A DNA stretch of 46,196 nt from Candidatus Zambryskiibacteriota bacterium (GCA_963840745.1 CAWJAC010000003.1:1-46196); one strand, 5' to 3'; counted from the first letter of the stretch, positions 1-46,196 are shown. The notes: generated by a model from the letters alone, not told the origin. Made by a program: numbers and translations.

Positions 1-1
1 A

Positions 2-1874
2 TATTTCAGGGTTGATTTTGATTGGATAGTGAAATTTACTATAATTGAAATGGCAAAAATCTTGGTGGTATCTCCAGTGGAGGAAAGTATTACTATGCCC
101 TGGGCGACACTGCGAGATGTGGCCAATATGTGTTTTATATTTGTGCTTCTTTACGCCGCATTCAAAACAATGTTTGACACCAACTTTGGTAATTTCCAGA
201 CTACTATAAAAAATATAATAATAGTGGCTCTGCTTATAAATTTCAGCTTGTTTTTTTCAAAAATAGTTATTGACGCTTCAAATATTGTAGCTCTGGGTTT
301 TTATAACTCAATCACTTCTACTTCAAATCTCAGTATGGCCAATGCGGGTGGTACCAATGTTTCCACAACTAATACTGGTATATCCGCCGGATATATGAAT
401 CTTTTAGGTCTTCAAAGTTGGTACAGTCCAAACATTTTAACAAATGGAAACATGGGAGCTTTTCAGATATTAATCGTCGGGGTTATGGGTTCTGTATTCT
501 TACTTGTAACCGCAGTTATATTGCTTATAACTGCCATAATGTTTTTGGCTCGTTTCATTATCTTAATTTTCTTGATGATTCTTTCTCCTTTAGCTCTGAT
601 TGCTTATATTATCCCGGGGCAAAAGGATAATTTCACTAAATGGTGGAAAGCTTTGGTGGATCAATCATTTTTTGCTCCTATATTTTTTGCTTTAACTTGG
701 GTAGTTTTTAAACTGGCTTCAAATCCTAACTTTCTTGGAGCATTAAAACCAGCGGCTGGCACAGATTACACTTCGGTAGTAACCAAGCTTGATACTTCAG
801 CCGCTGCTCTTGTCTTAAACTATGTTCTAGTTATAGGTTTCTCCATCGCCGCTCTCATCTTCGCCAAACAAATGGCAAGCAAAACAGCCGGGTTTAAAAC
901 TATTGAGCGGAGGCATAGGCACCGCCGCTATCGGTGGCGGCGCTTTGGCGGGGAGAAATACTATTGGCAGAGCATCCAGTTTGATATCCGAAACTCAAAG
1001 AGAGAAATGGTCCAAAATCATCAGCTGGCAGAGCCGGGCTTTGGCTGGCAAATAAAGGTGGTAAAGCCAGTTATGATGCGCGTGGCCTGGCCGAGACGAA
1101 ACTGGGTAAAGCAACCGGAGCCAGTGCTGTTATGGGAATAGCGGGCAAAACTAGCGGCAAAGGAGGATTTAATCAGGCATTAGAAAGATAAGGCCAAAGC
1201 AAAAGCTAAATATGCCAAAGAAGTTTATGGGCAGACAGGGACGGAAAAGGAAAAAGCTGGAAATCTTGAAAATGAATACAAAAACAAGGACAAGGAATAT
1301 GATATTGCAAGAAAATCAGAAGAAACAAGGATCAGGAATGAAAGAACAGCGAAGACACTAGGAGCAAAGGATGAAATGGAGAAAGCGAAAAAAGAATTCG
1401 AAGTAAAGAGCACTTCAACACTTGAATACGCAGGCAAGAAAGAAGACATTGAGGCGGCCAGAGTAAAAATGGAAGCCACACAAAAAACACACGCTTCGGC
1501 CATTGAAAAAGAAAAATCAAAAATTGAAGAAACTGATTACAGTGAAGCCACTAAAACCCTAAAAACAGAGGCAGACACCAGGAAACAAGCCTGGGAAAAG
1601 GTTAAAAATGCTGGTGCAGAAAGACAAAGATCTTATGCTGGAAGATTGGACGAAGGATTGCCTGGAACAAGATGGCTCGGTCGTTTTCAACCGAATCAGG
1701 GTTATAAAGAGGCTGCAAGAAAAGTAAGAGAGCAAGCTAAAGGAAAATCACCTAACGAAAAAGCGGCTGATATATTGAAGGAAATGAAAGAAGCAGAGGA
1801 CAAAGAGAGAGGAGCGGCGGAGGAGAGAAGAGGAAGAATCAAAAGAGGAAAAGAAGGAGGAAAAAACAACTTAA
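2..1874 (+). pseudogene. TrbL/VirB6-like polytopic T4SS membrane protein; open at the window edge, frame broken at least 3 times, with a K/E/G-rich tail
   Basis: Frame 2 is open from nt 2, before the GTG at 29. It encodes several hydrophobic helices (e.g. ILIVGVMGSVFLLVTAVILLITAIMFLARFIILIFLMILSPLALIAYIIPG). After about nt 896 the tracked frame becomes R/H/W-rich nonsense. Frame 0 then reads LLSGGIGTAAIGGGALAGRNTIGRASSLISETQREKWSK. Frame 1 from about 1018 reads SSAGRAGLWLANKGGKASYDARGLAETKLGKATGASAVMGIAGKTSGKGGFNQALE. Frame 2 resumes from 1184 with KDKAKAKAKYAKEVYGQTGTEKEK and runs into tracked ORF 1376..2464. The 3' end is uncertain: frame 0 has a stop at 1872-1874. Confidence 0.55.
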
Positions 1875-1879
1875 ATAGT

Positions 1880-2464
1880 ATGGATTATAAAGAAACAATA
1901 AAAGAAAGGTTGGATATATTATCTCCGGAGTTGAGAGCTTTTGTTTTAGATGAAAACTGGAGAAGAGAAGCCGAGAAAATTGGTAAGCAATTTAATTTAA
2001 ATGAAGAAAAGTACGCTTCATTTGAAAACGAGGTCTTTCTCGTTCTTTTGTGTTTTGAACCCAAAACTGATTTTGCAGAAAATATAAAAAGAGAATTGGA
2101 AATAGATAACAATATGGCGGGGTGGATTGCCGAAGATGTAAATAAAAATATTTTCAGCAAGGTTACAATTGAAATTGACTTAATGTGGCAAGCAACAGGA
2201 CAAGAGAGGGAAGTGGAAATTGAAGAAGAACCAAAAGAAACCGCTCAACAAAATAACGTGGGGCTTGCCCCGCATAGCGAAAGCGGCGTGGGGGGAAGTT
2301 TCGAACAAATAATTTTAAATCAGACAAAAGCTATGATGCCAGCGAGACCGGCAAGCGAAGTTCCAAATAATTTACCAACTAGTGAACAAAAAACGGAAGA
2401 GACACCCAAAGTCATACATAATTACACTAAAGAGGATGACCCGTATCGTGAACCAATAGAGTAG
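1880..2464 (+). CDS. Hypothetical protein (MDYKETIKERLDILSPELRAFVLDENW... ending DPYREPIE); may be independent or fused to the upstream K/E-rich tail
   Basis: An in-frame ATG at 1880 lies inside tracked ORF 1376..2464. Sequence character changes here from a low-complexity K/E/R tail to a globular-looking domain. All three frames are open in the purine-rich stretch 1800-1875, so the boundary cannot be fixed from sequence alone. Confidence 0.4.
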   Translation: MDYKETIKERLDILSPELRAFVLDENWRREAEKIGKQFNLNEEKYASFENEVFLVLLCFEPKTDFAENIKRELEIDNNMAGWIAEDVNKNIFSKVTIEIDLMWQATGQEREVEIEEEPKETAQQNNVGLAPHSESGVGGSFEQIILNQTKAMMPARPASEVPNNLPTSEQKTEETPKVIHNYTKEDDPYREPIE

Positions 2465-2490
2465 TTATCCACAGATTATAGTATAATTTG

Positions 2491-2519
2491 TTGACTTAAC
2501 TCCACAAATTTGATAGTAT
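2491..2519 (+). promoter_or_regulatory. Sigma70-like promoter candidate for the AAA+ ATPase gene
   Basis: TTGACT (2491-2496), a 17-nt spacer, then TAGTAT (2514-2519), about 29 nt upstream of the ATG at 2548. Confidence 0.4.
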
Positions 2520-2547
2520 TTTAGTACTTGTTAATTAATTATAAAAT

Positions 2548-3678
2548 ATGTTCCAAAGAACCTTAAAAAATAACATTGTAAACAATTTTAAGAACGGGTT
2601 TGCAACTATAATTTATGGAGCCAGAAGGGTCGGGAAGACAGTTATTTTAGAACAGATAAAACAATCTTTAAAAGAAGAAAGGATTCTATTTTTTAATGGT
2701 GACACTCAAGAATCAATAGACGCCCTCAATACCAATTCAGAAATCAAGTTATCTTCTTTGGTTGAAAATTACGATGTCATTTTTATAGACGAAGCGCAAA
2801 AAATACCAAATATTACTTTGGCGGTAAAAATTATTCTTGACAAATTTCCGTTAAAAAAAATTATTATTACCGGCTCTTCATCTCTTCAACTTGTGGCCGG
2901 CGCAAAGGAAAATTTAACCGGCCGAAATTATTCCCACAATCTATATCCTCTCAGCACTAGGGAATTGGGACAGGACTTGCCGGAATTTAAAATTCCGGCC
3001 CTGCTTGACGACCAATTAATTTTCGGTGGTTATCCCTTTGTTTATTCTCTGGGAACAAAAAAAGAAAAAGAAAAATATTTGTTACAAATAGTTGAGGACT
3101 ATCTTTTTAAAGATATTCTGATGCTAGAAAACTTAGAACATCCGGAATCATTCAAAAAATTAGCCATTTTACTGGCTTATCAGATTGGCAATGAAGTTTC
3201 GTTGAATGAATTGAGCAACAGTCTAGGTATTAGCGTCAAAACAGTTTCCCGTTATTTGGATCTATTGGAAAAGAGTTTTGTTATTTTTCATTTAGATGCT
3301 TATTCCACTAATTTAAGAAATGAGGTTAGTAAAAATAAAAAATATTATTTTTTTGATCTAGGCATAAGAAACGCTTTGATTGAACAGTTTCAGCCTATTT
3401 CTGTTAGGGCGGATGTCGGCTATCTTTGGGAAAACTTTCTTATTGTTGAAAGAATGAAAAAAATCGAGTATGAGGGAAATGTTTTAAGAAGATATTTTTG
3501 GAGAAATTATTCCGGGGCAGAAGTAGATATGATTGAAATTGATGATAATAACATAGTGTCTGCTTTTGAATTCAAGTGGCGAAAAAACAAAGTAAAAACA
3601 CCAAAAAACTTCAAAGATAATTATGGGATTGAAACCAAGATTATTAACAATGAAAATTATCTGGATTTTATATTGTGA
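2548..3678 (+). CDS. AAA+ superfamily ATPase (COG1373 / DUF4143-type)
   Basis: Walker A GARRVGKT and Walker B VIFIDEAQ are present. The C-terminal part carries a wHTH-like segment (LNELSNSLGISVKTVSRYLDLLEKSF) and a nuclease-fold-like tail, as is typical of this family. Confidence 0.8.
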   Translation: MFQRTLKNNIVNNFKNGFATIIYGARRVGKTVILEQIKQSLKEERILFFNGDTQESIDALNTNSEIKLSSLVENYDVIFIDEAQKIPNITLAVKIILDKFPLKKIIITGSSSLQLVAGAKENLTGRNYSHNLYPLSTRELGQDLPEFKIPALLDDQLIFGGYPFVYSLGTKKEKEKYLLQIVEDYLFKDILMLENLEHPESFKKLAILLAYQIGNEVSLNELSNSLGISVKTVSRYLDLLEKSFVIFHLDAYSTNLRNEVSKNKKYYFFDLGIRNALIEQFQPISVRADVGYLWENFLIVERMKKIEYEGNVLRRYFWRNYSGAEVDMIEIDDNNIVSAFEFKWRKNKVKTPKNFKDNYGIETKIINNENYLDFIL

Positions 3679-3691
3679 TAAAATTATAAGA

Positions 3692-4147
3692 ATGAGATTT
3701 CAAATTCCACAATTTATAGATGTCGAGGATAAAATATTCGGGCCGTTTACGCTCAAGCAATTTATTTATTTGGCCGGAGGGGCATCTGCGGCAGTGATAG
3801 CTGTTTTATTTTTAGGCATATTTTTTGGTTTGCTGGTCTCCTTGCCAATCATTATTTTGGCTGCAGCTTTGGCTTTTTATAAAGTAAACAATCGGCCTTT
3901 TGTAAATATCTTGGAGTCAGCTTTCAAATATGCCATCAAAGATAAACTTTATATCTGGAATAAAAAAGAACCGGATGAAGGCGAGTCGGTCAAAGATCAA
4001 GCCTCAAGCGGGAAGTATAGTTCGCTTATAGTGCCAAATCTTTCAGGCAACAAACTTAAAGACATGAATTGGGAACTGGATGTGAAGAAAAGAGAGGACG
4101 AAGCATTAGCAGCTAGTAGCAAGCAGTCGGCAACTGGGTTAGAATAA
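3692..4147 (+). CDS. PrgI-family small membrane protein (Gram-positive-type T4SS component)
   Basis: MRFQIPQFIDVEDKIFGPFTLKQFIYLAGG is followed by two TM helices, the signature N-terminus of PrgI-like proteins. The ATG at 3692 is preferred over the tracked 3623 start, which overlaps the upstream gene. Confidence 0.7.
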   Translation: MRFQIPQFIDVEDKIFGPFTLKQFIYLAGGASAAVIAVLFLGIFFGLLVSLPIIILAAALAFYKVNNRPFVNILESAFKYAIKDKLYIWNKKEPDEGESVKDQASSGKYSSLIVPNLSGNKLKDMNWELDVKKREDEALAASSKQSATGLE

Positions 4148-4151
4148 AAGC

Positions 4152-4773
4152 ATGAGTAAAAAACGCAACTCAAGAATTTGTGCCGATAGACGATGTCAGA
4201 GATGGCATCGTAATGATGAAAGACGGCGGTATGAGGGGAATACTCATGGCCTCTTCCATAAATTTTGCCTTAAAATCAGATGACGAGAGGCAAGCTATCC
4301 TTTTACAATTTCAGGATTTTTTAAATTCTTTGGATTTCTCGGTCCAGATCGTCATCCAATCCAGAAGGCTTGATATCAGGCCTTATATCGCTCTCTTGGA
4401 TGGCAGATACAAAGAACAAACCAATGACCTGATGAGAATACAGATCGAACAATATATAGCCTTCGTCAAAAGCTTCACAGAAAGCACAAACATCATGACT
4501 AAAAACTTTTTTATAGTGATTCCATATGACGCGGCTATAATAAAGACCGGCAGCAAATTTTCACTCGGTCTTGGAAAGGAAAAGAGTCAGGAAACCAAAG
4601 AAGAAGATTTTGAAGAAAAGAAAAACCAACTGGAACAAAGGATGGAAGTGGTGGAGCAAGGACTCTCGCGTTGTGGAATAAGAGTAGCCAAGCTCGGCAC
4701 CGATGAAGTGATAGAATTGTTTTATAAGATATTTAATCCGGGCGAATCGGAAAAACCCATCAAAATAAATTAA
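4152..4773 (+). CDS. VirB4 N-terminal-domain-like protein; 5' end frameshifted in an A6 run
   Basis: ATG at 4152 (frame 0) reads MSKK, then the long ORF continues in frame 1. Removing one A from the run at 4158-4163 gives MSKNATQEFVPIDDVRDGIVMMKDGG. The body resembles the N-terminal region of the downstream VirB4 (compare APSALKVTAKEINLGEKVVRSFFVISYP). Confidence 0.55.
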
Positions 4774-6575
4774 ATGTTTGATTTTTTTAAAAAAAAGAAA
4801 AAAAAGAGAACTTAACGGCGATTTCCATATTACCCAAGACCATTACCGAAAGTTCTGAACTGGAATTGCGGGATATTTTGGCACCCAGCGCCCTAAAAGT
4901 AACCGCAAAGGAAATAAACTTGGGAGAAAAAGTGGTTAGAAGTTTTTTTGTCATTTCATATCCGAGATTTCTTTCCGAAGATTGGTTTTCGCCGATTATA
5001 AACATGGACAAAATGTTTGATATTTCAATTTTCATTCATCCACTTGAATCAGCAAAAATTTTAAGAACCTTTCAAAAAAAGGTGGCTGAAGTCCAAAGCC
5101 AAATCAGAATAAGAGAGGAAAAGGGACTAGTGCGGGATCCGATGCTTGACACTGCTTATGGGGATTTGGAAAATTTGCGCGACCAGCTTATGCAGGCCCA
5201 AGAAAAAATGTTTGAGGTCGGCCTTTACATCTCGGTTTATGCGGATAACAGCGAAGATTTGGACAAAGTTGAGTCTGAAATAAAATCAATCCTTGAGTCA
5301 AAAATGATTTATATTAAACCGGCCCTTTTTCAACAGGAGCAAGGTTTCCGCAGCATCTTGCCAACGGCCGAAGACCAGCTCATGGTCCATTCCAAAATAA
5401 ATTCTTCGCCTCTTTCCTCCATTTTTCCTTTCATTTCTTTTGACCTTACTTCGGATAAAGGCATTCTTTACGGCATCAATCGCCACAATTCAAGCCTTGT
5501 TCTCTTTGATAGATACTCATTGGAAAACTATAATTCTGTTATTTTTGCCAAAGCCGGCGCCGGCAAATCGTTCTGCACCAAGCTGGAAATTTTGAGAACT
5601 CTTATGTTCGATGCCGAAGTGATAGTGATCGACCCGGAAAACGAATACGAATACATGGCCGAAGCTGTCGGCGGCCGATACTTCAATATTTCTTTAAATT
5701 CCGACCATCATATAAATCCATTTGAACTTCCCATTCCGGCCGAAGACGAATCCACCGCCTCGGTTTTGAGATCCCAAATCATAAACCTGGTCGGTCTTTT
5801 CAGAATTATGATGGGAGGTCTTTCAGCCGAAGAAGACGCCATTATAGACCGAGCCATTACAGAGACTTACGCGCTTAAAGACATCACTGTCGATTCCGAT
5901 TTTAAAAATGTAGAACCACCGCTTCTTTCCGATTTTGAAATGGTGCTTTCGGGCATGGAAGGGGGAGAATCTTTGGCCCAAAGATTGACCAAATATACCA
6001 AAGGCACTTGGTCAAACTTCATAAACCAACCATCAAACGTAGACATCAATAAAAAATTCGTGGTTTTCTCCATACGAGACATGGAAGACGAACTCAAGCC
6101 GGTCGCTATGTATATTGTTACCCACTATATTTGGAACGCCATCAGAAGAGAACTTAAAAAAAGACTTCTGGTAATTGACGAAGCGTGGTGGATGATGAGA
6201 TCTGAAGATACGGCTTCCTTCCTGCTTTCGCTGGCCAAAAGAGGCAGAAAATATTATTTGGGACTGGCAACTATCACTCAAGATGTGGAAGATTTCTTAA
6301 AATCCCCGTACGGCACTCCGATTATTTCAAACTCTTCCATTCAAATTCTGCTCAAACAGTCTCCAACAGTCGTTGATAAACTGCAGCAAGTCTTCAATCT
6401 GACCAATGAGGAAAAATATCTGCTTTTGGAATCAGGGGTAGGGGAGGGTATCTTTTTTGCCGGCCTCAAACATGTGGCCATCAAAATAATCGCCTCCTAC
6501 ACCGAAGAGCAAATCATCACTTCCGACCCTTCCCAAATTTTGGCGATGAAAAAGCAGAAGCAGGAACAGAAATAA
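4774..6575 (+). CDS. virB4: VirB4/TrsE/PrgJ-family T4SS ATPase; 5' end frameshifted in an A8-G-A8 tract
   Basis: Walker A AKAGAGKSF and Walker B LLVIDEAWWM are present. ATG at 4774 reads MFDFFKKKKKKR and hits a stop at 4813. The main ORF frame is open from 4791 and reads NLTAISILPKTITESSELELRDILAPSALKV. A frame shift within 4789-4806 joins the two. Confidence 0.85.
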
Positions 6576-6578
6576 AAT

Positions 6579-7019
6579 ATGGACGAAACATCTCCACAAA
6601 CACAAAACAAAACACCTTTAAGGAGACCGGTTCAACAGATACAGGTTGAGGAAGAAAAAAGAGAAAGAATAAGCAAAGCGATGGGCGCCATGATGGTTAT
6701 TGTGGCCGCTTGCATAGATATCTTTGAGGCAATACTAGATATTTTACTCATAGGAGAGATTTTGAGCCCTATTATTTCAGTCTGTGCCGATGTTGGTTTT
6801 TGGATTTGGTTTAAAATACTCGGAGTGGGCTTTACCAAAAATCCAAAGAATCTCGCGGCTATGGGCATTCAAGCCCTAATCGGTATTACACCGGGCCTTG
6901 ATATCTTACCAGAATTGACTTTGGGTGTTTTGGTCATTGTCCTCACCACTCGCTCCGAAGATAAAGGCGGTCTTCTTGGCAAAGCGGCCAGCATGGCTCA
7001 AGGAAAAACAAAACAGTAA
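6579..7019 (+). CDS. Small integral membrane protein, hypothetical (T4SS-cluster associated)
   Basis: The ORF starts 3 nt after virB4 and contains about three hydrophobic helices. No recognisable motif. Confidence 0.6.
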   Translation: MDETSPQTQNKTPLRRPVQQIQVEEEKRERISKAMGAMMVIVAACIDIFEAILDILLIGEILSPIISVCADVGFWIWFKILGVGFTKNPKNLAAMGIQALIGITPGLDILPELTLGVLVIVLTTRSEDKGGLLGKAASMAQGKTKQ

Positions 7020-7066
7020 TCAACAATCAGAGAATTATAGACAAAGGAAATGGTATAATAGAAAAA

Positions 7067-8080
7067 ATGCTCAGCAAGTTTATAAAATTTTTGACGATGG
7101 CAAGTATTTGTTTGGCGGTTTTGCCGTTTGTTTCATCCGCTCAAACGAACGTGAATGTCAACGTGCCTTACGCCCTCTCCAATGAATTAGGAGTTGAAAT
7201 TATTCCGGATTATCCAAGACCAAACGAAATAGTTTCTATAAATCTCACTCTCTATACCGATGATTTAAATTCTGCCGATATCACATGGTATCAAGACGGC
7301 AAGGCAGTCCTGAACGGCAAAGGAGAAACTAAATATTCGTTCAAGACCGGTTCTATCGGGCAGGAGACAAAAATAGAAATAAGAATCAAGCTTTTGAGCG
7401 GTGCTTCTTTTTCAAAAACTTTAACCTTAAATCCGGCCAGTGTTGATGTGGTCTGGGAAGCCGAATCTTACGTGCCGCCGTTTTATGAGGGTAAGGCCCT
7501 GCATCCAAAACAAGGCATTTTAAAGCTTGTGGCCATGCCAGAGTTTGTCAAAGATGGTAAAAGAATATCACCTCAAAATTTAATTTATGAATGGTCAAAC
7601 GGCATAAACGTTTACCAAGATCAAAGCGGTTATGGCAAAAATGTTGTGACTCTGAATGGATCGTTGCTCGGTAGAGAAGAAAACATAAAAGTTTTAGTGA
7701 CCGATCCGGTAAATAACTTGGTTGCTCAAGGTCTTGTTGATATCACTCCGGTTGATCCAGAAATAGTTTTTTACCAAAATGACCCGTATTACGGTAATAT
7801 TTTTGATGAAGGGCTAGTCGGCTCATTTAATTTAAAAAATGACGAAGTGCAAATTTTGGCGGCGCCATATTATTTCACCAAGGAGGAAAGCGGCCTATTG
7901 CAATATACGTGGCAGTTAAACGGCCAAGAAGTGCCCTTTCTTTCCGGTTCAATGACCGCTATCTTTAAAAAACCGGAGGATAAAACGGGAGGCATATCCA
8001 ATATCTCTTTGCAAGTTGAAAATTCAAACAGGATACTGCAGCAAGCCGACGGCAGCTTACAAATAAATCTTGGCAATTAA
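7067..8080 (+). CDS. Secreted hypothetical protein
   Basis: N-terminal signal peptide (MASICLAVLPFVSSAQT) followed by a beta-rich sequence. Its stop abuts the next start at 8081. Confidence 0.6.
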   Translation: MLSKFIKFLTMASICLAVLPFVSSAQTNVNVNVPYALSNELGVEIIPDYPRPNEIVSINLTLYTDDLNSADITWYQDGKAVLNGKGETKYSFKTGSIGQETKIEIRIKLLSGASFSKTLTLNPASVDVVWEAESYVPPFYEGKALHPKQGILKLVAMPEFVKDGKRISPQNLIYEWSNGINVYQDQSGYGKNVVTLNGSLLGREENIKVLVTDPVNNLVAQGLVDITPVDPEIVFYQNDPYYGNIFDEGLVGSFNLKNDEVQILAAPYYFTKEESGLLQYTWQLNGQEVPFLSGSMTAIFKKPEDKTGGISNISLQVENSNRILQQADGSLQINLGN

Positions 8081-9007
8081 ATGAAAAAAATAATTTTAAA
8101 AATCGGAATACTGGCGATACTAACTATGATTATTTTTCCAGTAATACAAATTTCGGCTCAAACCACGAGTTATGTTCCTTTGGCTCCACTACCGGGCACA
8201 TTACCGGTTGGCACCGGTGAGACCAATCTTCAAACGTATCTACCTGGGCTTTTTAATCTATTAATTGGCCTTGCGGCTGTGGCCGCGGTGCTCAATATTG
8301 TTATTGGCGGATTCCAATATATGTCTTCCGACGCTATACAGGGTAAAAGCGCCGGCAAAGAAAGGATAAAAAATGCCATACTTAGTTTGGTCTTGATTAT
8401 TGCCGCTTGGCTTATTCTCTACACCATCAATCCAAATCTTCTGAACCTAAATTTAAACATATCAGCAGTCACCACCACCGCTCCAGCCGCAGTAGGGGCA
8501 GGAGGAGCATCTGTAAGTGTTATTGACCGTACGAACGTAAACCTAAATACTACTGACCAATTGTTGACCGAAAATCAAGCATCAGCAACATTGACTGGTA
8601 ACGGATTTACATTCAGCTCAACGGGTAACTGTACTGACCCCACAAACGCAAACTGTACTTCTGTTGCCGGAATGCATTCCGATACGGTCGCCGGACTGGA
8701 TGCCTTAAAAACAACCTGCGGGACCGCTTGTGGCCAACTTGCTATTACAGGAGGCACCGAAACTGGCCACTCTTGCTACGACCCAGCGACATGCCTATCT
8801 CACCAATCAGGATTCAAAGCCGACGTTTCTAACACGCAGGGCAACGGAGCAGCTTTTCAAAATTTTATAGGCCAGCAGGTTCAGGCACAAGATAATGTTT
8901 CTATGACAACAAATGGGTTTTATAACATTTCGGTGGGCGGTTTTAACTACCAAGTCCATCCCGAAGGAGATCATATAGATATAACTGTTATCCCCAAAAC
9001 ATCATAA
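8081..9007 (+). CDS. T4SS-pilin-like (TrbC/VirB2-type) protein fused to a C-terminal LAS/peptidase-M15-like domain
   Basis: Signal peptide, then YVPLAPLPG...LIGLAAVAAVLNIVIGGFQYMSS...GKERIKNAILSLVLIIAAWLILYTINPNLL, a two-helix pilin-like module. The C-terminal roughly 150 aa contain ITGGTE, SHQSGFKAD (H-x6-D) and GDHIDI, matching zinc-ligand motifs of M15/LAS peptidases. Confidence 0.6.
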   Translation: MKKIILKIGILAILTMIIFPVIQISAQTTSYVPLAPLPGTLPVGTGETNLQTYLPGLFNLLIGLAAVAAVLNIVIGGFQYMSSDAIQGKSAGKERIKNAILSLVLIIAAWLILYTINPNLLNLNLNISAVTTTAPAAVGAGGASVSVIDRTNVNLNTTDQLLTENQASATLTGNGFTFSSTGNCTDPTNANCTSVAGMHSDTVAGLDALKTTCGTACGQLAITGGTETGHSCYDPATCLSHQSGFKADVSNTQGNGAAFQNFIGQQVQAQDNVSMTTNGFYNISVGGFNYQVHPEGDHIDITVIPKTS

Positions 9008-9011
9008 TAAA

Positions 9012-10173
9012 ATGAGTAAAAAAATATTATTGATAATAGGAATACTGGTGATCGTGGGCATAGCGGCATTTTTGATTTTGACTTCAAAACCGGCATCAGG
9101 ACCCGGAGGAAACACTGTCGGGTTTTCAATAAGAGATTATTTGCCTTTTGGAAACAGTGGCAATGGAGAGATAAGCACAACAACGGAAACAACACCGGCA
9201 GAAGGAAATGCTTCAAACTCGGCAACTTCGGAAGCGGGGAGACCAATCCCCCGACTAAGAAAATTATCAAGTGAACCGGTAGCTGGCGCCGTGGTTTTCA
9301 ATATGGCGACAACCAGTGTAGTGAGATTTGTGGAAAAGGGCACAGGCAATGTTTATGAGGCTAGATCTGATTCGCTGGCAATTGAGAGGCTCACCAATAC
9401 TACCATCCCTAAAATAATAAGAGCCTTTTGGCTACCGGATGGTTCCGGATTTCTGGCCCAAACTCTAGATTCAGAAAGCCAGATTATTGAAACCAGTTTC
9501 GTAAAATTAGTTAAAAATAATGCCAGCAGTACCAGCGAGAGTCTGACTCCGTTTAGTACAACCATAGGCAAACTGCCGACAGACATAAAAGAAATAACCA
9601 TAAAGCCGGACGGTACCAAAATTTTTTACTACACAACAGACGGTTTACTTTCAAATTGGTTTGTTGCTAACCCTGACGGCACGGGTGCCACATTAGTGAA
9701 TACAAACCCACTCACCGAATGGATACCAAAATGGATTTCTGGCAATACGGTCATAATGCAAACCAAAGGAAGCTCCGAGGCTGTTAGTTATAATTATTCA
9801 TTTGATGTTTTAACTAAAATCATCAAAAAAATAGGGGTCGCTGAAACTGGCATATCTCCTCAGACCCAAACCTTGGCTGACAAATGCGCCCAATCGGCAA
9901 AAAGCAAAACCGCCACCCTTTATTGCGCCGTACCTTATGAATTCCCGAGCGGCAATTATCCGGATGTCTGGTTCAAGGGCTTGGTTTCAACTCAAGATTC
10001 AATCAAAAAAATAGATGTGGTTAATAATATTACCAGCACCGTCGCCGATGTTTCTTCAATATCCCAAGAAAAGATCGACGTGGTTGATATATCACTCTCT
10101 CCCAGATGAATCCCACCTTATTTTCCGCAACAAAGTCGACGGTTATCTGTGGATGTTGAGGGTTAGCGAGTAG
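9012..10173 (+). CDS. Membrane-anchored beta-propeller (TolB/PD40-like) repeat protein; 3' end frameshifted
   Basis: N-terminal TM helix with repeated PDGS/PDGT-type motifs. The tracked ORF stops at 10109 (SLSPR*). A shift near 10101-10104 continues as DESHLIFRNKVDGYLWMLRVSE* with a stop at 10171-10173. Confidence 0.6.
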
Positions 10174-10888
10174 CCATCTGCTTCCTGACATAAATATCTT
10201 GTAGTATTCCAACTGCATTGCTGACAAACCAGTAGAGAGCTACTACGCCTGATATTCTCCAAGAAATGAAAAATACTATAAGTGGCATAGTGTATTTCAT
10301 TTGTTTGTTCAGCATTGCTCCAAAATCTGCCGTCCCACTGCCGACGTTGCCTTTGCTTAGCGAGCTTGCCTTCGTCCCAATTGAAGCCAAGTGCATTTGT
10401 AAAAAAGTGCTGGCCGCAGCCAAGAGCGCCAATATAATACTTTTTTGGGAAATATCAATAAGTCCCAAAAAATTCATAGAGACTGATATTGGTACTTTTA
10501 CAAAAGAGTAGATAATGCTTGTGTCAATATGAGGCAAACCGGATTTTAAAAATATGAAGTAAAGCGAATATATAATAGGAATTTGGATAATTATGGTTAA
10601 AATACTGGAAAAAGGGTTGATGTTGTTAGTTTTGTAAAATTCCATCACTTTGACGGCTTGTTCTTGTTTATCTTTATATTTTTCTTTTATTAAGTTGAGT
10701 TCTCCCTCTTTCTCTTTCATTTTGGTTTGGGCGACGGTAGACTTTTTGGCGAGAGGGTAGAGGATTATTTTTACCAGCACAGTTAAAATAACCGTGGCAA
10801 TACCAGCGTCAACCCATTTTATATTCAAGATAAGAACTAAAATGTTATAAAGGGGTATATAAATTATTGTTTTAAAGAAGGCTATCAT
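10163..10888 (-). CDS. yidC: Membrane protein insertase YidC (short form)
   Basis: Polytopic protein in the conserved rpmH-rnpA-yidC order, with YidC/Oxa1-like helices and a charged loop (KMKEKEGELNLIKEKYKDKQEQ). Confidence 0.85.
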   Translation of the reverse strand: MIAFFKTIIYIPLYNILVLILNIKWVDAGIATVILTVLVKIILYPLAKKSTVAQTKMKEKEGELNLIKEKYKDKQEQAVKVMEFYKTNNINPFSSILTIIIQIPIIYSLYFIFLKSGLPHIDTSIIYSFVKVPISVSMNFLGLIDISQKSIILALLAAASTFLQMHLASIGTKASSLSKGNVGSGTADFGAMLNKQMKYTMPLIVFFISWRISGVVALYWFVSNAVGILQDIYVRKQMATR

Positions 10889-11198
10889 TTAATATTGATT
10901 CAAGGTTTTTAATAATTTCCTCATTGTCTTTTGGAATTTTTCTGAAAGAAAAACTGGCAATTACGTTTGGTTTTATTTCTGGAAGGTATCTTTCGAGTAA
11001 CTGGTAACCGGCACGTCTCATTCTGTTGCGCACTACTGCATTTTTGGCCACTTTTTTGGAAACAGAGAAGCAAAAACGGCTCTGGAATTGATTCGCTAGG
11101 ACAAACCTTAACAAAAAAAGGTTATTCTTGAACGTTTTTGCCCCATCTAACAGTAATGGGAACATTTTTCTTGGAATTCTTCTGTTTTTGGGAAACAT
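10872..11198 (-). CDS. rnpA: Ribonuclease P protein component
   Basis: A 108-aa basic protein with the AVVRNRMRR (RNR-type) motif, located directly downstream of rpmH. Confidence 0.85.
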   Translation of the reverse strand: MFPKNRRIPRKMFPLLLDGAKTFKNNLFLLRFVLANQFQSRFCFSVSKKVAKNAVVRNRMRRAGYQLLERYLPEIKPNVIASFSFRKIPKDNEEIIKNLESILNDSLL

Positions 11199-11204
11199 TA
11201 AATA

Positions 11205-11339
11205 TTAGACTGATATTTTTTTACGACCCTTGCGGCGGCGGCTTTGCAAGACTCTAGAGCCATTCGAGCTTCTGCTGCGTTTCAAAAAGCCGTGGCTCCT
11301 CATTCTCTTTCTTTTTTTGGGCTGGTGTGTAATTGACAT
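11205..11339 (-). CDS. rpmH: 50S ribosomal protein L34
   Basis: Absent from the ORF track because it is under 60 aa. The reverse complement translates to [44 protein letters not shown], a clear L34 pattern. Confidence 0.9.
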
Positions 11340-11441
11340 CCTATTAGAAGTTAGCTCTTAAAAATTATCAACTTGTTATTCACAAATTATAAACAAATTA
11401 CAGAATAAACACAAGTTCCTTAAATGTAATTTGAATATATA

Positions 11442-12794
11442 ATGGTTTGCATGGACACTAAAGAGCTTTGGAACAATGTTTTGACAGAGATAGAATCTTC
11501 AGTCTCTAAAGCAAATTTTGCGACCTGGTTTAAAGAAACCAAAATCTCCGGCTTTGAAAATGGGGTGATCTATCTGTCTGTCCCCAATACTTTTGTTCAA
11601 GAGTGGCTGATGAAAAAATTCCACAGCCTTGTACTAAAGCTTCTGCGTCAATCTTCCGAATCAGTACATGCGCTCGAATATGTAATCAAGGAAGAAAGCA
11701 AGCAAAAAAACCAATATATTCCAACAAAAGCCGCCTCTCCAACCAGGGAACTGCCTTTGTCGGAATTTTGTGTAAATAAAGATGATAACCTAAACCCAAG
11801 ATACACTTTTGAATCATTTGTTGTCGGACCGTTCAATGAATTGGCCTACGCCGCGGCTCAGGCAGTTATAAAAAACCTTGGGATAACTTACAATCCCTTT
11901 TTTATTTATGGAAATACCGGGCACGGCAAAACCCATCTCATACAAGCTATGGGTAATGCCGTCAAAGCCATTGATCCTTCAAAAAAAATATATTATTTCA
12001 CTTCTGAAAAATTTTGTAACGATTATGTCGCTTCCGTTCAAGCAAACAAAGTGGACCAGTTCAAAGAGAAGTATCGAAAATACGATATGCTCATAATGGA
12101 TGACATTCAATTTCTCTCCGGTAAAGAAAAAACCCAGGAGGAGCTTTTCCATCTTTTTAATATAATGAAAGACAGCAACAAACATATCGTTTTTTCCAGC
12201 GATAAACATCCAAACTTTATAACCGGCCTTGAAGACAGACTGAAATCGAGATTTGCCGCTGGTATGGTTGTGGATATTCCGGCTCCAGACCAAGAATCAA
12301 GAGTGGCTATCATAAAATCCAAGTGTGCCAGCATAAATCTCTTTATAGATGAAGGGATTATTGACTATTTGGCTGAATCTATAAAAGGCAACATTAGGGA
12401 CTTAGAAGGTGTTATAAACTTAATTGTCTGCCAAACGGAAACAAAAAATAAAATTTTAACCCTTAATGAGGTTAAGGATTTGGTCAAAAATAGCATCAAA
12501 CAAAAGAAATTGTTATCATATAAAGAAGTGGTTAAGATAATAGCCGATTTTTATAAAATAGAAGAAGAAATAATTTACGAAAAAACCAGAAAAAAGGAAG
12601 TGATCAAACCAAGACAGATAATAATGTATATTTTAAGAGAAGACTTCAGCATCTCTTATCCGTCAATAGGGGAAAAATTAGGAGGCAGGGATCATACTAC
12701 CGTTATCCATTCCTGTGAGAAAATAAAAAGAGAAGTTAAAAGTGATGTTTTATTATTAAAAGAAATACAAGAAATCAGGTCTATTATTGGTTAA
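11442..12794 (+). CDS. dnaA: Chromosomal replication initiator protein DnaA
   Basis: Walker A GNTGHGKTHL, Walker B LIMDDIQF, and the C-terminal DNA-binding signature GGRDHTTVIHSCEKI. An alternative start is the ATG at 11451. Confidence 0.95.
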   Translation: MVCMDTKELWNNVLTEIESSVSKANFATWFKETKISGFENGVIYLSVPNTFVQEWLMKKFHSLVLKLLRQSSESVHALEYVIKEESKQKNQYIPTKAASPTRELPLSEFCVNKDDNLNPRYTFESFVVGPFNELAYAAAQAVIKNLGITYNPFFIYGNTGHGKTHLIQAMGNAVKAIDPSKKIYYFTSEKFCNDYVASVQANKVDQFKEKYRKYDMLIMDDIQFLSGKEKTQEELFHLFNIMKDSNKHIVFSSDKHPNFITGLEDRLKSRFAAGMVVDIPAPDQESRVAIIKSKCASINLFIDEGIIDYLAESIKGNIRDLEGVINLIVCQTETKNKILTLNEVKDLVKNSIKQKKLLSYKEVVKIIADFYKIEEEIIYEKTRKKEVIKPRQIIMYILREDFSISYPSIGEKLGGRDHTTVIHSCEKIKREVKSDVLLLKEIQEIRSIIG

Positions 12795-12993
12795 TTAGTT
12801 GTTGATTAAATGTTTATTGAATGTGTGTGAGGTGTTATTAAAATCACTAATTTAAAAAAATAAAAATTATTAAAACCTACTTATAAACACTAATTAAAAT
12901 TTAAAAATTAATAATACTATCAAAAATAAGGTTTATTTAACAAATCCACCAATCCACAGTATAATATGAATATAAAAATTTAAATTAAATAAA
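12795..12993. other. Putative oriC segment (AT-rich DUE plus DnaA-box-like 9-mers) in the dnaA-dnaN spacer
   Basis: A very AT-rich 199-bp non-coding spacer. It holds TTATAAACA (12891-12899), AAATCCACC (12942-12950) and CAATCCACA (12950-12958). Related boxes lie upstream of dnaA: TTATTCACA (11376-11384) and TTATAAACA (11387-11395). Confidence 0.5.
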
Positions 12994-14094
12994 ATGAAAT
13001 TAGAATGCAATAAATCAAAAATAGAGTCTGTTATTCAAAAAGCTTCAAAGTTGGCAAATAAGCATCTAACCTTACCAGTTCTTTCTTGTGTCTATTTAGA
13101 TGTTTTAAATGACAACAAACTTATTGTAAAATCAACCAATTTGGATATTGGAGTAGAAATTGAATTAAAAGTTAAAACCATAGAGAAAGGCACCATAGCG
13201 GTGCCGGCCAGTATTCTACTTGGAGTGCTATCTTCAATCAAGGAAGATGATTTAGTTTTTGAAACTAAAGATAATAATCTTAAAATATCTTCCAATAAAA
13301 ATTCAGCGATCATTAAATGCATGCCGCATGAAGATTTTCCAAGTATTCCTAAAATAAAAGATCTTAAAATAATAAAAATAAATTGTCGAGATCTTATTTT
13401 GGGGTTTAAATCAGTTTGGTATAGCGCCTCAAATTCAAACATTAAACCTGAATTATCAAGCGTTTATATATATAAAGGAGATAATAATCTGGTTTTTGTA
13501 TCCACCGACTCTTTCCGTTTGGCTGAAAAAAGAGTTAACACTAAAATCGCCACAGATTTTCCTCAAACTTTGATACCTTACAGAAATGTTTCGGAAATAA
13601 TAAAATTATTTGAGGATTATAATGGGGACATAAACATTGTTTTTGAAAAAAACCAAGCCGCTTTTACTACCGAGAATATTTATTTAGTCTCAAGGCTTAT
13701 AGACGGCTCTTTCCCAGATTACAAACAAATAATACCAAAAACATTTAGTACTACCGCCACTATTTTAAAGGAAGATTTGATAGATTCAATAAAAACATCA
13801 AATATTTTTTCAGACTCTTTGAATCAGGTTAAGTTAAAGGTAGATACTAAAACGAAATCATTAAATATAGAATCAAAAAATAATGATGTCGGTGAATATT
13901 ATAATTCAATCAATGCTTCGGTCTCCGGCGAAAATATAGAATTGAATTTCAACAGTCGGTACGTAATTGATTGCGTGCAATCGATTCCTTCTGACAGCTT
14001 AACTTTGAGTTTTGGCGGCATTGGCAAGCCTTTGGCTATAAACGGAGCCACCGATAAAAGTTTCCTCTACATCGTGATGCCGATGAATAGATAA
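12994..14094 (+). CDS. dnaN: DNA polymerase III beta sliding clamp
   Basis: A 366-aa protein directly after dnaA, with the typical three-domain beta-clamp sequence and a C-terminus ending IVMPMNR. Confidence 0.95.
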   Translation: MKLECNKSKIESVIQKASKLANKHLTLPVLSCVYLDVLNDNKLIVKSTNLDIGVEIELKVKTIEKGTIAVPASILLGVLSSIKEDDLVFETKDNNLKISSNKNSAIIKCMPHEDFPSIPKIKDLKIIKINCRDLILGFKSVWYSASNSNIKPELSSVYIYKGDNNLVFVSTDSFRLAEKRVNTKIATDFPQTLIPYRNVSEIIKLFEDYNGDINIVFEKNQAAFTTENIYLVSRLIDGSFPDYKQIIPKTFSTTATILKEDLIDSIKTSNIFSDSLNQVKLKVDTKTKSLNIESKNNDVGEYYNSINASVSGENIELNFNSRYVIDCVQSIPSDSLTLSFGGIGKPLAINGATDKSFLYIVMPMNR

Positions 14095-14097
14095 TAT

Positions 14098-14346
14098 ATG
14101 AATAGTATTGCCGGGTTTTTGCAAAAGTTTTTAAATCTTGAAAAAGATAATAATACAAAATTATTATTGATTTTGGAGGCAATAAAAAAAGAAACGGGAG
14201 TGGAATTAAAAAAAGAAGAGCTTCTAATAAAAGGGGACAATGTAAAACTAAAATGTAATCCGGTTTTTAGAAACGAAATTTTTATGCACCAGTCTCAAAT
14301 TGAAGAGCAATTGAAATCTTCAAAAATATTTTTGAAGATTGTTTAG
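14098..14346 (+). CDS. Small hypothetical protein; possibly DUF721/DciA-like
   Basis: An 82-aa ORF starting 3 nt after dnaN. The pattern LLIKGDNVKLKCNPVFRNEIFMHQSQIEEQLK loosely resembles the DUF721 core. The functional call is speculative. Confidence 0.45.
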   Translation: MNSIAGFLQKFLNLEKDNNTKLLLILEAIKKETGVELKKEELLIKGDNVKLKCNPVFRNEIFMHQSQIEEQLKSSKIFLKIV

Positions 14347-14353
14347 TAGGTTA

Positions 14354-16513
14354 TTAATTCTGGTTTAAAATAACCGGCTGATCATTTCCGTAACCATTTT
14401 GTTGTGCCCAGAGGCGGACGGCGTATTCCCAATTGTTAAATTGAGAGTCATCGGAAGGATTTGTTGGCATGAGGCCTCTCGGGTCATCTTTATTGACCCA
14501 ATTTAAGATAGAATGAACCCCACCCGTGACCATTGTAGTTCCGGGAGTTGAACTGGCTAGTATGCCGCCCTGCCATATACCCTGGAGGACAGGCTTCAAT
14601 TGGGTTTTATCTTCCACTAAAGGCGCCTCGAATTGTTCATTTGGATATTTAACCAATACTTGATCCATAAAAGCCCGCCACATGGGAGCGACGATGAGAC
14701 CCGCTACTTTTTTAACCATTGGTGAGTTGTCATTATTACCAGCCCAGGCCCCGACAGCAATTGAGGGGGTGTAGCCCATTATCCAAGCGTCTCTGGAATC
14801 GTTTGTGGTACCGGTTTTAACAGCCACATCTCTATCCGGAAAATATAAAGCGGAAGTTTGTCCGTAAGATGGCGCTCTAGCGACGTTGTCAGAAAGAATA
14901 TTTGATATTTTCAAGGTAATCTCTTTATCCAAAACTTGAGTCGGATTTGGGTCGTGTGTTTCCAAAATATTTCCATCTTTATCTTTTATTTCAATAATGG
15001 GGGAGATGTCTGTCCTAACGCCTTCATTGGCAAAAACTCCGTAAGCTCCGGTAAGTTCAAGGGGAGTAACTTCACCACCTCCCAAAACCAGAGTCAGCCC
15101 ATAATCTCCCTTGTTGGAAAGAGATTGTATACCCATGTCTCTGGCCAACCGGATTGAGTCACTTAAACCGGCCAAGTATAAAACTTTTACAGAGGGTACG
15201 TTTATAGATTGAGCCAAAGCGTTTCGCATGGTGATTGGTCCCCTGAAGATATTGTCAAAGTTGTCCGGAGAGTAACAGCCATTCCCTGTTGTTAGGTTGT
15301 TGGGGGCGCAAGAAGTTGAAAATTGGGTTTTTACATCAAAAAGAACAGTATCAGGTGTGTAGCCTTTTATGAAAGCTTCGGAATAAACAAATGGTTTTAT
15401 TGTTGATCCGGGCTGTCTCTTGGCTGTGGTGACATTAAAAGCCCCGTCTATTTCCTTGTCAAAATAATCTCTTGAGCCAACCATGGTCAGTATCCCTCCG
15501 GTTTTTGGATCTATGGCTACAATAGCGGCATTCTCTGCATTGAAATTTATTTTATTTTGCAAAGCGTAATCATGAGCCACTTTTTCGCCTATAGACTGCA
15601 AATCGTAATCCAGTGAAGTTGTAACACGCAGCCCCCCGTTGGTAAGGGCCTCTTCCCCATACTTCTTTGTGATGTAATCTAGAACATAAAAAACAAAATG
15701 CGGGGCTTTTATGCTAGAGTCGCCCTTTGGAACAAAAGAAACTTTTTCTGCCATGGCGGAATTATATTCATTTTGAGTAATAAAATTGTTATTTAACATT
15801 TCTTTTAAAACCAAATTTTTTCTTCCTTCAAGTTGGTCTCTATTTGGACCATATGGAGAATAATATGTCGGCGCTTTCGGTAAAGCCGCGAGGTAGGCCG
15901 CTTCGGCAAGTGTCACGTCCGAAGATTTTTTACCAAAGAAAGCTTGACTAGCTTCTTCTACACCGTAAATATTGCCGCCATAGGGTATTTCATTCAGATA
16001 CATTGACAGAATCTCATCTTTTGAGAGTATTTGTTCCAATTTTACCGCCAATACTAGTTCCTTTAATTTTCTTGATACATCCTTGTTGTTTGTGAGAATC
16101 GAATTTTTGACTACTTGCTGGGTAATGGTTGAGCCTCCCTGGCTCCAGCTAAGGGTCATAATGTTTATAAAAAATGCTCGCAAAAGGGACAATGGCTCTA
16201 TGCCGTGATGTTGGTAGAAATTTTTATCTTCTATGGCAATAGTGGCGTTTTTGATATATCTGGATATGTTTTCTATGGGCACGGTGCTTCGCCTCACACT
16301 GCCGCCGGTATCATAAAGAAGAATTTGTCCGGTCCGGTCGTATATCTTTGTTGATTCAGTGACTATTCTTTCTTGTATTGATTCTGTGGTTGGCACTTTA
16401 AAAGTGCTTATCCAAAAGAGTATTAAAGCTACTAATACTAAAAAAACTGACAGCAAAAGCATTGCTAGTGTTTTAATAACAAATAGGTGTTTTCTTATGA
16501 AAGTTTTTATCAT
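14354..16513 (-). CDS. Penicillin-binding protein 1A family (bifunctional glycosyltransferase/transpeptidase)
   Basis: GT51 motifs EDKNFYQHHG and GGSTITQQ. Transpeptidase motifs STIKP (SxxK), SIN (SxN) and KTGTT. Confidence 0.9.
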   Translation of the reverse strand: MIKTFIRKHLFVIKTLAMLLLSVFLVLVALILFWISTFKVPTTESIQERIVTESTKIYDRTGQILLYDTGGSVRRSTVPIENISRYIKNATIAIEDKNFYQHHGIEPLSLLRAFFINIMTLSWSQGGSTITQQVVKNSILTNNKDVSRKLKELVLAVKLEQILSKDEILSMYLNEIPYGGNIYGVEEASQAFFGKKSSDVTLAEAAYLAALPKAPTYYSPYGPNRDQLEGRKNLVLKEMLNNNFITQNEYNSAMAEKVSFVPKGDSSIKAPHFVFYVLDYITKKYGEEALTNGGLRVTTSLDYDLQSIGEKVAHDYALQNKINFNAENAAIVAIDPKTGGILTMVGSRDYFDKEIDGAFNVTTAKRQPGSTIKPFVYSEAFIKGYTPDTVLFDVKTQFSTSCAPNNLTTGNGCYSPDNFDNIFRGPITMRNALAQSINVPSVKVLYLAGLSDSIRLARDMGIQSLSNKGDYGLTLVLGGGEVTPLELTGAYGVFANEGVRTDISPIIEIKDKDGNILETHDPNPTQVLDKEITLKISNILSDNVARAPSYGQTSALYFPDRDVAVKTGTTNDSRDAWIMGYTPSIAVGAWAGNNDNSPMVKKVAGLIVAPMWRAFMDQVLVKYPNEQFEAPLVEDKTQLKPVLQGIWQGGILASSTPGTTMVTGGVHSILNWVNKDDPRGLMPTNPSDDSQFNNWEYAVRLWAQQNGYGNDQPVILNQN

Positions 16514-16558
16514 CCCTATATATTATGCCAAAAAGCGGAATTATGGTAGCATTTTTAT

Positions 16559-17774
<1,216 letters not shown>

Positions 17775-17778
17775 TCTT

Positions 17779-17916
17779 TTACATTTCTTCTTCATCCTCA
17801 TCTTCCTCGTCAATTTCTTTGATTTTCTTCGGTATCAACAAACCATCTGCATCAAATTCTTCTTCCTCTTCTTCGGTGACATCTTCTACCGGATCTAATT
17901 GATCATCATCATTCAT
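17779..17916 (-). CDS. Small highly acidic hypothetical ORF (45 aa)
   Basis: Not in the track. The reverse complement reads MNDDDQLDPVEDVTEEEEEEFDADGLLIPKKIKEIDEEDEDEEEM*. It lies downstream of ruvC on the same strand. Coding status is uncertain. Confidence 0.3.
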   Translation of the reverse strand: MNDDDQLDPVEDVTEEEEEEFDADGLLIPKKIKEIDEEDEDEEEM

Positions 17917-17981
17917 GATTTAAAAATTATTTTTAATTTCAGACTAATACTTTTTATCATATTAAAATGTTTTTGCAATAT

Positions 17982-18494
17982 TTAGACAAGCATATCTGTG
18001 GATAAAGAAATGGCGGCACAAGTGAGGGCGATTGCTACAGCATCATATTCATCGTCATGTCTTTTTTGTTTGCCGGCCAGGGACTTCATTTTTATCAGTT
18101 TCTCCACCATATAAATGACTTGTTTTTTGTCGCTTTTGCCATAGCCGGTAACAGCCAGTTTTATTTGGTTTGGATTAAATTCTCTTAAAACAACATTGCA
18201 TCTGGTTATCTCTGCCAATATTACTCCGCGGGCCTCGGCTACTTGCAAAGCCGTTTTTTTATTTTTACTCCAAAGTAAAGTCTCAACTGCTATTTGATCT
18301 GGTTTATATTTTTTTATTGTTTCTCTAATTTTATTTCCTATAAGAAGCAATCTTTTTGAATGTAACAATTTAACGTCTGTTTCAAAACATTCAGAGTGAA
18401 TCAGTGTTTGATTGCCTTTCTCGTTTTTAATTACAGCTATTCCCATTCTGCCATAACCCGGATCTATACCAAGAATAATATTTTTATTCTGCAT
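17982..18494 (-). CDS. ruvC: Crossover junction endodeoxyribonuclease RuvC
   Basis: Starts ILGIDPGYGRMGIAV, with catalytic D/E residues and the C-terminal DDEYDAVAIAL motif. The start at the internal ATG 18492-18494 (MQNKNIILGID) is preferred over the tracked 18530. Confidence 0.9.
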   Translation of the reverse strand: MQNKNIILGIDPGYGRMGIAVIKNEKGNQTLIHSECFETDVKLLHSKRLLLIGNKIRETIKKYKPDQIAVETLLWSKNKKTALQVAEARGVILAEITRCNVVLREFNPNQIKLAVTGYGKSDKKQVIYMVEKLIKMKSLAGKQKRHDDEYDAVAIALTCAAISLSTDMLV

Positions 18495-19020
18495 TTGTAA
18501 AAACTTCTTGGACCTCGTCATTTTCTTCAAGCTCTTCTGTTAAAATTTCTAATTTTGCGCCATCTTCTTCTGATATCGGTATAGTATTTTTGGGCGTCCA
18601 TTCACTTCCGCTAACCTTTTTTTCAAAAGCCCAAGTGGCCGAGCCCGGCACCGCCAACTCGTACCCATTTTTAGTAAGAATATGTTTTATTTCTTGTGCC
18701 GCCTTATTTCTATTCTCCGTCAAAGCTTCAATGATGAAAGCACATCCGCCCGGCCCATAAGCTTCATAAGTAATTTGCTCCATTTCGCCCCCTTCTCCTC
18801 CAACACCCTTTTTTATAGCTCTTTCAATATTGTCGCTAGGCACGTTAGCTTCTTTGGCTTTTTCAATGGCCGCTCTCAAACTCGGAGCGTTTACGTCTCC
18901 CTTGGCTTTCTTAGACTCAACTGCAACAAAACGCACCAATTTGCCAAAAATCTTAGACTTCTGCGCGTCTGTCACCGCTTTCTTATTTTTTATTTTTGAC
19001 CATTTGTTGTGTCCGGACAT
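18484..19020 (-). CDS. yebC: YebC/PmpR-family DNA-binding regulator (compact form)
   Basis: MSGHNKWSKIKNKKA...YEAYGPGG...ENRNKAA is the classic YebC N-terminus. At 178 aa it is shorter than the usual roughly 240 aa. Confidence 0.85.
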   Translation of the reverse strand: MSGHNKWSKIKNKKAVTDAQKSKIFGKLVRFVAVESKKAKGDVNAPSLRAAIEKAKEANVPSDNIERAIKKGVGGEGGEMEQITYEAYGPGGCAFIIEALTENRNKAAQEIKHILTKNGYELAVPGSATWAFEKKVSGSEWTPKNTIPISEEDGAKLEILTEELEENDEVQEVFTNAE

Positions 19021-19034
19021 AATTTATATTTTAA

Positions 19035-20063
19035 TCACAATAATTTCTCTTGCCTCTCTTTCGGAAAATCAAGACCCAAATGCTTGTAGGCGTATCTGGT
19101 GAGGACGCGGCCGCGGGGAGTGCGTTCAAGGAAACCAATTTGTAACAAATATGGCTCGTTGAATTCTTCAATAGTTGCTTCTTCTTCAGATAGGGAAGCG
19201 GCCAGGGTGTTAAGACCAACCGGTCCGCCTCTGAATTTATGAGCAATGGTCTTTAAAAGAGCCATATCAGAAGCATTGAGTCCGACGCTGTCTACACCTA
19301 AAAGATTAAATGTCTCGTTGACCACTTCTTCATCAATATCTTTTTTATTTATCTGAGCATAATCACGAGTTCTTTTTAAAAGATAATTGGCTGTCCTTGG
19401 AGTGAATCGGCTTCTTTCGGCTATGGCTTTTGCTGCAGTTTTGTCTAAAGACACACCCAAAATATTTGCCGAACGTTTAATAATGCTCATTATTTCGTCC
19501 GGACTGTAAAACTCAAGCCTGAAAATTCCTCCCGAAAATCTCGAACGCAGCGGAGAAGAAAGCATTGCCACCCTGGTCGTTGCCCCTATTAAAGTAAATG
19601 CCGGCAATTCAAGTTGAATGGTTCGCGCCGAAGGCCCTTTACCAATAATAATATCAAGTGATCTCGATTCCATAGCGGGGTAAAGTACTTCTTCAATTGT
19701 TTTATTTAATCTGTGTATTTCATCTATAAAAAGAATATCTCCAGGAGATAAGTTGGTTAGAATTGACGCCAAGTCACCGACTTTTTCAATGGCCGGACCG
19801 GAAGTGGAGCGCATTTGACTACTAGTTTGCTTGGCTATAAGATGTGCCAGTGTTGTTTTACCCAAGCCGGGTGGCCCATAAAATAGCAGGTGTTCGGGTG
19901 GAGATTCTCGTTCTTTGGCAGCGGAGAGAAGAATTTGGAGGTTTTTTTTGATGTTTTCCTGGCCAATATATTCGTCCCACTTGGAAGGCCTAAGAGTTTG
20001 GTCAATAAATTCAAAATCTTTGCTTTCCGGTTCTTTCTCGTTGTTTTTTTTATTCCTTGACAT
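19035..20063 (-). CDS. ruvB: Holliday junction branch migration helicase RuvB
   Basis: Walker A GPPGLGKTTLA, Walker B LFIDEIHRL, with sensor motifs and a winged-helix C-terminus. Confidence 0.95.
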   Translation of the reverse strand: MSRNKKNNEKEPESKDFEFIDQTLRPSKWDEYIGQENIKKNLQILLSAAKERESPPEHLLFYGPPGLGKTTLAHLIAKQTSSQMRSTSGPAIEKVGDLASILTNLSPGDILFIDEIHRLNKTIEEVLYPAMESRSLDIIIGKGPSARTIQLELPAFTLIGATTRVAMLSSPLRSRFSGGIFRLEFYSPDEIMSIIKRSANILGVSLDKTAAKAIAERSRFTPRTANYLLKRTRDYAQINKKDIDEEVVNETFNLLGVDSVGLNASDMALLKTIAHKFRGGPVGLNTLAASLSEEEATIEEFNEPYLLQIGFLERTPRGRVLTRYAYKHLGLDFPKERQEKLL

Positions 20064-20098
20064 ATTTTATGCTCTATGATATACTCTACATGAATTGG

Positions 20099-20256
20099 AG
20101 ACACAAATCTCTAAGTGGCGGCCCTAGCGATAGGGTTTTGACATTAAATCAAGGGAGTGCCGGTACCGTCTTTCGGGAGGGATCACTGGCTCTTTCCTCA
20201 GAATAATGTTTTGCTTTTGGTTTAAACATTGAAAGTGCCACTTAGAGATTTGTATC
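20099..20256 (-). ncRNA. Structured RNA candidate of unknown class; alternatively a MITE-like inverted-repeat element
   Basis: A 20-nt terminal inverted repeat, 20099-20118 against 20237-20256. Of these, 17 are contiguous Watson-Crick pairs, and the single odd position is C.A on the plus strand but G.U on the minus strand. Internal hairpins are CCCTA-GCGA-TAGGG (20122-20135) and AATGTTT-N12-AAACATT (20204-20229), plus a bulged helix spanning 20150-20198. It lies in the 264-bp non-coding gap between pilB and ruvB. Confidence 0.4.
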
Positions 20257-20327
20257 CCTAATTTATTTTAATCTAAAGTTCATTATTCACAAAACCTGCA
20301 GAGGAGCAATCAATTTTGTGCATAACT

Positions 20328-22007
20328 TTACTCTCCTAGATCAATCACTCGACGCAGTTCGTCAAAGGAGGTGACGCCTTGGAGTATTTTAATAACGCCG
20401 TCTTGTTTCATGTCTAAAATACCTTGGCCTTCGGCGGCTTTGTTTATTTCTCTCTCACTCGGATTTTCTTTGACAATATTTTCTATTTTCTCGTCGGTTA
20501 GCACCGCCTCATAAATGCCTGTTCTGCCTTTAAACCCGGTAAAATTACACTCCTTGCAGCCGACTGCCTCATACACGTTTTCAAAATCCAAACCTTTTAA
20601 ATAATTTTTATCCAAAATGCTATCTATAATTTTTTTTATCAAACTATTTTCTTTTTCTTCCAAAACCGCCTTCTTTTTGCACTTTTTACAAAGCTTTCTT
20701 ATAAGCCTTTGGGCCATAGCTATATTGATGGCTGAGGTGATAACTTTTGGATTAACTCCCAGATCGATGAGTCGGGGAAAAGTACCAGCGGCATTATTAG
20801 TGTGTAGAGTGGAAAAAACCAAATGTCCGGTCAGGGCTGAGTTAATGGCAATCTCGGCTGTTTCTTCATCGCGAATCTCACCAACCATTATAACATCTGG
20901 ATCTTGACGCAGAGCGCTTCTTAATCCTTCCAAAAATGTATAGCCCTTTTCCTCGTCTGTCTGGGTTTGCACTATACCTTTGAGGTGATATTCAATAGGA
21001 TTTTCAATGGTAATTATTTTTATTTCCGGTGTATGGATTTTCTTTAAAAAAGCGTAAAGGGTCGTGGTCTTGCCGCTACCGGTTGGACCGGTGTTTAAAA
21101 TCATGCCGTTTGGCTTTTGGAGTTCTTTGAGAATAATGCCAAGAAGTTTTTCATTTATACCGAGTTCTTCCAAAGGCACAGAAATGGCGTTTGGATTTAA
21201 GACCCTTAGAACCACTGATTCTCCATAACCGCCAGGCAGAAGCGAGGTGCGTATTTCAATCTCAACGTCTTCAATTTTTATACTAAATCGGCCATCTTGG
21301 GCCTTGCCTTTGGTATTTAATTTAAGATTAGAAATAAGTTTAATGCGAGAGAGTAAAAGTCCGTAAGTGCCGTAATCAATATTTAAAATATCATTTAAAA
21401 CTCCATCCAATCGATATCGGAGTCTAACCGAAGATTCTTCCGGTTCAATATGAATGTCTGAAGCATTTATAGAGATGGCTCCGGCCAGTATTATTTCTAA
21501 TATTCTTGAAATGCGATAACTTTTCTTTTGGGCCAAAACTGTTTCAATGGATTTTTTTATATCCGGAGCCGTTTTTACGCTTTTAACTAAGTCCTGAATT
21601 TCCTCGTTAGCAATGTTTAGCGCTCCGCCTTTTGTCTCCATTGAATATGATAAATCTTTATAACGACCCCATACTTTTTGCAGACTTTGGTGGGAGGCCA
21701 TAAAAAGCATAGGGGTATAACCCCTGTCTTTTAAACTTTCAATCAAATATATCGTCTTATCCTCATTGGGGGAGACGATCGCTAGGGATATTTTTTTATT
21801 TATTATATTAAAAGGGGCTGCTTCTGCTTCTCTCCCATCCTCTTCTTTAACAATGCGTAAGGCATCAATGTTTATTGGATTAACATCGAGGTCAATATAA
21901 GGTAGCCCATATTTTTTGGACATCACCTGAGCTAAGCTTTCCTCTTCCTGCTCGCGCAACTCCTCAACCTTTTGCCTCTGCTTGTCCTCGTCGAATTTAA
22001 TAACCAT
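20328..22007 (-). CDS. pilB: GspE/PilB-family type IV pilus / type II secretion assembly ATPase
   Basis: Walker A GPTGSGKTTT, Asp box, Walker B VIMVGEIRD, His box TGHLVFSTLHTN, and a tetracysteine CKKCKK...CKEC motif. Confidence 0.9.
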   Translation of the reverse strand: MVIKFDEDKQRQKVEELREQEEESLAQVMSKKYGLPYIDLDVNPINIDALRIVKEEDGREAEAAPFNIINKKISLAIVSPNEDKTIYLIESLKDRGYTPMLFMASHQSLQKVWGRYKDLSYSMETKGGALNIANEEIQDLVKSVKTAPDIKKSIETVLAQKKSYRISRILEIILAGAISINASDIHIEPEESSVRLRYRLDGVLNDILNIDYGTYGLLLSRIKLISNLKLNTKGKAQDGRFSIKIEDVEIEIRTSLLPGGYGESVVLRVLNPNAISVPLEELGINEKLLGIILKELQKPNGMILNTGPTGSGKTTTLYAFLKKIHTPEIKIITIENPIEYHLKGIVQTQTDEEKGYTFLEGLRSALRQDPDVIMVGEIRDEETAEIAINSALTGHLVFSTLHTNNAAGTFPRLIDLGVNPKVITSAINIAMAQRLIRKLCKKCKKKAVLEEKENSLIKKIIDSILDKNYLKGLDFENVYEAVGCKECNFTGFKGRTGIYEAVLTDEKIENIVKENPSEREINKAAEGQGILDMKQDGVIKILQGVTSFDELRRVIDLGE

Positions 22008-22048
22008 AAATAAATTATATCATACAAAAATAAATTATTTCGGTGAGG

Positions 22049-22077
22049 TTGACAATTATACCCAATGGGTGTATAAT
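22049..22077 (+). promoter_or_regulatory. Consensus sigma70 promoter of the GC-rich lipoprotein cassette
   Basis: TTGACA (22049-22054), a 17-nt spacer, then TATAAT (22072-22077). The SD AGGAGA (22085-22090) lies 8 nt before the ATG at 22099. Confidence 0.55.
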
Positions 22078-22098
22078 ACAAAACAGGAGAGTGGTTCT

Positions 22099-22566
22099 AT
22101 GAAAAATAACGGTTTTTTGACTCTTTTGGCCATCTCACTCGTCTTTTTGGCGAGCGGCTGCGCAGTTAGAGGTGGCGGCGGTTGGAGCAGGTTGGCTTCA
22201 ATCGCTACTCCGCCAATTCTGACAGTGGTGTTAAGTAACAACACCAACATTCCGGTTGAGGTTTATGAAAACGGCCAGCCGGTGATGTTCAAGTTGGCCG
22301 ATGGAACCTTCCACAACGCCATGATTCCTTCGGGTGGCACAGTGTCGCGCGGGTACTACAACTTCCTGGGACGGCGAGACATAGTCATCACTGTTCGCGG
22401 AGTTTGCCCGCCGACACCAGCGGAGACCGACAAAAAAGCCGCCGGTTGTACGCCGGGCCAGTATGCTGGCACCGACTCGCGAAGGTTTATGATCTACACG
22501 GACGGCCAATTTCATACAGAGGATTGGCAAATCGATTATCTTCGTGGGCCCAGGGGGGTTTACTAA
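22099..22566 (+). CDS. Lipoprotein of unknown function, compositionally foreign (GC-rich)
   Basis: MKNNGFLTLLAISLVFLASGC is a signal peptide with a lipobox (LASGC). Hand counts of 60-nt lines 22381-22440 and 22441-22500 give 34/60 and 36/60 G+C, against 18/60 for line 22621-22680 just outside. The tracked start at 21982 overlaps pilB and is rejected. Confidence 0.7.
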   Translation: MKNNGFLTLLAISLVFLASGCAVRGGGGWSRLASIATPPILTVVLSNNTNIPVEVYENGQPVMFKLADGTFHNAMIPSGGTVSRGYYNFLGRRDIVITVRGVCPPTPAETDKKAAGCTPGQYAGTDSRRFMIYTDGQFHTEDWQIDYLRGPRGVY

Positions 22567-22596
22567 GAAGGGAGAAGAATTCTCCCTTCTTTTTTT
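22567..22596 (+). terminator. Rho-independent terminator
   Basis: GAAGGGAGAA (22567-22576), loop GAA, TTCTCCCTTC (22580-22589), then T7 (22590-22596), immediately after the lipoprotein stop. Confidence 0.75.
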
Positions 22597-22612
22597 ATGC
22601 TAAAATCCTTTT

Positions 22613-23050
22613 ATGGAATTTTTATCTAAAAATGTTGAACAAACAGCCAAAATTGCCGTTGATTTTGCAGAGCAATTAAACAGAAGGGCACCTTCTGCAA
22701 CTGCGGTGGTTGTTGGATTATATGGAGAGTTGGGAAGCGGCAAAACTACTTTTATGAAATATTTGGCTGAAAGTTTTGGTATTAAAGAGACAATACAAAG
22801 CCCCACTTTTGTTATTGAAAAAATATACGAGCTCGAAAATAAATTTTTTCAGCATTTGATACATATTGACGCATATAGAATAGAAAAAGAAGAAGAGATG
22901 ATAAATTTGGGCTGGCAGGAAATCATTTCTGACCCAAAAAATTTAATTTGTATAGAATGGGCCGACAGAATCGTCGGCATCATACCGAGCCATATTATGG
23001 TAAAATTCGAACATGTCGGAGAAAACGAAAGAAAAATTAATATTGCTTGA
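22613..23050 (+). CDS. tsaE: tRNA t6A37 biosynthesis ATPase TsaE
   Basis: P-loop GELGSGKTTF with the YjeE-family layout, about 145 aa. Confidence 0.85.
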   Translation: MEFLSKNVEQTAKIAVDFAEQLNRRAPSATAVVVGLYGELGSGKTTFMKYLAESFGIKETIQSPTFVIEKIYELENKFFQHLIHIDAYRIEKEEEMINLGWQEIISDPKNLICIEWADRIVGIIPSHIMVKFEHVGENERKINIA

Positions 23051-25400
23051 TGCACACGCCATTATACATCGGGCTTATCACGCTTTGCCTGATTTTGCCA
23101 CAAGCAAAGGCGAGCCGACAGGGGCGCTTTATGGTTTGGTGGCAATGATTTTAAAAATAATTTCCGATCTCAAACCCGATTATATTGTGGCCTGTTACGA
23201 TTTGCCCAAACCAACTTACAGGCACCAAGTTTATGAAGGATACAAGGCAGGAAGAGCAAAAACTGACGATGAGTTGGCTCTTCAGCTTGAAAAATCAAAA
23301 CAAATTTGCGAAGTCTTAAACATTCCCATTTATTCTAAAGAAGGTTTTGAAGCTGATGATATGCTCGGTACCATAGTTGAAAAAATGAAAGGTAATGATG
23401 TTGATATTGTTATTGCTTCTGGTGACATGGATACTCTTCAGCTCGTGGATGATAACTATGTGAAAGTCTACACTTTAAAAAAGGGCATCAAAGACACTAT
23501 TTTGTACGATGAAAAAGCAGTTAAAGAAAGATATGGTTTTGAACCGGCTCTCCTGGTAGATTTCAAAGGTCTGCGCGGCGATCCTTCAGATAATATTATT
23601 GGAATTAGCGGCGTAGGAGAAAAAAGCGCAACTGATTTAATAAAAGAATTTGGCAGTATTGAGAATATTTATAAAGTTTTAAAAAAGGATCCTAAAAAAC
23701 TTGAGGAGAAAGGCATTAGAAAAGGAATTATAGAATTACTTAAAAATGGGGAAGAGGAGGCTAAGTTCTCCAAAATGCTCGCTACCATTCGCCGGGACGC
23801 GCCAATAGATTTTGTTTTGCCGGATAAAAAATGGAAAGACGGTTTGGATATTAAAAAAGCAGAGACGCTTTTCGGAGAATTGGAGTTTAGGAATATGGGG
23901 GAAAGATTGAAAAAAGTTTTAACTGGTCAGCAGGAAAGATTCTCTTCCGAAAAGTCCTCGGGTCTCCTCGCTAAAGCTCGGCCAGACTTTTCTCCAGAGA
24001 ACTTTCCTGCTGACCCCGAAGAGACTTTAGTAGCTCTCTGGGTAGTTGATTCTAATATAACCAATCCGAAACCGGAAGATCTTTTTAATTTCGCCGGCAC
24101 CCAAAATTTTGAAGAAGCCAAAAAAATCGTTTTTGATGAGCTTAAAAAAAGAGACAGTCTCTCTGTCTTTGAAAAAATAGAAAAGCCCCTCATTCCTATT
24201 TTGGAAGAAACCAAAAGATATGGAATTTCTGTGGACAAAAAGTTTTTGGAAAATTTAGGGGAAGAATATTCAAAAGAGCTCAAAAAAATTGAAACTAAAA
24301 TCTGGCAAGTTGCCGGAGTGGAATTCAATGTCTCTTCTCCCAAACAGTTGGGGGAAATTTTGTTTGGCAAATTGAACCTCTCTGTAAAAAATCAAAAAAA
24401 GACCGCGGGTGGCGCCAAGTCCACCAAAGAGTCCGAGCTCGATAAATTGCGTGATTTGCATCCTATCGTGCCGCTGGTTTTGGAATACCGAGAACTACGA
24501 AAACTTATTTCAACCTATATAGAGCCTATACCAAAAGCTCTTGATGGTTTTTCCCGTTTACATTCGAGGTTTGTTCAAGCTGGCGCAGCTACTGGTCGAA
24601 TGTCTTCAGAGAGTCCCAATCTCCAAAATATTCCCATTGGCAGTGAGCGAGGCAGGGTTATAAGAAAGGCCTTTTTTGCGCCAAAAGGCAGCAAGTTTGT
24701 AGCGTTTGATTATTCCCAAATAGAATTGCGAATAGCGGCTTTTTTGTCGAGAGACCAAAAACTGGTTGAGATTTTTAAAGACGGGAAAGATATTCACTCT
24801 GCCGTGGCTTCGGAAGTTTTTAAAGTTTCAGAAAATGAAGTAAGCAGGGAAATGAGGAGACAGGCCAAGGTCATTAATTTTGGCATTCTCTATGGTATGG
24901 GGGTGAACGCTTTGCAGGTAAACCTTGGGACAGATCGCAAAACCGCGCAACAATTTTTGAATTCTTATTTTGAAAATTTTTCTGGCTTGGCGAAATATCT
25001 AGACAATGCCAAACTGGAAGCGGCAAAAAACAGCTATACCAAAACTTTCTTCGGTAGGAGGAGATATTTTGAGGGTATAAAATCCAAACTTCCTTTTATA
25101 AAAGCGGCAGCAGAAAGAATGGCGATTAATGCTCCGATCCAAGGCACTTCAGCTGATATCATAAAAATTGCCATGAAAGACATAAACACTTTTATAAAAA
25201 AAGAAAATCTGGCGGATTCGACGCATCTCGTAATGCAAATTCATGATGAGCTTGTATATGAAGTCAAAGACGAGGTTTTGGATAGATTTGTTCCGCAGGC
25301 CAAAAAAATAATGGAAAGCGTGATTACTTTGCAACAAAGCCTAGGAGTACCGATTGTTGTAAACACTGCTATAGGCCAAAATTGGGGAGAGATGAAATAA
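23013..25400 (+). CDS. polA: DNA polymerase I (5'-nuclease plus polymerase; 3'-5' exonuclease region strongly reduced)
   Basis: An N-terminal FEN/5'-3' exonuclease domain (LLDAHAIIHRAYHA, GDPSDNIIGISGVGEKSA). Polymerase motifs A (DYSQIELR), B (RRQAKVINFGILYG) and C (QIHDELV). Only about 100 aa separate the two modules. Confidence 0.95.
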   Translation: MSEKTKEKLILLDAHAIIHRAYHALPDFATSKGEPTGALYGLVAMILKIISDLKPDYIVACYDLPKPTYRHQVYEGYKAGRAKTDDELALQLEKSKQICEVLNIPIYSKEGFEADDMLGTIVEKMKGNDVDIVIASGDMDTLQLVDDNYVKVYTLKKGIKDTILYDEKAVKERYGFEPALLVDFKGLRGDPSDNIIGISGVGEKSATDLIKEFGSIENIYKVLKKDPKKLEEKGIRKGIIELLKNGEEEAKFSKMLATIRRDAPIDFVLPDKKWKDGLDIKKAETLFGELEFRNMGERLKKVLTGQQERFSSEKSSGLLAKARPDFSPENFPADPEETLVALWVVDSNITNPKPEDLFNFAGTQNFEEAKKIVFDELKKRDSLSVFEKIEKPLIPILEETKRYGISVDKKFLENLGEEYSKELKKIETKIWQVAGVEFNVSSPKQLGEILFGKLNLSVKNQKKTAGGAKSTKESELDKLRDLHPIVPLVLEYRELRKLISTYIEPIPKALDGFSRLHSRFVQAGAATGRMSSESPNLQNIPIGSERGRVIRKAFFAPKGSKFVAFDYSQIELRIAAFLSRDQKLVEIFKDGKDIHSAVASEVFKVSENEVSREMRRQAKVINFGILYGMGVNALQVNLGTDRKTAQQFLNSYFENFSGLAKYLDNAKLEAAKNSYTKTFFGRRRYFEGIKSKLPFIKAAAERMAINAPIQGTSADIIKIAMKDINTFIKKENLADSTHLVMQIHDELVYEVKDEVLDRFVPQAKKIMESVITLQQSLGVPIVVNTAIGQNWGEMK

Positions 25401-25404
25401 TTTT

Positions 25405-25836
25405 ATGGACCAAATAAATTTATTTAAAGAATATAAAGGTGTTTTTGAGGAAGAAGAGAGCTCTTTTCCTAAAGAAAAAAAAGAGAAAATTTTCGGCTAT
25501 AGCCCATTTGCTCTGCAAGATGCAGTGGGGGAGAAAAGCGCCAAAAAAGCTTGGATTGAATATGAAAAACTTAAACTTTCAGGCGTTGAAGCGGAAGAAC
25601 TCATACACAAAATTGTGAGCAAAGTAAGAGACATGACTGCTGTAACAATGGGGGCGAACCAAGAAGATCTCGGACTGAAAAATTACCCATACAACAAATC
25701 AAAAAGAGATGCCAAAAATTGGAAAAGGGAAGACCTTAAATATTTTTACACAAAGCTCGTGGAGATATATCACCGTTCCAGGATGGGTGGCGAAGAATTG
25801 AATGTAAGCTTGGAGAAAGCTCTTCTTAGTATCTAA
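25405..25836 (+). CDS. Hypothetical protein; weak resemblance to the C-terminal part of DNA polymerase III delta (HolA)
   Basis: A 143-aa ORF starting 4 nt after polA. It is helical, and the pattern W.REDLKYFYTKLVEIYHRSRMGG recalls the HolA C-terminal domain. The functional call is tentative. Confidence 0.45.
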   Translation: MDQINLFKEYKGVFEEEESSFPKEKKEKIFGYSPFALQDAVGEKSAKKAWIEYEKLKLSGVEAEELIHKIVSKVRDMTAVTMGANQEDLGLKNYPYNKSKRDAKNWKREDLKYFYTKLVEIYHRSRMGGEELNVSLEKALLSI

Positions 25837-26173
25837 ATTTTGCTGTGATCCAGTTGATATTTATATTTTTCTGAGTCAATTTGGATCCGGCAATAATAAC
25901 TCTAATTAGAAAACCGGCAATCAATGCTTGTATAGCCCAACTGGTGTTTCGGACAGCTACCACCAAAAAATCAAAAGCAGATATCAAGTTATTTTTAGGC
26001 AGATTGTTGAATACGTTGCTTATGGATATTTCATGAACAGACACCAAAATAAGGGAGGTGATGATAAATAACGCAACCATAAAATAATCAGGATACTCCA
26101 TAAAAATACTCTTTAAGTATGCCATATAGATACGGGCCATCACTCGTCTTTTTAAATCCAAAATATTATTCAT
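25826..26173 (-). CDS. Small membrane protein; putative anti-sigma partner
   Basis: Its start overlaps the sigma-factor stop by 4 nt (26170-26173). It has two hydrophobic helices. The functional call rests on gene context only. Confidence 0.45.
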   Translation of the reverse strand: MNNILDLKRRVMARIYMAYLKSIFMEYPDYFMVALFIITSLILVSVHEISISNVFNNLPKNNLISAFDFLVVAVRNTSWAIQALIAGFLIRVIIAGSKLTQKNININWITAKFRY

Positions 26174-26712
26174 AGTAGTTTATAGTTTTTGTTTAATTGT
26201 TTATATTCTTGCATAAATATTTTTTTGGATCTGTAAGCTCTGACTCTAGCGGTACTGTTCTTAATATTCAATATTTTGGCGATTTCCTTGAATGATTTGC
26301 CCAAAACGTATCTTAAATTTATTATTTCGGCCGTGGCACCACCTATTTTATTTAAAATAGATTGCACATAGCTTTTGTTTTCGAAAACTTCCTCCTGACT
26401 CAAATCTGGAGAAGTATCTTCTATTTCCTCGGTTAAAGTTACGGTCGCATTTTTATATTTGTTTATCCGGTCGGCCATACAATTTCTTAATATAGTATTG
26501 GTCCAAGGGGTAAACTTACCCCCATTTGATGGGAAATTTTTACCATATTTATAAATTCTCACAAATGTTTCTTGCACCACGTCCTCCGCATCCGCTTCTG
26601 ACCGCAGTGTCCGCCGGGCAACCTTCATAAATCGCTTTTGATGTCTATCGAAAAGCTCTTCAAAGCGGGAAGGCTTACTATAAGAAAGTTTTAATATTTC
26701 TTCATCACTCAT
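26170..26712 (-). CDS. Sigma-70 family (ECF-like) RNA polymerase sigma factor
   Basis: Region 2 (DAEDVVQETFVRIYK) and region 4 HTH (SFKEIAKILNIKNSTARVRAYRSKK). Confidence 0.85.
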   Translation of the reverse strand: MSDEEILKLSYSKPSRFEELFDRHQKRFMKVARRTLRSEADAEDVVQETFVRIYKYGKNFPSNGGKFTPWTNTILRNCMADRINKYKNATVTLTEEIEDTSPDLSQEEVFENKSYVQSILNKIGGATAEIINLRYVLGKSFKEIAKILNIKNSTARVRAYRSKKIFMQEYKQLNKNYKLL

Positions 26713-26960
26713 AAATATTATTAATTCACCACACTATAACAATCTACTGTATTGCTAGCTATGCACTATGACCACCAGTCCAATCGAAATGTTACATAGT
26801 AACTTCAAATGGCAGTTATTGGTCATATGGGGTGTATTACGATAATAATCTCATAATAATCTAAAATTATGCAAAACTCAAAAATTTCTTTTAAAAACAC
26901 ACGCCTTTCTCGAGCCCCGCCCGGCGGGGCGGTACAAATAAAACAACATATAACTCAACA

Positions 26961-27004
26961 GAAAACTCCGCGCTATTTAATAATACGAAACGCGCGGAGT
27001 TTTC
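26961..27004 (-). terminator. Hairpin downstream of tRNA-Lys (terminator-like, potentially bidirectional)
   Basis: A 13-bp perfect stem, GAAAACTCCGCGC (26961-26973) against GCGCGGAGTTTTC (26992-27004), with an 18-nt loop. The A/T runs form part of the stem ends. Confidence 0.5.
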
Positions 27005-27019
27005 TTGCATTTTATTAAT

Positions 27020-27094
27020 GTCCGCCCAGCAGGAATCGAACCTGCGACCATTTGCTTAAAAGGCAACTGCTCTACCGACTGAGCTATGGGCGGA
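27020..27094 (-). tRNA. tRNA-Lys (anticodon UUU)
   Basis: The reverse complement folds as TCCGCCC/AT/AGCT-CAGTCGGTA-GAGC/A/GTTGC-CTTTTAA-GCAAA/TGGTC/GCAGG-TTCGATT-CCTGC/GGGCGGA. No CCA is encoded. Confidence 0.9.
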
Positions 27095-27118
27095 TAAAGA
27101 AAAATATAACACAAAATT

Positions 27119-27523
27119 TTATAGTGGCAAATCAAAAGCAAAAGCGCCGGCGCCGGAAAAGAGGAGAGAAAGAACAATGGCGAGAAGCATAACGTAAAAA
27201 ACAATATTTCTTTTAAGAACTTCCGGTTCTTTATATTCAATATAAGCCTCAGCGAAAGTTAGAAGTCCTAAAATGAGAGCGGCAATTTGAGTATAATATC
27301 CTAAGATAAGCATTATTCCCCCAACGATTTCAATGCCTCCAAGTATTTTGATTGCCATTTTAGGGTTTGGTATTTTTAAGGTGGAAAAAGAAGCCAGCCA
27401 TCTTTCTTTTTCATTTTTAAAAGCCAAAACGCCCAAATCTATAAATATAAGACCGGCAACAACGCGTAATATAAGAGGCGAGAGGAGCGAATATGTGAGC
27501 AAGTCTGGAAATGGATTTAACAT
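27119..27523 (-). CDS. DoxX-family membrane protein
   Basis: A four-helix 134-aa protein with the DoxX-like pattern LRVVAGLIFIDLG...GGIEIVGGIMLILGYYTQIAALIL. Confidence 0.8.
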   Translation of the reverse strand: MLNPFPDLLTYSLLSPLILRVVAGLIFIDLGVLAFKNEKERWLASFSTLKIPNPKMAIKILGGIEIVGGIMLILGYYTQIAALILGLLTFAEAYIEYKEPEVLKRNIVFYVMLLAIVLSLLFSGAGAFAFDLPL

Positions 27524-27541
27524 AGCTGTATTATAGCAATT

Positions 27542-28024
27542 ATGAAAATAATTGTCATTCTGAATAATATAAGAAGCAGCGAGAACACCGGTTCTATATT
27601 TCGTACAGCCGATGCTGCAGGTGTTTCAAAAATAATCTTAGTTGGCTATACTCCGGCTCCAACAGATAGATTTGGCAGAGAAAACAAGGGGCTGACCAAA
27701 GCTTCTTTGGGAGCAGAGAGATTTGTGGAATGGGAAAAGATAGAAAGTTTGTCTAAAGCTATTAGGGATCTGGACAATTTTTCAGCTTGGAAAGTTATAG
27801 GAATAGAACAAGATAAAAAAGCTATTGATTATAGAAATATTAAGCAGTCAGTAGCTAGTAGTCAGCATCTGGCATTAATTTTTGGAAACGAAGTTGATGG
27901 ACTTTCAAAAGAAGATCTAAAACTTTGCGACATTATCGCCCAAATTACAATGCGCGGCAAAAAAGAATCACTAAACGTCTCGGTCTGTGCCGGCATTGTT
28001 TTATATTCCTTAATAACTGACTGA
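27542..28024 (+). CDS. SpoU/TrmH-family RNA 2'-O-methyltransferase
   Basis: SPOUT motifs NTGSIFRTADAAGV, LIFGNEVDGLS and SLNVSVCAGIVLY. Confidence 0.85.
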   Translation: MKIIVILNNIRSSENTGSIFRTADAAGVSKIILVGYTPAPTDRFGRENKGLTKASLGAERFVEWEKIESLSKAIRDLDNFSAWKVIGIEQDKKAIDYRNIKQSVASSQHLALIFGNEVDGLSKEDLKLCDIIAQITMRGKKESLNVSVCAGIVLYSLITD

Positions 28025-28963
28025 ATCTACAACTAGACCGTTTTCATCAATAAGATCTATATTGTCATGAACCGGACGCCAGAGAGAGTCAAGTTTATTC
28101 AGATAGAGACGATATTCATTGCCGGGGAAAGTGGTATCGCCAAAATGTAGAGCAACGCAAGTGTTGTAATTTATTTTGGTAGTTATGTAAGTTTTGCAGG
28201 CTGGCGATACGGTATCGGGCAGGTCTCTTATAAATGCGCTGCTTGCAATAGTACACCTCGGTATCCTCTGTAAGAGGGCCACGCATTCATCAATTCTGTC
28301 GTAAACATTCGAAAATGTCGGCAATTTTTCATCCTGCGGTCGTGGGCATTGCAAAGAAAGACTTGGGTAAAAAATTCTATACTGATCAAAATAGCCGGTA
28401 CACTCATTTGTGCGGAAGGAAATGTTAATGGGGGAGAAGCCCTTAGTCAAATAAACCCTGTCTCCTTGCTGCAAAATCACGTCACTCTCTGTGTTGGTAG
28501 ATGGATAAGGCAATAGAGCCGCTTTGCCAATAACAGCGGAGTAACCGGTGACCTCACTTTTCAAGTACCAGCCAGTTATTTTTATGGTCTCGTTTTTACC
28601 AATGTTAGTGTAAAGTGTGAGATATTCTTTGTTTGGGTCATTTTGATAAAGTCCTGAAATGCTCGACATTCTGATTTTGCCGTAATAAGGCGAGCGTTTG
28701 CTTGCTTCTATTTCTTTAGTTATATTTTCCTGTAAAATTTTTATATCTTGTGCCGCACCATTTATGCTTTCTTCCGTACTCTTATTTGAAGAATATCCCG
28801 AATTTTGACTTGTTGGATTTTGGCTTGCTGTTCCAATTGAAGAGGAAGTCTGGCCTACACTGCTGCTTTTATTTAGGTTGGCTTTTTTAAGCGGATCATA
28901 GGCAAAACCAATAATGATGAACAAAACTAGCAATATAATTAACGGCTCTTTAATATCATCCAT
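28010..28963 (-). CDS. Membrane-anchored secreted protein with a lamin-tail-domain (LTD)-like module and a Cys-rich C-terminal region
   Basis: N-terminal TM helix and an S/T/N-rich linker. EYLTLYTNIGKNETIKITGWYLKSE...ILQQGDRVYL matches the LTD pattern (EyvEL.N...vdLsGW.l). The C-terminal 130 aa contain 7 cysteines. Confidence 0.55.
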   Translation of the reverse strand: MDDIKEPLIILLVLFIIIGFAYDPLKKANLNKSSSVGQTSSSIGTASQNPTSQNSGYSSNKSTEESINGAAQDIKILQENITKEIEASKRSPYYGKIRMSSISGLYQNDPNKEYLTLYTNIGKNETIKITGWYLKSEVTGYSAVIGKAALLPYPSTNTESDVILQQGDRVYLTKGFSPINISFRTNECTGYFDQYRIFYPSLSLQCPRPQDEKLPTFSNVYDRIDECVALLQRIPRCTIASSAFIRDLPDTVSPACKTYITTKINYNTCVALHFGDTTFPGNEYRLYLNKLDSLWRPVHDNIDLIDENGLVVDSVSY

Positions 28964-29819
28964 ATTTTATCTGGTGCTTGGGGCAGAAATGAGCGCTTCT
29001 TCCTCCCACCACAATTTTTTCTATTATACCACCGCATCCGCGTTTTTTGCATTTTTTCCCTTTAAGTCCGTAAGCGTTTTGCATTTCCTGGTATCTGCCT
29101 TTTTTCCCTTGGGCGTCGCGGTAATCAATATAAGAACTCCCACGAGCTTTAATGGCTTTATTTAGGACTGGTCTTATGGACCCATATATTTTTTTAAGCT
29201 CGGTCTCTTTTAAACCGGAAGTTTTTGTAAGCGGATGTATACCAGCTAGCCAGAGAATTTCATCTGAATAAATGTTTCCGATGCCCGCAATAATATTTTG
29301 GTCCATTAAAACACTTTTTATTTTTCCATTCCTATTTCTCATAATTTCAGAGAATTTTTTAAAATTAAAATTTTTATGGAGCGGCTCGGGCCCCATTTTT
29401 TCAAATTCTTTTGGAATTTTTTCAGTCGGAAGAACAATAACTTTTGCAAATTTTCTCATATCGCAGAGAGCCAGGTGTTTACCACCGGAAAGAAAAAACA
29501 AAAGATGAATAAAGCGATTTCCCGGGTCATCACGCATGGCTCCCGGCAACACACTTTCCCATTTTTTATTTTTCAACTCCCATCTGCCAAACATCAAATG
29601 CCCCGTCATTTTTTGATGGACGAGAATTGTTTTGCCGCTAGTAAGATCTATTAAAATATTTTTTCCCCGGCGCTCCACCTTTAAAATTTTTTCCCCGACA
29701 ACTTCTTTTTTTATTTTTTTAAATTTTGGGATATCAGTCCAAACATCCGTGATCTGGAGTCCCGGAATAAGTTTTTTTAAATCCGTAACAATTGTATGTA
29801 CTTCAGGTAGTTCGGGCAT
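28956..29819 (-). CDS. mutM: Formamidopyrimidine-DNA glycosylase
   Basis: N-terminal MPELPEV with a catalytic Pro2, an H2TH region, and a C-terminal zinc finger CKKRGCGG...CPKHQ. Confidence 0.9.
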   Translation of the reverse strand: MPELPEVHTIVTDLKKLIPGLQITDVWTDIPKFKKIKKEVVGEKILKVERRGKNILIDLTSGKTILVHQKMTGHLMFGRWELKNKKWESVLPGAMRDDPGNRFIHLLFFLSGGKHLALCDMRKFAKVIVLPTEKIPKEFEKMGPEPLHKNFNFKKFSEIMRNRNGKIKSVLMDQNIIAGIGNIYSDEILWLAGIHPLTKTSGLKETELKKIYGSIRPVLNKAIKARGSSYIDYRDAQGKKGRYQEMQNAYGLKGKKCKKRGCGGIIEKIVVGGRSAHFCPKHQIKYG

Positions 29820-29820
29820 T

Positions 29821-31140
29821 TTATTTCAAAATTTTCTTAAGTTCCTCTCTCACAATTGTTGCATCGTCCCATTCTTGTTTGCTGCCTTTTGGACCCATGA
29901 TGTAAGGATCTGTGCCTTTACCAGTAACAAGAACTGCTACTTTGTTTTGATTAGCCTGAGCAAGCATAGCGAGTCGAATGGCTTTGTTAATAGCGGCTCT
30001 CCTGTCTATAATTATTTCGCATGGTTTCCTCTTTATTCCTTTTTTTACATCTTCCACGATTTTTAGCGGATCTTCATCATAAGGATCTTCGTTGGTCAGG
30101 ATTATCTGGTCGCAATATTTGTCGGCGATTTTACCCATCTCTTCTCTTTTCCATTTATCTCTGCCTCCGCCGGTATTGCCTAAAATGCAAATCTTTTTGT
30201 ATTTGTTGTATGTCTCGTAAACGGCTTTTAGAGAATCTGGTGTATGGGCATAATCAACCACCACATCAAATCCGCCAGCTGGCGGATTTTCTACGTTTAT
30301 TTTTTCCATTCGGCCGCGTACAAAATTTATTTTTTCTAGTCCTTCTTTTATTTTTTGATCTGGGATACCGGCAAATTTGGCGTAAGCAACTGCGCCAAGC
30401 ATATTGTAAACATTAAAAACGCCCGGCAATTTGCTATGAATGGTTGTTTTGCCAATTTGAAAAGAAGAACCTTTGTCATCTGCCTTCACGGCTATGGCAT
30501 CGCTAAGAGAATAGGGGATTTTATTTTTTATATCAAGATCCAGAAATTTTTGTCCTTCTTTGTCATCTACATTAACCACGATTACCGGGCCAGAAAAAAA
30601 GTTTTTCTTTTGGCCCTCAAGTTCTTTTGCTATGGAAAGTTTGGCTTTGACATAATTTTCATAAGAACCGTGCGACTCGATATGCTCTGGTGCAAGATTT
30701 GTAAAAATCAAAGCGTCCAAAAAAAGGAAACGATGCCGCGATTGGGGCACACCTTCGGAACTAATTTCTATTATGGCGTGAGTGCAGCCGGCGAGAACTG
30801 CTTGCCTCAAAAATTTCTGTGTAAAAAACCTGCCACGCAGAGTCATTTTAAACATGTTTCTCCATTCTTTTTCTCCTATTTTGTATCTTATTGTATTAGC
30901 AAGTGCTGTTTTTTTGCCATCAGCTTCTAGGATGGCGTTTATAATTTCTGTGGTTGTCGATTTTCCTTTGGTACCGGTCACGCCTATTACTGTAAGTTTT
31001 CTGCCGGGAAAACGATGAATAATAGCTCCAAGCAGAGACAATTTGTAATGATAAATAGGCTGAAAAAATTCAAATATAGGTTTTGGAATAATTTTTCTCC
31101 CAATTCTAAGTATTTTTTCTAAGAATTTTGACTCCTGCAT
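29821..31140 (-). CDS. murE: Mur ligase family protein (MurE-like UDP-MurNAc-tripeptide synthetase)
   Basis: P-loop GVTGTKGKSTT, DYAHTPDSL, and GNTGGGRDKWKR (compare MurE GCGGDRDxxKR). The N-terminal domain is short. Confidence 0.75.
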   Translation of the reverse strand: MQESKFLEKILRIGRKIIPKPIFEFFQPIYHYKLSLLGAIIHRFPGRKLTVIGVTGTKGKSTTTEIINAILEADGKKTALANTIRYKIGEKEWRNMFKMTLRGRFFTQKFLRQAVLAGCTHAIIEISSEGVPQSRHRFLFLDALIFTNLAPEHIESHGSYENYVKAKLSIAKELEGQKKNFFSGPVIVVNVDDKEGQKFLDLDIKNKIPYSLSDAIAVKADDKGSSFQIGKTTIHSKLPGVFNVYNMLGAVAYAKFAGIPDQKIKEGLEKINFVRGRMEKINVENPPAGGFDVVVDYAHTPDSLKAVYETYNKYKKICILGNTGGGRDKWKREEMGKIADKYCDQIILTNEDPYDEDPLKIVEDVKKGIKRKPCEIIIDRRAAINKAIRLAMLAQANQNKVAVLVTGKGTDPYIMGPKGSKQEWDDATIVREELKKILK

Positions 31141-31141
31141 T

Positions 31142-31708
31142 TTACTTGCCTAAATTTTTTAGGGAATATTTTATTTTTTCATTTGTTCCGACCAGGTCTT
31201 TTGGCAAATTCTTGATCGTCTCTTGGATGTCTCGCTCCCTGTATCCCAAAGACTTAAGAGCGTCAAAGACATCAACATTCTCGCTTGCTCCTAGCTCTCC
31301 TTTTCTGGTTGTGATAAGTTTGCCGTTTAATTCTAAAACTATTTTTTCAGCCGTCTTTCTGCCAATGCCTGAAATTTTGGTAAGTGATGATGTGTCTCCA
31401 CTTCCGACCGCCTCTTCGATTGATTTTACTCCGGCTACGGAGAGAATGGCAAGTGCCGACTTGGGACCGACTCCTGAGACAGTTATCAAAAGCTCAAAAA
31501 CCCGCAGTTCCTCTTCTGTTTCAAATCCATAAAGATCTATTGAATTTTCTCTGACGGCGGTATATGTCCAGAAGTTTGCTTCCGATCCGGTTTTAAGTTT
31601 TGAGAGGTAATAAGGAGTGCTGTGCACCACGAAACCAATGCCGCCAGCCTTTACAATAGTTTTTGTTCCTTTTAGATCAAATATTTTGCCTGTAATATGG
31701 CCAAACAT
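31142..31708 (-). CDS. ruvA: Holliday junction DNA helicase subunit RuvA
   Basis: MFGHITGKI..., HhH motifs (LITVSGVGPKSALAIL, LTKISGIGRKTAEKIV) and a C-terminal domain III. The internal ATG at 31706-31708 is preferred over the tracked 31768. Confidence 0.9.
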   Translation of the reverse strand: MFGHITGKIFDLKGTKTIVKAGGIGFVVHSTPYYLSKLKTGSEANFWTYTAVRENSIDLYGFETEEELRVFELLITVSGVGPKSALAILSVAGVKSIEEAVGSGDTSSLTKISGIGRKTAEKIVLELNGKLITTRKGELGASENVDVFDALKSLGYRERDIQETIKNLPKDLVGTNEKIKYSLKNLGK

Positions 31709-31761
31709 GAGTACAATATAGCAGATTTGCTTATTTTTTGCTTTCTGGTATATTGCTCTGT

Positions 31762-32022
31762 ATGCCAATAACGAGTTCAGCCAAAAAGGCTCTGCGATCT
31801 TCCAAAAGGAAGAAGGTTTTCAATTTGCGCCGCAAAAACGAAATGCAGAGCGTTATTAAAGAATATAAAAAATTAGTTGCTGCCAAAAAAACAAATGAAG
31901 CTCAAAAACTTATTCCCAAACTTCAGAAGGTTATAGACAAAGCGCAGAAGAGGGGACTCATCAAGAAAAACACCGCTTCCCGCAAAAAATCCCGTCTACT
32001 CAAAATAACTTTTAGACAATAA
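31762..32022 (+). CDS. rpsT: 30S ribosomal protein S20
   Basis: MPITSSAKKALRSSKRKKVFNLRRKNEM... is a basic helical protein of about 86 aa. The ATG at 31762 is preferred. Confidence 0.9.
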   Translation: MPITSSAKKALRSSKRKKVFNLRRKNEMQSVIKEYKKLVAAKKTNEAQKLIPKLQKVIDKAQKRGLIKKNTASRKKSRLLKITFRQ

Positions 32023-32024
32023 AA

Positions 32025-32096
32025 CCTCCCGTCGTTCAACGGATAGGATGCATCCTTGCGGAGGATGTGATAGAGGTTCGATTCCTCTCGGGAGGA
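32025..32096 (+). tRNA. tRNA-Arg (anticodon GCG)
   Basis: CCTCCCG/TC/GTTC-AACGGATA-GGAT/G/CATCC-TTGCGGA-GGATG/TGAT/AGAGG-TTCGATT-CCTCT/CGGGAGG/A. It starts 2 nt after the rpsT stop. The variable loop is 4 nt. No CCA is encoded. Confidence 0.8.
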
Positions 32097-32105
32097 CAAG
32101 AAAGT

Positions 32106-32579
32106 TTATCTCGCCAAGAGTTTATCAAACCATTTGTGAATCAAGGATTCGGAGAGGAATTCTTCAGCTAAAAATTCAAGGAGAATATCGCGGATGTCAT
32201 TGAGATCAACCTCTTCGTTTACCGGAATGACCACGAGAGGCAGGAAAGAATTCACTGGATGCAGCAGGATGCGAGCGCCGTGAACATGCTCATCCTCAAT
32301 CCAAAAAGATCGGTAAGAGAGCCAAGGATATAAAAATTTGCCCAAAATTATGCCTTTAGTTGTTATCTTTACCGGAATTATTTTAGTTTCTTTGTATGAA
32401 AGCATGCCCACGGTCAACCCGGCAATTATTATAAATATGCCGAATAGAAAATCGCCAAAGTAAAATGCCAAAACCGAAGCACCCAAAATTATTACGCCCA
32501 GTATCCAATACCAATCATTGGTTTTTTTATCAAAATGATGTTCGGGGCTCACCCATTCTAAAATAGTTTCGTTTTCCAT
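32106..32579 (-). CDS. Hypothetical membrane protein
   Basis: A 157-aa protein with two adjacent TM helices (WYWILGVIILGASVLAFYFGDFLFGIFIIIAGLTVGML) followed by a soluble domain. Confidence 0.6.
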   Translation of the reverse strand: MENETILEWVSPEHHFDKKTNDWYWILGVIILGASVLAFYFGDFLFGIFIIIAGLTVGMLSYKETKIIPVKITTKGIILGKFLYPWLSYRSFWIEDEHVHGARILLHPVNSFLPLVVIPVNEEVDLNDIRDILLEFLAEEFLSESLIHKWFDKLLAR

Positions 32580-32602
32580 TACTCATATTTTACTATATTT
32601 GA

Positions 32603-32939
32603 TTACTTAACAATACTTCCGGGGGGGATATTTTCCGGAACTTTAAGCAATGAGAAAAATTTGCCGGGCTGGCGAATCACCTGATAATGCCATAATCATA
32701 GCCTCGCTTTTAAGTCCTATTATTTCTCTTGGTTCTAGATTTGTTACAAAAGTGCAAGTTGTTCCAACCAATTCTTCCGGAGAAATGTATTTTGCTATTC
32801 CTGAAAGCACCTGTCTTTTATTTTCTTCATTAAAATCCACCAAAAGTTTAAGCAATTTTTCCGATCCTTCTACCGGCTCTGCCGAAATTATTTTTCCGGC
32901 TCTTATTTCAACCTTTTTAAAATCATCTATGGTTATCAT
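32603..32939 (-). CDS. tRNA-binding domain protein (CsaA / Trbp111 / MetRS-C-terminal-like); 3' end frameshifted
   Basis: FKKVEIRAGKIISAEPVEGSEKLLKLLVDF...SGIAKYISPEELVGT is an OB-fold tRNA-binding signature. The tracked ORF ends at 32643 (PARQIFLIA*). A 1-nt shift near 32664-32668 restores PAGKFFSLLKVPENIPPGSIVK* with a stop at 32603-32605. Confidence 0.75.
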
Positions 32940-33004
32940 AAATAAAGTATAATATTTTTGATTTCATTGTGTAGGGCTATTCATATTGTAATATCTCCGT
33001 TTAT

Positions 33005-33074
33005 GGACGGGTGCCGGAGTGGTTTTCAACGGAACAGTGCATTGACCAAACTGCCACCTCCATTCAAGGGGGCC
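33005..33074 (+). other. tRNA-like fragment (5' half of a class II tRNA, no T-arm or 3' acceptor strand)
   Basis: GGACGGG/TG/CCG-GAGTGGTTTTCAA-CGG/A/ACAGT... parallels the acceptor and D-arm of bacterial Ser/Tyr/Leu tRNAs (compare Tyr GGTGGGG TT CCCGAGCGGCCAAAGGG A GCAGA). The anticodon region is irregular (4-bp stem, 11-nt loop), and no CCCGTCC complement follows. Confidence 0.3.
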
Positions 33075-33102
33075 AAAATATAACGAATCTCACAATTATG
33101 CC

Positions 33103-33477
33103 ATGAAATATCTAGGCATTGATTTTGGAAGTAAGAGGGTGGGGATTGCTGTCTCGGATGAAGGGGGCAAGATGGCTTTTCCGCGCGAGGTTTTGGCGAA
33201 TGACAAAAATCTTTTGGCTGAAATTGAAAATATAATAGGGAATGAGGGGATTAATATAATTGTGATGGGAGAGTCAAAAGATTTTAAAAATGAGCCAAAC
33301 AAGATAATGAAAGATATAAAAAGGTTCAAAAAGATATTGGAAGAAAAAACAAAATTGCATGTTTCGTTTGAGCCTGAATTTATGACCTCTAGCCAAGCGG
33401 AACAAATTCAGGGCAAAAACAAAATGCATGACGCCTCTGCTGCCGCTATTATCCTCCAATCTTATCTTGATAGATAA
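33103..33477 (+). CDS. ruvX: YqgF/RuvX-family putative pre-16S rRNA nuclease / Holliday junction resolvase-like protein
   Basis: MKYLGIDFGSKRVGIAVSD...DASAAAIILQSYLD, the hallmark N- and C-terminal motifs. Confidence 0.85.
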   Translation: MKYLGIDFGSKRVGIAVSDEGGKMAFPREVLANDKNLLAEIENIIGNEGINIIVMGESKDFKNEPNKIMKDIKRFKKILEEKTKLHVSFEPEFMTSSQAEQIQGKNKMHDASAAAIILQSYLDR

Positions 33478-33486
33478 CTCACCCAA

Positions 33487-33544
33487 CCCCTCTCTTATAG
33501 TTAAGAGAGGGGCTTCAGAAACCCCCTCTTGTTGTAAGAGGGGG
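33487..33544 (+). repeat. Two tandem GC-rich hairpins with related stems
   Basis: Hairpin 1 has an 11-bp stem, CCCCTCTCTTA (33487-33497) against TAAGAGAGGGG (33502-33512). Hairpin 2 has a 9-bp stem, CCCCCTCTT (33522-33530) against AAGAGGGGG (33536-33544). Neither is followed by a T-run. Confidence 0.5.
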
Positions 33545-33566
33545 TAGGGGGCGTTATAATAAGGAT

Positions 33567-34526
33567 ATGAAATTTAGATTTCTCTCTAAATATTTTCCAC
33601 CGCCAAAATTTTTAAAACCGCCTTATATTGGAATTTCTTTTTCTGACACCAGTATTAAAGCAATTTCATTTGATAAAAAATCAAGAGGGCCTCGTTTTAA
33701 AAGCACTATCATTTCAGTTGAAAAAGGATCGATAGTTCAAGGCAAGATTGCGAGTATGGAGGAAATTGTTAAAAAACTTTCCATTGTAAAGAAAAATTTT
33801 GATTCACCGTTTGTTTTTTTTACTGTGCCGGATGAGTTGACCTATGTATTTTCGGCTTCAATACCCGCCACTGGAGCCGACATAACAGAAGCGGTGGCTT
33901 TCATCATTGAAGAAAATGTGCCTCTTTCTTTGAGCGAAACTATTTTCGATTTTGTGCCAATCCAGATACTTCAATCTGACTCGAGCTATACTGCTTCGGT
34001 GGTAGTGGCTGCTTGTGTTAAAAAAGAAGTAGAGAAATTTTTGGAAGCATTTCGCAGAGCCGGATTTGAACCGGTAGGCTGTGCCCACGAATCCCAAGCC
34101 ATTGCTAGAGCAATCATTCCTCAAAAATTTTTTGGAACATTTTGTATTGTTCACGCGAGAGAAAACAAAATCGGAGTTCATTTAATAAAAAACAAAATAG
34201 TTTGTTTTTCTACCATCAGAAACGTTTCAAACGGTGATTATAAAAAGGAATTTTTAGATGAATACGAAAAGTTTTTAGAATATTGTTTGAGATATGATGC
34301 AAACTTAAGTCAGCCTATCAAATCCATTTTTGTTTGCGGTGAATTTGAAAATGCTCAAAAAGTGGTTGAAGCGATAAATGACTCTAACTATAGTCTAAAA
34401 AACATCAAATTATCCAATGTGTGGACCAATGTTTTTGAGATAGATAAATATCTTCCTGACATTCCTTTTGAAAAATCTTTAAGCTTCGCTGGATCAATCG
34501 GGGCGGCCTTGTCCGATATAATATAA
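33567..34526 (+). CDS. pilM: Type IV pilus assembly protein PilM-like (actin-fold)
   Basis: A 319-aa protein immediately upstream of a PilN-like gene, with an actin/FtsA-like layout (IGISFSDTSIKAISF...). Confidence 0.7.
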   Translation: MKFRFLSKYFPPPKFLKPPYIGISFSDTSIKAISFDKKSRGPRFKSTIISVEKGSIVQGKIASMEEIVKKLSIVKKNFDSPFVFFTVPDELTYVFSASIPATGADITEAVAFIIEENVPLSLSETIFDFVPIQILQSDSSYTASVVVAACVKKEVEKFLEAFRRAGFEPVGCAHESQAIARAIIPQKFFGTFCIVHARENKIGVHLIKNKIVCFSTIRNVSNGDYKKEFLDEYEKFLEYCLRYDANLSQPIKSIFVCGEFENAQKVVEAINDSNYSLKNIKLSNVWTNVFEIDKYLPDIPFEKSLSFAGSIGAALSDII

Positions 34527-34537
34527 ATTTATAAGAA

Positions 34538-35086
34538 ATGAATCTTTTGCCAAAAACAGAAAAAGAGGATTTAAAAAAGGGTTTAAAACTTCGTTTTGCC
34601 ATTGTGGCTATGTTTCTATTATCGGCATCCTTTTTGATTGGTTTCGTTATGTTTCTACCTTCTTATTTTTTAGCTTTTGGTTATTTCTCTAAAACTGCTC
34701 CCGATAGTTATTTTTTGAAACCAGAAAACAGCGATTCAATCAATAAAATTTTAAGTTTACCGGACGAGATCAGTTCAAAACTGGGTTTTTTCCAATCAAA
34801 TATCCATAATGTTTCGGTGGCGGATTATTTTTCCAAAATTGTCGACAATCTGCCAAAAGGGGTGCAGATAAATTCGATATCATTTTCTAAAAATCAAAAT
34901 TATAATGGGAATAACGGTACCGTTATTTTAGTTTCAGGAATAGCTGTCAGTAGGGATTCTCTAATGTCCTTCTCAACACTCTTAAAAGAATCTGGTTTGT
35001 TTTCTGATGTTGAAGTGCCGGTCTCAAATTTAACCAAAGACGAAAACCTGCCTTTTTCTATAAATATCTTAATTGAAAATGAATAA
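34538..35086 (+). CDS. pilN: PilN-like pilus assembly protein
   Basis: The N-terminal MNLLPK matches the conserved PilN INLLP motif that binds PilM. It has a single TM helix and a periplasmic ferredoxin-like region. Confidence 0.65.
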   Translation: MNLLPKTEKEDLKKGLKLRFAIVAMFLLSASFLIGFVMFLPSYFLAFGYFSKTAPDSYFLKPENSDSINKILSLPDEISSKLGFFQSNIHNVSVADYFSKIVDNLPKGVQINSISFSKNQNYNGNNGTVILVSGIAVSRDSLMSFSTLLKESGLFSDVEVPVSNLTKDENLPFSINILIENE

Positions 35087-35603
35087 TTGGATTCCAAAAA
35101 GCAAAGTTGTAAGATTTGCAGCAATAATCGCTCTCTTTAGTATCATTCTGTATTTTGTTGGTCTGCTAATTGTTCTTAATGAAATAAACAAAGTAAAAAA
35201 TTTTTATAGCGATACCAGCTCCGAGTCATTTAAAGAAGAGAAGTTTTGGGCAATTAAGTCCATAGCCGAGGCAAATAGTGGACCAATACAAACTTTAAGA
35301 GATTTCTTTATTCAAAAAGGTGATGAAGTAAAATTTATAGAACAAATAGAAGGAGTTGCTAAAACCTCTTCCATTAAATCTGAAATCAGCTCCATTGATG
35401 TTGCGGCGGATGGAGCAGATCCGTCCAAAGAAGATGTTGATGTAAAAATGAACGCAGAAGGTTCTTGGAAAAATATGATGCTCTTTTTAGACGGACTGGA
35501 AAAGATGCCCTTTGGAGTTTCAATTGATAAAGTCAATTTGGATGCCAATGTGCCAGGCAATTGGTCTGGGTCTGTTGAATTTATAGTTTTTAGAGAAAAA
35601 TAA
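35073..35603 (+). CDS. pilO: PilO-like pilus assembly protein
   Basis: Single N-terminal TM helix, a coiled segment and a C-terminal domain, translationally coupled to pilN by a 14-nt overlap. Confidence 0.5.
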   Translation: MKMNNWIPKSKVVRFAAIIALFSIILYFVGLLIVLNEINKVKNFYSDTSSESFKEEKFWAIKSIAEANSGPIQTLRDFFIQKGDEVKFIEQIEGVAKTSSIKSEISSIDVAADGADPSKEDVDVKMNAEGSWKNMMLFLDGLEKMPFGVSIDKVNLDANVPGNWSGSVEFIVFREK

Positions 35604-35605
35604 AA

Positions 35606-35908
35606 ATGAAATTTAATTTTTCAAAATTTAAAAAGAAAAGTTTACCATCCTTAAGATCTTTGCGGTCGCAGATTTTTGATGTTGATTTATTTTGGTTTGT
35701 GGCCCTTGGTTTATGCGCGGTAATTATTATAGTCACGATCTCGATCGGGTTTAAACTTTTCTACTCCCAGTATTTTGGAAGCTATAAAACATCATCTTCA
35801 GAAAATTTTGAAAGCACTATGAATATAGATAAACTCAAAAGTGCCATTGAAAAGAGAAATATTTTTCTAAACCAAAAAATTTCTCCATCTCATGACCCTT
35901 CGCTATAA
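35606..35908 (+). CDS. Small single-pass membrane protein (pilus-cluster associated, hypothetical)
   Basis: A 100-aa ORF starting 2 nt after pilO, with one TM helix (LFWFVALGLCAVIIIVTISIGF). Confidence 0.5.
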   Translation: MKFNFSKFKKKSLPSLRSLRSQIFDVDLFWFVALGLCAVIIIVTISIGFKLFYSQYFGSYKTSSSENFESTMNIDKLKSAIEKRNIFLNQKISPSHDPSL

Positions 35909-35920
35909 AGATTTTGTTTG

Positions 35921-35991
35921 TGCCCCCGGGGGAATCGGACCCACATTAGAAGGTTAGAAACCTTCCGTTCTATCCATTGAACTACGGGAGC
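35921..35991 (-). tRNA. tRNA-Arg (anticodon UCU); T-arm/acceptor junction 1-2 nt short
   Basis: The reverse complement folds as GCTCCCG/TA/GTTC-AATGGATA-GAAC/G/GAAGG-TTTCTAA-CCTTC/..., and the 5' half is perfect. The 3' part, TAATGTGGGTCCGATTCCCCCGGGGGCA, cannot give a 5-bp T stem, 7-nt loop and 7-bp acceptor unless the C5/G5 runs (35923-35932) are one base longer. Confidence 0.7.
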
Positions 35992-35993
35992 AG

Positions 35994-36066
35994 TGCGCGG
36001 TGGAGGGCTCGAACCCCCGACATCGTCAGTGTAAATGACGCGCTCTACCAACTGAGCTAACCGCGC
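35994..36066 (-). tRNA. tRNA-Val (anticodon UAC)
   Basis: The reverse complement folds as GCGCGGT/TA/GCTC-AGTTGGTA-GAGC/G/CGTCA-TTTACAC-TGACG/ATGTC/GGGGG-TTCGAGC-CCTCC/ACCGCGC/A. A canonical 73-nt cloverleaf. Confidence 0.9.
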
Positions 36067-36108
36067 AACACATATACCATAGCATATTTTTATGGCATAG
36101 TTAAAGCC

Positions 36109-36945
36109 ATGGAAATTAAAATCTTATACGAAGATGAATATATTTTAGCCTTAGACAAGCCGTCGGGATTAATGGTGCATTCTGACGGTAGAACAAAAGA
36201 GGAGACTTTGGTGGATTGGATAAACCAAAATTATCCAGATTTGAAAGAGGTGGGGGAGGAACAAACTTTACAAAATGGACAAAAAATAAAAAGACCAGGC
36301 ATCGTTCATAGGCTCGATAAAGATACCAGCGGGGTGATTATTGTCGCTAAAACCAAAGAAGCTCATCAGTTTTTAAAAGAACAATTTAAAAACAGAAAGG
36401 TTGAGAAAATATACAATGCTGTTGTTTGGGGAAATTTCTCAGCAGACAAAATTTCAGGAATAATAGATAAACCCATAGGCAAAAGCGCGGCTGATTTCAG
36501 AAGATGGTCATCGGAACATGGTGCCAAAGGAGAGATGAGAGAGGCTGTGACTGAATATAAAGTAATTATGCAAAAAAATATCACCCCCTCACTTCGTGTA
36601 GACCCCTCTTATATTAAGATGGATAAAAACAAAAAAGAAACTGAAGACATTACCCGTAACTTTGCATATCTCGAGGTCAGGCCAAAAACAGGAAGAACTC
36701 ACCAGATAAGAGTTCATTTAAAATCAATTTCGCATCCGGTGGTTTGCGACAAATTGTATGGACCTAACCCTACTTCGCTAAAGCTTCGCGAGGCTACGGA
36801 AAAAATTTTAGGCTTTGATCGATTGGCTTTGCATGCTCTTTCAATAAAATTAGAGCTTCCCAATCATACTCATATAACCATAGAATCTCCTTTGCCAACC
36901 GAATTTGAAAATGCTAAAAATCTTTTAAAAACGGCTGAAAAGTGA
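36109..36945 (+). CDS. RluA-family pseudouridine synthase (RluD-like, no S4 domain)
   Basis: Catalytic motif HRLDKDTSGVIIVAK, together with RTHQIRVHL. Confidence 0.85.
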   Translation: MEIKILYEDEYILALDKPSGLMVHSDGRTKEETLVDWINQNYPDLKEVGEEQTLQNGQKIKRPGIVHRLDKDTSGVIIVAKTKEAHQFLKEQFKNRKVEKIYNAVVWGNFSADKISGIIDKPIGKSAADFRRWSSEHGAKGEMREAVTEYKVIMQKNITPSLRVDPSYIKMDKNKKETEDITRNFAYLEVRPKTGRTHQIRVHLKSISHPVVCDKLYGPNPTSLKLREATEKILGFDRLALHALSIKLELPNHTHITIESPLPTEFENAKNLLKTAEK

Positions 36946-36951
36946 TATATT

Positions 36952-39900
36952 TTGGATATGTCAGAGGAAAATAAAACTCAAAAAAGCAAAATAGCCGAAA
37001 GGGAGGAGGAAATACTCAAATTTTGGCAAGAAAACAAAATTTTCCAAAAATCTCTTGAAAAACCTGCACCAATGGGCGAATTTGTATTTTATGAAGGTCC
37101 TCCGACGGCAAATGGTAAGCCCGGTATTCACCACCTGGAAGCCAGGGCTTTTAAAGATACTCTTCCTCGTTATAAAACAATGAAAGGTTTTCATGTCCGT
37201 CGTAAAGGCGGCTGGGACACTCACGGTCTCCCGGTTGAACTTCAAGTGGAAAAGCAGTTGGGACTTAAATCAAAAAAAGAAATAGAGAGTTACGGTATTG
37301 AAAAATTCAATAAAAAATGCAAAGAAAGCGTTTGGGAGTATGTTGATTTGTGGGAGAAATTTACAGACAGAATAGGTTATTGGATTGATCAAAAGAATCC
37401 TTATGTGACTTACGAAAATTACTATATGGAGGCGGTTTGGAATATTATAAAGAAAGTAAACGAAAGAGATCTTCTTTATAAAGATTACAAAGTGGTGCCG
37501 TGGTGCCCACGTTGCGGCACCGGCCTTTCAAGTCATGAATTGGCTCAAGGATATGAAGATGTCAAAGATACATCAGTAACTATTAAATTTAAATTATTGC
37601 CCGGTCAAAAAATAGGTGATTGGGAGACCGACGATAAAACTTATGTCTTAGCTTGGACAACTACACCGTGGACTTTGCCAGGGAACGTTGCCTTGGCCGT
37701 TAAAAAAGATATTTCTTATAGCGCTGTCAAAATTGATGATGTAGACGAACTCTTAATTCTAGCTACTGATCTAATAGAAAAAGTGCTTGTTGGGCATAAA
37801 GTTGAAGAGTCAAGTAAGTTTAAAGGCGAAAATATTTTGGGACTTGAATACGAGCCTCTTTATCCATATCTCGAACAAAATGCTCCGGATTCAGAAAAGG
37901 AAAAAATAGACAAAGCGTTTAAGATTTATGATGCCGGTTTTGTGACTACCGAAGACGGAACAGGTGTTGTTCATACTGCGGTTATGTACGGTCAAGAGGA
38001 TTTTGAATTAGGAAATAAAATTGGTTTACCTAAGGTTCACATAGTAAAAGATGACGGTACTTTCAAAGAAGGAATGGATTTTCTCTCTGGCAGATTTGTT
38101 AAAGAAAAAGATGAAAAAGGGAAACCGACTCTTGATGTAGATATTATAGAAGACCTTAAGAAAAAAGGATTTTACTTCCATAACGAACCTTATAGACATT
38201 CATACCCGTTTTGTTGGCGCTGCCACACCCCCCTTATCTATTACGCTAGGGATTCCTGGTATATAAAAATGTCTAGCTTGCGCGAGACCCTCGTGAAAGA
38301 AAATGAGGATATTAATTGGGTACCAGCTCACATAAAAGAAGGGCGGTTTGGGGAGTGGCTAAAAGAAGTGAAGGATTGGGCTATTTCGCGTGAACGCTAT
38401 TGGGGGACCCCTCTTCCTGTCTGGCAAAACAGTGAAGGCAAGACTTTAGTTATTGGGAGTATTGATGAATTAAAAAAACATACCAAAAAATCAGGAAATA
38501 AATATTTCGTGATGAGGCACGGAGAGGCTGAGCATAATGTTTTGAATATAGCCAGCAATTTACCAGATTTTCCTCATCATTTGACCAAAAAAGGCGAAGA
38601 TCAATCTTTGGAAGCTGGTAAAAATCTTAAAAATAAAAAAATAGATGCAATTTATTGTTCTACATTTTTAAGAACAAGAGAAACAGCTCAAATAATCGCC
38701 AAAGAAATTGGCTTTGATGAAAGCAAAATAAAATTTGATGACAAAATCAGAGAATTTGATTTTGGTGATTTTCATTTAAAATCTTTTAATGATTATTTGG
38801 AATATGAAAAATCAAATATGAAAAATTATGATGACAAAATATCAGGCGGAGAAAGTTATCAGGATTCCAAAAACAGAGTTGGTGATTTTATGTATGAAGT
38901 TGATTCAAAACATAAAGGGGAGAATATTTTAATTGTAACTCATGGAATTTTTCTTGAAGTTTTGCCGGCGATACTTGAAGGGGCAGATGCCAAAAGATCA
39001 AAACAGATTATAGACGCTTTAAGTCCTGAAATTGGAGGAATTTCTGAATATTTCTTTGTACCTTTACCTCACAATGAAAATTATGAACTTGATTTGCACA
39101 AACCTTATATTGATGAAATTGAGCTTGTAGATGAGAAGGGAAATGAACTGAAGAGGACAAAAGAGGTAATGGATGTCTGGCTCGACTCGGGCTCGATGCC
39201 TTTTGCCCAAGATGGATTGGAATCTCAAAAAGAAATTAAATATCCGGCCGATTTTATTTCAGAAGCTGTGGATCAAACCAGGGGTTGGTTTTACACTTTG
39301 CATGCAATCGGTGTTCTTATGAAAAGAGGCAAAGCTTTTAAAAACGTAATTTGCTTGGGACATATTCTTGATGCCAATGGCAAGAAGATGTCTAAATCTC
39401 TTGGCAATATTGTAGACCCTTGGCTTATGATAGATAAATACGGTTCTGATGCTTTGCGCATGTGGATGTACACAGTAAACCAACCCGGAGATTCAAAGAA
39501 TTTTGATGAAAAAACGGTTGATGATGTGGTAAAAAAAATATTTAATCCAGTATCAAATATTCTGTCATTCTATGAATTATATAGGGACGAAAACGTAAAA
39601 CCTTCTCTTAAAAGCGGACACATTTTGGATAAATGGGTTATTTCCAAATTAAACCTTCTCTTGGAGGAAGGAGGCCAAGATCTTGAGGAATACCATGTAT
39701 TTGAAGCAGCTAGAGGAATCAGGGACTTTGCAAATGATTTCTCCACTTGGTACCTAAGGCGCTCGAGAGACAGATTTAGATCTGAAAACAAAGAAGACAA
39801 GGAAAATGCTTTGGCCACTACTCATTTTGTTTTGCTTCAGCTTGCCAAATATATGGCACCCTTTACACCGTTTTTTGCCGAGAATCTGTATTTGAAATTA

Positions 39901-40449
39901 AAATCTGAAAAAGATCCGGAGAGTGTGCATCTTTGTAGTTGGCCGGAAGAAGGAAAAATTGATGAAAAAATTATTAAAAATATGGAAGAAGTGAGAAAGG
40001 TAGTGTCTTTGGCGCTTGAAAAAAGAATGGCCTCTGGCATAAAAGTAAGACAACCTTTAAATGAATTAAGAATTAAGAATTATGAATTAAAGGGCAAGGA
40101 AGAATATTTGGAACTTATAAAAGACGAAATAAACGTAAAAAACATTTCTTTCAATGAAAAACTGGAGACAAAAGTAGAATTGGATATCAAAATTACAGAA
40201 GAACTGCAAAAAGAGGGTGATGCCAGAGAACTTGTAAGGACAGTTCAGGAATTAAGAAAAGAAAAAAAGCTGATGCCTTTTGATGTTATTGAACTTGTGG
40301 TTGAAACAGATGAAAAGGGCGAAGAATTCTTAAACTCTGTTTTGGAACAAATAAAAAAAGCGACAAATGTAAGCAAAATCTTGTTTGAAAATAATGATAG
40401 CGAAGAATTGAAAATTGAAAATTATAAATTGAAAATTAAAATTAAATAA
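36952..40449 (+). CDS. ileS: Isoleucine--tRNA ligase with an internal histidine-phosphatase-like insertion
   Basis: PTANGKPGIHHLEAR (HIGH region), the CP1 editing region (TTTPWTLPGN), WAISRERYWGTPLP, and KMSKSLGN. The tracked start is TTG at 36952; ATG at 36958 is the more likely start. At 1165 aa it is long because of the insertion at 38500-39080. Confidence 0.95.
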   Translation: MDMSEENKTQKSKIAEREEEILKFWQENKIFQKSLEKPAPMGEFVFYEGPPTANGKPGIHHLEARAFKDTLPRYKTMKGFHVRRKGGWDTHGLPVELQVEKQLGLKSKKEIESYGIEKFNKKCKESVWEYVDLWEKFTDRIGYWIDQKNPYVTYENYYMEAVWNIIKKVNERDLLYKDYKVVPWCPRCGTGLSSHELAQGYEDVKDTSVTIKFKLLPGQKIGDWETDDKTYVLAWTTTPWTLPGNVALAVKKDISYSAVKIDDVDELLILATDLIEKVLVGHKVEESSKFKGENILGLEYEPLYPYLEQNAPDSEKEKIDKAFKIYDAGFVTTEDGTGVVHTAVMYGQEDFELGNKIGLPKVHIVKDDGTFKEGMDFLSGRFVKEKDEKGKPTLDVDIIEDLKKKGFYFHNEPYRHSYPFCWRCHTPLIYYARDSWYIKMSSLRETLVKENEDINWVPAHIKEGRFGEWLKEVKDWAISRERYWGTPLPVWQNSEGKTLVIGSIDELKKHTKKSGNKYFVMRHGEAEHNVLNIASNLPDFPHHLTKKGEDQSLEAGKNLKNKKIDAIYCSTFLRTRETAQIIAKEIGFDESKIKFDDKIREFDFGDFHLKSFNDYLEYEKSNMKNYDDKISGGESYQDSKNRVGDFMYEVDSKHKGENILIVTHGIFLEVLPAILEGADAKRSKQIIDALSPEIGGISEYFFVPLPHNENYELDLHKPYIDEIELVDEKGNELKRTKEVMDVWLDSGSMPFAQDGLESQKEIKYPADFISEAVDQTRGWFYTLHAIGVLMKRGKAFKNVICLGHILDANGKKMSKSLGNIVDPWLMIDKYGSDALRMWMYTVNQPGDSKNFDEKTVDDVVKKIFNPVSNILSFYELYRDENVKPSLKSGHILDKWVISKLNLLLEEGGQDLEEYHVFEAARGIRDFANDFSTWYLRRSRDRFRSENKEDKENALATTHFVLLQLAKYMAPFTPFFAENLYLKLKSEKDPESVHLCSWPEEGKIDEKIIKNMEEVRKVVSLALEKRMASGIKVRQPLNELRIKNYELKGKEEYLELIKDEINVKNISFNEKLETKVELDIKITEELQKEGDARELVRTVQELRKEKKLMPFDVIELVVETDEKGEEFLNSVLEQIKKATNVSKILFENNDSEELKIENYKLKIKIK
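38500..39080 (+). other. Histidine phosphatase superfamily (PGAM/CobC-like) domain embedded in ileS
   Basis: Residues about 517-710: KYFVMRHGEAEHN (RHG motif), TFLRTRETA, and ILIVTHGIFLEVL (second catalytic His). It is in frame with no stops and is flanked by IleRS segments GSIDELKK and LDLHKPYIDEIEL. Confidence 0.6.
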
Positions 40450-40459
40450 ATTTAATTTT

Positions 40460-41039
40460 GTGTATTGTAAACATCATACCAAGGGCATTGTGGTTGGAAG
40501 TAAAATTGAAGGAGATAGTAGTAAGCGGGCAAATATATTTACAGAAAATTTTGGTTTGATAAGCGCTCGTGTGCAGGGAGGCAGAAACATTCGTTCAAAA
40601 CTGCGAAGCGGCTGCCAAGATTTTTCTTTTGGCGATTTTTCATTAGTACATGGTAAAAGCGGCTGGCGGGTGGTCAGCAGCCGGGCCGAAAAGAATTTTT
40701 TTGAATTGTTTAGAAATTTTCCTGATAAACTAAAAATTGTCGGCAACATTCTTAATTTAATCAAGAAACTCACAAGCGAAGAGGAAGCTCATACCCCGCT
40801 TTTTTCTGTTGTCTCAAATTTCTTAAATTTTTTGGTAACAGCCAAAGAACAAGATATTGCCCTCGCCGAATGTCTGACCCTTTTACGTGCCTTGCACATA
40901 CTTGGGTTTATGGGACACGATCCGGAAACTTACAGTTCCAATATCCTCCTCGGAAATAGAAATAAAAGATTTGGAAATGATTGCTCCCCGAAGGTCAAAA
41001 ATAATTGCTCTCATTAACGAATCTCTCAAAGCGACGTAA
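40460..41039 (+). CDS. recO: DNA repair protein RecO; 3' end frameshifted
   Basis: An N-terminal OB-fold-like region (TKGIVVGSKIEGDSSKRANIFTENFGLISARVQGGR). The tracked ORF ends at 41017 in odd sequence (GNRNKRFGNDCSPKVKNNCSH*). Frame 0 from about 40945 reads SSEIEIKDLEMIAPRRSKIIALINESLKAT* with a stop at 41037-41039. Confidence 0.8.
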
Positions 41040-41062
41040 TATTCGTGATATAATTAAGAGTT

Positions 41063-43039
41063 ATGCAATATGATGATGAAAAAAAAGAAAAACTGAATAG
41101 GCTTGAGAAGAAACTCTATTCTAGAAGTGCTCCCAATATAATTGACAAAGGCCGATCAGATTTTAATCAGTCACCCAATCAAGGTGGTGTCGAAGGAATT
41201 AACGGAGAAAATGAAGAGGTGAAAGAAAGATGGACAAACAGCAAAACCGGTGGTTTTGATGAATTGGTGGCAAGATTTTCTCGAGCTACCAACAAAAAAT
41301 ACAGTTTTATTAAAAAAATTTTTATCTTTTCCGTAATATTTTTTGTGTTAGCTGTCGGTGTAGCAGCCTACGTATTTTTTGGCGGAATAAATTCAGTTTC
41401 CTCAAAAAATGTGGATATAGAAGTGGTTGGGCCGCTTTCTATTCCCGGCGGTCAAGAAGTTTCTTTGGATATAAATATCATAAACAACAACAGCGTCGAT
41501 CTTAATTCCGCTTCTCTCCTTGTTGAATATCCAACAAGCACCAGATCAGTTGCAGATCCTACTAAAGAGCTTACTCAGGAAAAATTTGTTTTAGACAAAA
41601 TAAAATCTGGAGAAAGTTATGGCCAAAACATCAAAGCAATTTTCTTTGGTGAAAAAGATGACTTGAAACAAATAAAAATTTCTTTGGAATACAGAGTGGA
41701 AAATTCAAGCGCTCTGTTTTACAAAGAAAAAATTTACGAAATATCCATCAGTTCCTCTCCGATCATAATCACCCCCACTTACCCAAAAGAAGTTAATTCA
41801 AATCAGGAAGTCTCTTTCAATATAGAAGTGGCTTCAAATTCCAAAGATAAAGTAAATAATTTTTTGGTTAATGTTGAATATCCGTTTGGTTTTGTCTTTG
41901 AAGATTCAACACCGAAAGCATCTTTCGGTAATAATATTTGGCAAATTCCAGAACTTGATTCCGGAGAAAAGAAAACAATTTCCATAAAAGGAAATATTGT
42001 TGGCCAAGATAATGAAGAAAAAGTCTTTAAAATAAACGCTGGAACAGCAAGTCCGGATGATGAAAGAGTAATAGCCATTCCATTTTCACAGCTAATGGAA
42101 TCGATTTTGGTAAAAAAATCTTTCATCGGATTGGATGTTTCTGTCGGTGGAGGCAGCGGTGATTTTGCTGGTCAAGGCGGCAGCAGCGTCGATACCAATT
42201 TTACAGTCACAAATAATTTACCGTCTAAACTGTTTAATACCTCGGTTGAGGTTGCTTTTACCGGTGGTGCTTTCGACCCGCTCTCTGTTTCACCGGGATA
42301 TAACGGCTTTTTCCAATCTTCCAACAACACTATTTCTTGGGATAAAAGATCTGTGCCGGAATTTTCTGAAATGGATCCTGGTTCTGAGAAAAACTTATCT
42401 TTTCGCCTGTCGCCGCTTTTGTACGCAAATATAGTCAAAGGCGCAAAACCGGAAATAGATATGGTTATAACTGCCAATGGTGAAAGAATCTTAGATTCTG
42501 GTTCAGTAGAGTCGGTTTCCACTACGGAAACAAGAAAGATTATTCTCAGCAGCGATGTATCTTTTTCGTCGACAGTTTCAAGATCTGTGGGCAATATTGA
42601 AAATTCCGGTCCGATACCGCCCAAAGCCAATGTACCTACCACTTATACTGTGATTTGGAGTATCAGCAATTCGTTTAATCAGGTAAGCAATGTGGAGGTC
42701 AGGGCCACTTTGCCTCCCTATATAAAATGGACTAATTTAAAAAATCCGAGCAGTGAATTGTTTAGTTTTGATCCAGTGACCAACGAAGTTGTTTGGAATG
42801 TAGGATCGCTCCTACCCAATACTGGTTTTGGTTCTCCTAAAAAAGAAATATATTTCCAACTGCAATTTCTGCCAAGCCTTAGCCAAATCGGGCAAAGCCC
42901 GACTATATTAGGTGAAGCTTCTCTTTCCGGTATTGATAAGATGACAGGACTTAAAATAGAGACGACGGCGCCGGCAGTCGCCACCAATTTTTCAGGAGAC
43001 CCGAGTTTCAAAATAGAAGATGACAAGGTGGTGCAATAA
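41063..43039 (+). CDS. Large membrane-anchored extracytoplasmic protein with repeated Ig-like/CARDB-like beta-sandwich modules (hypothetical)
   Basis: A 658-aa protein with a charged N-terminus and one TM helix (IFIFSVIFFVLAVGVAAYVFFGG). It then has repeated modules of the form 'G..V.f.i.i.N.s...l....l.veYP.gf'. Confidence 0.65.
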   Translation: MQYDDEKKEKLNRLEKKLYSRSAPNIIDKGRSDFNQSPNQGGVEGINGENEEVKERWTNSKTGGFDELVARFSRATNKKYSFIKKIFIFSVIFFVLAVGVAAYVFFGGINSVSSKNVDIEVVGPLSIPGGQEVSLDINIINNNSVDLNSASLLVEYPTSTRSVADPTKELTQEKFVLDKIKSGESYGQNIKAIFFGEKDDLKQIKISLEYRVENSSALFYKEKIYEISISSSPIIITPTYPKEVNSNQEVSFNIEVASNSKDKVNNFLVNVEYPFGFVFEDSTPKASFGNNIWQIPELDSGEKKTISIKGNIVGQDNEEKVFKINAGTASPDDERVIAIPFSQLMESILVKKSFIGLDVSVGGGSGDFAGQGGSSVDTNFTVTNNLPSKLFNTSVEVAFTGGAFDPLSVSPGYNGFFQSSNNTISWDKRSVPEFSEMDPGSEKNLSFRLSPLLYANIVKGAKPEIDMVITANGERILDSGSVESVSTTETRKIILSSDVSFSSTVSRSVGNIENSGPIPPKANVPTTYTVIWSISNSFNQVSNVEVRATLPPYIKWTNLKNPSSELFSFDPVTNEVVWNVGSLLPNTGFGSPKKEIYFQLQFLPSLSQIGQSPTILGEASLSGIDKMTGLKIETTAPAVATNFSGDPSFKIEDDKVVQ

Positions 43040-43057
43040 TGATAAGTTAAAAACAAT

Positions 43058-44287
43058 ATGGCAGAAAAAAATGATAATAAAATGGAAAAAATAATTTCGC
43101 TATGCAAGAGGCGGGGATTTGTATTTCAAGGTTCGGAGATTTATGGAGGCTTGGCTGGTACTTGGGATTATGGGCCGTATGGCGTAGCACTCAAAAATAA
43201 TATCAAAAACCTTTGGTGGAAAATATTTATTAACGGCAGAAAAGATATGTATGGTATGGATGCAGCCATAATAATGAATCCCAAAGCCTGGGAAGCCAGC
43301 GGTCATGTCTCCGGTTTTACCGATCAGACGGACGAGGGTAAAAAGTTCAATGTGATGTTTAAAACATCTGTTGGTGCTGGTGATTCTGCCACCCTAAGCT
43401 ATCTGCGGCCAGAAACAGCCGGAGGAATGTTTGTTAATTTTAAAAATATTTTGGATTCAATTCATCCCAAATTGCCTTTCGGTTTGGGCCAGATCGGCAA
43501 GGCCTTTAGAAATGAAATTGCGCCCCGAGATTTTGTATTTCGTTCCAGAGAATTTGAGCAAATGGAAGTTGAGTATTTTATCAGGTCAGAGACTTGGGAA
43601 AAATCTTTTGATGAATGGAGAAAAGTAATACTTGATTGGTGCGAATTAATTGGTCTCCAAAAATCACACATTCACGAACTTGAAGTGCCAGATGGGGAGC
43701 GGGCTCATTATTCAAAACGCACTATTGATTTTGAATTTGATTATCCTTTTGGCAAAAAAGAACTTTATGGTCTTGCGTACAGAACTGATTTTGATTTAAG
43801 AAGTCACACAACCATGTCTAGTGTTGATTTGTCCTATTATGATGAAGAAACAAAAGAAAGATTTGTTCCGCATGTTATAGAACCTTCTTTGGGAGTTGAC
43901 CGCACCGTTTTGGCTATTTTGAGTGATGCTTATACTGAAGATGAAATGAATGGGGAAGCCAGAACTTACCTAAAATTTGCTCCAAAGTTGGCTCCAATAA
44001 AAGTAGCCATTTTCCCATTGCTTAAAAATAAACCAGAATTAGTTAAAAAAGCCCAAGAAATTTTTGAAAACTTGCAGAATGAATTTATTTGCGAATTTGA
44101 CGATAATGGCAACATCGGCAAAAGATACAGAAGGCAAGACGAAATCGGCACGCCATTTTGTGTGACCATAGATTTTGATACTTTGGAAAAATCTGCCGGT
44201 GTGACAGTTCGCGATCGCGACAGCGGCAAACAAGAAAGAATTTCAGAAAACAACCTCGTTTCATATCTAAAAGAAAAGATGTTATAG
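43058..44287 (+). CDS. glyQS: Glycine--tRNA ligase (alpha2-type, unusually compact)
   Basis: RRGFVFQGSEIYGGLAGTWDYGPYG, YLRPETAGGMFVNF (motif 2 region), and the C-terminal anticodon-binding domain (GKRYRRQDEIGTPFCVTID). It is 409 aa. Confidence 0.9.
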   Translation: MAEKNDNKMEKIISLCKRRGFVFQGSEIYGGLAGTWDYGPYGVALKNNIKNLWWKIFINGRKDMYGMDAAIIMNPKAWEASGHVSGFTDQTDEGKKFNVMFKTSVGAGDSATLSYLRPETAGGMFVNFKNILDSIHPKLPFGLGQIGKAFRNEIAPRDFVFRSREFEQMEVEYFIRSETWEKSFDEWRKVILDWCELIGLQKSHIHELEVPDGERAHYSKRTIDFEFDYPFGKKELYGLAYRTDFDLRSHTTMSSVDLSYYDEETKERFVPHVIEPSLGVDRTVLAILSDAYTEDEMNGEARTYLKFAPKLAPIKVAIFPLLKNKPELVKKAQEIFENLQNEFICEFDDNGNIGKRYRRQDEIGTPFCVTIDFDTLEKSAGVTVRDRDSGKQERISENNLVSYLKEKML

Positions 44288-44295
44288 TGTAGATT

Positions 44296-45387
44296 ATGGC
44301 TACTCGGGGAAATGACAAAATAATCCAAATAAGTTCAGGCACCATCTTGAAGGCAGTACTCATTGTCTTAATTTTTGCCATCTTTTATTATTTGAGAGAC
44401 ATTGTGTTGGTGGTGCTCCTGGCAATTATAATCGCTTCTGCCGTAGAGCCGGGAGCCCAGTGGTTTTTGCGCCGGAGGGTGCCCAGAATTCTTGCAGTTC
44501 TGCTTATATATTTTGTCGCTGTTATGGCACTTGTAGTAATGTTTTATTTTCTGTTTTTGCCGCTCCTTAGCCAATCGGCTACACTTCTTTCTAATTTGCC
44601 TGGGTATTTGGGGCAATTTCAAGTTTGGAATCCTCTGCAAAATAATGAGCTTTTGTCTTCAAATTCGGCCATACAAGGATTTTCCCAAACTTTTTCTCTT
44701 TCTCAAATAGTCGAACAAATCAACAACACCGTATCAAATTTTTCAGAGGGATTTTTCTCTACAGCAAGCCGCGTTTTTGGTGGCATTTTAAGCTTTCTTT
44801 TGGTGGTGGTGCTTTCTTTCTATCTCTCAGTTGAATCCGATGGGGTTTCTAGTTTTTTGCGTATTGTCACTCCGGCCAAAAATGAAAAATATGTATTGAA
44901 TTTATGGAAAAGATCTCAGCATAAAATTGGTCTCTGGATGCAAGGACAAGTGGTGTTGGCTGTTATTATAGCCATGCTTGTATTTTTGGGGCTGACTTTG
45001 CTTAGAGTTGATAATGCGCTTCTTCTTGCTGTGCTGGCTGGTATGTTTGAAATTATCCCTCTTTTTGGTCCGATACTTGCCGCTATTCCAGCCGTGACAC
45101 TGACTTTAGTTACAAATGGTATGGCAAGCGCACTTGTAGTTGTCGGCCTTTACATTATTGTTCATCAGTTTGAAAATCAACTCATCTATCCGTTGGTAGT
45201 CCGCAAAATTGTCGGAGTGCCACCCATAATTTCAATTTTGGCTTTAATTATCGGTTACAAATTGGCTGGATTTGTCGGCCTCCTCGTTTCGGTGCCGGTG
45301 GCTACCATGCTTATAGAATTTCTGAATGATGTTGAGAAAGACAAAATAGCTGAAGCGGAGCGCTTGCAAAGTATTGAACAAAAATAA
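44296..45387 (+). CDS. AI-2E family transporter (PerM/UPF0118)
   Basis: An 8-TM-like profile with the family motifs IIPLFGPILAAIPA and HQFENQLIYPLVVRKIVGVPP. Confidence 0.85.
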   Translation: MATRGNDKIIQISSGTILKAVLIVLIFAIFYYLRDIVLVVLLAIIIASAVEPGAQWFLRRRVPRILAVLLIYFVAVMALVVMFYFLFLPLLSQSATLLSNLPGYLGQFQVWNPLQNNELLSSNSAIQGFSQTFSLSQIVEQINNTVSNFSEGFFSTASRVFGGILSFLLVVVLSFYLSVESDGVSSFLRIVTPAKNEKYVLNLWKRSQHKIGLWMQGQVVLAVIIAMLVFLGLTLLRVDNALLLAVLAGMFEIIPLFGPILAAIPAVTLTLVTNGMASALVVVGLYIIVHQFENQLIYPLVVRKIVGVPPIISILALIIGYKLAGFVGLLVSVPVATMLIEFLNDVEKDKIAEAERLQSIEQK

Positions 45388-45396
45388 TATTTTTTT

Positions 45397-46196
45397 GTGT
45401 CTAAAAATTTTTATATAACAACCACTTTGCCTTACGTGAATGCCGATCCTCATATCGGATTTGCGATGGAGATAGTGAGAGCCGATGTAATCGCGCGAGC
45501 AAAAAAACTCGAAGGTTTTGAAGTGTTTTTTAATACCGGAACAGATGAACATGGGCAGAAACTATTTACCGAAGCTCAAAAAGTTGGTAAAGACGTCAAA
45601 GAATTTGTAGATAGCCATGCCGAAAAATTTCGCGGACTGATAAAACTGCTCCAGATTTCTCCGGATGTTAATTTTATAAGGACTACCGATGAACATCATG
45701 AGAAAGCGGCGCAGGAATTTTGGAAATTATGCGACAAGAATGGTTTTATTTATAAAAAAGCGTATAAAATAAAATACTGTGTTGGTTGTGAATTAGAAAA
45801 GACAGATTCAGAATTAGTCGATGGTAGATGCCCAATCCATCCGAATCTGGAGATAGAGTTTATAGACGAAGAAAATTATTTTTTTAAGTTTTCTGTTTTT
45901 CAAAAACAACTGCTCGATCTTTATAAAAAACAGCCGGATTTTGTAGTGCCTGATTTTCGCCTGAATGAAATAAAATCTTTTGTGGAAAGGGGATTGGAAG
46001 ATTTTTCCATTTCGCGGCTTAAGACCAAAATGTCTTGGGGTATACCTGTTCCAGGAGATGATGAACAGGTGATGTATGTATGGTTTGACGCTCTGGTAAA
46101 TTATATTTCTACTTTAGGATGGCCGGAAGATAAAAATAATTTTGAAAAATTCTGGATAGAAGGCAATCCGACTCAATATTGCGGCAAGGATAATCT
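45397..46196 (+). CDS. metG: Methionine--tRNA ligase, 5' part (runs off the window)
   Basis: Absent from the track because no stop lies inside the window. GTG at 45397 opens VSKNFYITTTLPYVNADPHIGFAMEIVRADVIAR...CVGCE...CPIHP...VWFDALVNYIS. The frame is open to nt 46196. Confidence 0.9.
   Translation, partial: MSKNFYITTTLPYVNADPHIGFAMEIVRADVIARAKKLEGFEVFFNTGTDEHGQKLFTEAQKVGKDVKEFVDSHAEKFRGLIKLLQISPDVNFIRTTDEHHEKAAQEFWKLCDKNGFIYKKAYKIKYCVGCELEKTDSELVDGRCPIHPNLEIEFIDEENYFFKFSVFQKQLLDLYKKQPDFVVPDFRLNEIKSFVERGLEDFSISRLKTKMSWGIPVPGDDEQVMYVWFDALVNYISTLGWPEDKNNFEKFWIEGNPTQYCGKDN

Follow-up and report, generated by a model that had tools for sequence, protein, structure and literature searches.

A probable structured RNA gene of an undescribed family, head-to-head with ruvB in an order of Parcubacteria

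What lies in the gap between pilB and ruvB in the genome of a Candidatus Zambryskiibacteriota bacterium? The window, as we call the whole 46,196-nt stretch of DNA analyzed (GCA_963840745.1 CAWJAC010000003.1:1-46196), carries two minus-strand genes at this place. One is ruvB (19035–20063, 342 aa in the ORF list; Pfam RuvB_N at 3e-71, RuvB_C, and AAA_lid_4), whose ATG is the complement of CAT at 20061–20063. The other is pilB, encoding a type IV pilus/T2SSE ATPase (20328–22007; Pfam T2SSE at 5.6e-118). A sequence-only reading of the gap had described a highly structured element bounded by a terminal inverted repeat, and offered an unclassified structured non-coding RNA or a miniature inverted-repeat transposable element (MITE) as explanations.

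Both arms of the repeat, GACACAAATCTCTAAGTGGC at 20100–20119 and GCCACTTAGAGATTTGTATC at 20237–20256, were found in the window. The sequence-only reading had their 20-nt pairing right but placed the start of the element one base early, and the pairing extends further, to a closing helix of 26 pairs (20094–20119 with 20237–20262), including two A·C/C·A mismatches and one G·U. The seventeen contiguous perfect pairs that it counted were confirmed, as their core ACAAATCTCTAAGTGGC occurred exactly twice in the window, once on each strand (0.17 expected by chance). The segment 20094–20262 folded with −73.4 kcal/mol on the plus strand (z −7.6) and −60.2 kcal/mol on the minus strand (z −8.1), and in neither case was any of 200 shuffles as good. 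Since both strands fold far better than the shuffled controls, the structure is real and not a product of chance.

No Rfam 15 family matched the locus (19950–20400), even at E up to 10; the sequence-only reading had been unable to match the element to tRNA, 5S, SRP, 6S, tmRNA, or RNase P RNA. With the gathering score as threshold for the whole window, and E-values of up to 10 allowed for the locus, Rfam returned only tRNAs and chance matches of microRNA-like hairpins. A literature search did not find a published description of a four-armed RNA beside ruvB. Taken together with the comparative data given below, the locus is very probably a real RNA gene that represents an undescribed family. The proposal of an unclassified structured RNA was thus borne out by a fold preserved with heavy covariation and by the lack of a matching Rfam family.

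The consensus fold was a four-way junction of helices P1, P2, P3, and P4 with linkers of 0–3 nt. An alignment of 26 family members contained 62 consensus pairs, 30 of them with compensatory changes. The covariance model R1 was built from this alignment (E-values obtained with our own models are rough); the 169-nt segment 20094–20262 matched R1 with 173.9 bits and model R2 with 128.1 bits, in both cases over the full length. A model biases the alignments made with it in favor of its own structure, so we took the main covariation counts from a clean MAFFT alignment of 36 diverse sequences (A8). Here, 44 of 54 pairs, distributed over five helical segments, changed on both sides. Paired cells reached 91.2% compared to 75.4% in column shuffles (0 of 500 shuffles attained the observed value) and fell to 38–50% when the partners were slid by 1–3 columns. 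In an alignment of 99 sequences, nearly all pairs with top mutual information were pairs of the nested fold or extensions of its helices, and the mutual-information scan revealed no pseudoknots or loop–loop contacts. The most conserved bases of the 99 sequences were located away from the junction, in P1, P3, and P4.

The closing helix P1 is formed by the 5' arm at 20094–20119, with the inner part AAAUCUCUAAG, and the 3' arm at 20237–20262, with the inner part CUUAGAGAUUU. In A8, 22 of its 26 pairs changed on both sides and 93.5% of the cells were paired. The outer part of P1 covaries, the inner part is nearly invariant across the order, and the helix has no bulges. P2 (20121–20136) is a short variable hairpin, CCCUA-GCGA-UAGGG with a closing G·U, which the sequence-only reading had already proposed; all five of its pairs covaried in A8. 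In the genome G001 (L012:1483–1730), it carries an insertion of ~30 nt that forms a perfectly paired extension of the stem (CCAGCACCAUUUUU...AAAAAUGGUGCUGG), so P2 tolerates large changes in length; P2 is deleted in the loci L076 and L080.

The long arm P3 (20140–20210) was supported by covariation in both the 36- and 99-sequence alignments. It begins with a basal stem (20140–20143/20207–20210) and continues outward with an internal loop, a block that reads AGGG/UCCU in the window (20152–20155/20195–20198; invariant AGGA/UCCU in the order consensus), a C/UA bulge, a second block that reads CCGGU/ACUGG (20160–20164/20185–20189; invariant CUGGU/RCUGG in the order consensus), and a variable apical hairpin (20165–20184), absent in G029 and G034. 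In the order consensus, the second block consists of the pairs C-G, U·G, G·U, and G-C, which the order retains throughout. P3 also includes the bulged helix AAGGGAGUGCC/GGCUCUUUCCU, which had been recognized earlier. The proposed pairing AATGTTT/AAACATT did not survive: the two strings are complementary in the window, but the pairing was present in 47.5% of cells versus 45.1% in shuffles among 36 homologues, with no excess of covariation. Their bases belong instead to P3 (GACA/UGUU) and to P4, a hairpin GCUUUUGGU...AUUGAAAGU at 20213–20236 formed by GCUUUUGGU/AUUGAAAGU. All eight pairs of P4 covaried in A8, three of them are G·U in the window genome, and a minus-strand version of the hairpin would keep only about four pairs. 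In alignment A12, the kept columns 26, 117, and 141 (window 20119, 20213, and 20237) showed that the first base of P4 (G/A) tracks the last pair of P1 (C-G/U-A); this correlation may reflect a junction contact or the effect of two large clades.

The coding strand was assessed from wobble pairs, which are valid on one strand and become A·C on the other. Among 36 sequences, pairs valid as G·U on the plus strand only outnumbered the opposite case by 250 to 50, an excess present in every helix; among 99 sequences, the ratio was 614:119. Several G·U pairs do not vary at all among the 26 family sequences. The order as a whole retains the tandem U·G/G·U within the second block of P3, and G·U pairs are maintained in P4 as well. 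By this comparative evidence, the RNA gene is encoded on the plus strand. The earlier inclination towards a minus-strand transcript had been based on two A·C mismatches that are particular to the window genome, and the family-wide bias overturns it. A minus-strand ruvB leader or riboswitch was rejected on the same bias, together with a promoter and a U-tail that both lie on the plus strand.

The promoter scan revealed a near-consensus promoter on the plus strand, TTGACA-17-TATACT with an upstream TATG, scoring 11 of 12 matches. The −35 box is at 20057–20062, and the extended −10 element (20075–20085) comprises TATG, corresponding to the TRTG motif, then A, then TATACT at 20080–20085. Transcription is predicted to start near 20092. 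The −35 box, the TG of TATG, and most of the −10 hexamer are invariant in 17 family members, and of 21 loci belonging to other families of the order, 19 have the pattern TTGACA-N-TRTGnTAnnnT. Between the −10 box and P1 lies a spacer of 8 to ~100 nt, variable in length and not conserved in sequence. Directly 3' of P1, the window has a U-rich tail, UUAUUUU (20263–20269), which likely marks the 3' end or the tail of a terminator. A U-run, or a separate hairpin with a U-run, occurs 3' of P1 on the plus strand in most loci of the order. The scan called no terminator-like site in the region; P1 with the U-tail may serve as the RNA's own terminator. An intrinsic terminator alone does not explain the locus, whose four helices comprise 54 conserved pairs and which has a promoter of its own.

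Only one copy of the RNA gene was present in the 508,602-base (509-kb) assembly, and blastn detected one copy in each of ~30 genomes of the same family (69–95% identity). When 301 genomes sampled from the order were searched with R1 and filters on, 178 had a single match, which was full length. With the filters off, the RNA was recovered beside ruvB in 17 of the 21 ruvB-bearing genomes that seemed to have been missed, always divergent from ruvB. At least two of the four remaining misses are contig ends (G009 and G047, the latter of which later yielded a partial match cut by the contig end), and in G074, ruvB starts 247 nt from the contig start. The 26-bp inverted repeat may interrupt assembly, which can make the RNA and ruvB seem absent at the same time. 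In an even sample of the phylum, the RNA was detected in all eight genomes of the order versus 3 of ~390 genomes outside it. The three outside matches were a genome of another order with the same layout and PilB- and RuvB-sized ORFs (judged by size), a 2.7-kb contig with the same layout, and a weak match. More than 120 species representatives contained the exact P1 core motif. Where a lineage was named, the label was almost always Zambryskibacteria, Taylorbacteria, Parcubacteria, Paceibacterota, or Minisyncoccia; many carried the generic 'Saccharibacteria' label of one pipeline, one was assigned to Planctomycetaceae, and many were named just 'bacterium'. Judged by these searches, nearly every member of one large order of Parcubacteria, comprising Zambryskibacteria, Taylorbacteria, and their relatives, has the RNA, and has it in a single copy.

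The genomic position is also fixed. RuvB was recognized upstream by Pfam in all six of the diverse loci taken from different families; PilB was recognized downstream by Pfam in all four of the loci scanned for it, and the other two have a PilB-sized ORF. At every locus where neighbors were checked, the RNA gene was located between pilB and ruvB. In the window, its strand is opposite to that of both neighbors, so that it is head-to-head with ruvB and convergent with pilB. The −35 box shares its position with part of codons 1 and 2 of ruvB, which are read from the opposite strand. The same overlap with the ruvB start codon, in which TTGACAT is the complement of ATGTCAA, was found in the loci L040, L055, and L058; in G023, G024, and G025, the −35 box does not overlap and is 30–40 nt from the ruvB start.

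Several known identities of the RNA were considered and rejected. The signal recognition particle (SRP) RNA came into question because no SRP RNA is detectable in this lineage: none of 26 genomes had a match for RF00169 or RF01854. Nevertheless, the lineage lacks Ffh and FtsY, and the apical loop of our RNA lacks the domain IV motif. A search for SRP54-type GTPases (Ffh, FtsY) in the 26 genomes gave only three marginal partial P-loop matches, while 14 of 14 controls were positive. The absence of SRP in Parcubacteria has already been published (PMC4508563). A minimal RNase P RNA was suggested by the string GAGGAAAG on the minus strand, which is the wrong strand, and RNase P RNA is encoded elsewhere. 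RF00010 was found at 18967–19271 of contig C6 of the window genome (G000) and in 22 of 26 relatives, which indicates that the search with RNA models works on these genomes. The tmRNA was rejected since the RNA has no tRNA-like end and aragorn finds none. As a separate observation, aragorn detected no tmRNA in the window genome despite the presence of SmpB. A protein with an RNA recognition motif was rejected as a specific partner, with RRM_1 occurring in 285 of 401 genomes of the phylum and being absent from one RNA-bearing genome. Small RRM_1 proteins, encoded in these 285 of 401 Patescibacteria genomes, were present in only 2 of 14 well-known control genomes.

The 3' flank may bear on how ruvB is expressed. 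It contains a DnaA-box match, TTATTCACA, at 20283–20291 on the plus strand, invariant in the Zambryskibacteria family, and a second match, TTATGCACA, at 20317–20325 on the minus strand, which has the opposite orientation to the first and comes within two bases of the stop codon of pilB. The two boxes are 34 nt apart, center to center, with an invariant ATTG between them in this family. Located between the 3' end of the RNA and the pilB stop, the pair is kept in nearly all loci of the Zambryskibacteria family. Elsewhere in the order, the flank is not conserved and only some loci keep one DnaA box; a conserved ruvB promoter downstream of the RNA was not found in the order-wide loci outside the Zambryskibacteria family. 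A DnaA-controlled promoter for ruvB-yebC-ruvC may be located at the box pair. The −35 box on the ruvB start leaves the stretch between the two genes without space for a ruvB promoter. Read on the minus strand, the palindromic −10 region is TAGCAY, and in about one third of the genomes (TGTG variants) it is missing the final T, which is critical. The promoter scan detected no minus-strand promoter inside the RNA gene. For these three reasons, transcription of ruvB probably begins beyond the RNA gene or reads through from pilB, in which case the ruvB leader would include a complete complement of the RNA. In the window, ruvB, yebC/TACO1, and ruvC form an operon in this order (17982–20063, minus strand) with overlapping or abutting genes, and ruvA is 11 kb away. 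RNase III, RuvA (31316–31708, minus strand), SmpB, and DnaA are encoded in the window genome. With E. coli queries, tblastn gave no match for LexA, RecA, or Hfq in the assembly, which is 89% complete.

On balance, we favor the view that the locus is a separate plus-strand gene with its own promoter, which specifies a stable structured RNA of ~169 nt from an undescribed family with the role outlined here. The primary transcript would start 8–100 nt upstream of P1 and extend to the U-run that follows P1 or to a terminator close by. The role of P1 would be to define and protect the mature ends, and it may be a site for RNase III. The binding platform for a protein would be formed by the invariant bases in helices, namely CUCUAAG/CUUAGAG in P1, AGGA/UCCU in P3, and the block C-G, U·G, G·U, G-C in P3, and the RNA would work in trans as part of a ribonucleoprotein. 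At the same time, the strong RNA promoter, placed on or next to the ruvB start codon, would fire against ruvB, and ruvB transcripts would probably cross the RNA gene in antisense. Synthesis of the RNA should consequently lower the expression of ruvB-yebC-ruvC, both because polymerases would collide and because the RNA would be complementary to the ruvB leader over its full length. The most likely function is that of a stable RNA that binds protein and is transcribed in opposition to ruvB expression. For its first component, a ribonucleoprotein-type RNA acting in trans through a protein on the invariant helical bases, with P1 in processing and protection, we consider the chances about even. It is unusual for a housekeeping RNA that acts in trans to keep so strictly to a place beside one gene, a position that fits an action in cis at least equally well, and the RRM proteins show no specific co-occurrence with the RNA. 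As for the second component, the displaced −35 box of G023, G024, and G025 is at odds with a promoter placed on the ruvB start. A secondary effect in cis on ruvB is likely whether the RNA is mainly a trans-acting ribonucleoprotein or a cis-antisense regulator.

The latter, an RNA that controls ruvB-yebC-ruvC by interference at the promoter, by pairing with the ruvB 5' UTR, and by RNase III cleavage, is the rival that we take most seriously, although we consider it rather improbable. The fold would then serve only stability and kissing contacts, the regulation could replace SOS control, and DnaA would control the opposing ruvB promoter in Zambryskibacteria. The head-to-head arrangement with ruvB at every examined locus of the order and in one genome of another order is what such a regulator would call for, as are the −35 box on the ruvB start with no intergenic room for a ruvB promoter, and the minus-strand palindromic −10 without its final T in about a third of the genomes, which leaves ruvB probably transcribed from beyond the RNA. 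The conserved DnaA-box pair with ATTG lies exactly beyond the RNA gene in the Zambryskibacteria family, RNase III is present, and LexA was not found by tblastn in the 89%-complete assembly. However, an antisense regulator does not need 44 covarying pairs, invariant bases in helices, or a tandem G·U on one strand across more than 100 families. Its leader nearest ruvB, 8–100 nt long, is not conserved, and neither is the flank across the order where a ruvB promoter would be expected.

The remaining readings concern the Ruv proteins, RNA polymerase, and DNA-level repeats. It is unlikely, in our estimation, that the RNA is an order-specific ribonucleoprotein component tied to Holliday-junction processing, which would titrate or load RuvA, RuvB, or RuvC, or gate ruvB-yebC-ruvC in place of LexA/SOS, with the DnaA boxes feeding in the replication status. 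Still more doubtful is that the four-way-junction RNA is itself a partner or decoy of the RuvA, RuvB, and RuvC machinery, in the way that 6S RNA mimics an open promoter. The tight junction with its 0–3-nt linkers and the invariable linkage to ruvB-yebC-ruvC, with ruvA also in the window, would suit a decoy, but RuvA and RuvC recognize B-form DNA junctions and an RNA junction is A-form; moreover, the most conserved bases are in P1, P3, and P4, away from the junction. There is little to recommend a divergent 6S RNA of the lineage that binds the RNA polymerase holoenzyme, although the size of ~170 nt, the strong promoter of its own, the long closing helix, and the single copy would all agree with it, and in 26 relatives the Rfam 6S model yields no other candidate above E = 0.001. 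RF00013 gave no match at 19950–20400 up to E 10 and none at gathering score in the window; among the 26 related genomes, none exceeded the cut-off, and the sole weak match was in G038. The large central bubble of 6S RNA is lacking, with P2 and P4, both covarying, filling the positions of the bubble; the junction is tight and not open, and P1 has no bulges. In addition, a separate rod-shaped, promoter-driven RNA is found after ndk, and its homologue is the weak 6S match of G038. Least credible, to the point of being negligible, is a MITE or some other palindrome that acts at the DNA level, for example as a cruciform or as a site for a protein. The 20–26-nt terminal inverted repeats and the contigs that break at the element in several assemblies could be cited in its favor. 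The element has one copy per genome, at the orthologous site in hundreds of species, and the exact P1 core motif was absent from the viral contigs searched (2.9 million). The flanks at 20084–20093 and 20263–20272 share no direct repeat, which confirms the earlier remark that no target-site duplication is evident, and the strand-asymmetric G·U pairs and covarying internal helices also speak against it. The MITE alternative left by the sequence-only reading was abandoned.

The RNA after ndk lies at ~41360–41493 (plus strand) of contig C4 in the window genome (locus L221:860–994). It has a 13-bp closing helix, its own terminator, and a promoter (predicted), and it folded with −48.1 kcal/mol (z −6.7). 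It is homologous to the weak 6S match of G038 and was not called by Rfam in the window genome. From its shape and homology, this ndk-linked RNA is likely a compact 6S-type RNA and the better 6S candidate of the two.

The RNA beside ruvB shares features with several known systems. Like the Rfam orphans raiA, Bacteroidales-1, Chlorobi-1, and Acido-1, it has a gene to itself, equipped with promoter and terminator, a complex covarying fold, a range limited to one lineage, and no known function. It has no sequence or structure match to them and differs in its uninterrupted 26-bp closing helix and in being locked head-to-head with ruvB throughout the lineage. It resembles 6S RNA (SsrS, RF00013) in size, paired 5' and 3' ends, a strong, constitutive-looking promoter, and single copy, but has a four-way junction in place of the open central bubble and does not match the model. 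CopA, RNAI, and chromosomal antisense RNAs are likewise opposite the 5' region of a gene, strongly folded, and driven by a promoter that faces the target; duplexes of the CopA/RNAI type are processed by RNase III, an enzyme that the window genome encodes. In contrast to these, the order-wide covariation of our RNA is far deeper than in known antisense RNAs, its invariant bases are in helices and not in kissing loops, and the overlap of transcripts is hypothetical here. Y RNA/YrlA also combines a long stem of paired ends with a multi-branched module (tRNA-like and four-way in YrlA); our RNA has no Rfam match of this kind, and no T-loop/D-loop signature was seen in it.

Parcubacteria, which in this order are ultra-small bacteria, have minimal genomes of 0.5–1 Mb. 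These reduced genomes have dispensed even with SRP, yet nearly all of those in this order retain a 170-nt RNA with a strong (predicted) promoter and an intricate fold at one fixed place. Conservation of such depth in such reduced genomes makes it likely that the RNA does something important. It matches none of the 4227 Rfam families. As a new class, it would offer over 100 sequences, a secondary structure backed by covariation, and invariant bases that stand out clearly. The way in which it is interlocked with ruvB provides a testable link between a structured RNA and the control of recombinational repair where no LexA was found. Annotation pipelines miss the RNA, and assemblies often break at it: contigs stop in or beside the RNA gene in G007 (ends of C5 and C14), G009 (end of C7), G010 (start of C4), G047 (end of C4), and G176 (end of C1).

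Follow-up and report, generated by a model that had tools for sequence, protein, structure and literature searches.

The isoleucyl-tRNA synthetase (IleRS) gene on a 46,196-nucleotide stretch of DNA from a Candidatus Zambryskiibacteriota bacterium (GCA_963840745.1, CAWJAC010000003.1; hereafter the window) encodes, inside the catalytic fold of the synthetase, a histidine phosphatase domain which, judged by its sequence, very probably has phosphomonoesterase activity of the PhoE/CobC/PspA kind and is not a mutase. Among relatives, histidine phosphatase (His_Phos) domains are found at three sites in IleRS, each site with its own family, and they occur in valyl-tRNA synthetase (ValRS) as well; in some cases the domain is present more than once or is accompanied by a kinase, GNAT, HAD, hydrolase or HD domain. 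I conclude that an accessory phosphatase appears to have been selected repeatedly on class Ia synthetases. The best overall explanation, which stands about an even chance of being correct, is that of an active phosphatase coupled to the synthetase, with the un-blocking of aminoacylation as its tentatively proposed task.

The host gene, ileS (36952..40449, plus strand, as are all features given below), was assigned to a type-2 IleRS with an embedded phosphatase on the basis of the ORF list, the TIGR00392 profile and PDB matches. The ORF list confirms that the frame is continuous, as claimed in the initial annotation, with 1165 codons counting from the TTG at 36952; ATG 36958 is the probable true start, giving 1163 aa, because the database copy of the protein (P0001) is of that length. 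TIGR00392 (ileS) scores 891.3 bits versus a cut-off of 621.4, in two stretches flanking the insert, and the closest PDB structures are the IleRS2 of P. megaterium and the IleRS of T. thermophilus. The class I signatures previously said to be kept could all be located: a non-canonical G-I-H-H (aa 58-61; 37123..37134), the CP1 motifs and the KMSKS loop (aa 812-816; 39385..39399), of which K810, M811, S812 and K813 (P0001 numbering) are unvarying among 61 homologues. GIHH fits the G/AXHH pattern, a motif that gives IleRS2 mupirocin hyper-resistance (Brkic et al. 2023, PMC10485003); the top PDB match, 8c8w, is itself the GVHH 'hyper-resistant' mutant of IleRS2. The acquired mupirocin-resistance enzymes MupA/MupB (NF000257/NF000258) were rejected as the identity of the host (730-736 bits versus a cut-off of 1900), and so was the IleRS with GNAT (NF040702; 316.7 bits versus 1999), Pfam showing no acetyltransferase.

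The CP1 editing domain (37504..38223, from motif positions) lies between the two halves of the first Zn knuckle (CPRC, aa 185-188; CWRC, aa 421-424) and contains WTTTPWTLP (aa 235-243) and GTGVVHTA (aa 336-343), motif residues that do not vary across the 61 homologues; isolated editing-domain structures match aa 200-419. At the C-terminus, Pfam places Anticodon_1 (aa 893-1037) and the type-2 DUF5915 (aa 1010-1165) together over 39628..40446. The organisation is that of type 2, both by the presence of DUF5915 and by the best structures, which are IleRS2 and eukaryotic/Thermus IleRS, not IleRS1. With GIHH, the CP1 domain, KMSKS and the anticodon-binding domains in place, the enzyme is missing no component that an IleRS requires. 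From the intact motifs and the small genomes of the group, this protein is inferred to be the probable working, sole-copy IleRS of the cell.

The insert, a branch-1 histidine phosphatase domain of about 189 residues, spans roughly aa 513-701 (38488..39054) in the alignment to 8c8w and 1ILE. A block of about 190 residues between the WAISRERYWGTPLP and LDLHKPYID (aa 713-721) segments had been noticed before, at 38500-39080, and its existence is borne out with these refined limits. Within it, Pfam His_Phos_1 (PF00300) matches aa 519-685 (38506..39006) with E = 7e-34 and 117.6 bits (cut-off 21.7), and tRNA-synt_1 is split into two halves on either side. Against P. megaterium IleRS2 (8c8w), query residues 13-511 correspond to chain residues 9-478 and query residues 710-1081 to 483-863; once the insert is removed in silico, the flanks become colinear with T. 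thermophilus IleRS 426-602 (E = 6e-54). The block is not a known IleRS insertion lacking the histidines. The initial annotation was right that other IleRS have something short here, 4-10 residues in described IleRS2, yet to call the site a linker is not enough: in type-2 IleRS this loop joins one Cys pair of the second Zn knuckle to the other. The insert lies in the second half of the IleRS Rossmann fold, some 110 residues N-terminal of KMSKS, so that the position beside the synthetic site given in the initial annotation holds along the sequence.

All four second-knuckle cysteines flanking the insert are gone in the window protein and retained in sibling proteins, among which P0117 and P0242 possess both the cysteines and the insert. 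On the upstream side, the alignment gives the WAISRERYWGTPLP segment (aa 476-489), the first half-knuckle with its Cys lost (VWQNSEGK) and an N-terminal linker ending in ELKKHTK (38377..38487), whose K..K...N.Y residues are conserved at at least 60-90%. On the downstream side are the C-terminal linker FFVPLPHNENYELDLHKPYID, the second half-knuckle, also without Cys (VDEKGNE), and the DVWLDSG active-site motif (39052..39192). This C-terminal region aligns with T. thermophilus IleRS and is near-invariant in the window's clade at F700, P704, H705, N706, Y709 and E710, and likewise at L711, D712, H714, P716 and D719 (P0001 numbering). The GC content of the insert is 30.5%, versus 36.7% over the remainder of ileS, and the junctions show no terminal repeats, only short AT-rich chance repeats.

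The catalytic residues were placed by alignment to PhoE (1EBB/1H2E). Arg522 and His523 form the RHG motif (38515..38520), His523 being the predicted phospho-accepting nucleophile; Arg574, in S-T-F-L-R-T-R-E-T-A, is the second phosphate-binding arginine (38671..38673); Glu601, aligned to the Glu of PhoE 'RE(I/L)..G', is the predicted general acid/base (38752..38754); and His664, in I-V-T-H-G, is the second catalytic histidine (38941..38943). The motifs MRHGEAEHN, STFLRTRETA and IVTHG are all found, and the profile score, RHG, second Arg, Glu, second His and alpha/beta fold together place the domain in PF00300, in agreement with the branch-1 reading first made from RHG and (S/T)HG. The view that the domain is not degenerate holds too, both histidines and their Arg/Glu context being conserved across hundreds of homologues: over a set of 61, both arginines and both histidines of the pentad never vary and the Glu is kept in at least 90%, with Asp otherwise, while among 301 embedded copies the pentad reads RHREH in 275 and RHRDH in 4, the remainder being fragments or split matches. 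Where the IleRS variants examined have several copies, none has lost a pentad residue from the sequence it retains, two of these copies being truncated. Since the pentad is kept while the insert averages 42% identity between homologues versus 65% for the IleRS core, selection seems to act on catalysis more than on the fold of the insert.

As to that fold, a full-length alignment-based AlphaFold model gives the insert a pLDDT of 89-96 throughout, and the domain can be predicted with confidence to fold autonomously. An insert-only single-sequence model is poor, with a pLDDT of 58; its top Foldseek matches are all histidine phosphatases (PspA, PhoE, CobC) with TM of about 0.65, a result that bears on fold, not on specificity. 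The cap region is full-size, the insert aligning end to end with PhoE; the cap is poorly conserved and shorter in some lineages, and the insert is acidic (median pI 5.6).

None of the equivalog-level models among the profile families searched is reached by the insert. The candidates tried and rejected comprise CobC alpha-ribazole phosphatase (TIGR03162; 81.2 bits versus a cut-off of 162.9), SixA phosphohistidine phosphatase (TIGR00249; 40.4 versus 74.5, over the N-terminal half only) and the PspA equivalog (63 versus 350). A further candidate, that the organism's glycolytic cofactor-dependent phosphoglycerate mutase (dPGM) has become fused to IleRS, draws on the inclusion of dPGM in the Pfam family and on a weak match to dPGM_arch (NF038349), which at 72.7 bits falls far from the cut-off of 225; PRK01295 gives 47.8 versus 316 and TIGR01258 does not match. 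Moreover, at the positions occupied in S. pombe PGM (1FZT) by A-H-G-N ('AHGNSLRAL') and 'WRRSYDI', the window protein reads T-H-G-I and 'NMKNYDDK', so that the mutase 'HGN' and the substrate-binding arginines of 'RRSYD' are absent, and related Patescibacteria with the ValRS version of the fusion encode two iPGM genes beside enolase and PGK. The mutase reading is therefore highly improbable, and of the label 'PGAM-like' given at first the fold stands and the mutase-specific features do not.

The architecture is widespread. PF00133 and PF00300 occur together in 120 of the 120 nearest protein clusters (NCBI, JGI, ENA, Logan), and the insert sits at the identical site in all 80 species-level genomes retrieved, its carriers being Zambryski-, Nomura- and Kaiserbacteria and other Paceibacteria. 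Insert and core co-diverge (Mantel r = 0.41, a value reached by 0 of 999 permutations), and the insert is shown to be inherited vertically along with IleRS across a whole class of Patescibacteria. The GC dip across the insert might have suggested an assembly chimera or a frameshift artefact, the probability of which is negligible: the ORF is continuous, the sequence on both sides of the insert follows solved IleRS structures colinearly, and a chimera is excluded because the same architecture recurs in 80 independently assembled species genomes as well as in the 120 clusters. No description of an aminoacyl-tRNA synthetase (aaRS)-histidine phosphatase fusion was found in full-text literature searches, as the initial annotation had supposed. 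The architecture goes unmentioned in a 2026 preprint on how the domains of IleRS evolved, yet it abounds in sequence databases. Some of these database entries bear the JGI automatic label 'isoleucyl-tRNA synthetase/phosphohistidine phosphatase SixA'.

His_Phos domains enter IleRS at three distinct sites, or ports (A, B and C). Among 213 complete IleRS, port A alone is used in 146, C alone in 36, B and C in 9, A twice in 4, B alone in 4, A and C in 2 and all three in 1, with none in 11. Identity is 41-45% within a port versus about 30% between ports, copies from different ports being no closer to each other than to free-standing proteins, and the nearest neighbour of a site C copy is another site C copy in 48 of 48 cases. 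Because each port carries its own sequence family, this pattern indicates that His_Phos was probably acquired independently at the IleRS ports. Recent duplication was rejected as the origin of the extra copies, sister copies being 22-37% identical and clustering by site, not by protein.

A case in point for the variety of these arrangements is the IleRS P0341, which has no His_Phos; its port B is taken instead by a phosphatase of the unrelated HAD type. Some sibling IleRS have gained a P-loop kinase or an HD domain: P0342, P0357 and P0363 combine His_Phos and an AAA_33/Zeta-type P-loop kinase in one polypeptide, and the HD tail of P0117 and P0120 gives only a generic sub-threshold HDIG match, with no specific family. 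IleRS with both GNAT and His_Phos are common in Gracilibacteria and Peregrinibacteria. The same ports also take, in frame, GNAT, Ser-hydrolase, DUF559 nuclease and Y1 transposase (IS200-like) domains; since they accept unrelated domains, IleRS may be simply a permissive landing pad. On the other hand, a search of 1.84 billion representatives gave, in the 150 nearest relatives, no multi-domain host other than IleRS and ValRS.

In ValRS, the embedded His_Phos domain is dispensable, as far as can be read from orthologous valS loci of identical synteny that differ by a clean in-frame indel corresponding to its presence or absence (e.g. L085 versus L089). In a few of the ValRS copies the catalytic residues are degenerate; counts per ValRS site are to be taken as a minimum, strict landmark patterns having left 73 of 121 sequences unclassified. 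No insert is present in the class II aaRS of the window, nor in the TyrRS, ArgRS and GluRS of related loci. The neighbourhoods of four insert-free ileS genes hint at a link with His_Phos, with mixed results that are suggestive, not decisive: one has a stand-alone His_Phos gene 9 kb off and a Ser_hydrolase gene adjoining, another a His_Phos-bearing valS 4 kb off, and the two others contain nothing relevant.

In the mechanism proposed here, which is the two-step route standard for the superfamily, His523 would attack the phosphate to give a phospho-histidine, held by Arg522, Arg574 and His664, and Glu601 would protonate the leaving group and then activate water. The phosphatase would constitute a second, independent active site on a housekeeping synthetase, selected for its physical coupling to a class Ia enzyme. 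The two strongly conserved linkers would fix its pose, as their near-invariance suggests. Such functional coupling, for which the chances seem evenly balanced, is supported by the restriction of hosts to IleRS and ValRS, the three ports, the HAD domain at port B of P0341 and the near-invariant linkers. The leading candidate for its role would be the removal of a phosphate that blocks aminoacylation, a more specific and tentative proposal, which is rather unlikely to be right as it stands. One candidate substrate would be the phosphorylated acceptor end of tRNA, as made by toxSAS toxins, which pyrophosphorylate the CCA end and so prevent aminoacylation (PMC11559606); another would be a phosphorylated serine in the KMSKS loop of the synthetase itself, as made on other class I synthetases by Hip-type kinase toxins, HipT phosphorylating a serine within the KMSKS of TrpS and HipA Ser239 of GltX (PMC6581861). 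The sibling IleRS that have gained a P-loop kinase or an HD domain are a further precedent. Counting against an RNA or protein substrate are the full-size cap, like that of small-molecule phosphatases, and the acidic domain; the coupled reading is weakened too by the variable cap, by scores below every equivalog cut-off, by the valS indels and degenerate ValRS copies, and by the unrelated domains that share the ports. That IleRS and ValRS of Patescibacteria carry a built-in un-blocking or switching phosphatase, which would take off the 3' end of tRNA or the KMSKS serine a phosphate put there by toxins or a partner kinase, is doubtful.

The alternative that deserves most attention, and that has an appreciable probability though well short of even, is that the insert is an active general small-molecule phosphatase (PhoE/PspA-like), unrelated to aminoacylation and lodged in insertion-tolerant surface loops of IleRS, where fusion to an essential, constitutively expressed enzyme would ensure that it is made and that a very small genome does not lose it. 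The full-length cap, the end-to-end similarity to the broad-specificity PhoE and to the phosphoserine phosphatase PspA, and the acidic character of the domain all fit such a passenger, as do the many unrelated domains in the same loops, the presence/absence polymorphism among orthologous valS and the free-standing His_Phos gene 9 kb from an insert-free ileS. A passenger would less readily account for hosts confined to IleRS or ValRS among the 150 nearest relatives, for three ports acquired independently and each kept as its own family, for a non-homologous HAD phosphatase at the same port, for near-invariant linkers implying a fixed pose, or for the lack of an insert in the other aaRS genes of the same loci.

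A non-catalytic module, either a structural stand-in for the lost Zn knuckle or a phospho-ligand sensor tuning IleRS allosterically, would agree with the high conservation of the linkers and with the loss of the four flanking cysteines; P0117 and P0242, with cysteines plus insert, speak against it. About 280 copies, at 30-45% identity, retain the whole set of five catalytic residues, the general acid Glu among them, and tandem and multi-site copies have the intact pentad too; because a scaffold would not require it, this reading is improbable. Less probable still is a selfish or neutral in-frame insertion, which would have come with a mobile element and would persist only because it could hardly be cut cleanly out of an essential gene. 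DUF559 endonuclease and IS200-like Y1 transposase domains do lie in frame in some sibling IleRS, the insert has a higher AT content than the remainder of ileS, and valS shows clean gain or loss; the junctions, however, are free of terminal repeats, the insert co-diverges with its host gene, and the catalytic residues are undecayed, though decay would be expected without selection. Histidine phosphatases are not known to have a mobility function.

To return to the coupled, active phosphatase favoured above, its interest lies in the place where it is found. The aaRS are among the most studied enzymes, and their accessory domains, whether for editing, tRNA binding or signalling, have repeatedly revealed new biology; the Candidate Phyla Radiation, for its part, is a very large and poorly understood portion of bacterial diversity. 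The literature searches yielded no described case of a bacterial housekeeping synthetase whose catalytic fold contains a conserved, catalytically intact phosphatase, and here the domain appears to have been acquired independently by two paralogous enzymes and at more than one site. Should the domain act on tRNA ends or on the synthetase, it would add a new layer of translation defence or regulation in the Candidate Phyla Radiation and a new functional class of aaRS accessory domain, a cis-acting counter-measure to translation-targeting toxins, the synthetases bearing kinase, GNAT or HD domains then being self-contained platforms for translational control, immunity or repair. Even if it were an unrelated metabolic phosphatase, it would be a striking case of domain insertion as small-genome economy. 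In either case, the ports offer structural biologists a map of insertion-tolerant sites in class Ia synthetases, and natural presence/absence pairs such as the two valS loci named above are ready-made experimental controls.

Among known systems, PhoE/YhfR of Geobacillus stearothermophilus (1EBB, 1H2E) is the best sequence match to the insert (E = 4e-14 over 158 residues), and PhoE, CobC and PspA are its top structural neighbours, with which it shares size and cap. These are free-standing proteins of about 200 aa, whereas the copy in the window lies within a synthetase of 1165 aa, and their substrates are not transferable to it because no equivalog threshold is reached. For the host, the best PDB match is IleRS2 with G/AXHH (8c8w; PMC10485003; E = 1e-229, TM 0.70-0.78); the two are alike in domain order and in the DUF5915 C-terminus, GIHH being natural in the window protein, and they differ in that solved or described IleRS2 have the short loop in place of the 189-aa phosphatase and possess the Zn-knuckle cysteines missing here. 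A precedent for a CobC-like phosphatase joined to a nucleic-acid enzyme is the RNase H/acid phosphatase of the M. tuberculosis Rv2228c type (NF005567), which matches the insert partially (70 bits versus a cut-off of 326); that protein, however, is an end-to-end fusion with a different partner enzyme, not an insertion within a catalytic fold. NF040702 ('ileS_w_GNAT') is a curated family of IleRS with an extra enzymatic domain, the GNAT that the window IleRS does not have. Finally, kinase and phosphatase are paired in 6-phosphofructo-2-kinase/fructose-2,6-bisphosphatase and in polynucleotide kinase-phosphatase, an architectural likeness only, and one that extends to the sibling IleRS with kinase plus His_Phos, the window protein being without a kinase.

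The ileS gene of the window is a continuous ORF of 1165 codons (36952-40449, forward strand), as the initial annotation had read it, and every motif quoted there is present where it was placed; the longest ORF begins at TTG 36952, and the database copy of the protein (1163 aa) at ATG 36958, two codons in. NCBIfam identifies an isoleucine-tRNA ligase (TIGR00392, 891 bits vs a cut-off of 621, split over two stretches), and between the two tRNA-synt_1 halves Pfam places the histidine phosphatase domain His_Phos_1 that had been reported inside the enzyme (PF00300, aa 519-685; E = 7e-34, 117.6 bits vs a cut-off of 21.7). The class I signature motif, G-I-H-H (37123-37134), is the non-canonical G/AXHH form of IleRS2, which published kinetics tie to mupirocin hyper-resistance, with a Ki in the millimolar range. 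It is common to the whole window clade.

In the alignment to P. megaterium IleRS2 (8c8w), aa 13-511 of the window protein correspond to chain 9-478 and aa 710-1081 to chain 483-863, so that ~198 window residues stand for ~4. Once the insert is deleted in silico, the flanks are colinear with T. thermophilus IleRS 426-602 (E = 6e-54) and the insertion point falls just after '...ELKARATK', in the loop joining two Cys pairs (wvCqaCg ... laCaCgg) at the second Zn knuckle of that enzyme. Placed from these alignments, the insert spans aa 513-701 (nt 38488-39054). The four knuckle cysteines are lost in the window, which reads QNSEGK (38419-38440) and VDEKGNE (39121-39141); since P0117, a protein 58% identical to that of the window, and P0242 retain the cysteines that flank this insert, the loss is secondary to insertion.

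Architecture, boundaries and breadth are directly established. PF00133 and PF00300 occur together in 120 of the 120 nearest protein clusters (56-75% identity; NCBI, JGI, ENA, Logan), the nearest relatives being Zambryskibacteria at 74-75%. A scan of related Patescibacteria for the same fusion, in which a single genome stood for each species, gave 80 loci spanning Zambryskibacteria, Nomurabacteria, Kaiserbacteria, Paceibacterota, Parcubacteria and Minisyncoccia; the insert lies at the identical position in all of them (80/80), with an exact RHG in 79/80. The architecture is therefore neither an artefact nor rare. Mean identity between homologues is 42% for the insert vs 65% for the synthetase core, and the distances of the two co-vary (Mantel r = 0.41, 0/999 permutations), which indicates a domain inherited with its enzyme and faster-evolving, where constraint falls chiefly on the catalytic centre and on both linkers. 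Within the window clade the C-terminal linker (F...PHN..YELDLH.P..D) hardly varies. GC content is 30.5% in the insert vs 36.7% elsewhere in the gene, and dips to 26% at 38600-38899; because the insert is old, a looser constraint on its amino acids is a likelier cause than recent transfer.

Directly upstream of ileS is an RluA-type pseudouridine synthase gene (PseudoU_synth_2, 36109-36945), nearly contiguous with it, as its end at 36945 leaves a minimal gap; in the distant relatives L083 and L084, too, an RluA-type gene lies upstream of ileS, and in L082 it does so at a distance of 6 kb. Just upstream of the rluA-ileS pair, on the reverse strand, tRNA-Val(TAC) (35993-36066) abuts tRNA-Arg(TCT) (35920-35992) with zero spacer, preceded by type IV pilus assembly genes (PilM, PilN and small membrane proteins, 33567-35908). 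Downstream come recO (40460-41017), a 658-aa DUF11-repeat surface protein (41063-43039) and a class II aminoacyl-tRNA synthetase of ordinary size (409 aa, 43058-44287; tRNA-synt_2b and HGTP_anticodon). No inserted domain was found in the latter, nor in other synthetases of the related loci examined; this internal control indicates that insertion is not general to the synthetases of this genome.

The insert matches the broad-specificity phosphatase PhoE (1EBB/1H2E) end to end (E = 4e-14), with RHG, the second Arg (…R..ETA), the Glu (…RE…G) and THG in register. A set of 61 diverse homologues shows no variation at the two Arg or the two His, and the Glu is at least 90% conserved, in keeping with the earlier view that the domain is not degenerate. 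Across 377 domain instances the pentad (Arg522, His523, Arg574, Glu601 and His664 in the window) is R-H-R-E-H in 326 and R-H-R-D-H in 13; it is intact in 275 + 4 of the 301 embedded instances, the others being truncated contigs or split matches of short-cap variants. As read from these alignments, the catalytic residues are under strong purifying selection. A histidine phosphatase fold is predicted by the alignment-based, full-length AlphaFold model (mean pLDDT 86, pTM 0.76), in which confidence is highest over the insert (89-96), and the structural neighbours retrieved by Foldseek on a weak model are the phosphatases PspA, PhoE and CobC. The designation 'PGAM-like' holds for the predicted branch-1 fold and fails for phosphoglycerate mutase, for by comparison with 1FZT the window has H-G-I instead of H-G-N and the RR-SYD arginines are absent. 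No equivalog cut-off is reached among CobC (81 vs 163 bits), dPGM (73 vs 225), PspA (63 vs 350) and SixA (40 vs 74.5). The insert is probably an active phosphomonoesterase employing the phospho-histidine mechanism of its superfamily, and would serve as a second active site on the housekeeping IleRS.

What goes beyond the initial annotation is a wider pattern of ports, multi-copy IleRS, other port domains and ValRS. The insert alone was searched against 1.84 billion representative proteins; among its best 150 relatives, the multi-domain hosts are all IleRS or ValRS, and the remainder either stand alone (~190 aa) or are di-domain proteins of ~400 aa, one of them belonging to a Woesearchaeota archaeon. 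By fixed landmarks (WGTP, DxWFxSG, DQTRGWF, KMSKS, WYxRRSR), 213 complete IleRS were assigned to three ports, namely the Zn-knuckle loop (A), the stretch after DxWFxSG (B), and the junction between catalytic and anticodon-binding domains (C). Site A alone is occupied in 146, among them every one of the 104 complete IleRS from the window clade, C alone in 36 and B alone in 4; B + C occur in 9, tandem A + A in 4, A + C in 2, all three in 1, and 11 have no His_Phos. Copies from one port are 41-45% identical; those from different ports (~30%) resemble each other no more than they resemble free-standing proteins, and the nearest neighbour of a site C copy is another site C copy in 48/48 cases. Acquisition of His_Phos has been recurrent and host-specific. 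Two-copy IleRS (P0155/L081, P0181, P0172, P0145, P0194 and relatives) are tandem A, B + C or A + C. One two-site variant, P0155, recurs unchanged on six contigs, the longest of 1.06 Mb. On sequence grounds such extra copies are old; sister copies within one IleRS are 22-37% identical, and in each the pentad is kept as far as the copy extends, two copies being truncated.

Other domains occupy the ports as well. In a second lineage, the IleRS of Gracilibacteria, Peregrinibacteria and Peribacteria, which has the canonical HYGH, proteins of up to 1859 aa (P0281-P0396) combine His_Phos at defined ports with GNAT, P-loop kinases (AAA_33/AAA_18/Zeta), Ser-hydrolase, DUF559 endonuclease or IS200-like Y1 transposase domains, and P0341 has no His_Phos but a HAD phosphatase at port B. 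P0117 and P0120 (57-58% identical to the window protein; 1324-1343 aa) add to the same His_Phos insert a C-terminal HD (HDIG-type) phosphohydrolase domain, for which no specific HD family was matched. A Ser_hydrolase domain is fused into IleRS P0331 at port B. In L082 a free-standing Ser_hydrolase gene adjoins an insert-free ileS, with a stand-alone His_Phos 9 kb away (13332-13841 and 22456-23151), and in locus L087 a YbaK-type trans-editing gene (tRNA_edit, 13109-13585) immediately follows an insert-free ileS.

Among ValRS, 38 of the 120 clusters around P0247 contain His_Phos; the embedded forms belong to Magasanikbacteria and Moranbacteria (P0125, P0247, P0397-P0494), with four copies in P0125 and degenerate catalytic residues in a few. 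In orthologous ValRS loci (L085 vs L089, L090) synteny is identical, and what sets L085 apart from L089 is a clean in-frame indel, ~185 aa long, after WFSSGLWTFSTLGWP. Related genomes with the ValRS version have two genes for cofactor-independent PGM next to enolase and PGK, so a glycolytic role of the domain is not needed there. In one genome (L083 / L084) an insert-free IleRS is followed, 4 kb downstream, by a 1337-aa ValRS with His_Phos (17319-21332 and 9725-13738), a single case which hints that one of the two enzymes, IleRS or ValRS, may have to carry the domain. Such complementarity may hold more widely, and the window protein is presumably the sole IleRS.

Selection appears to favour the coupling of a phosphatase to class Ia synthetases, because no host other than IleRS or ValRS occurs, three or more ports were filled by independent acquisitions, and a non-homologous phosphatase can fill the same port. 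The role I favour, speculative and on balance doubtful, is that the insert removes a phosphate that would block aminoacylation. One candidate substrate would be a phosphorylated tRNA acceptor end, the CCA end being pyrophosphorylated by toxSAS toxins (PMC11559606); another would be a phosphoserine in the KMSKS loop, as KM-pS-KS of TrpS is the target of HipT and Ser239 of GltX that of HipA (PMC6581861). All three ports lie ~100-300 residues from KMSKS in sequence, and kinase or HD domains are added in some IleRS lineages. The main alternative, a real possibility if still an improbable one, is that a small-molecule phosphatase of general type is merely carried along by an essential enzyme that tolerates insertions; consistent with it are a full-size but poorly conserved cap, an acidic surface (median pI 5.6), the dispensability of the insert in ValRS and the varied other passengers of the same ports.

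As the initial annotation had surmised, the literature searched yielded no account of a histidine phosphatase embedded in a synthetase, and a 2026 preprint on IleRS domain evolution mentions none; in databases the architecture is abundant, unremarked and mostly annotated 'class I tRNA ligase family protein'. Accessory domains on synthetases are well known, an NCBIfam model existing for IleRS with a GNAT domain, and RNase H/acid phosphatase is likewise a histidine phosphatase fused to a nucleic-acid enzyme.
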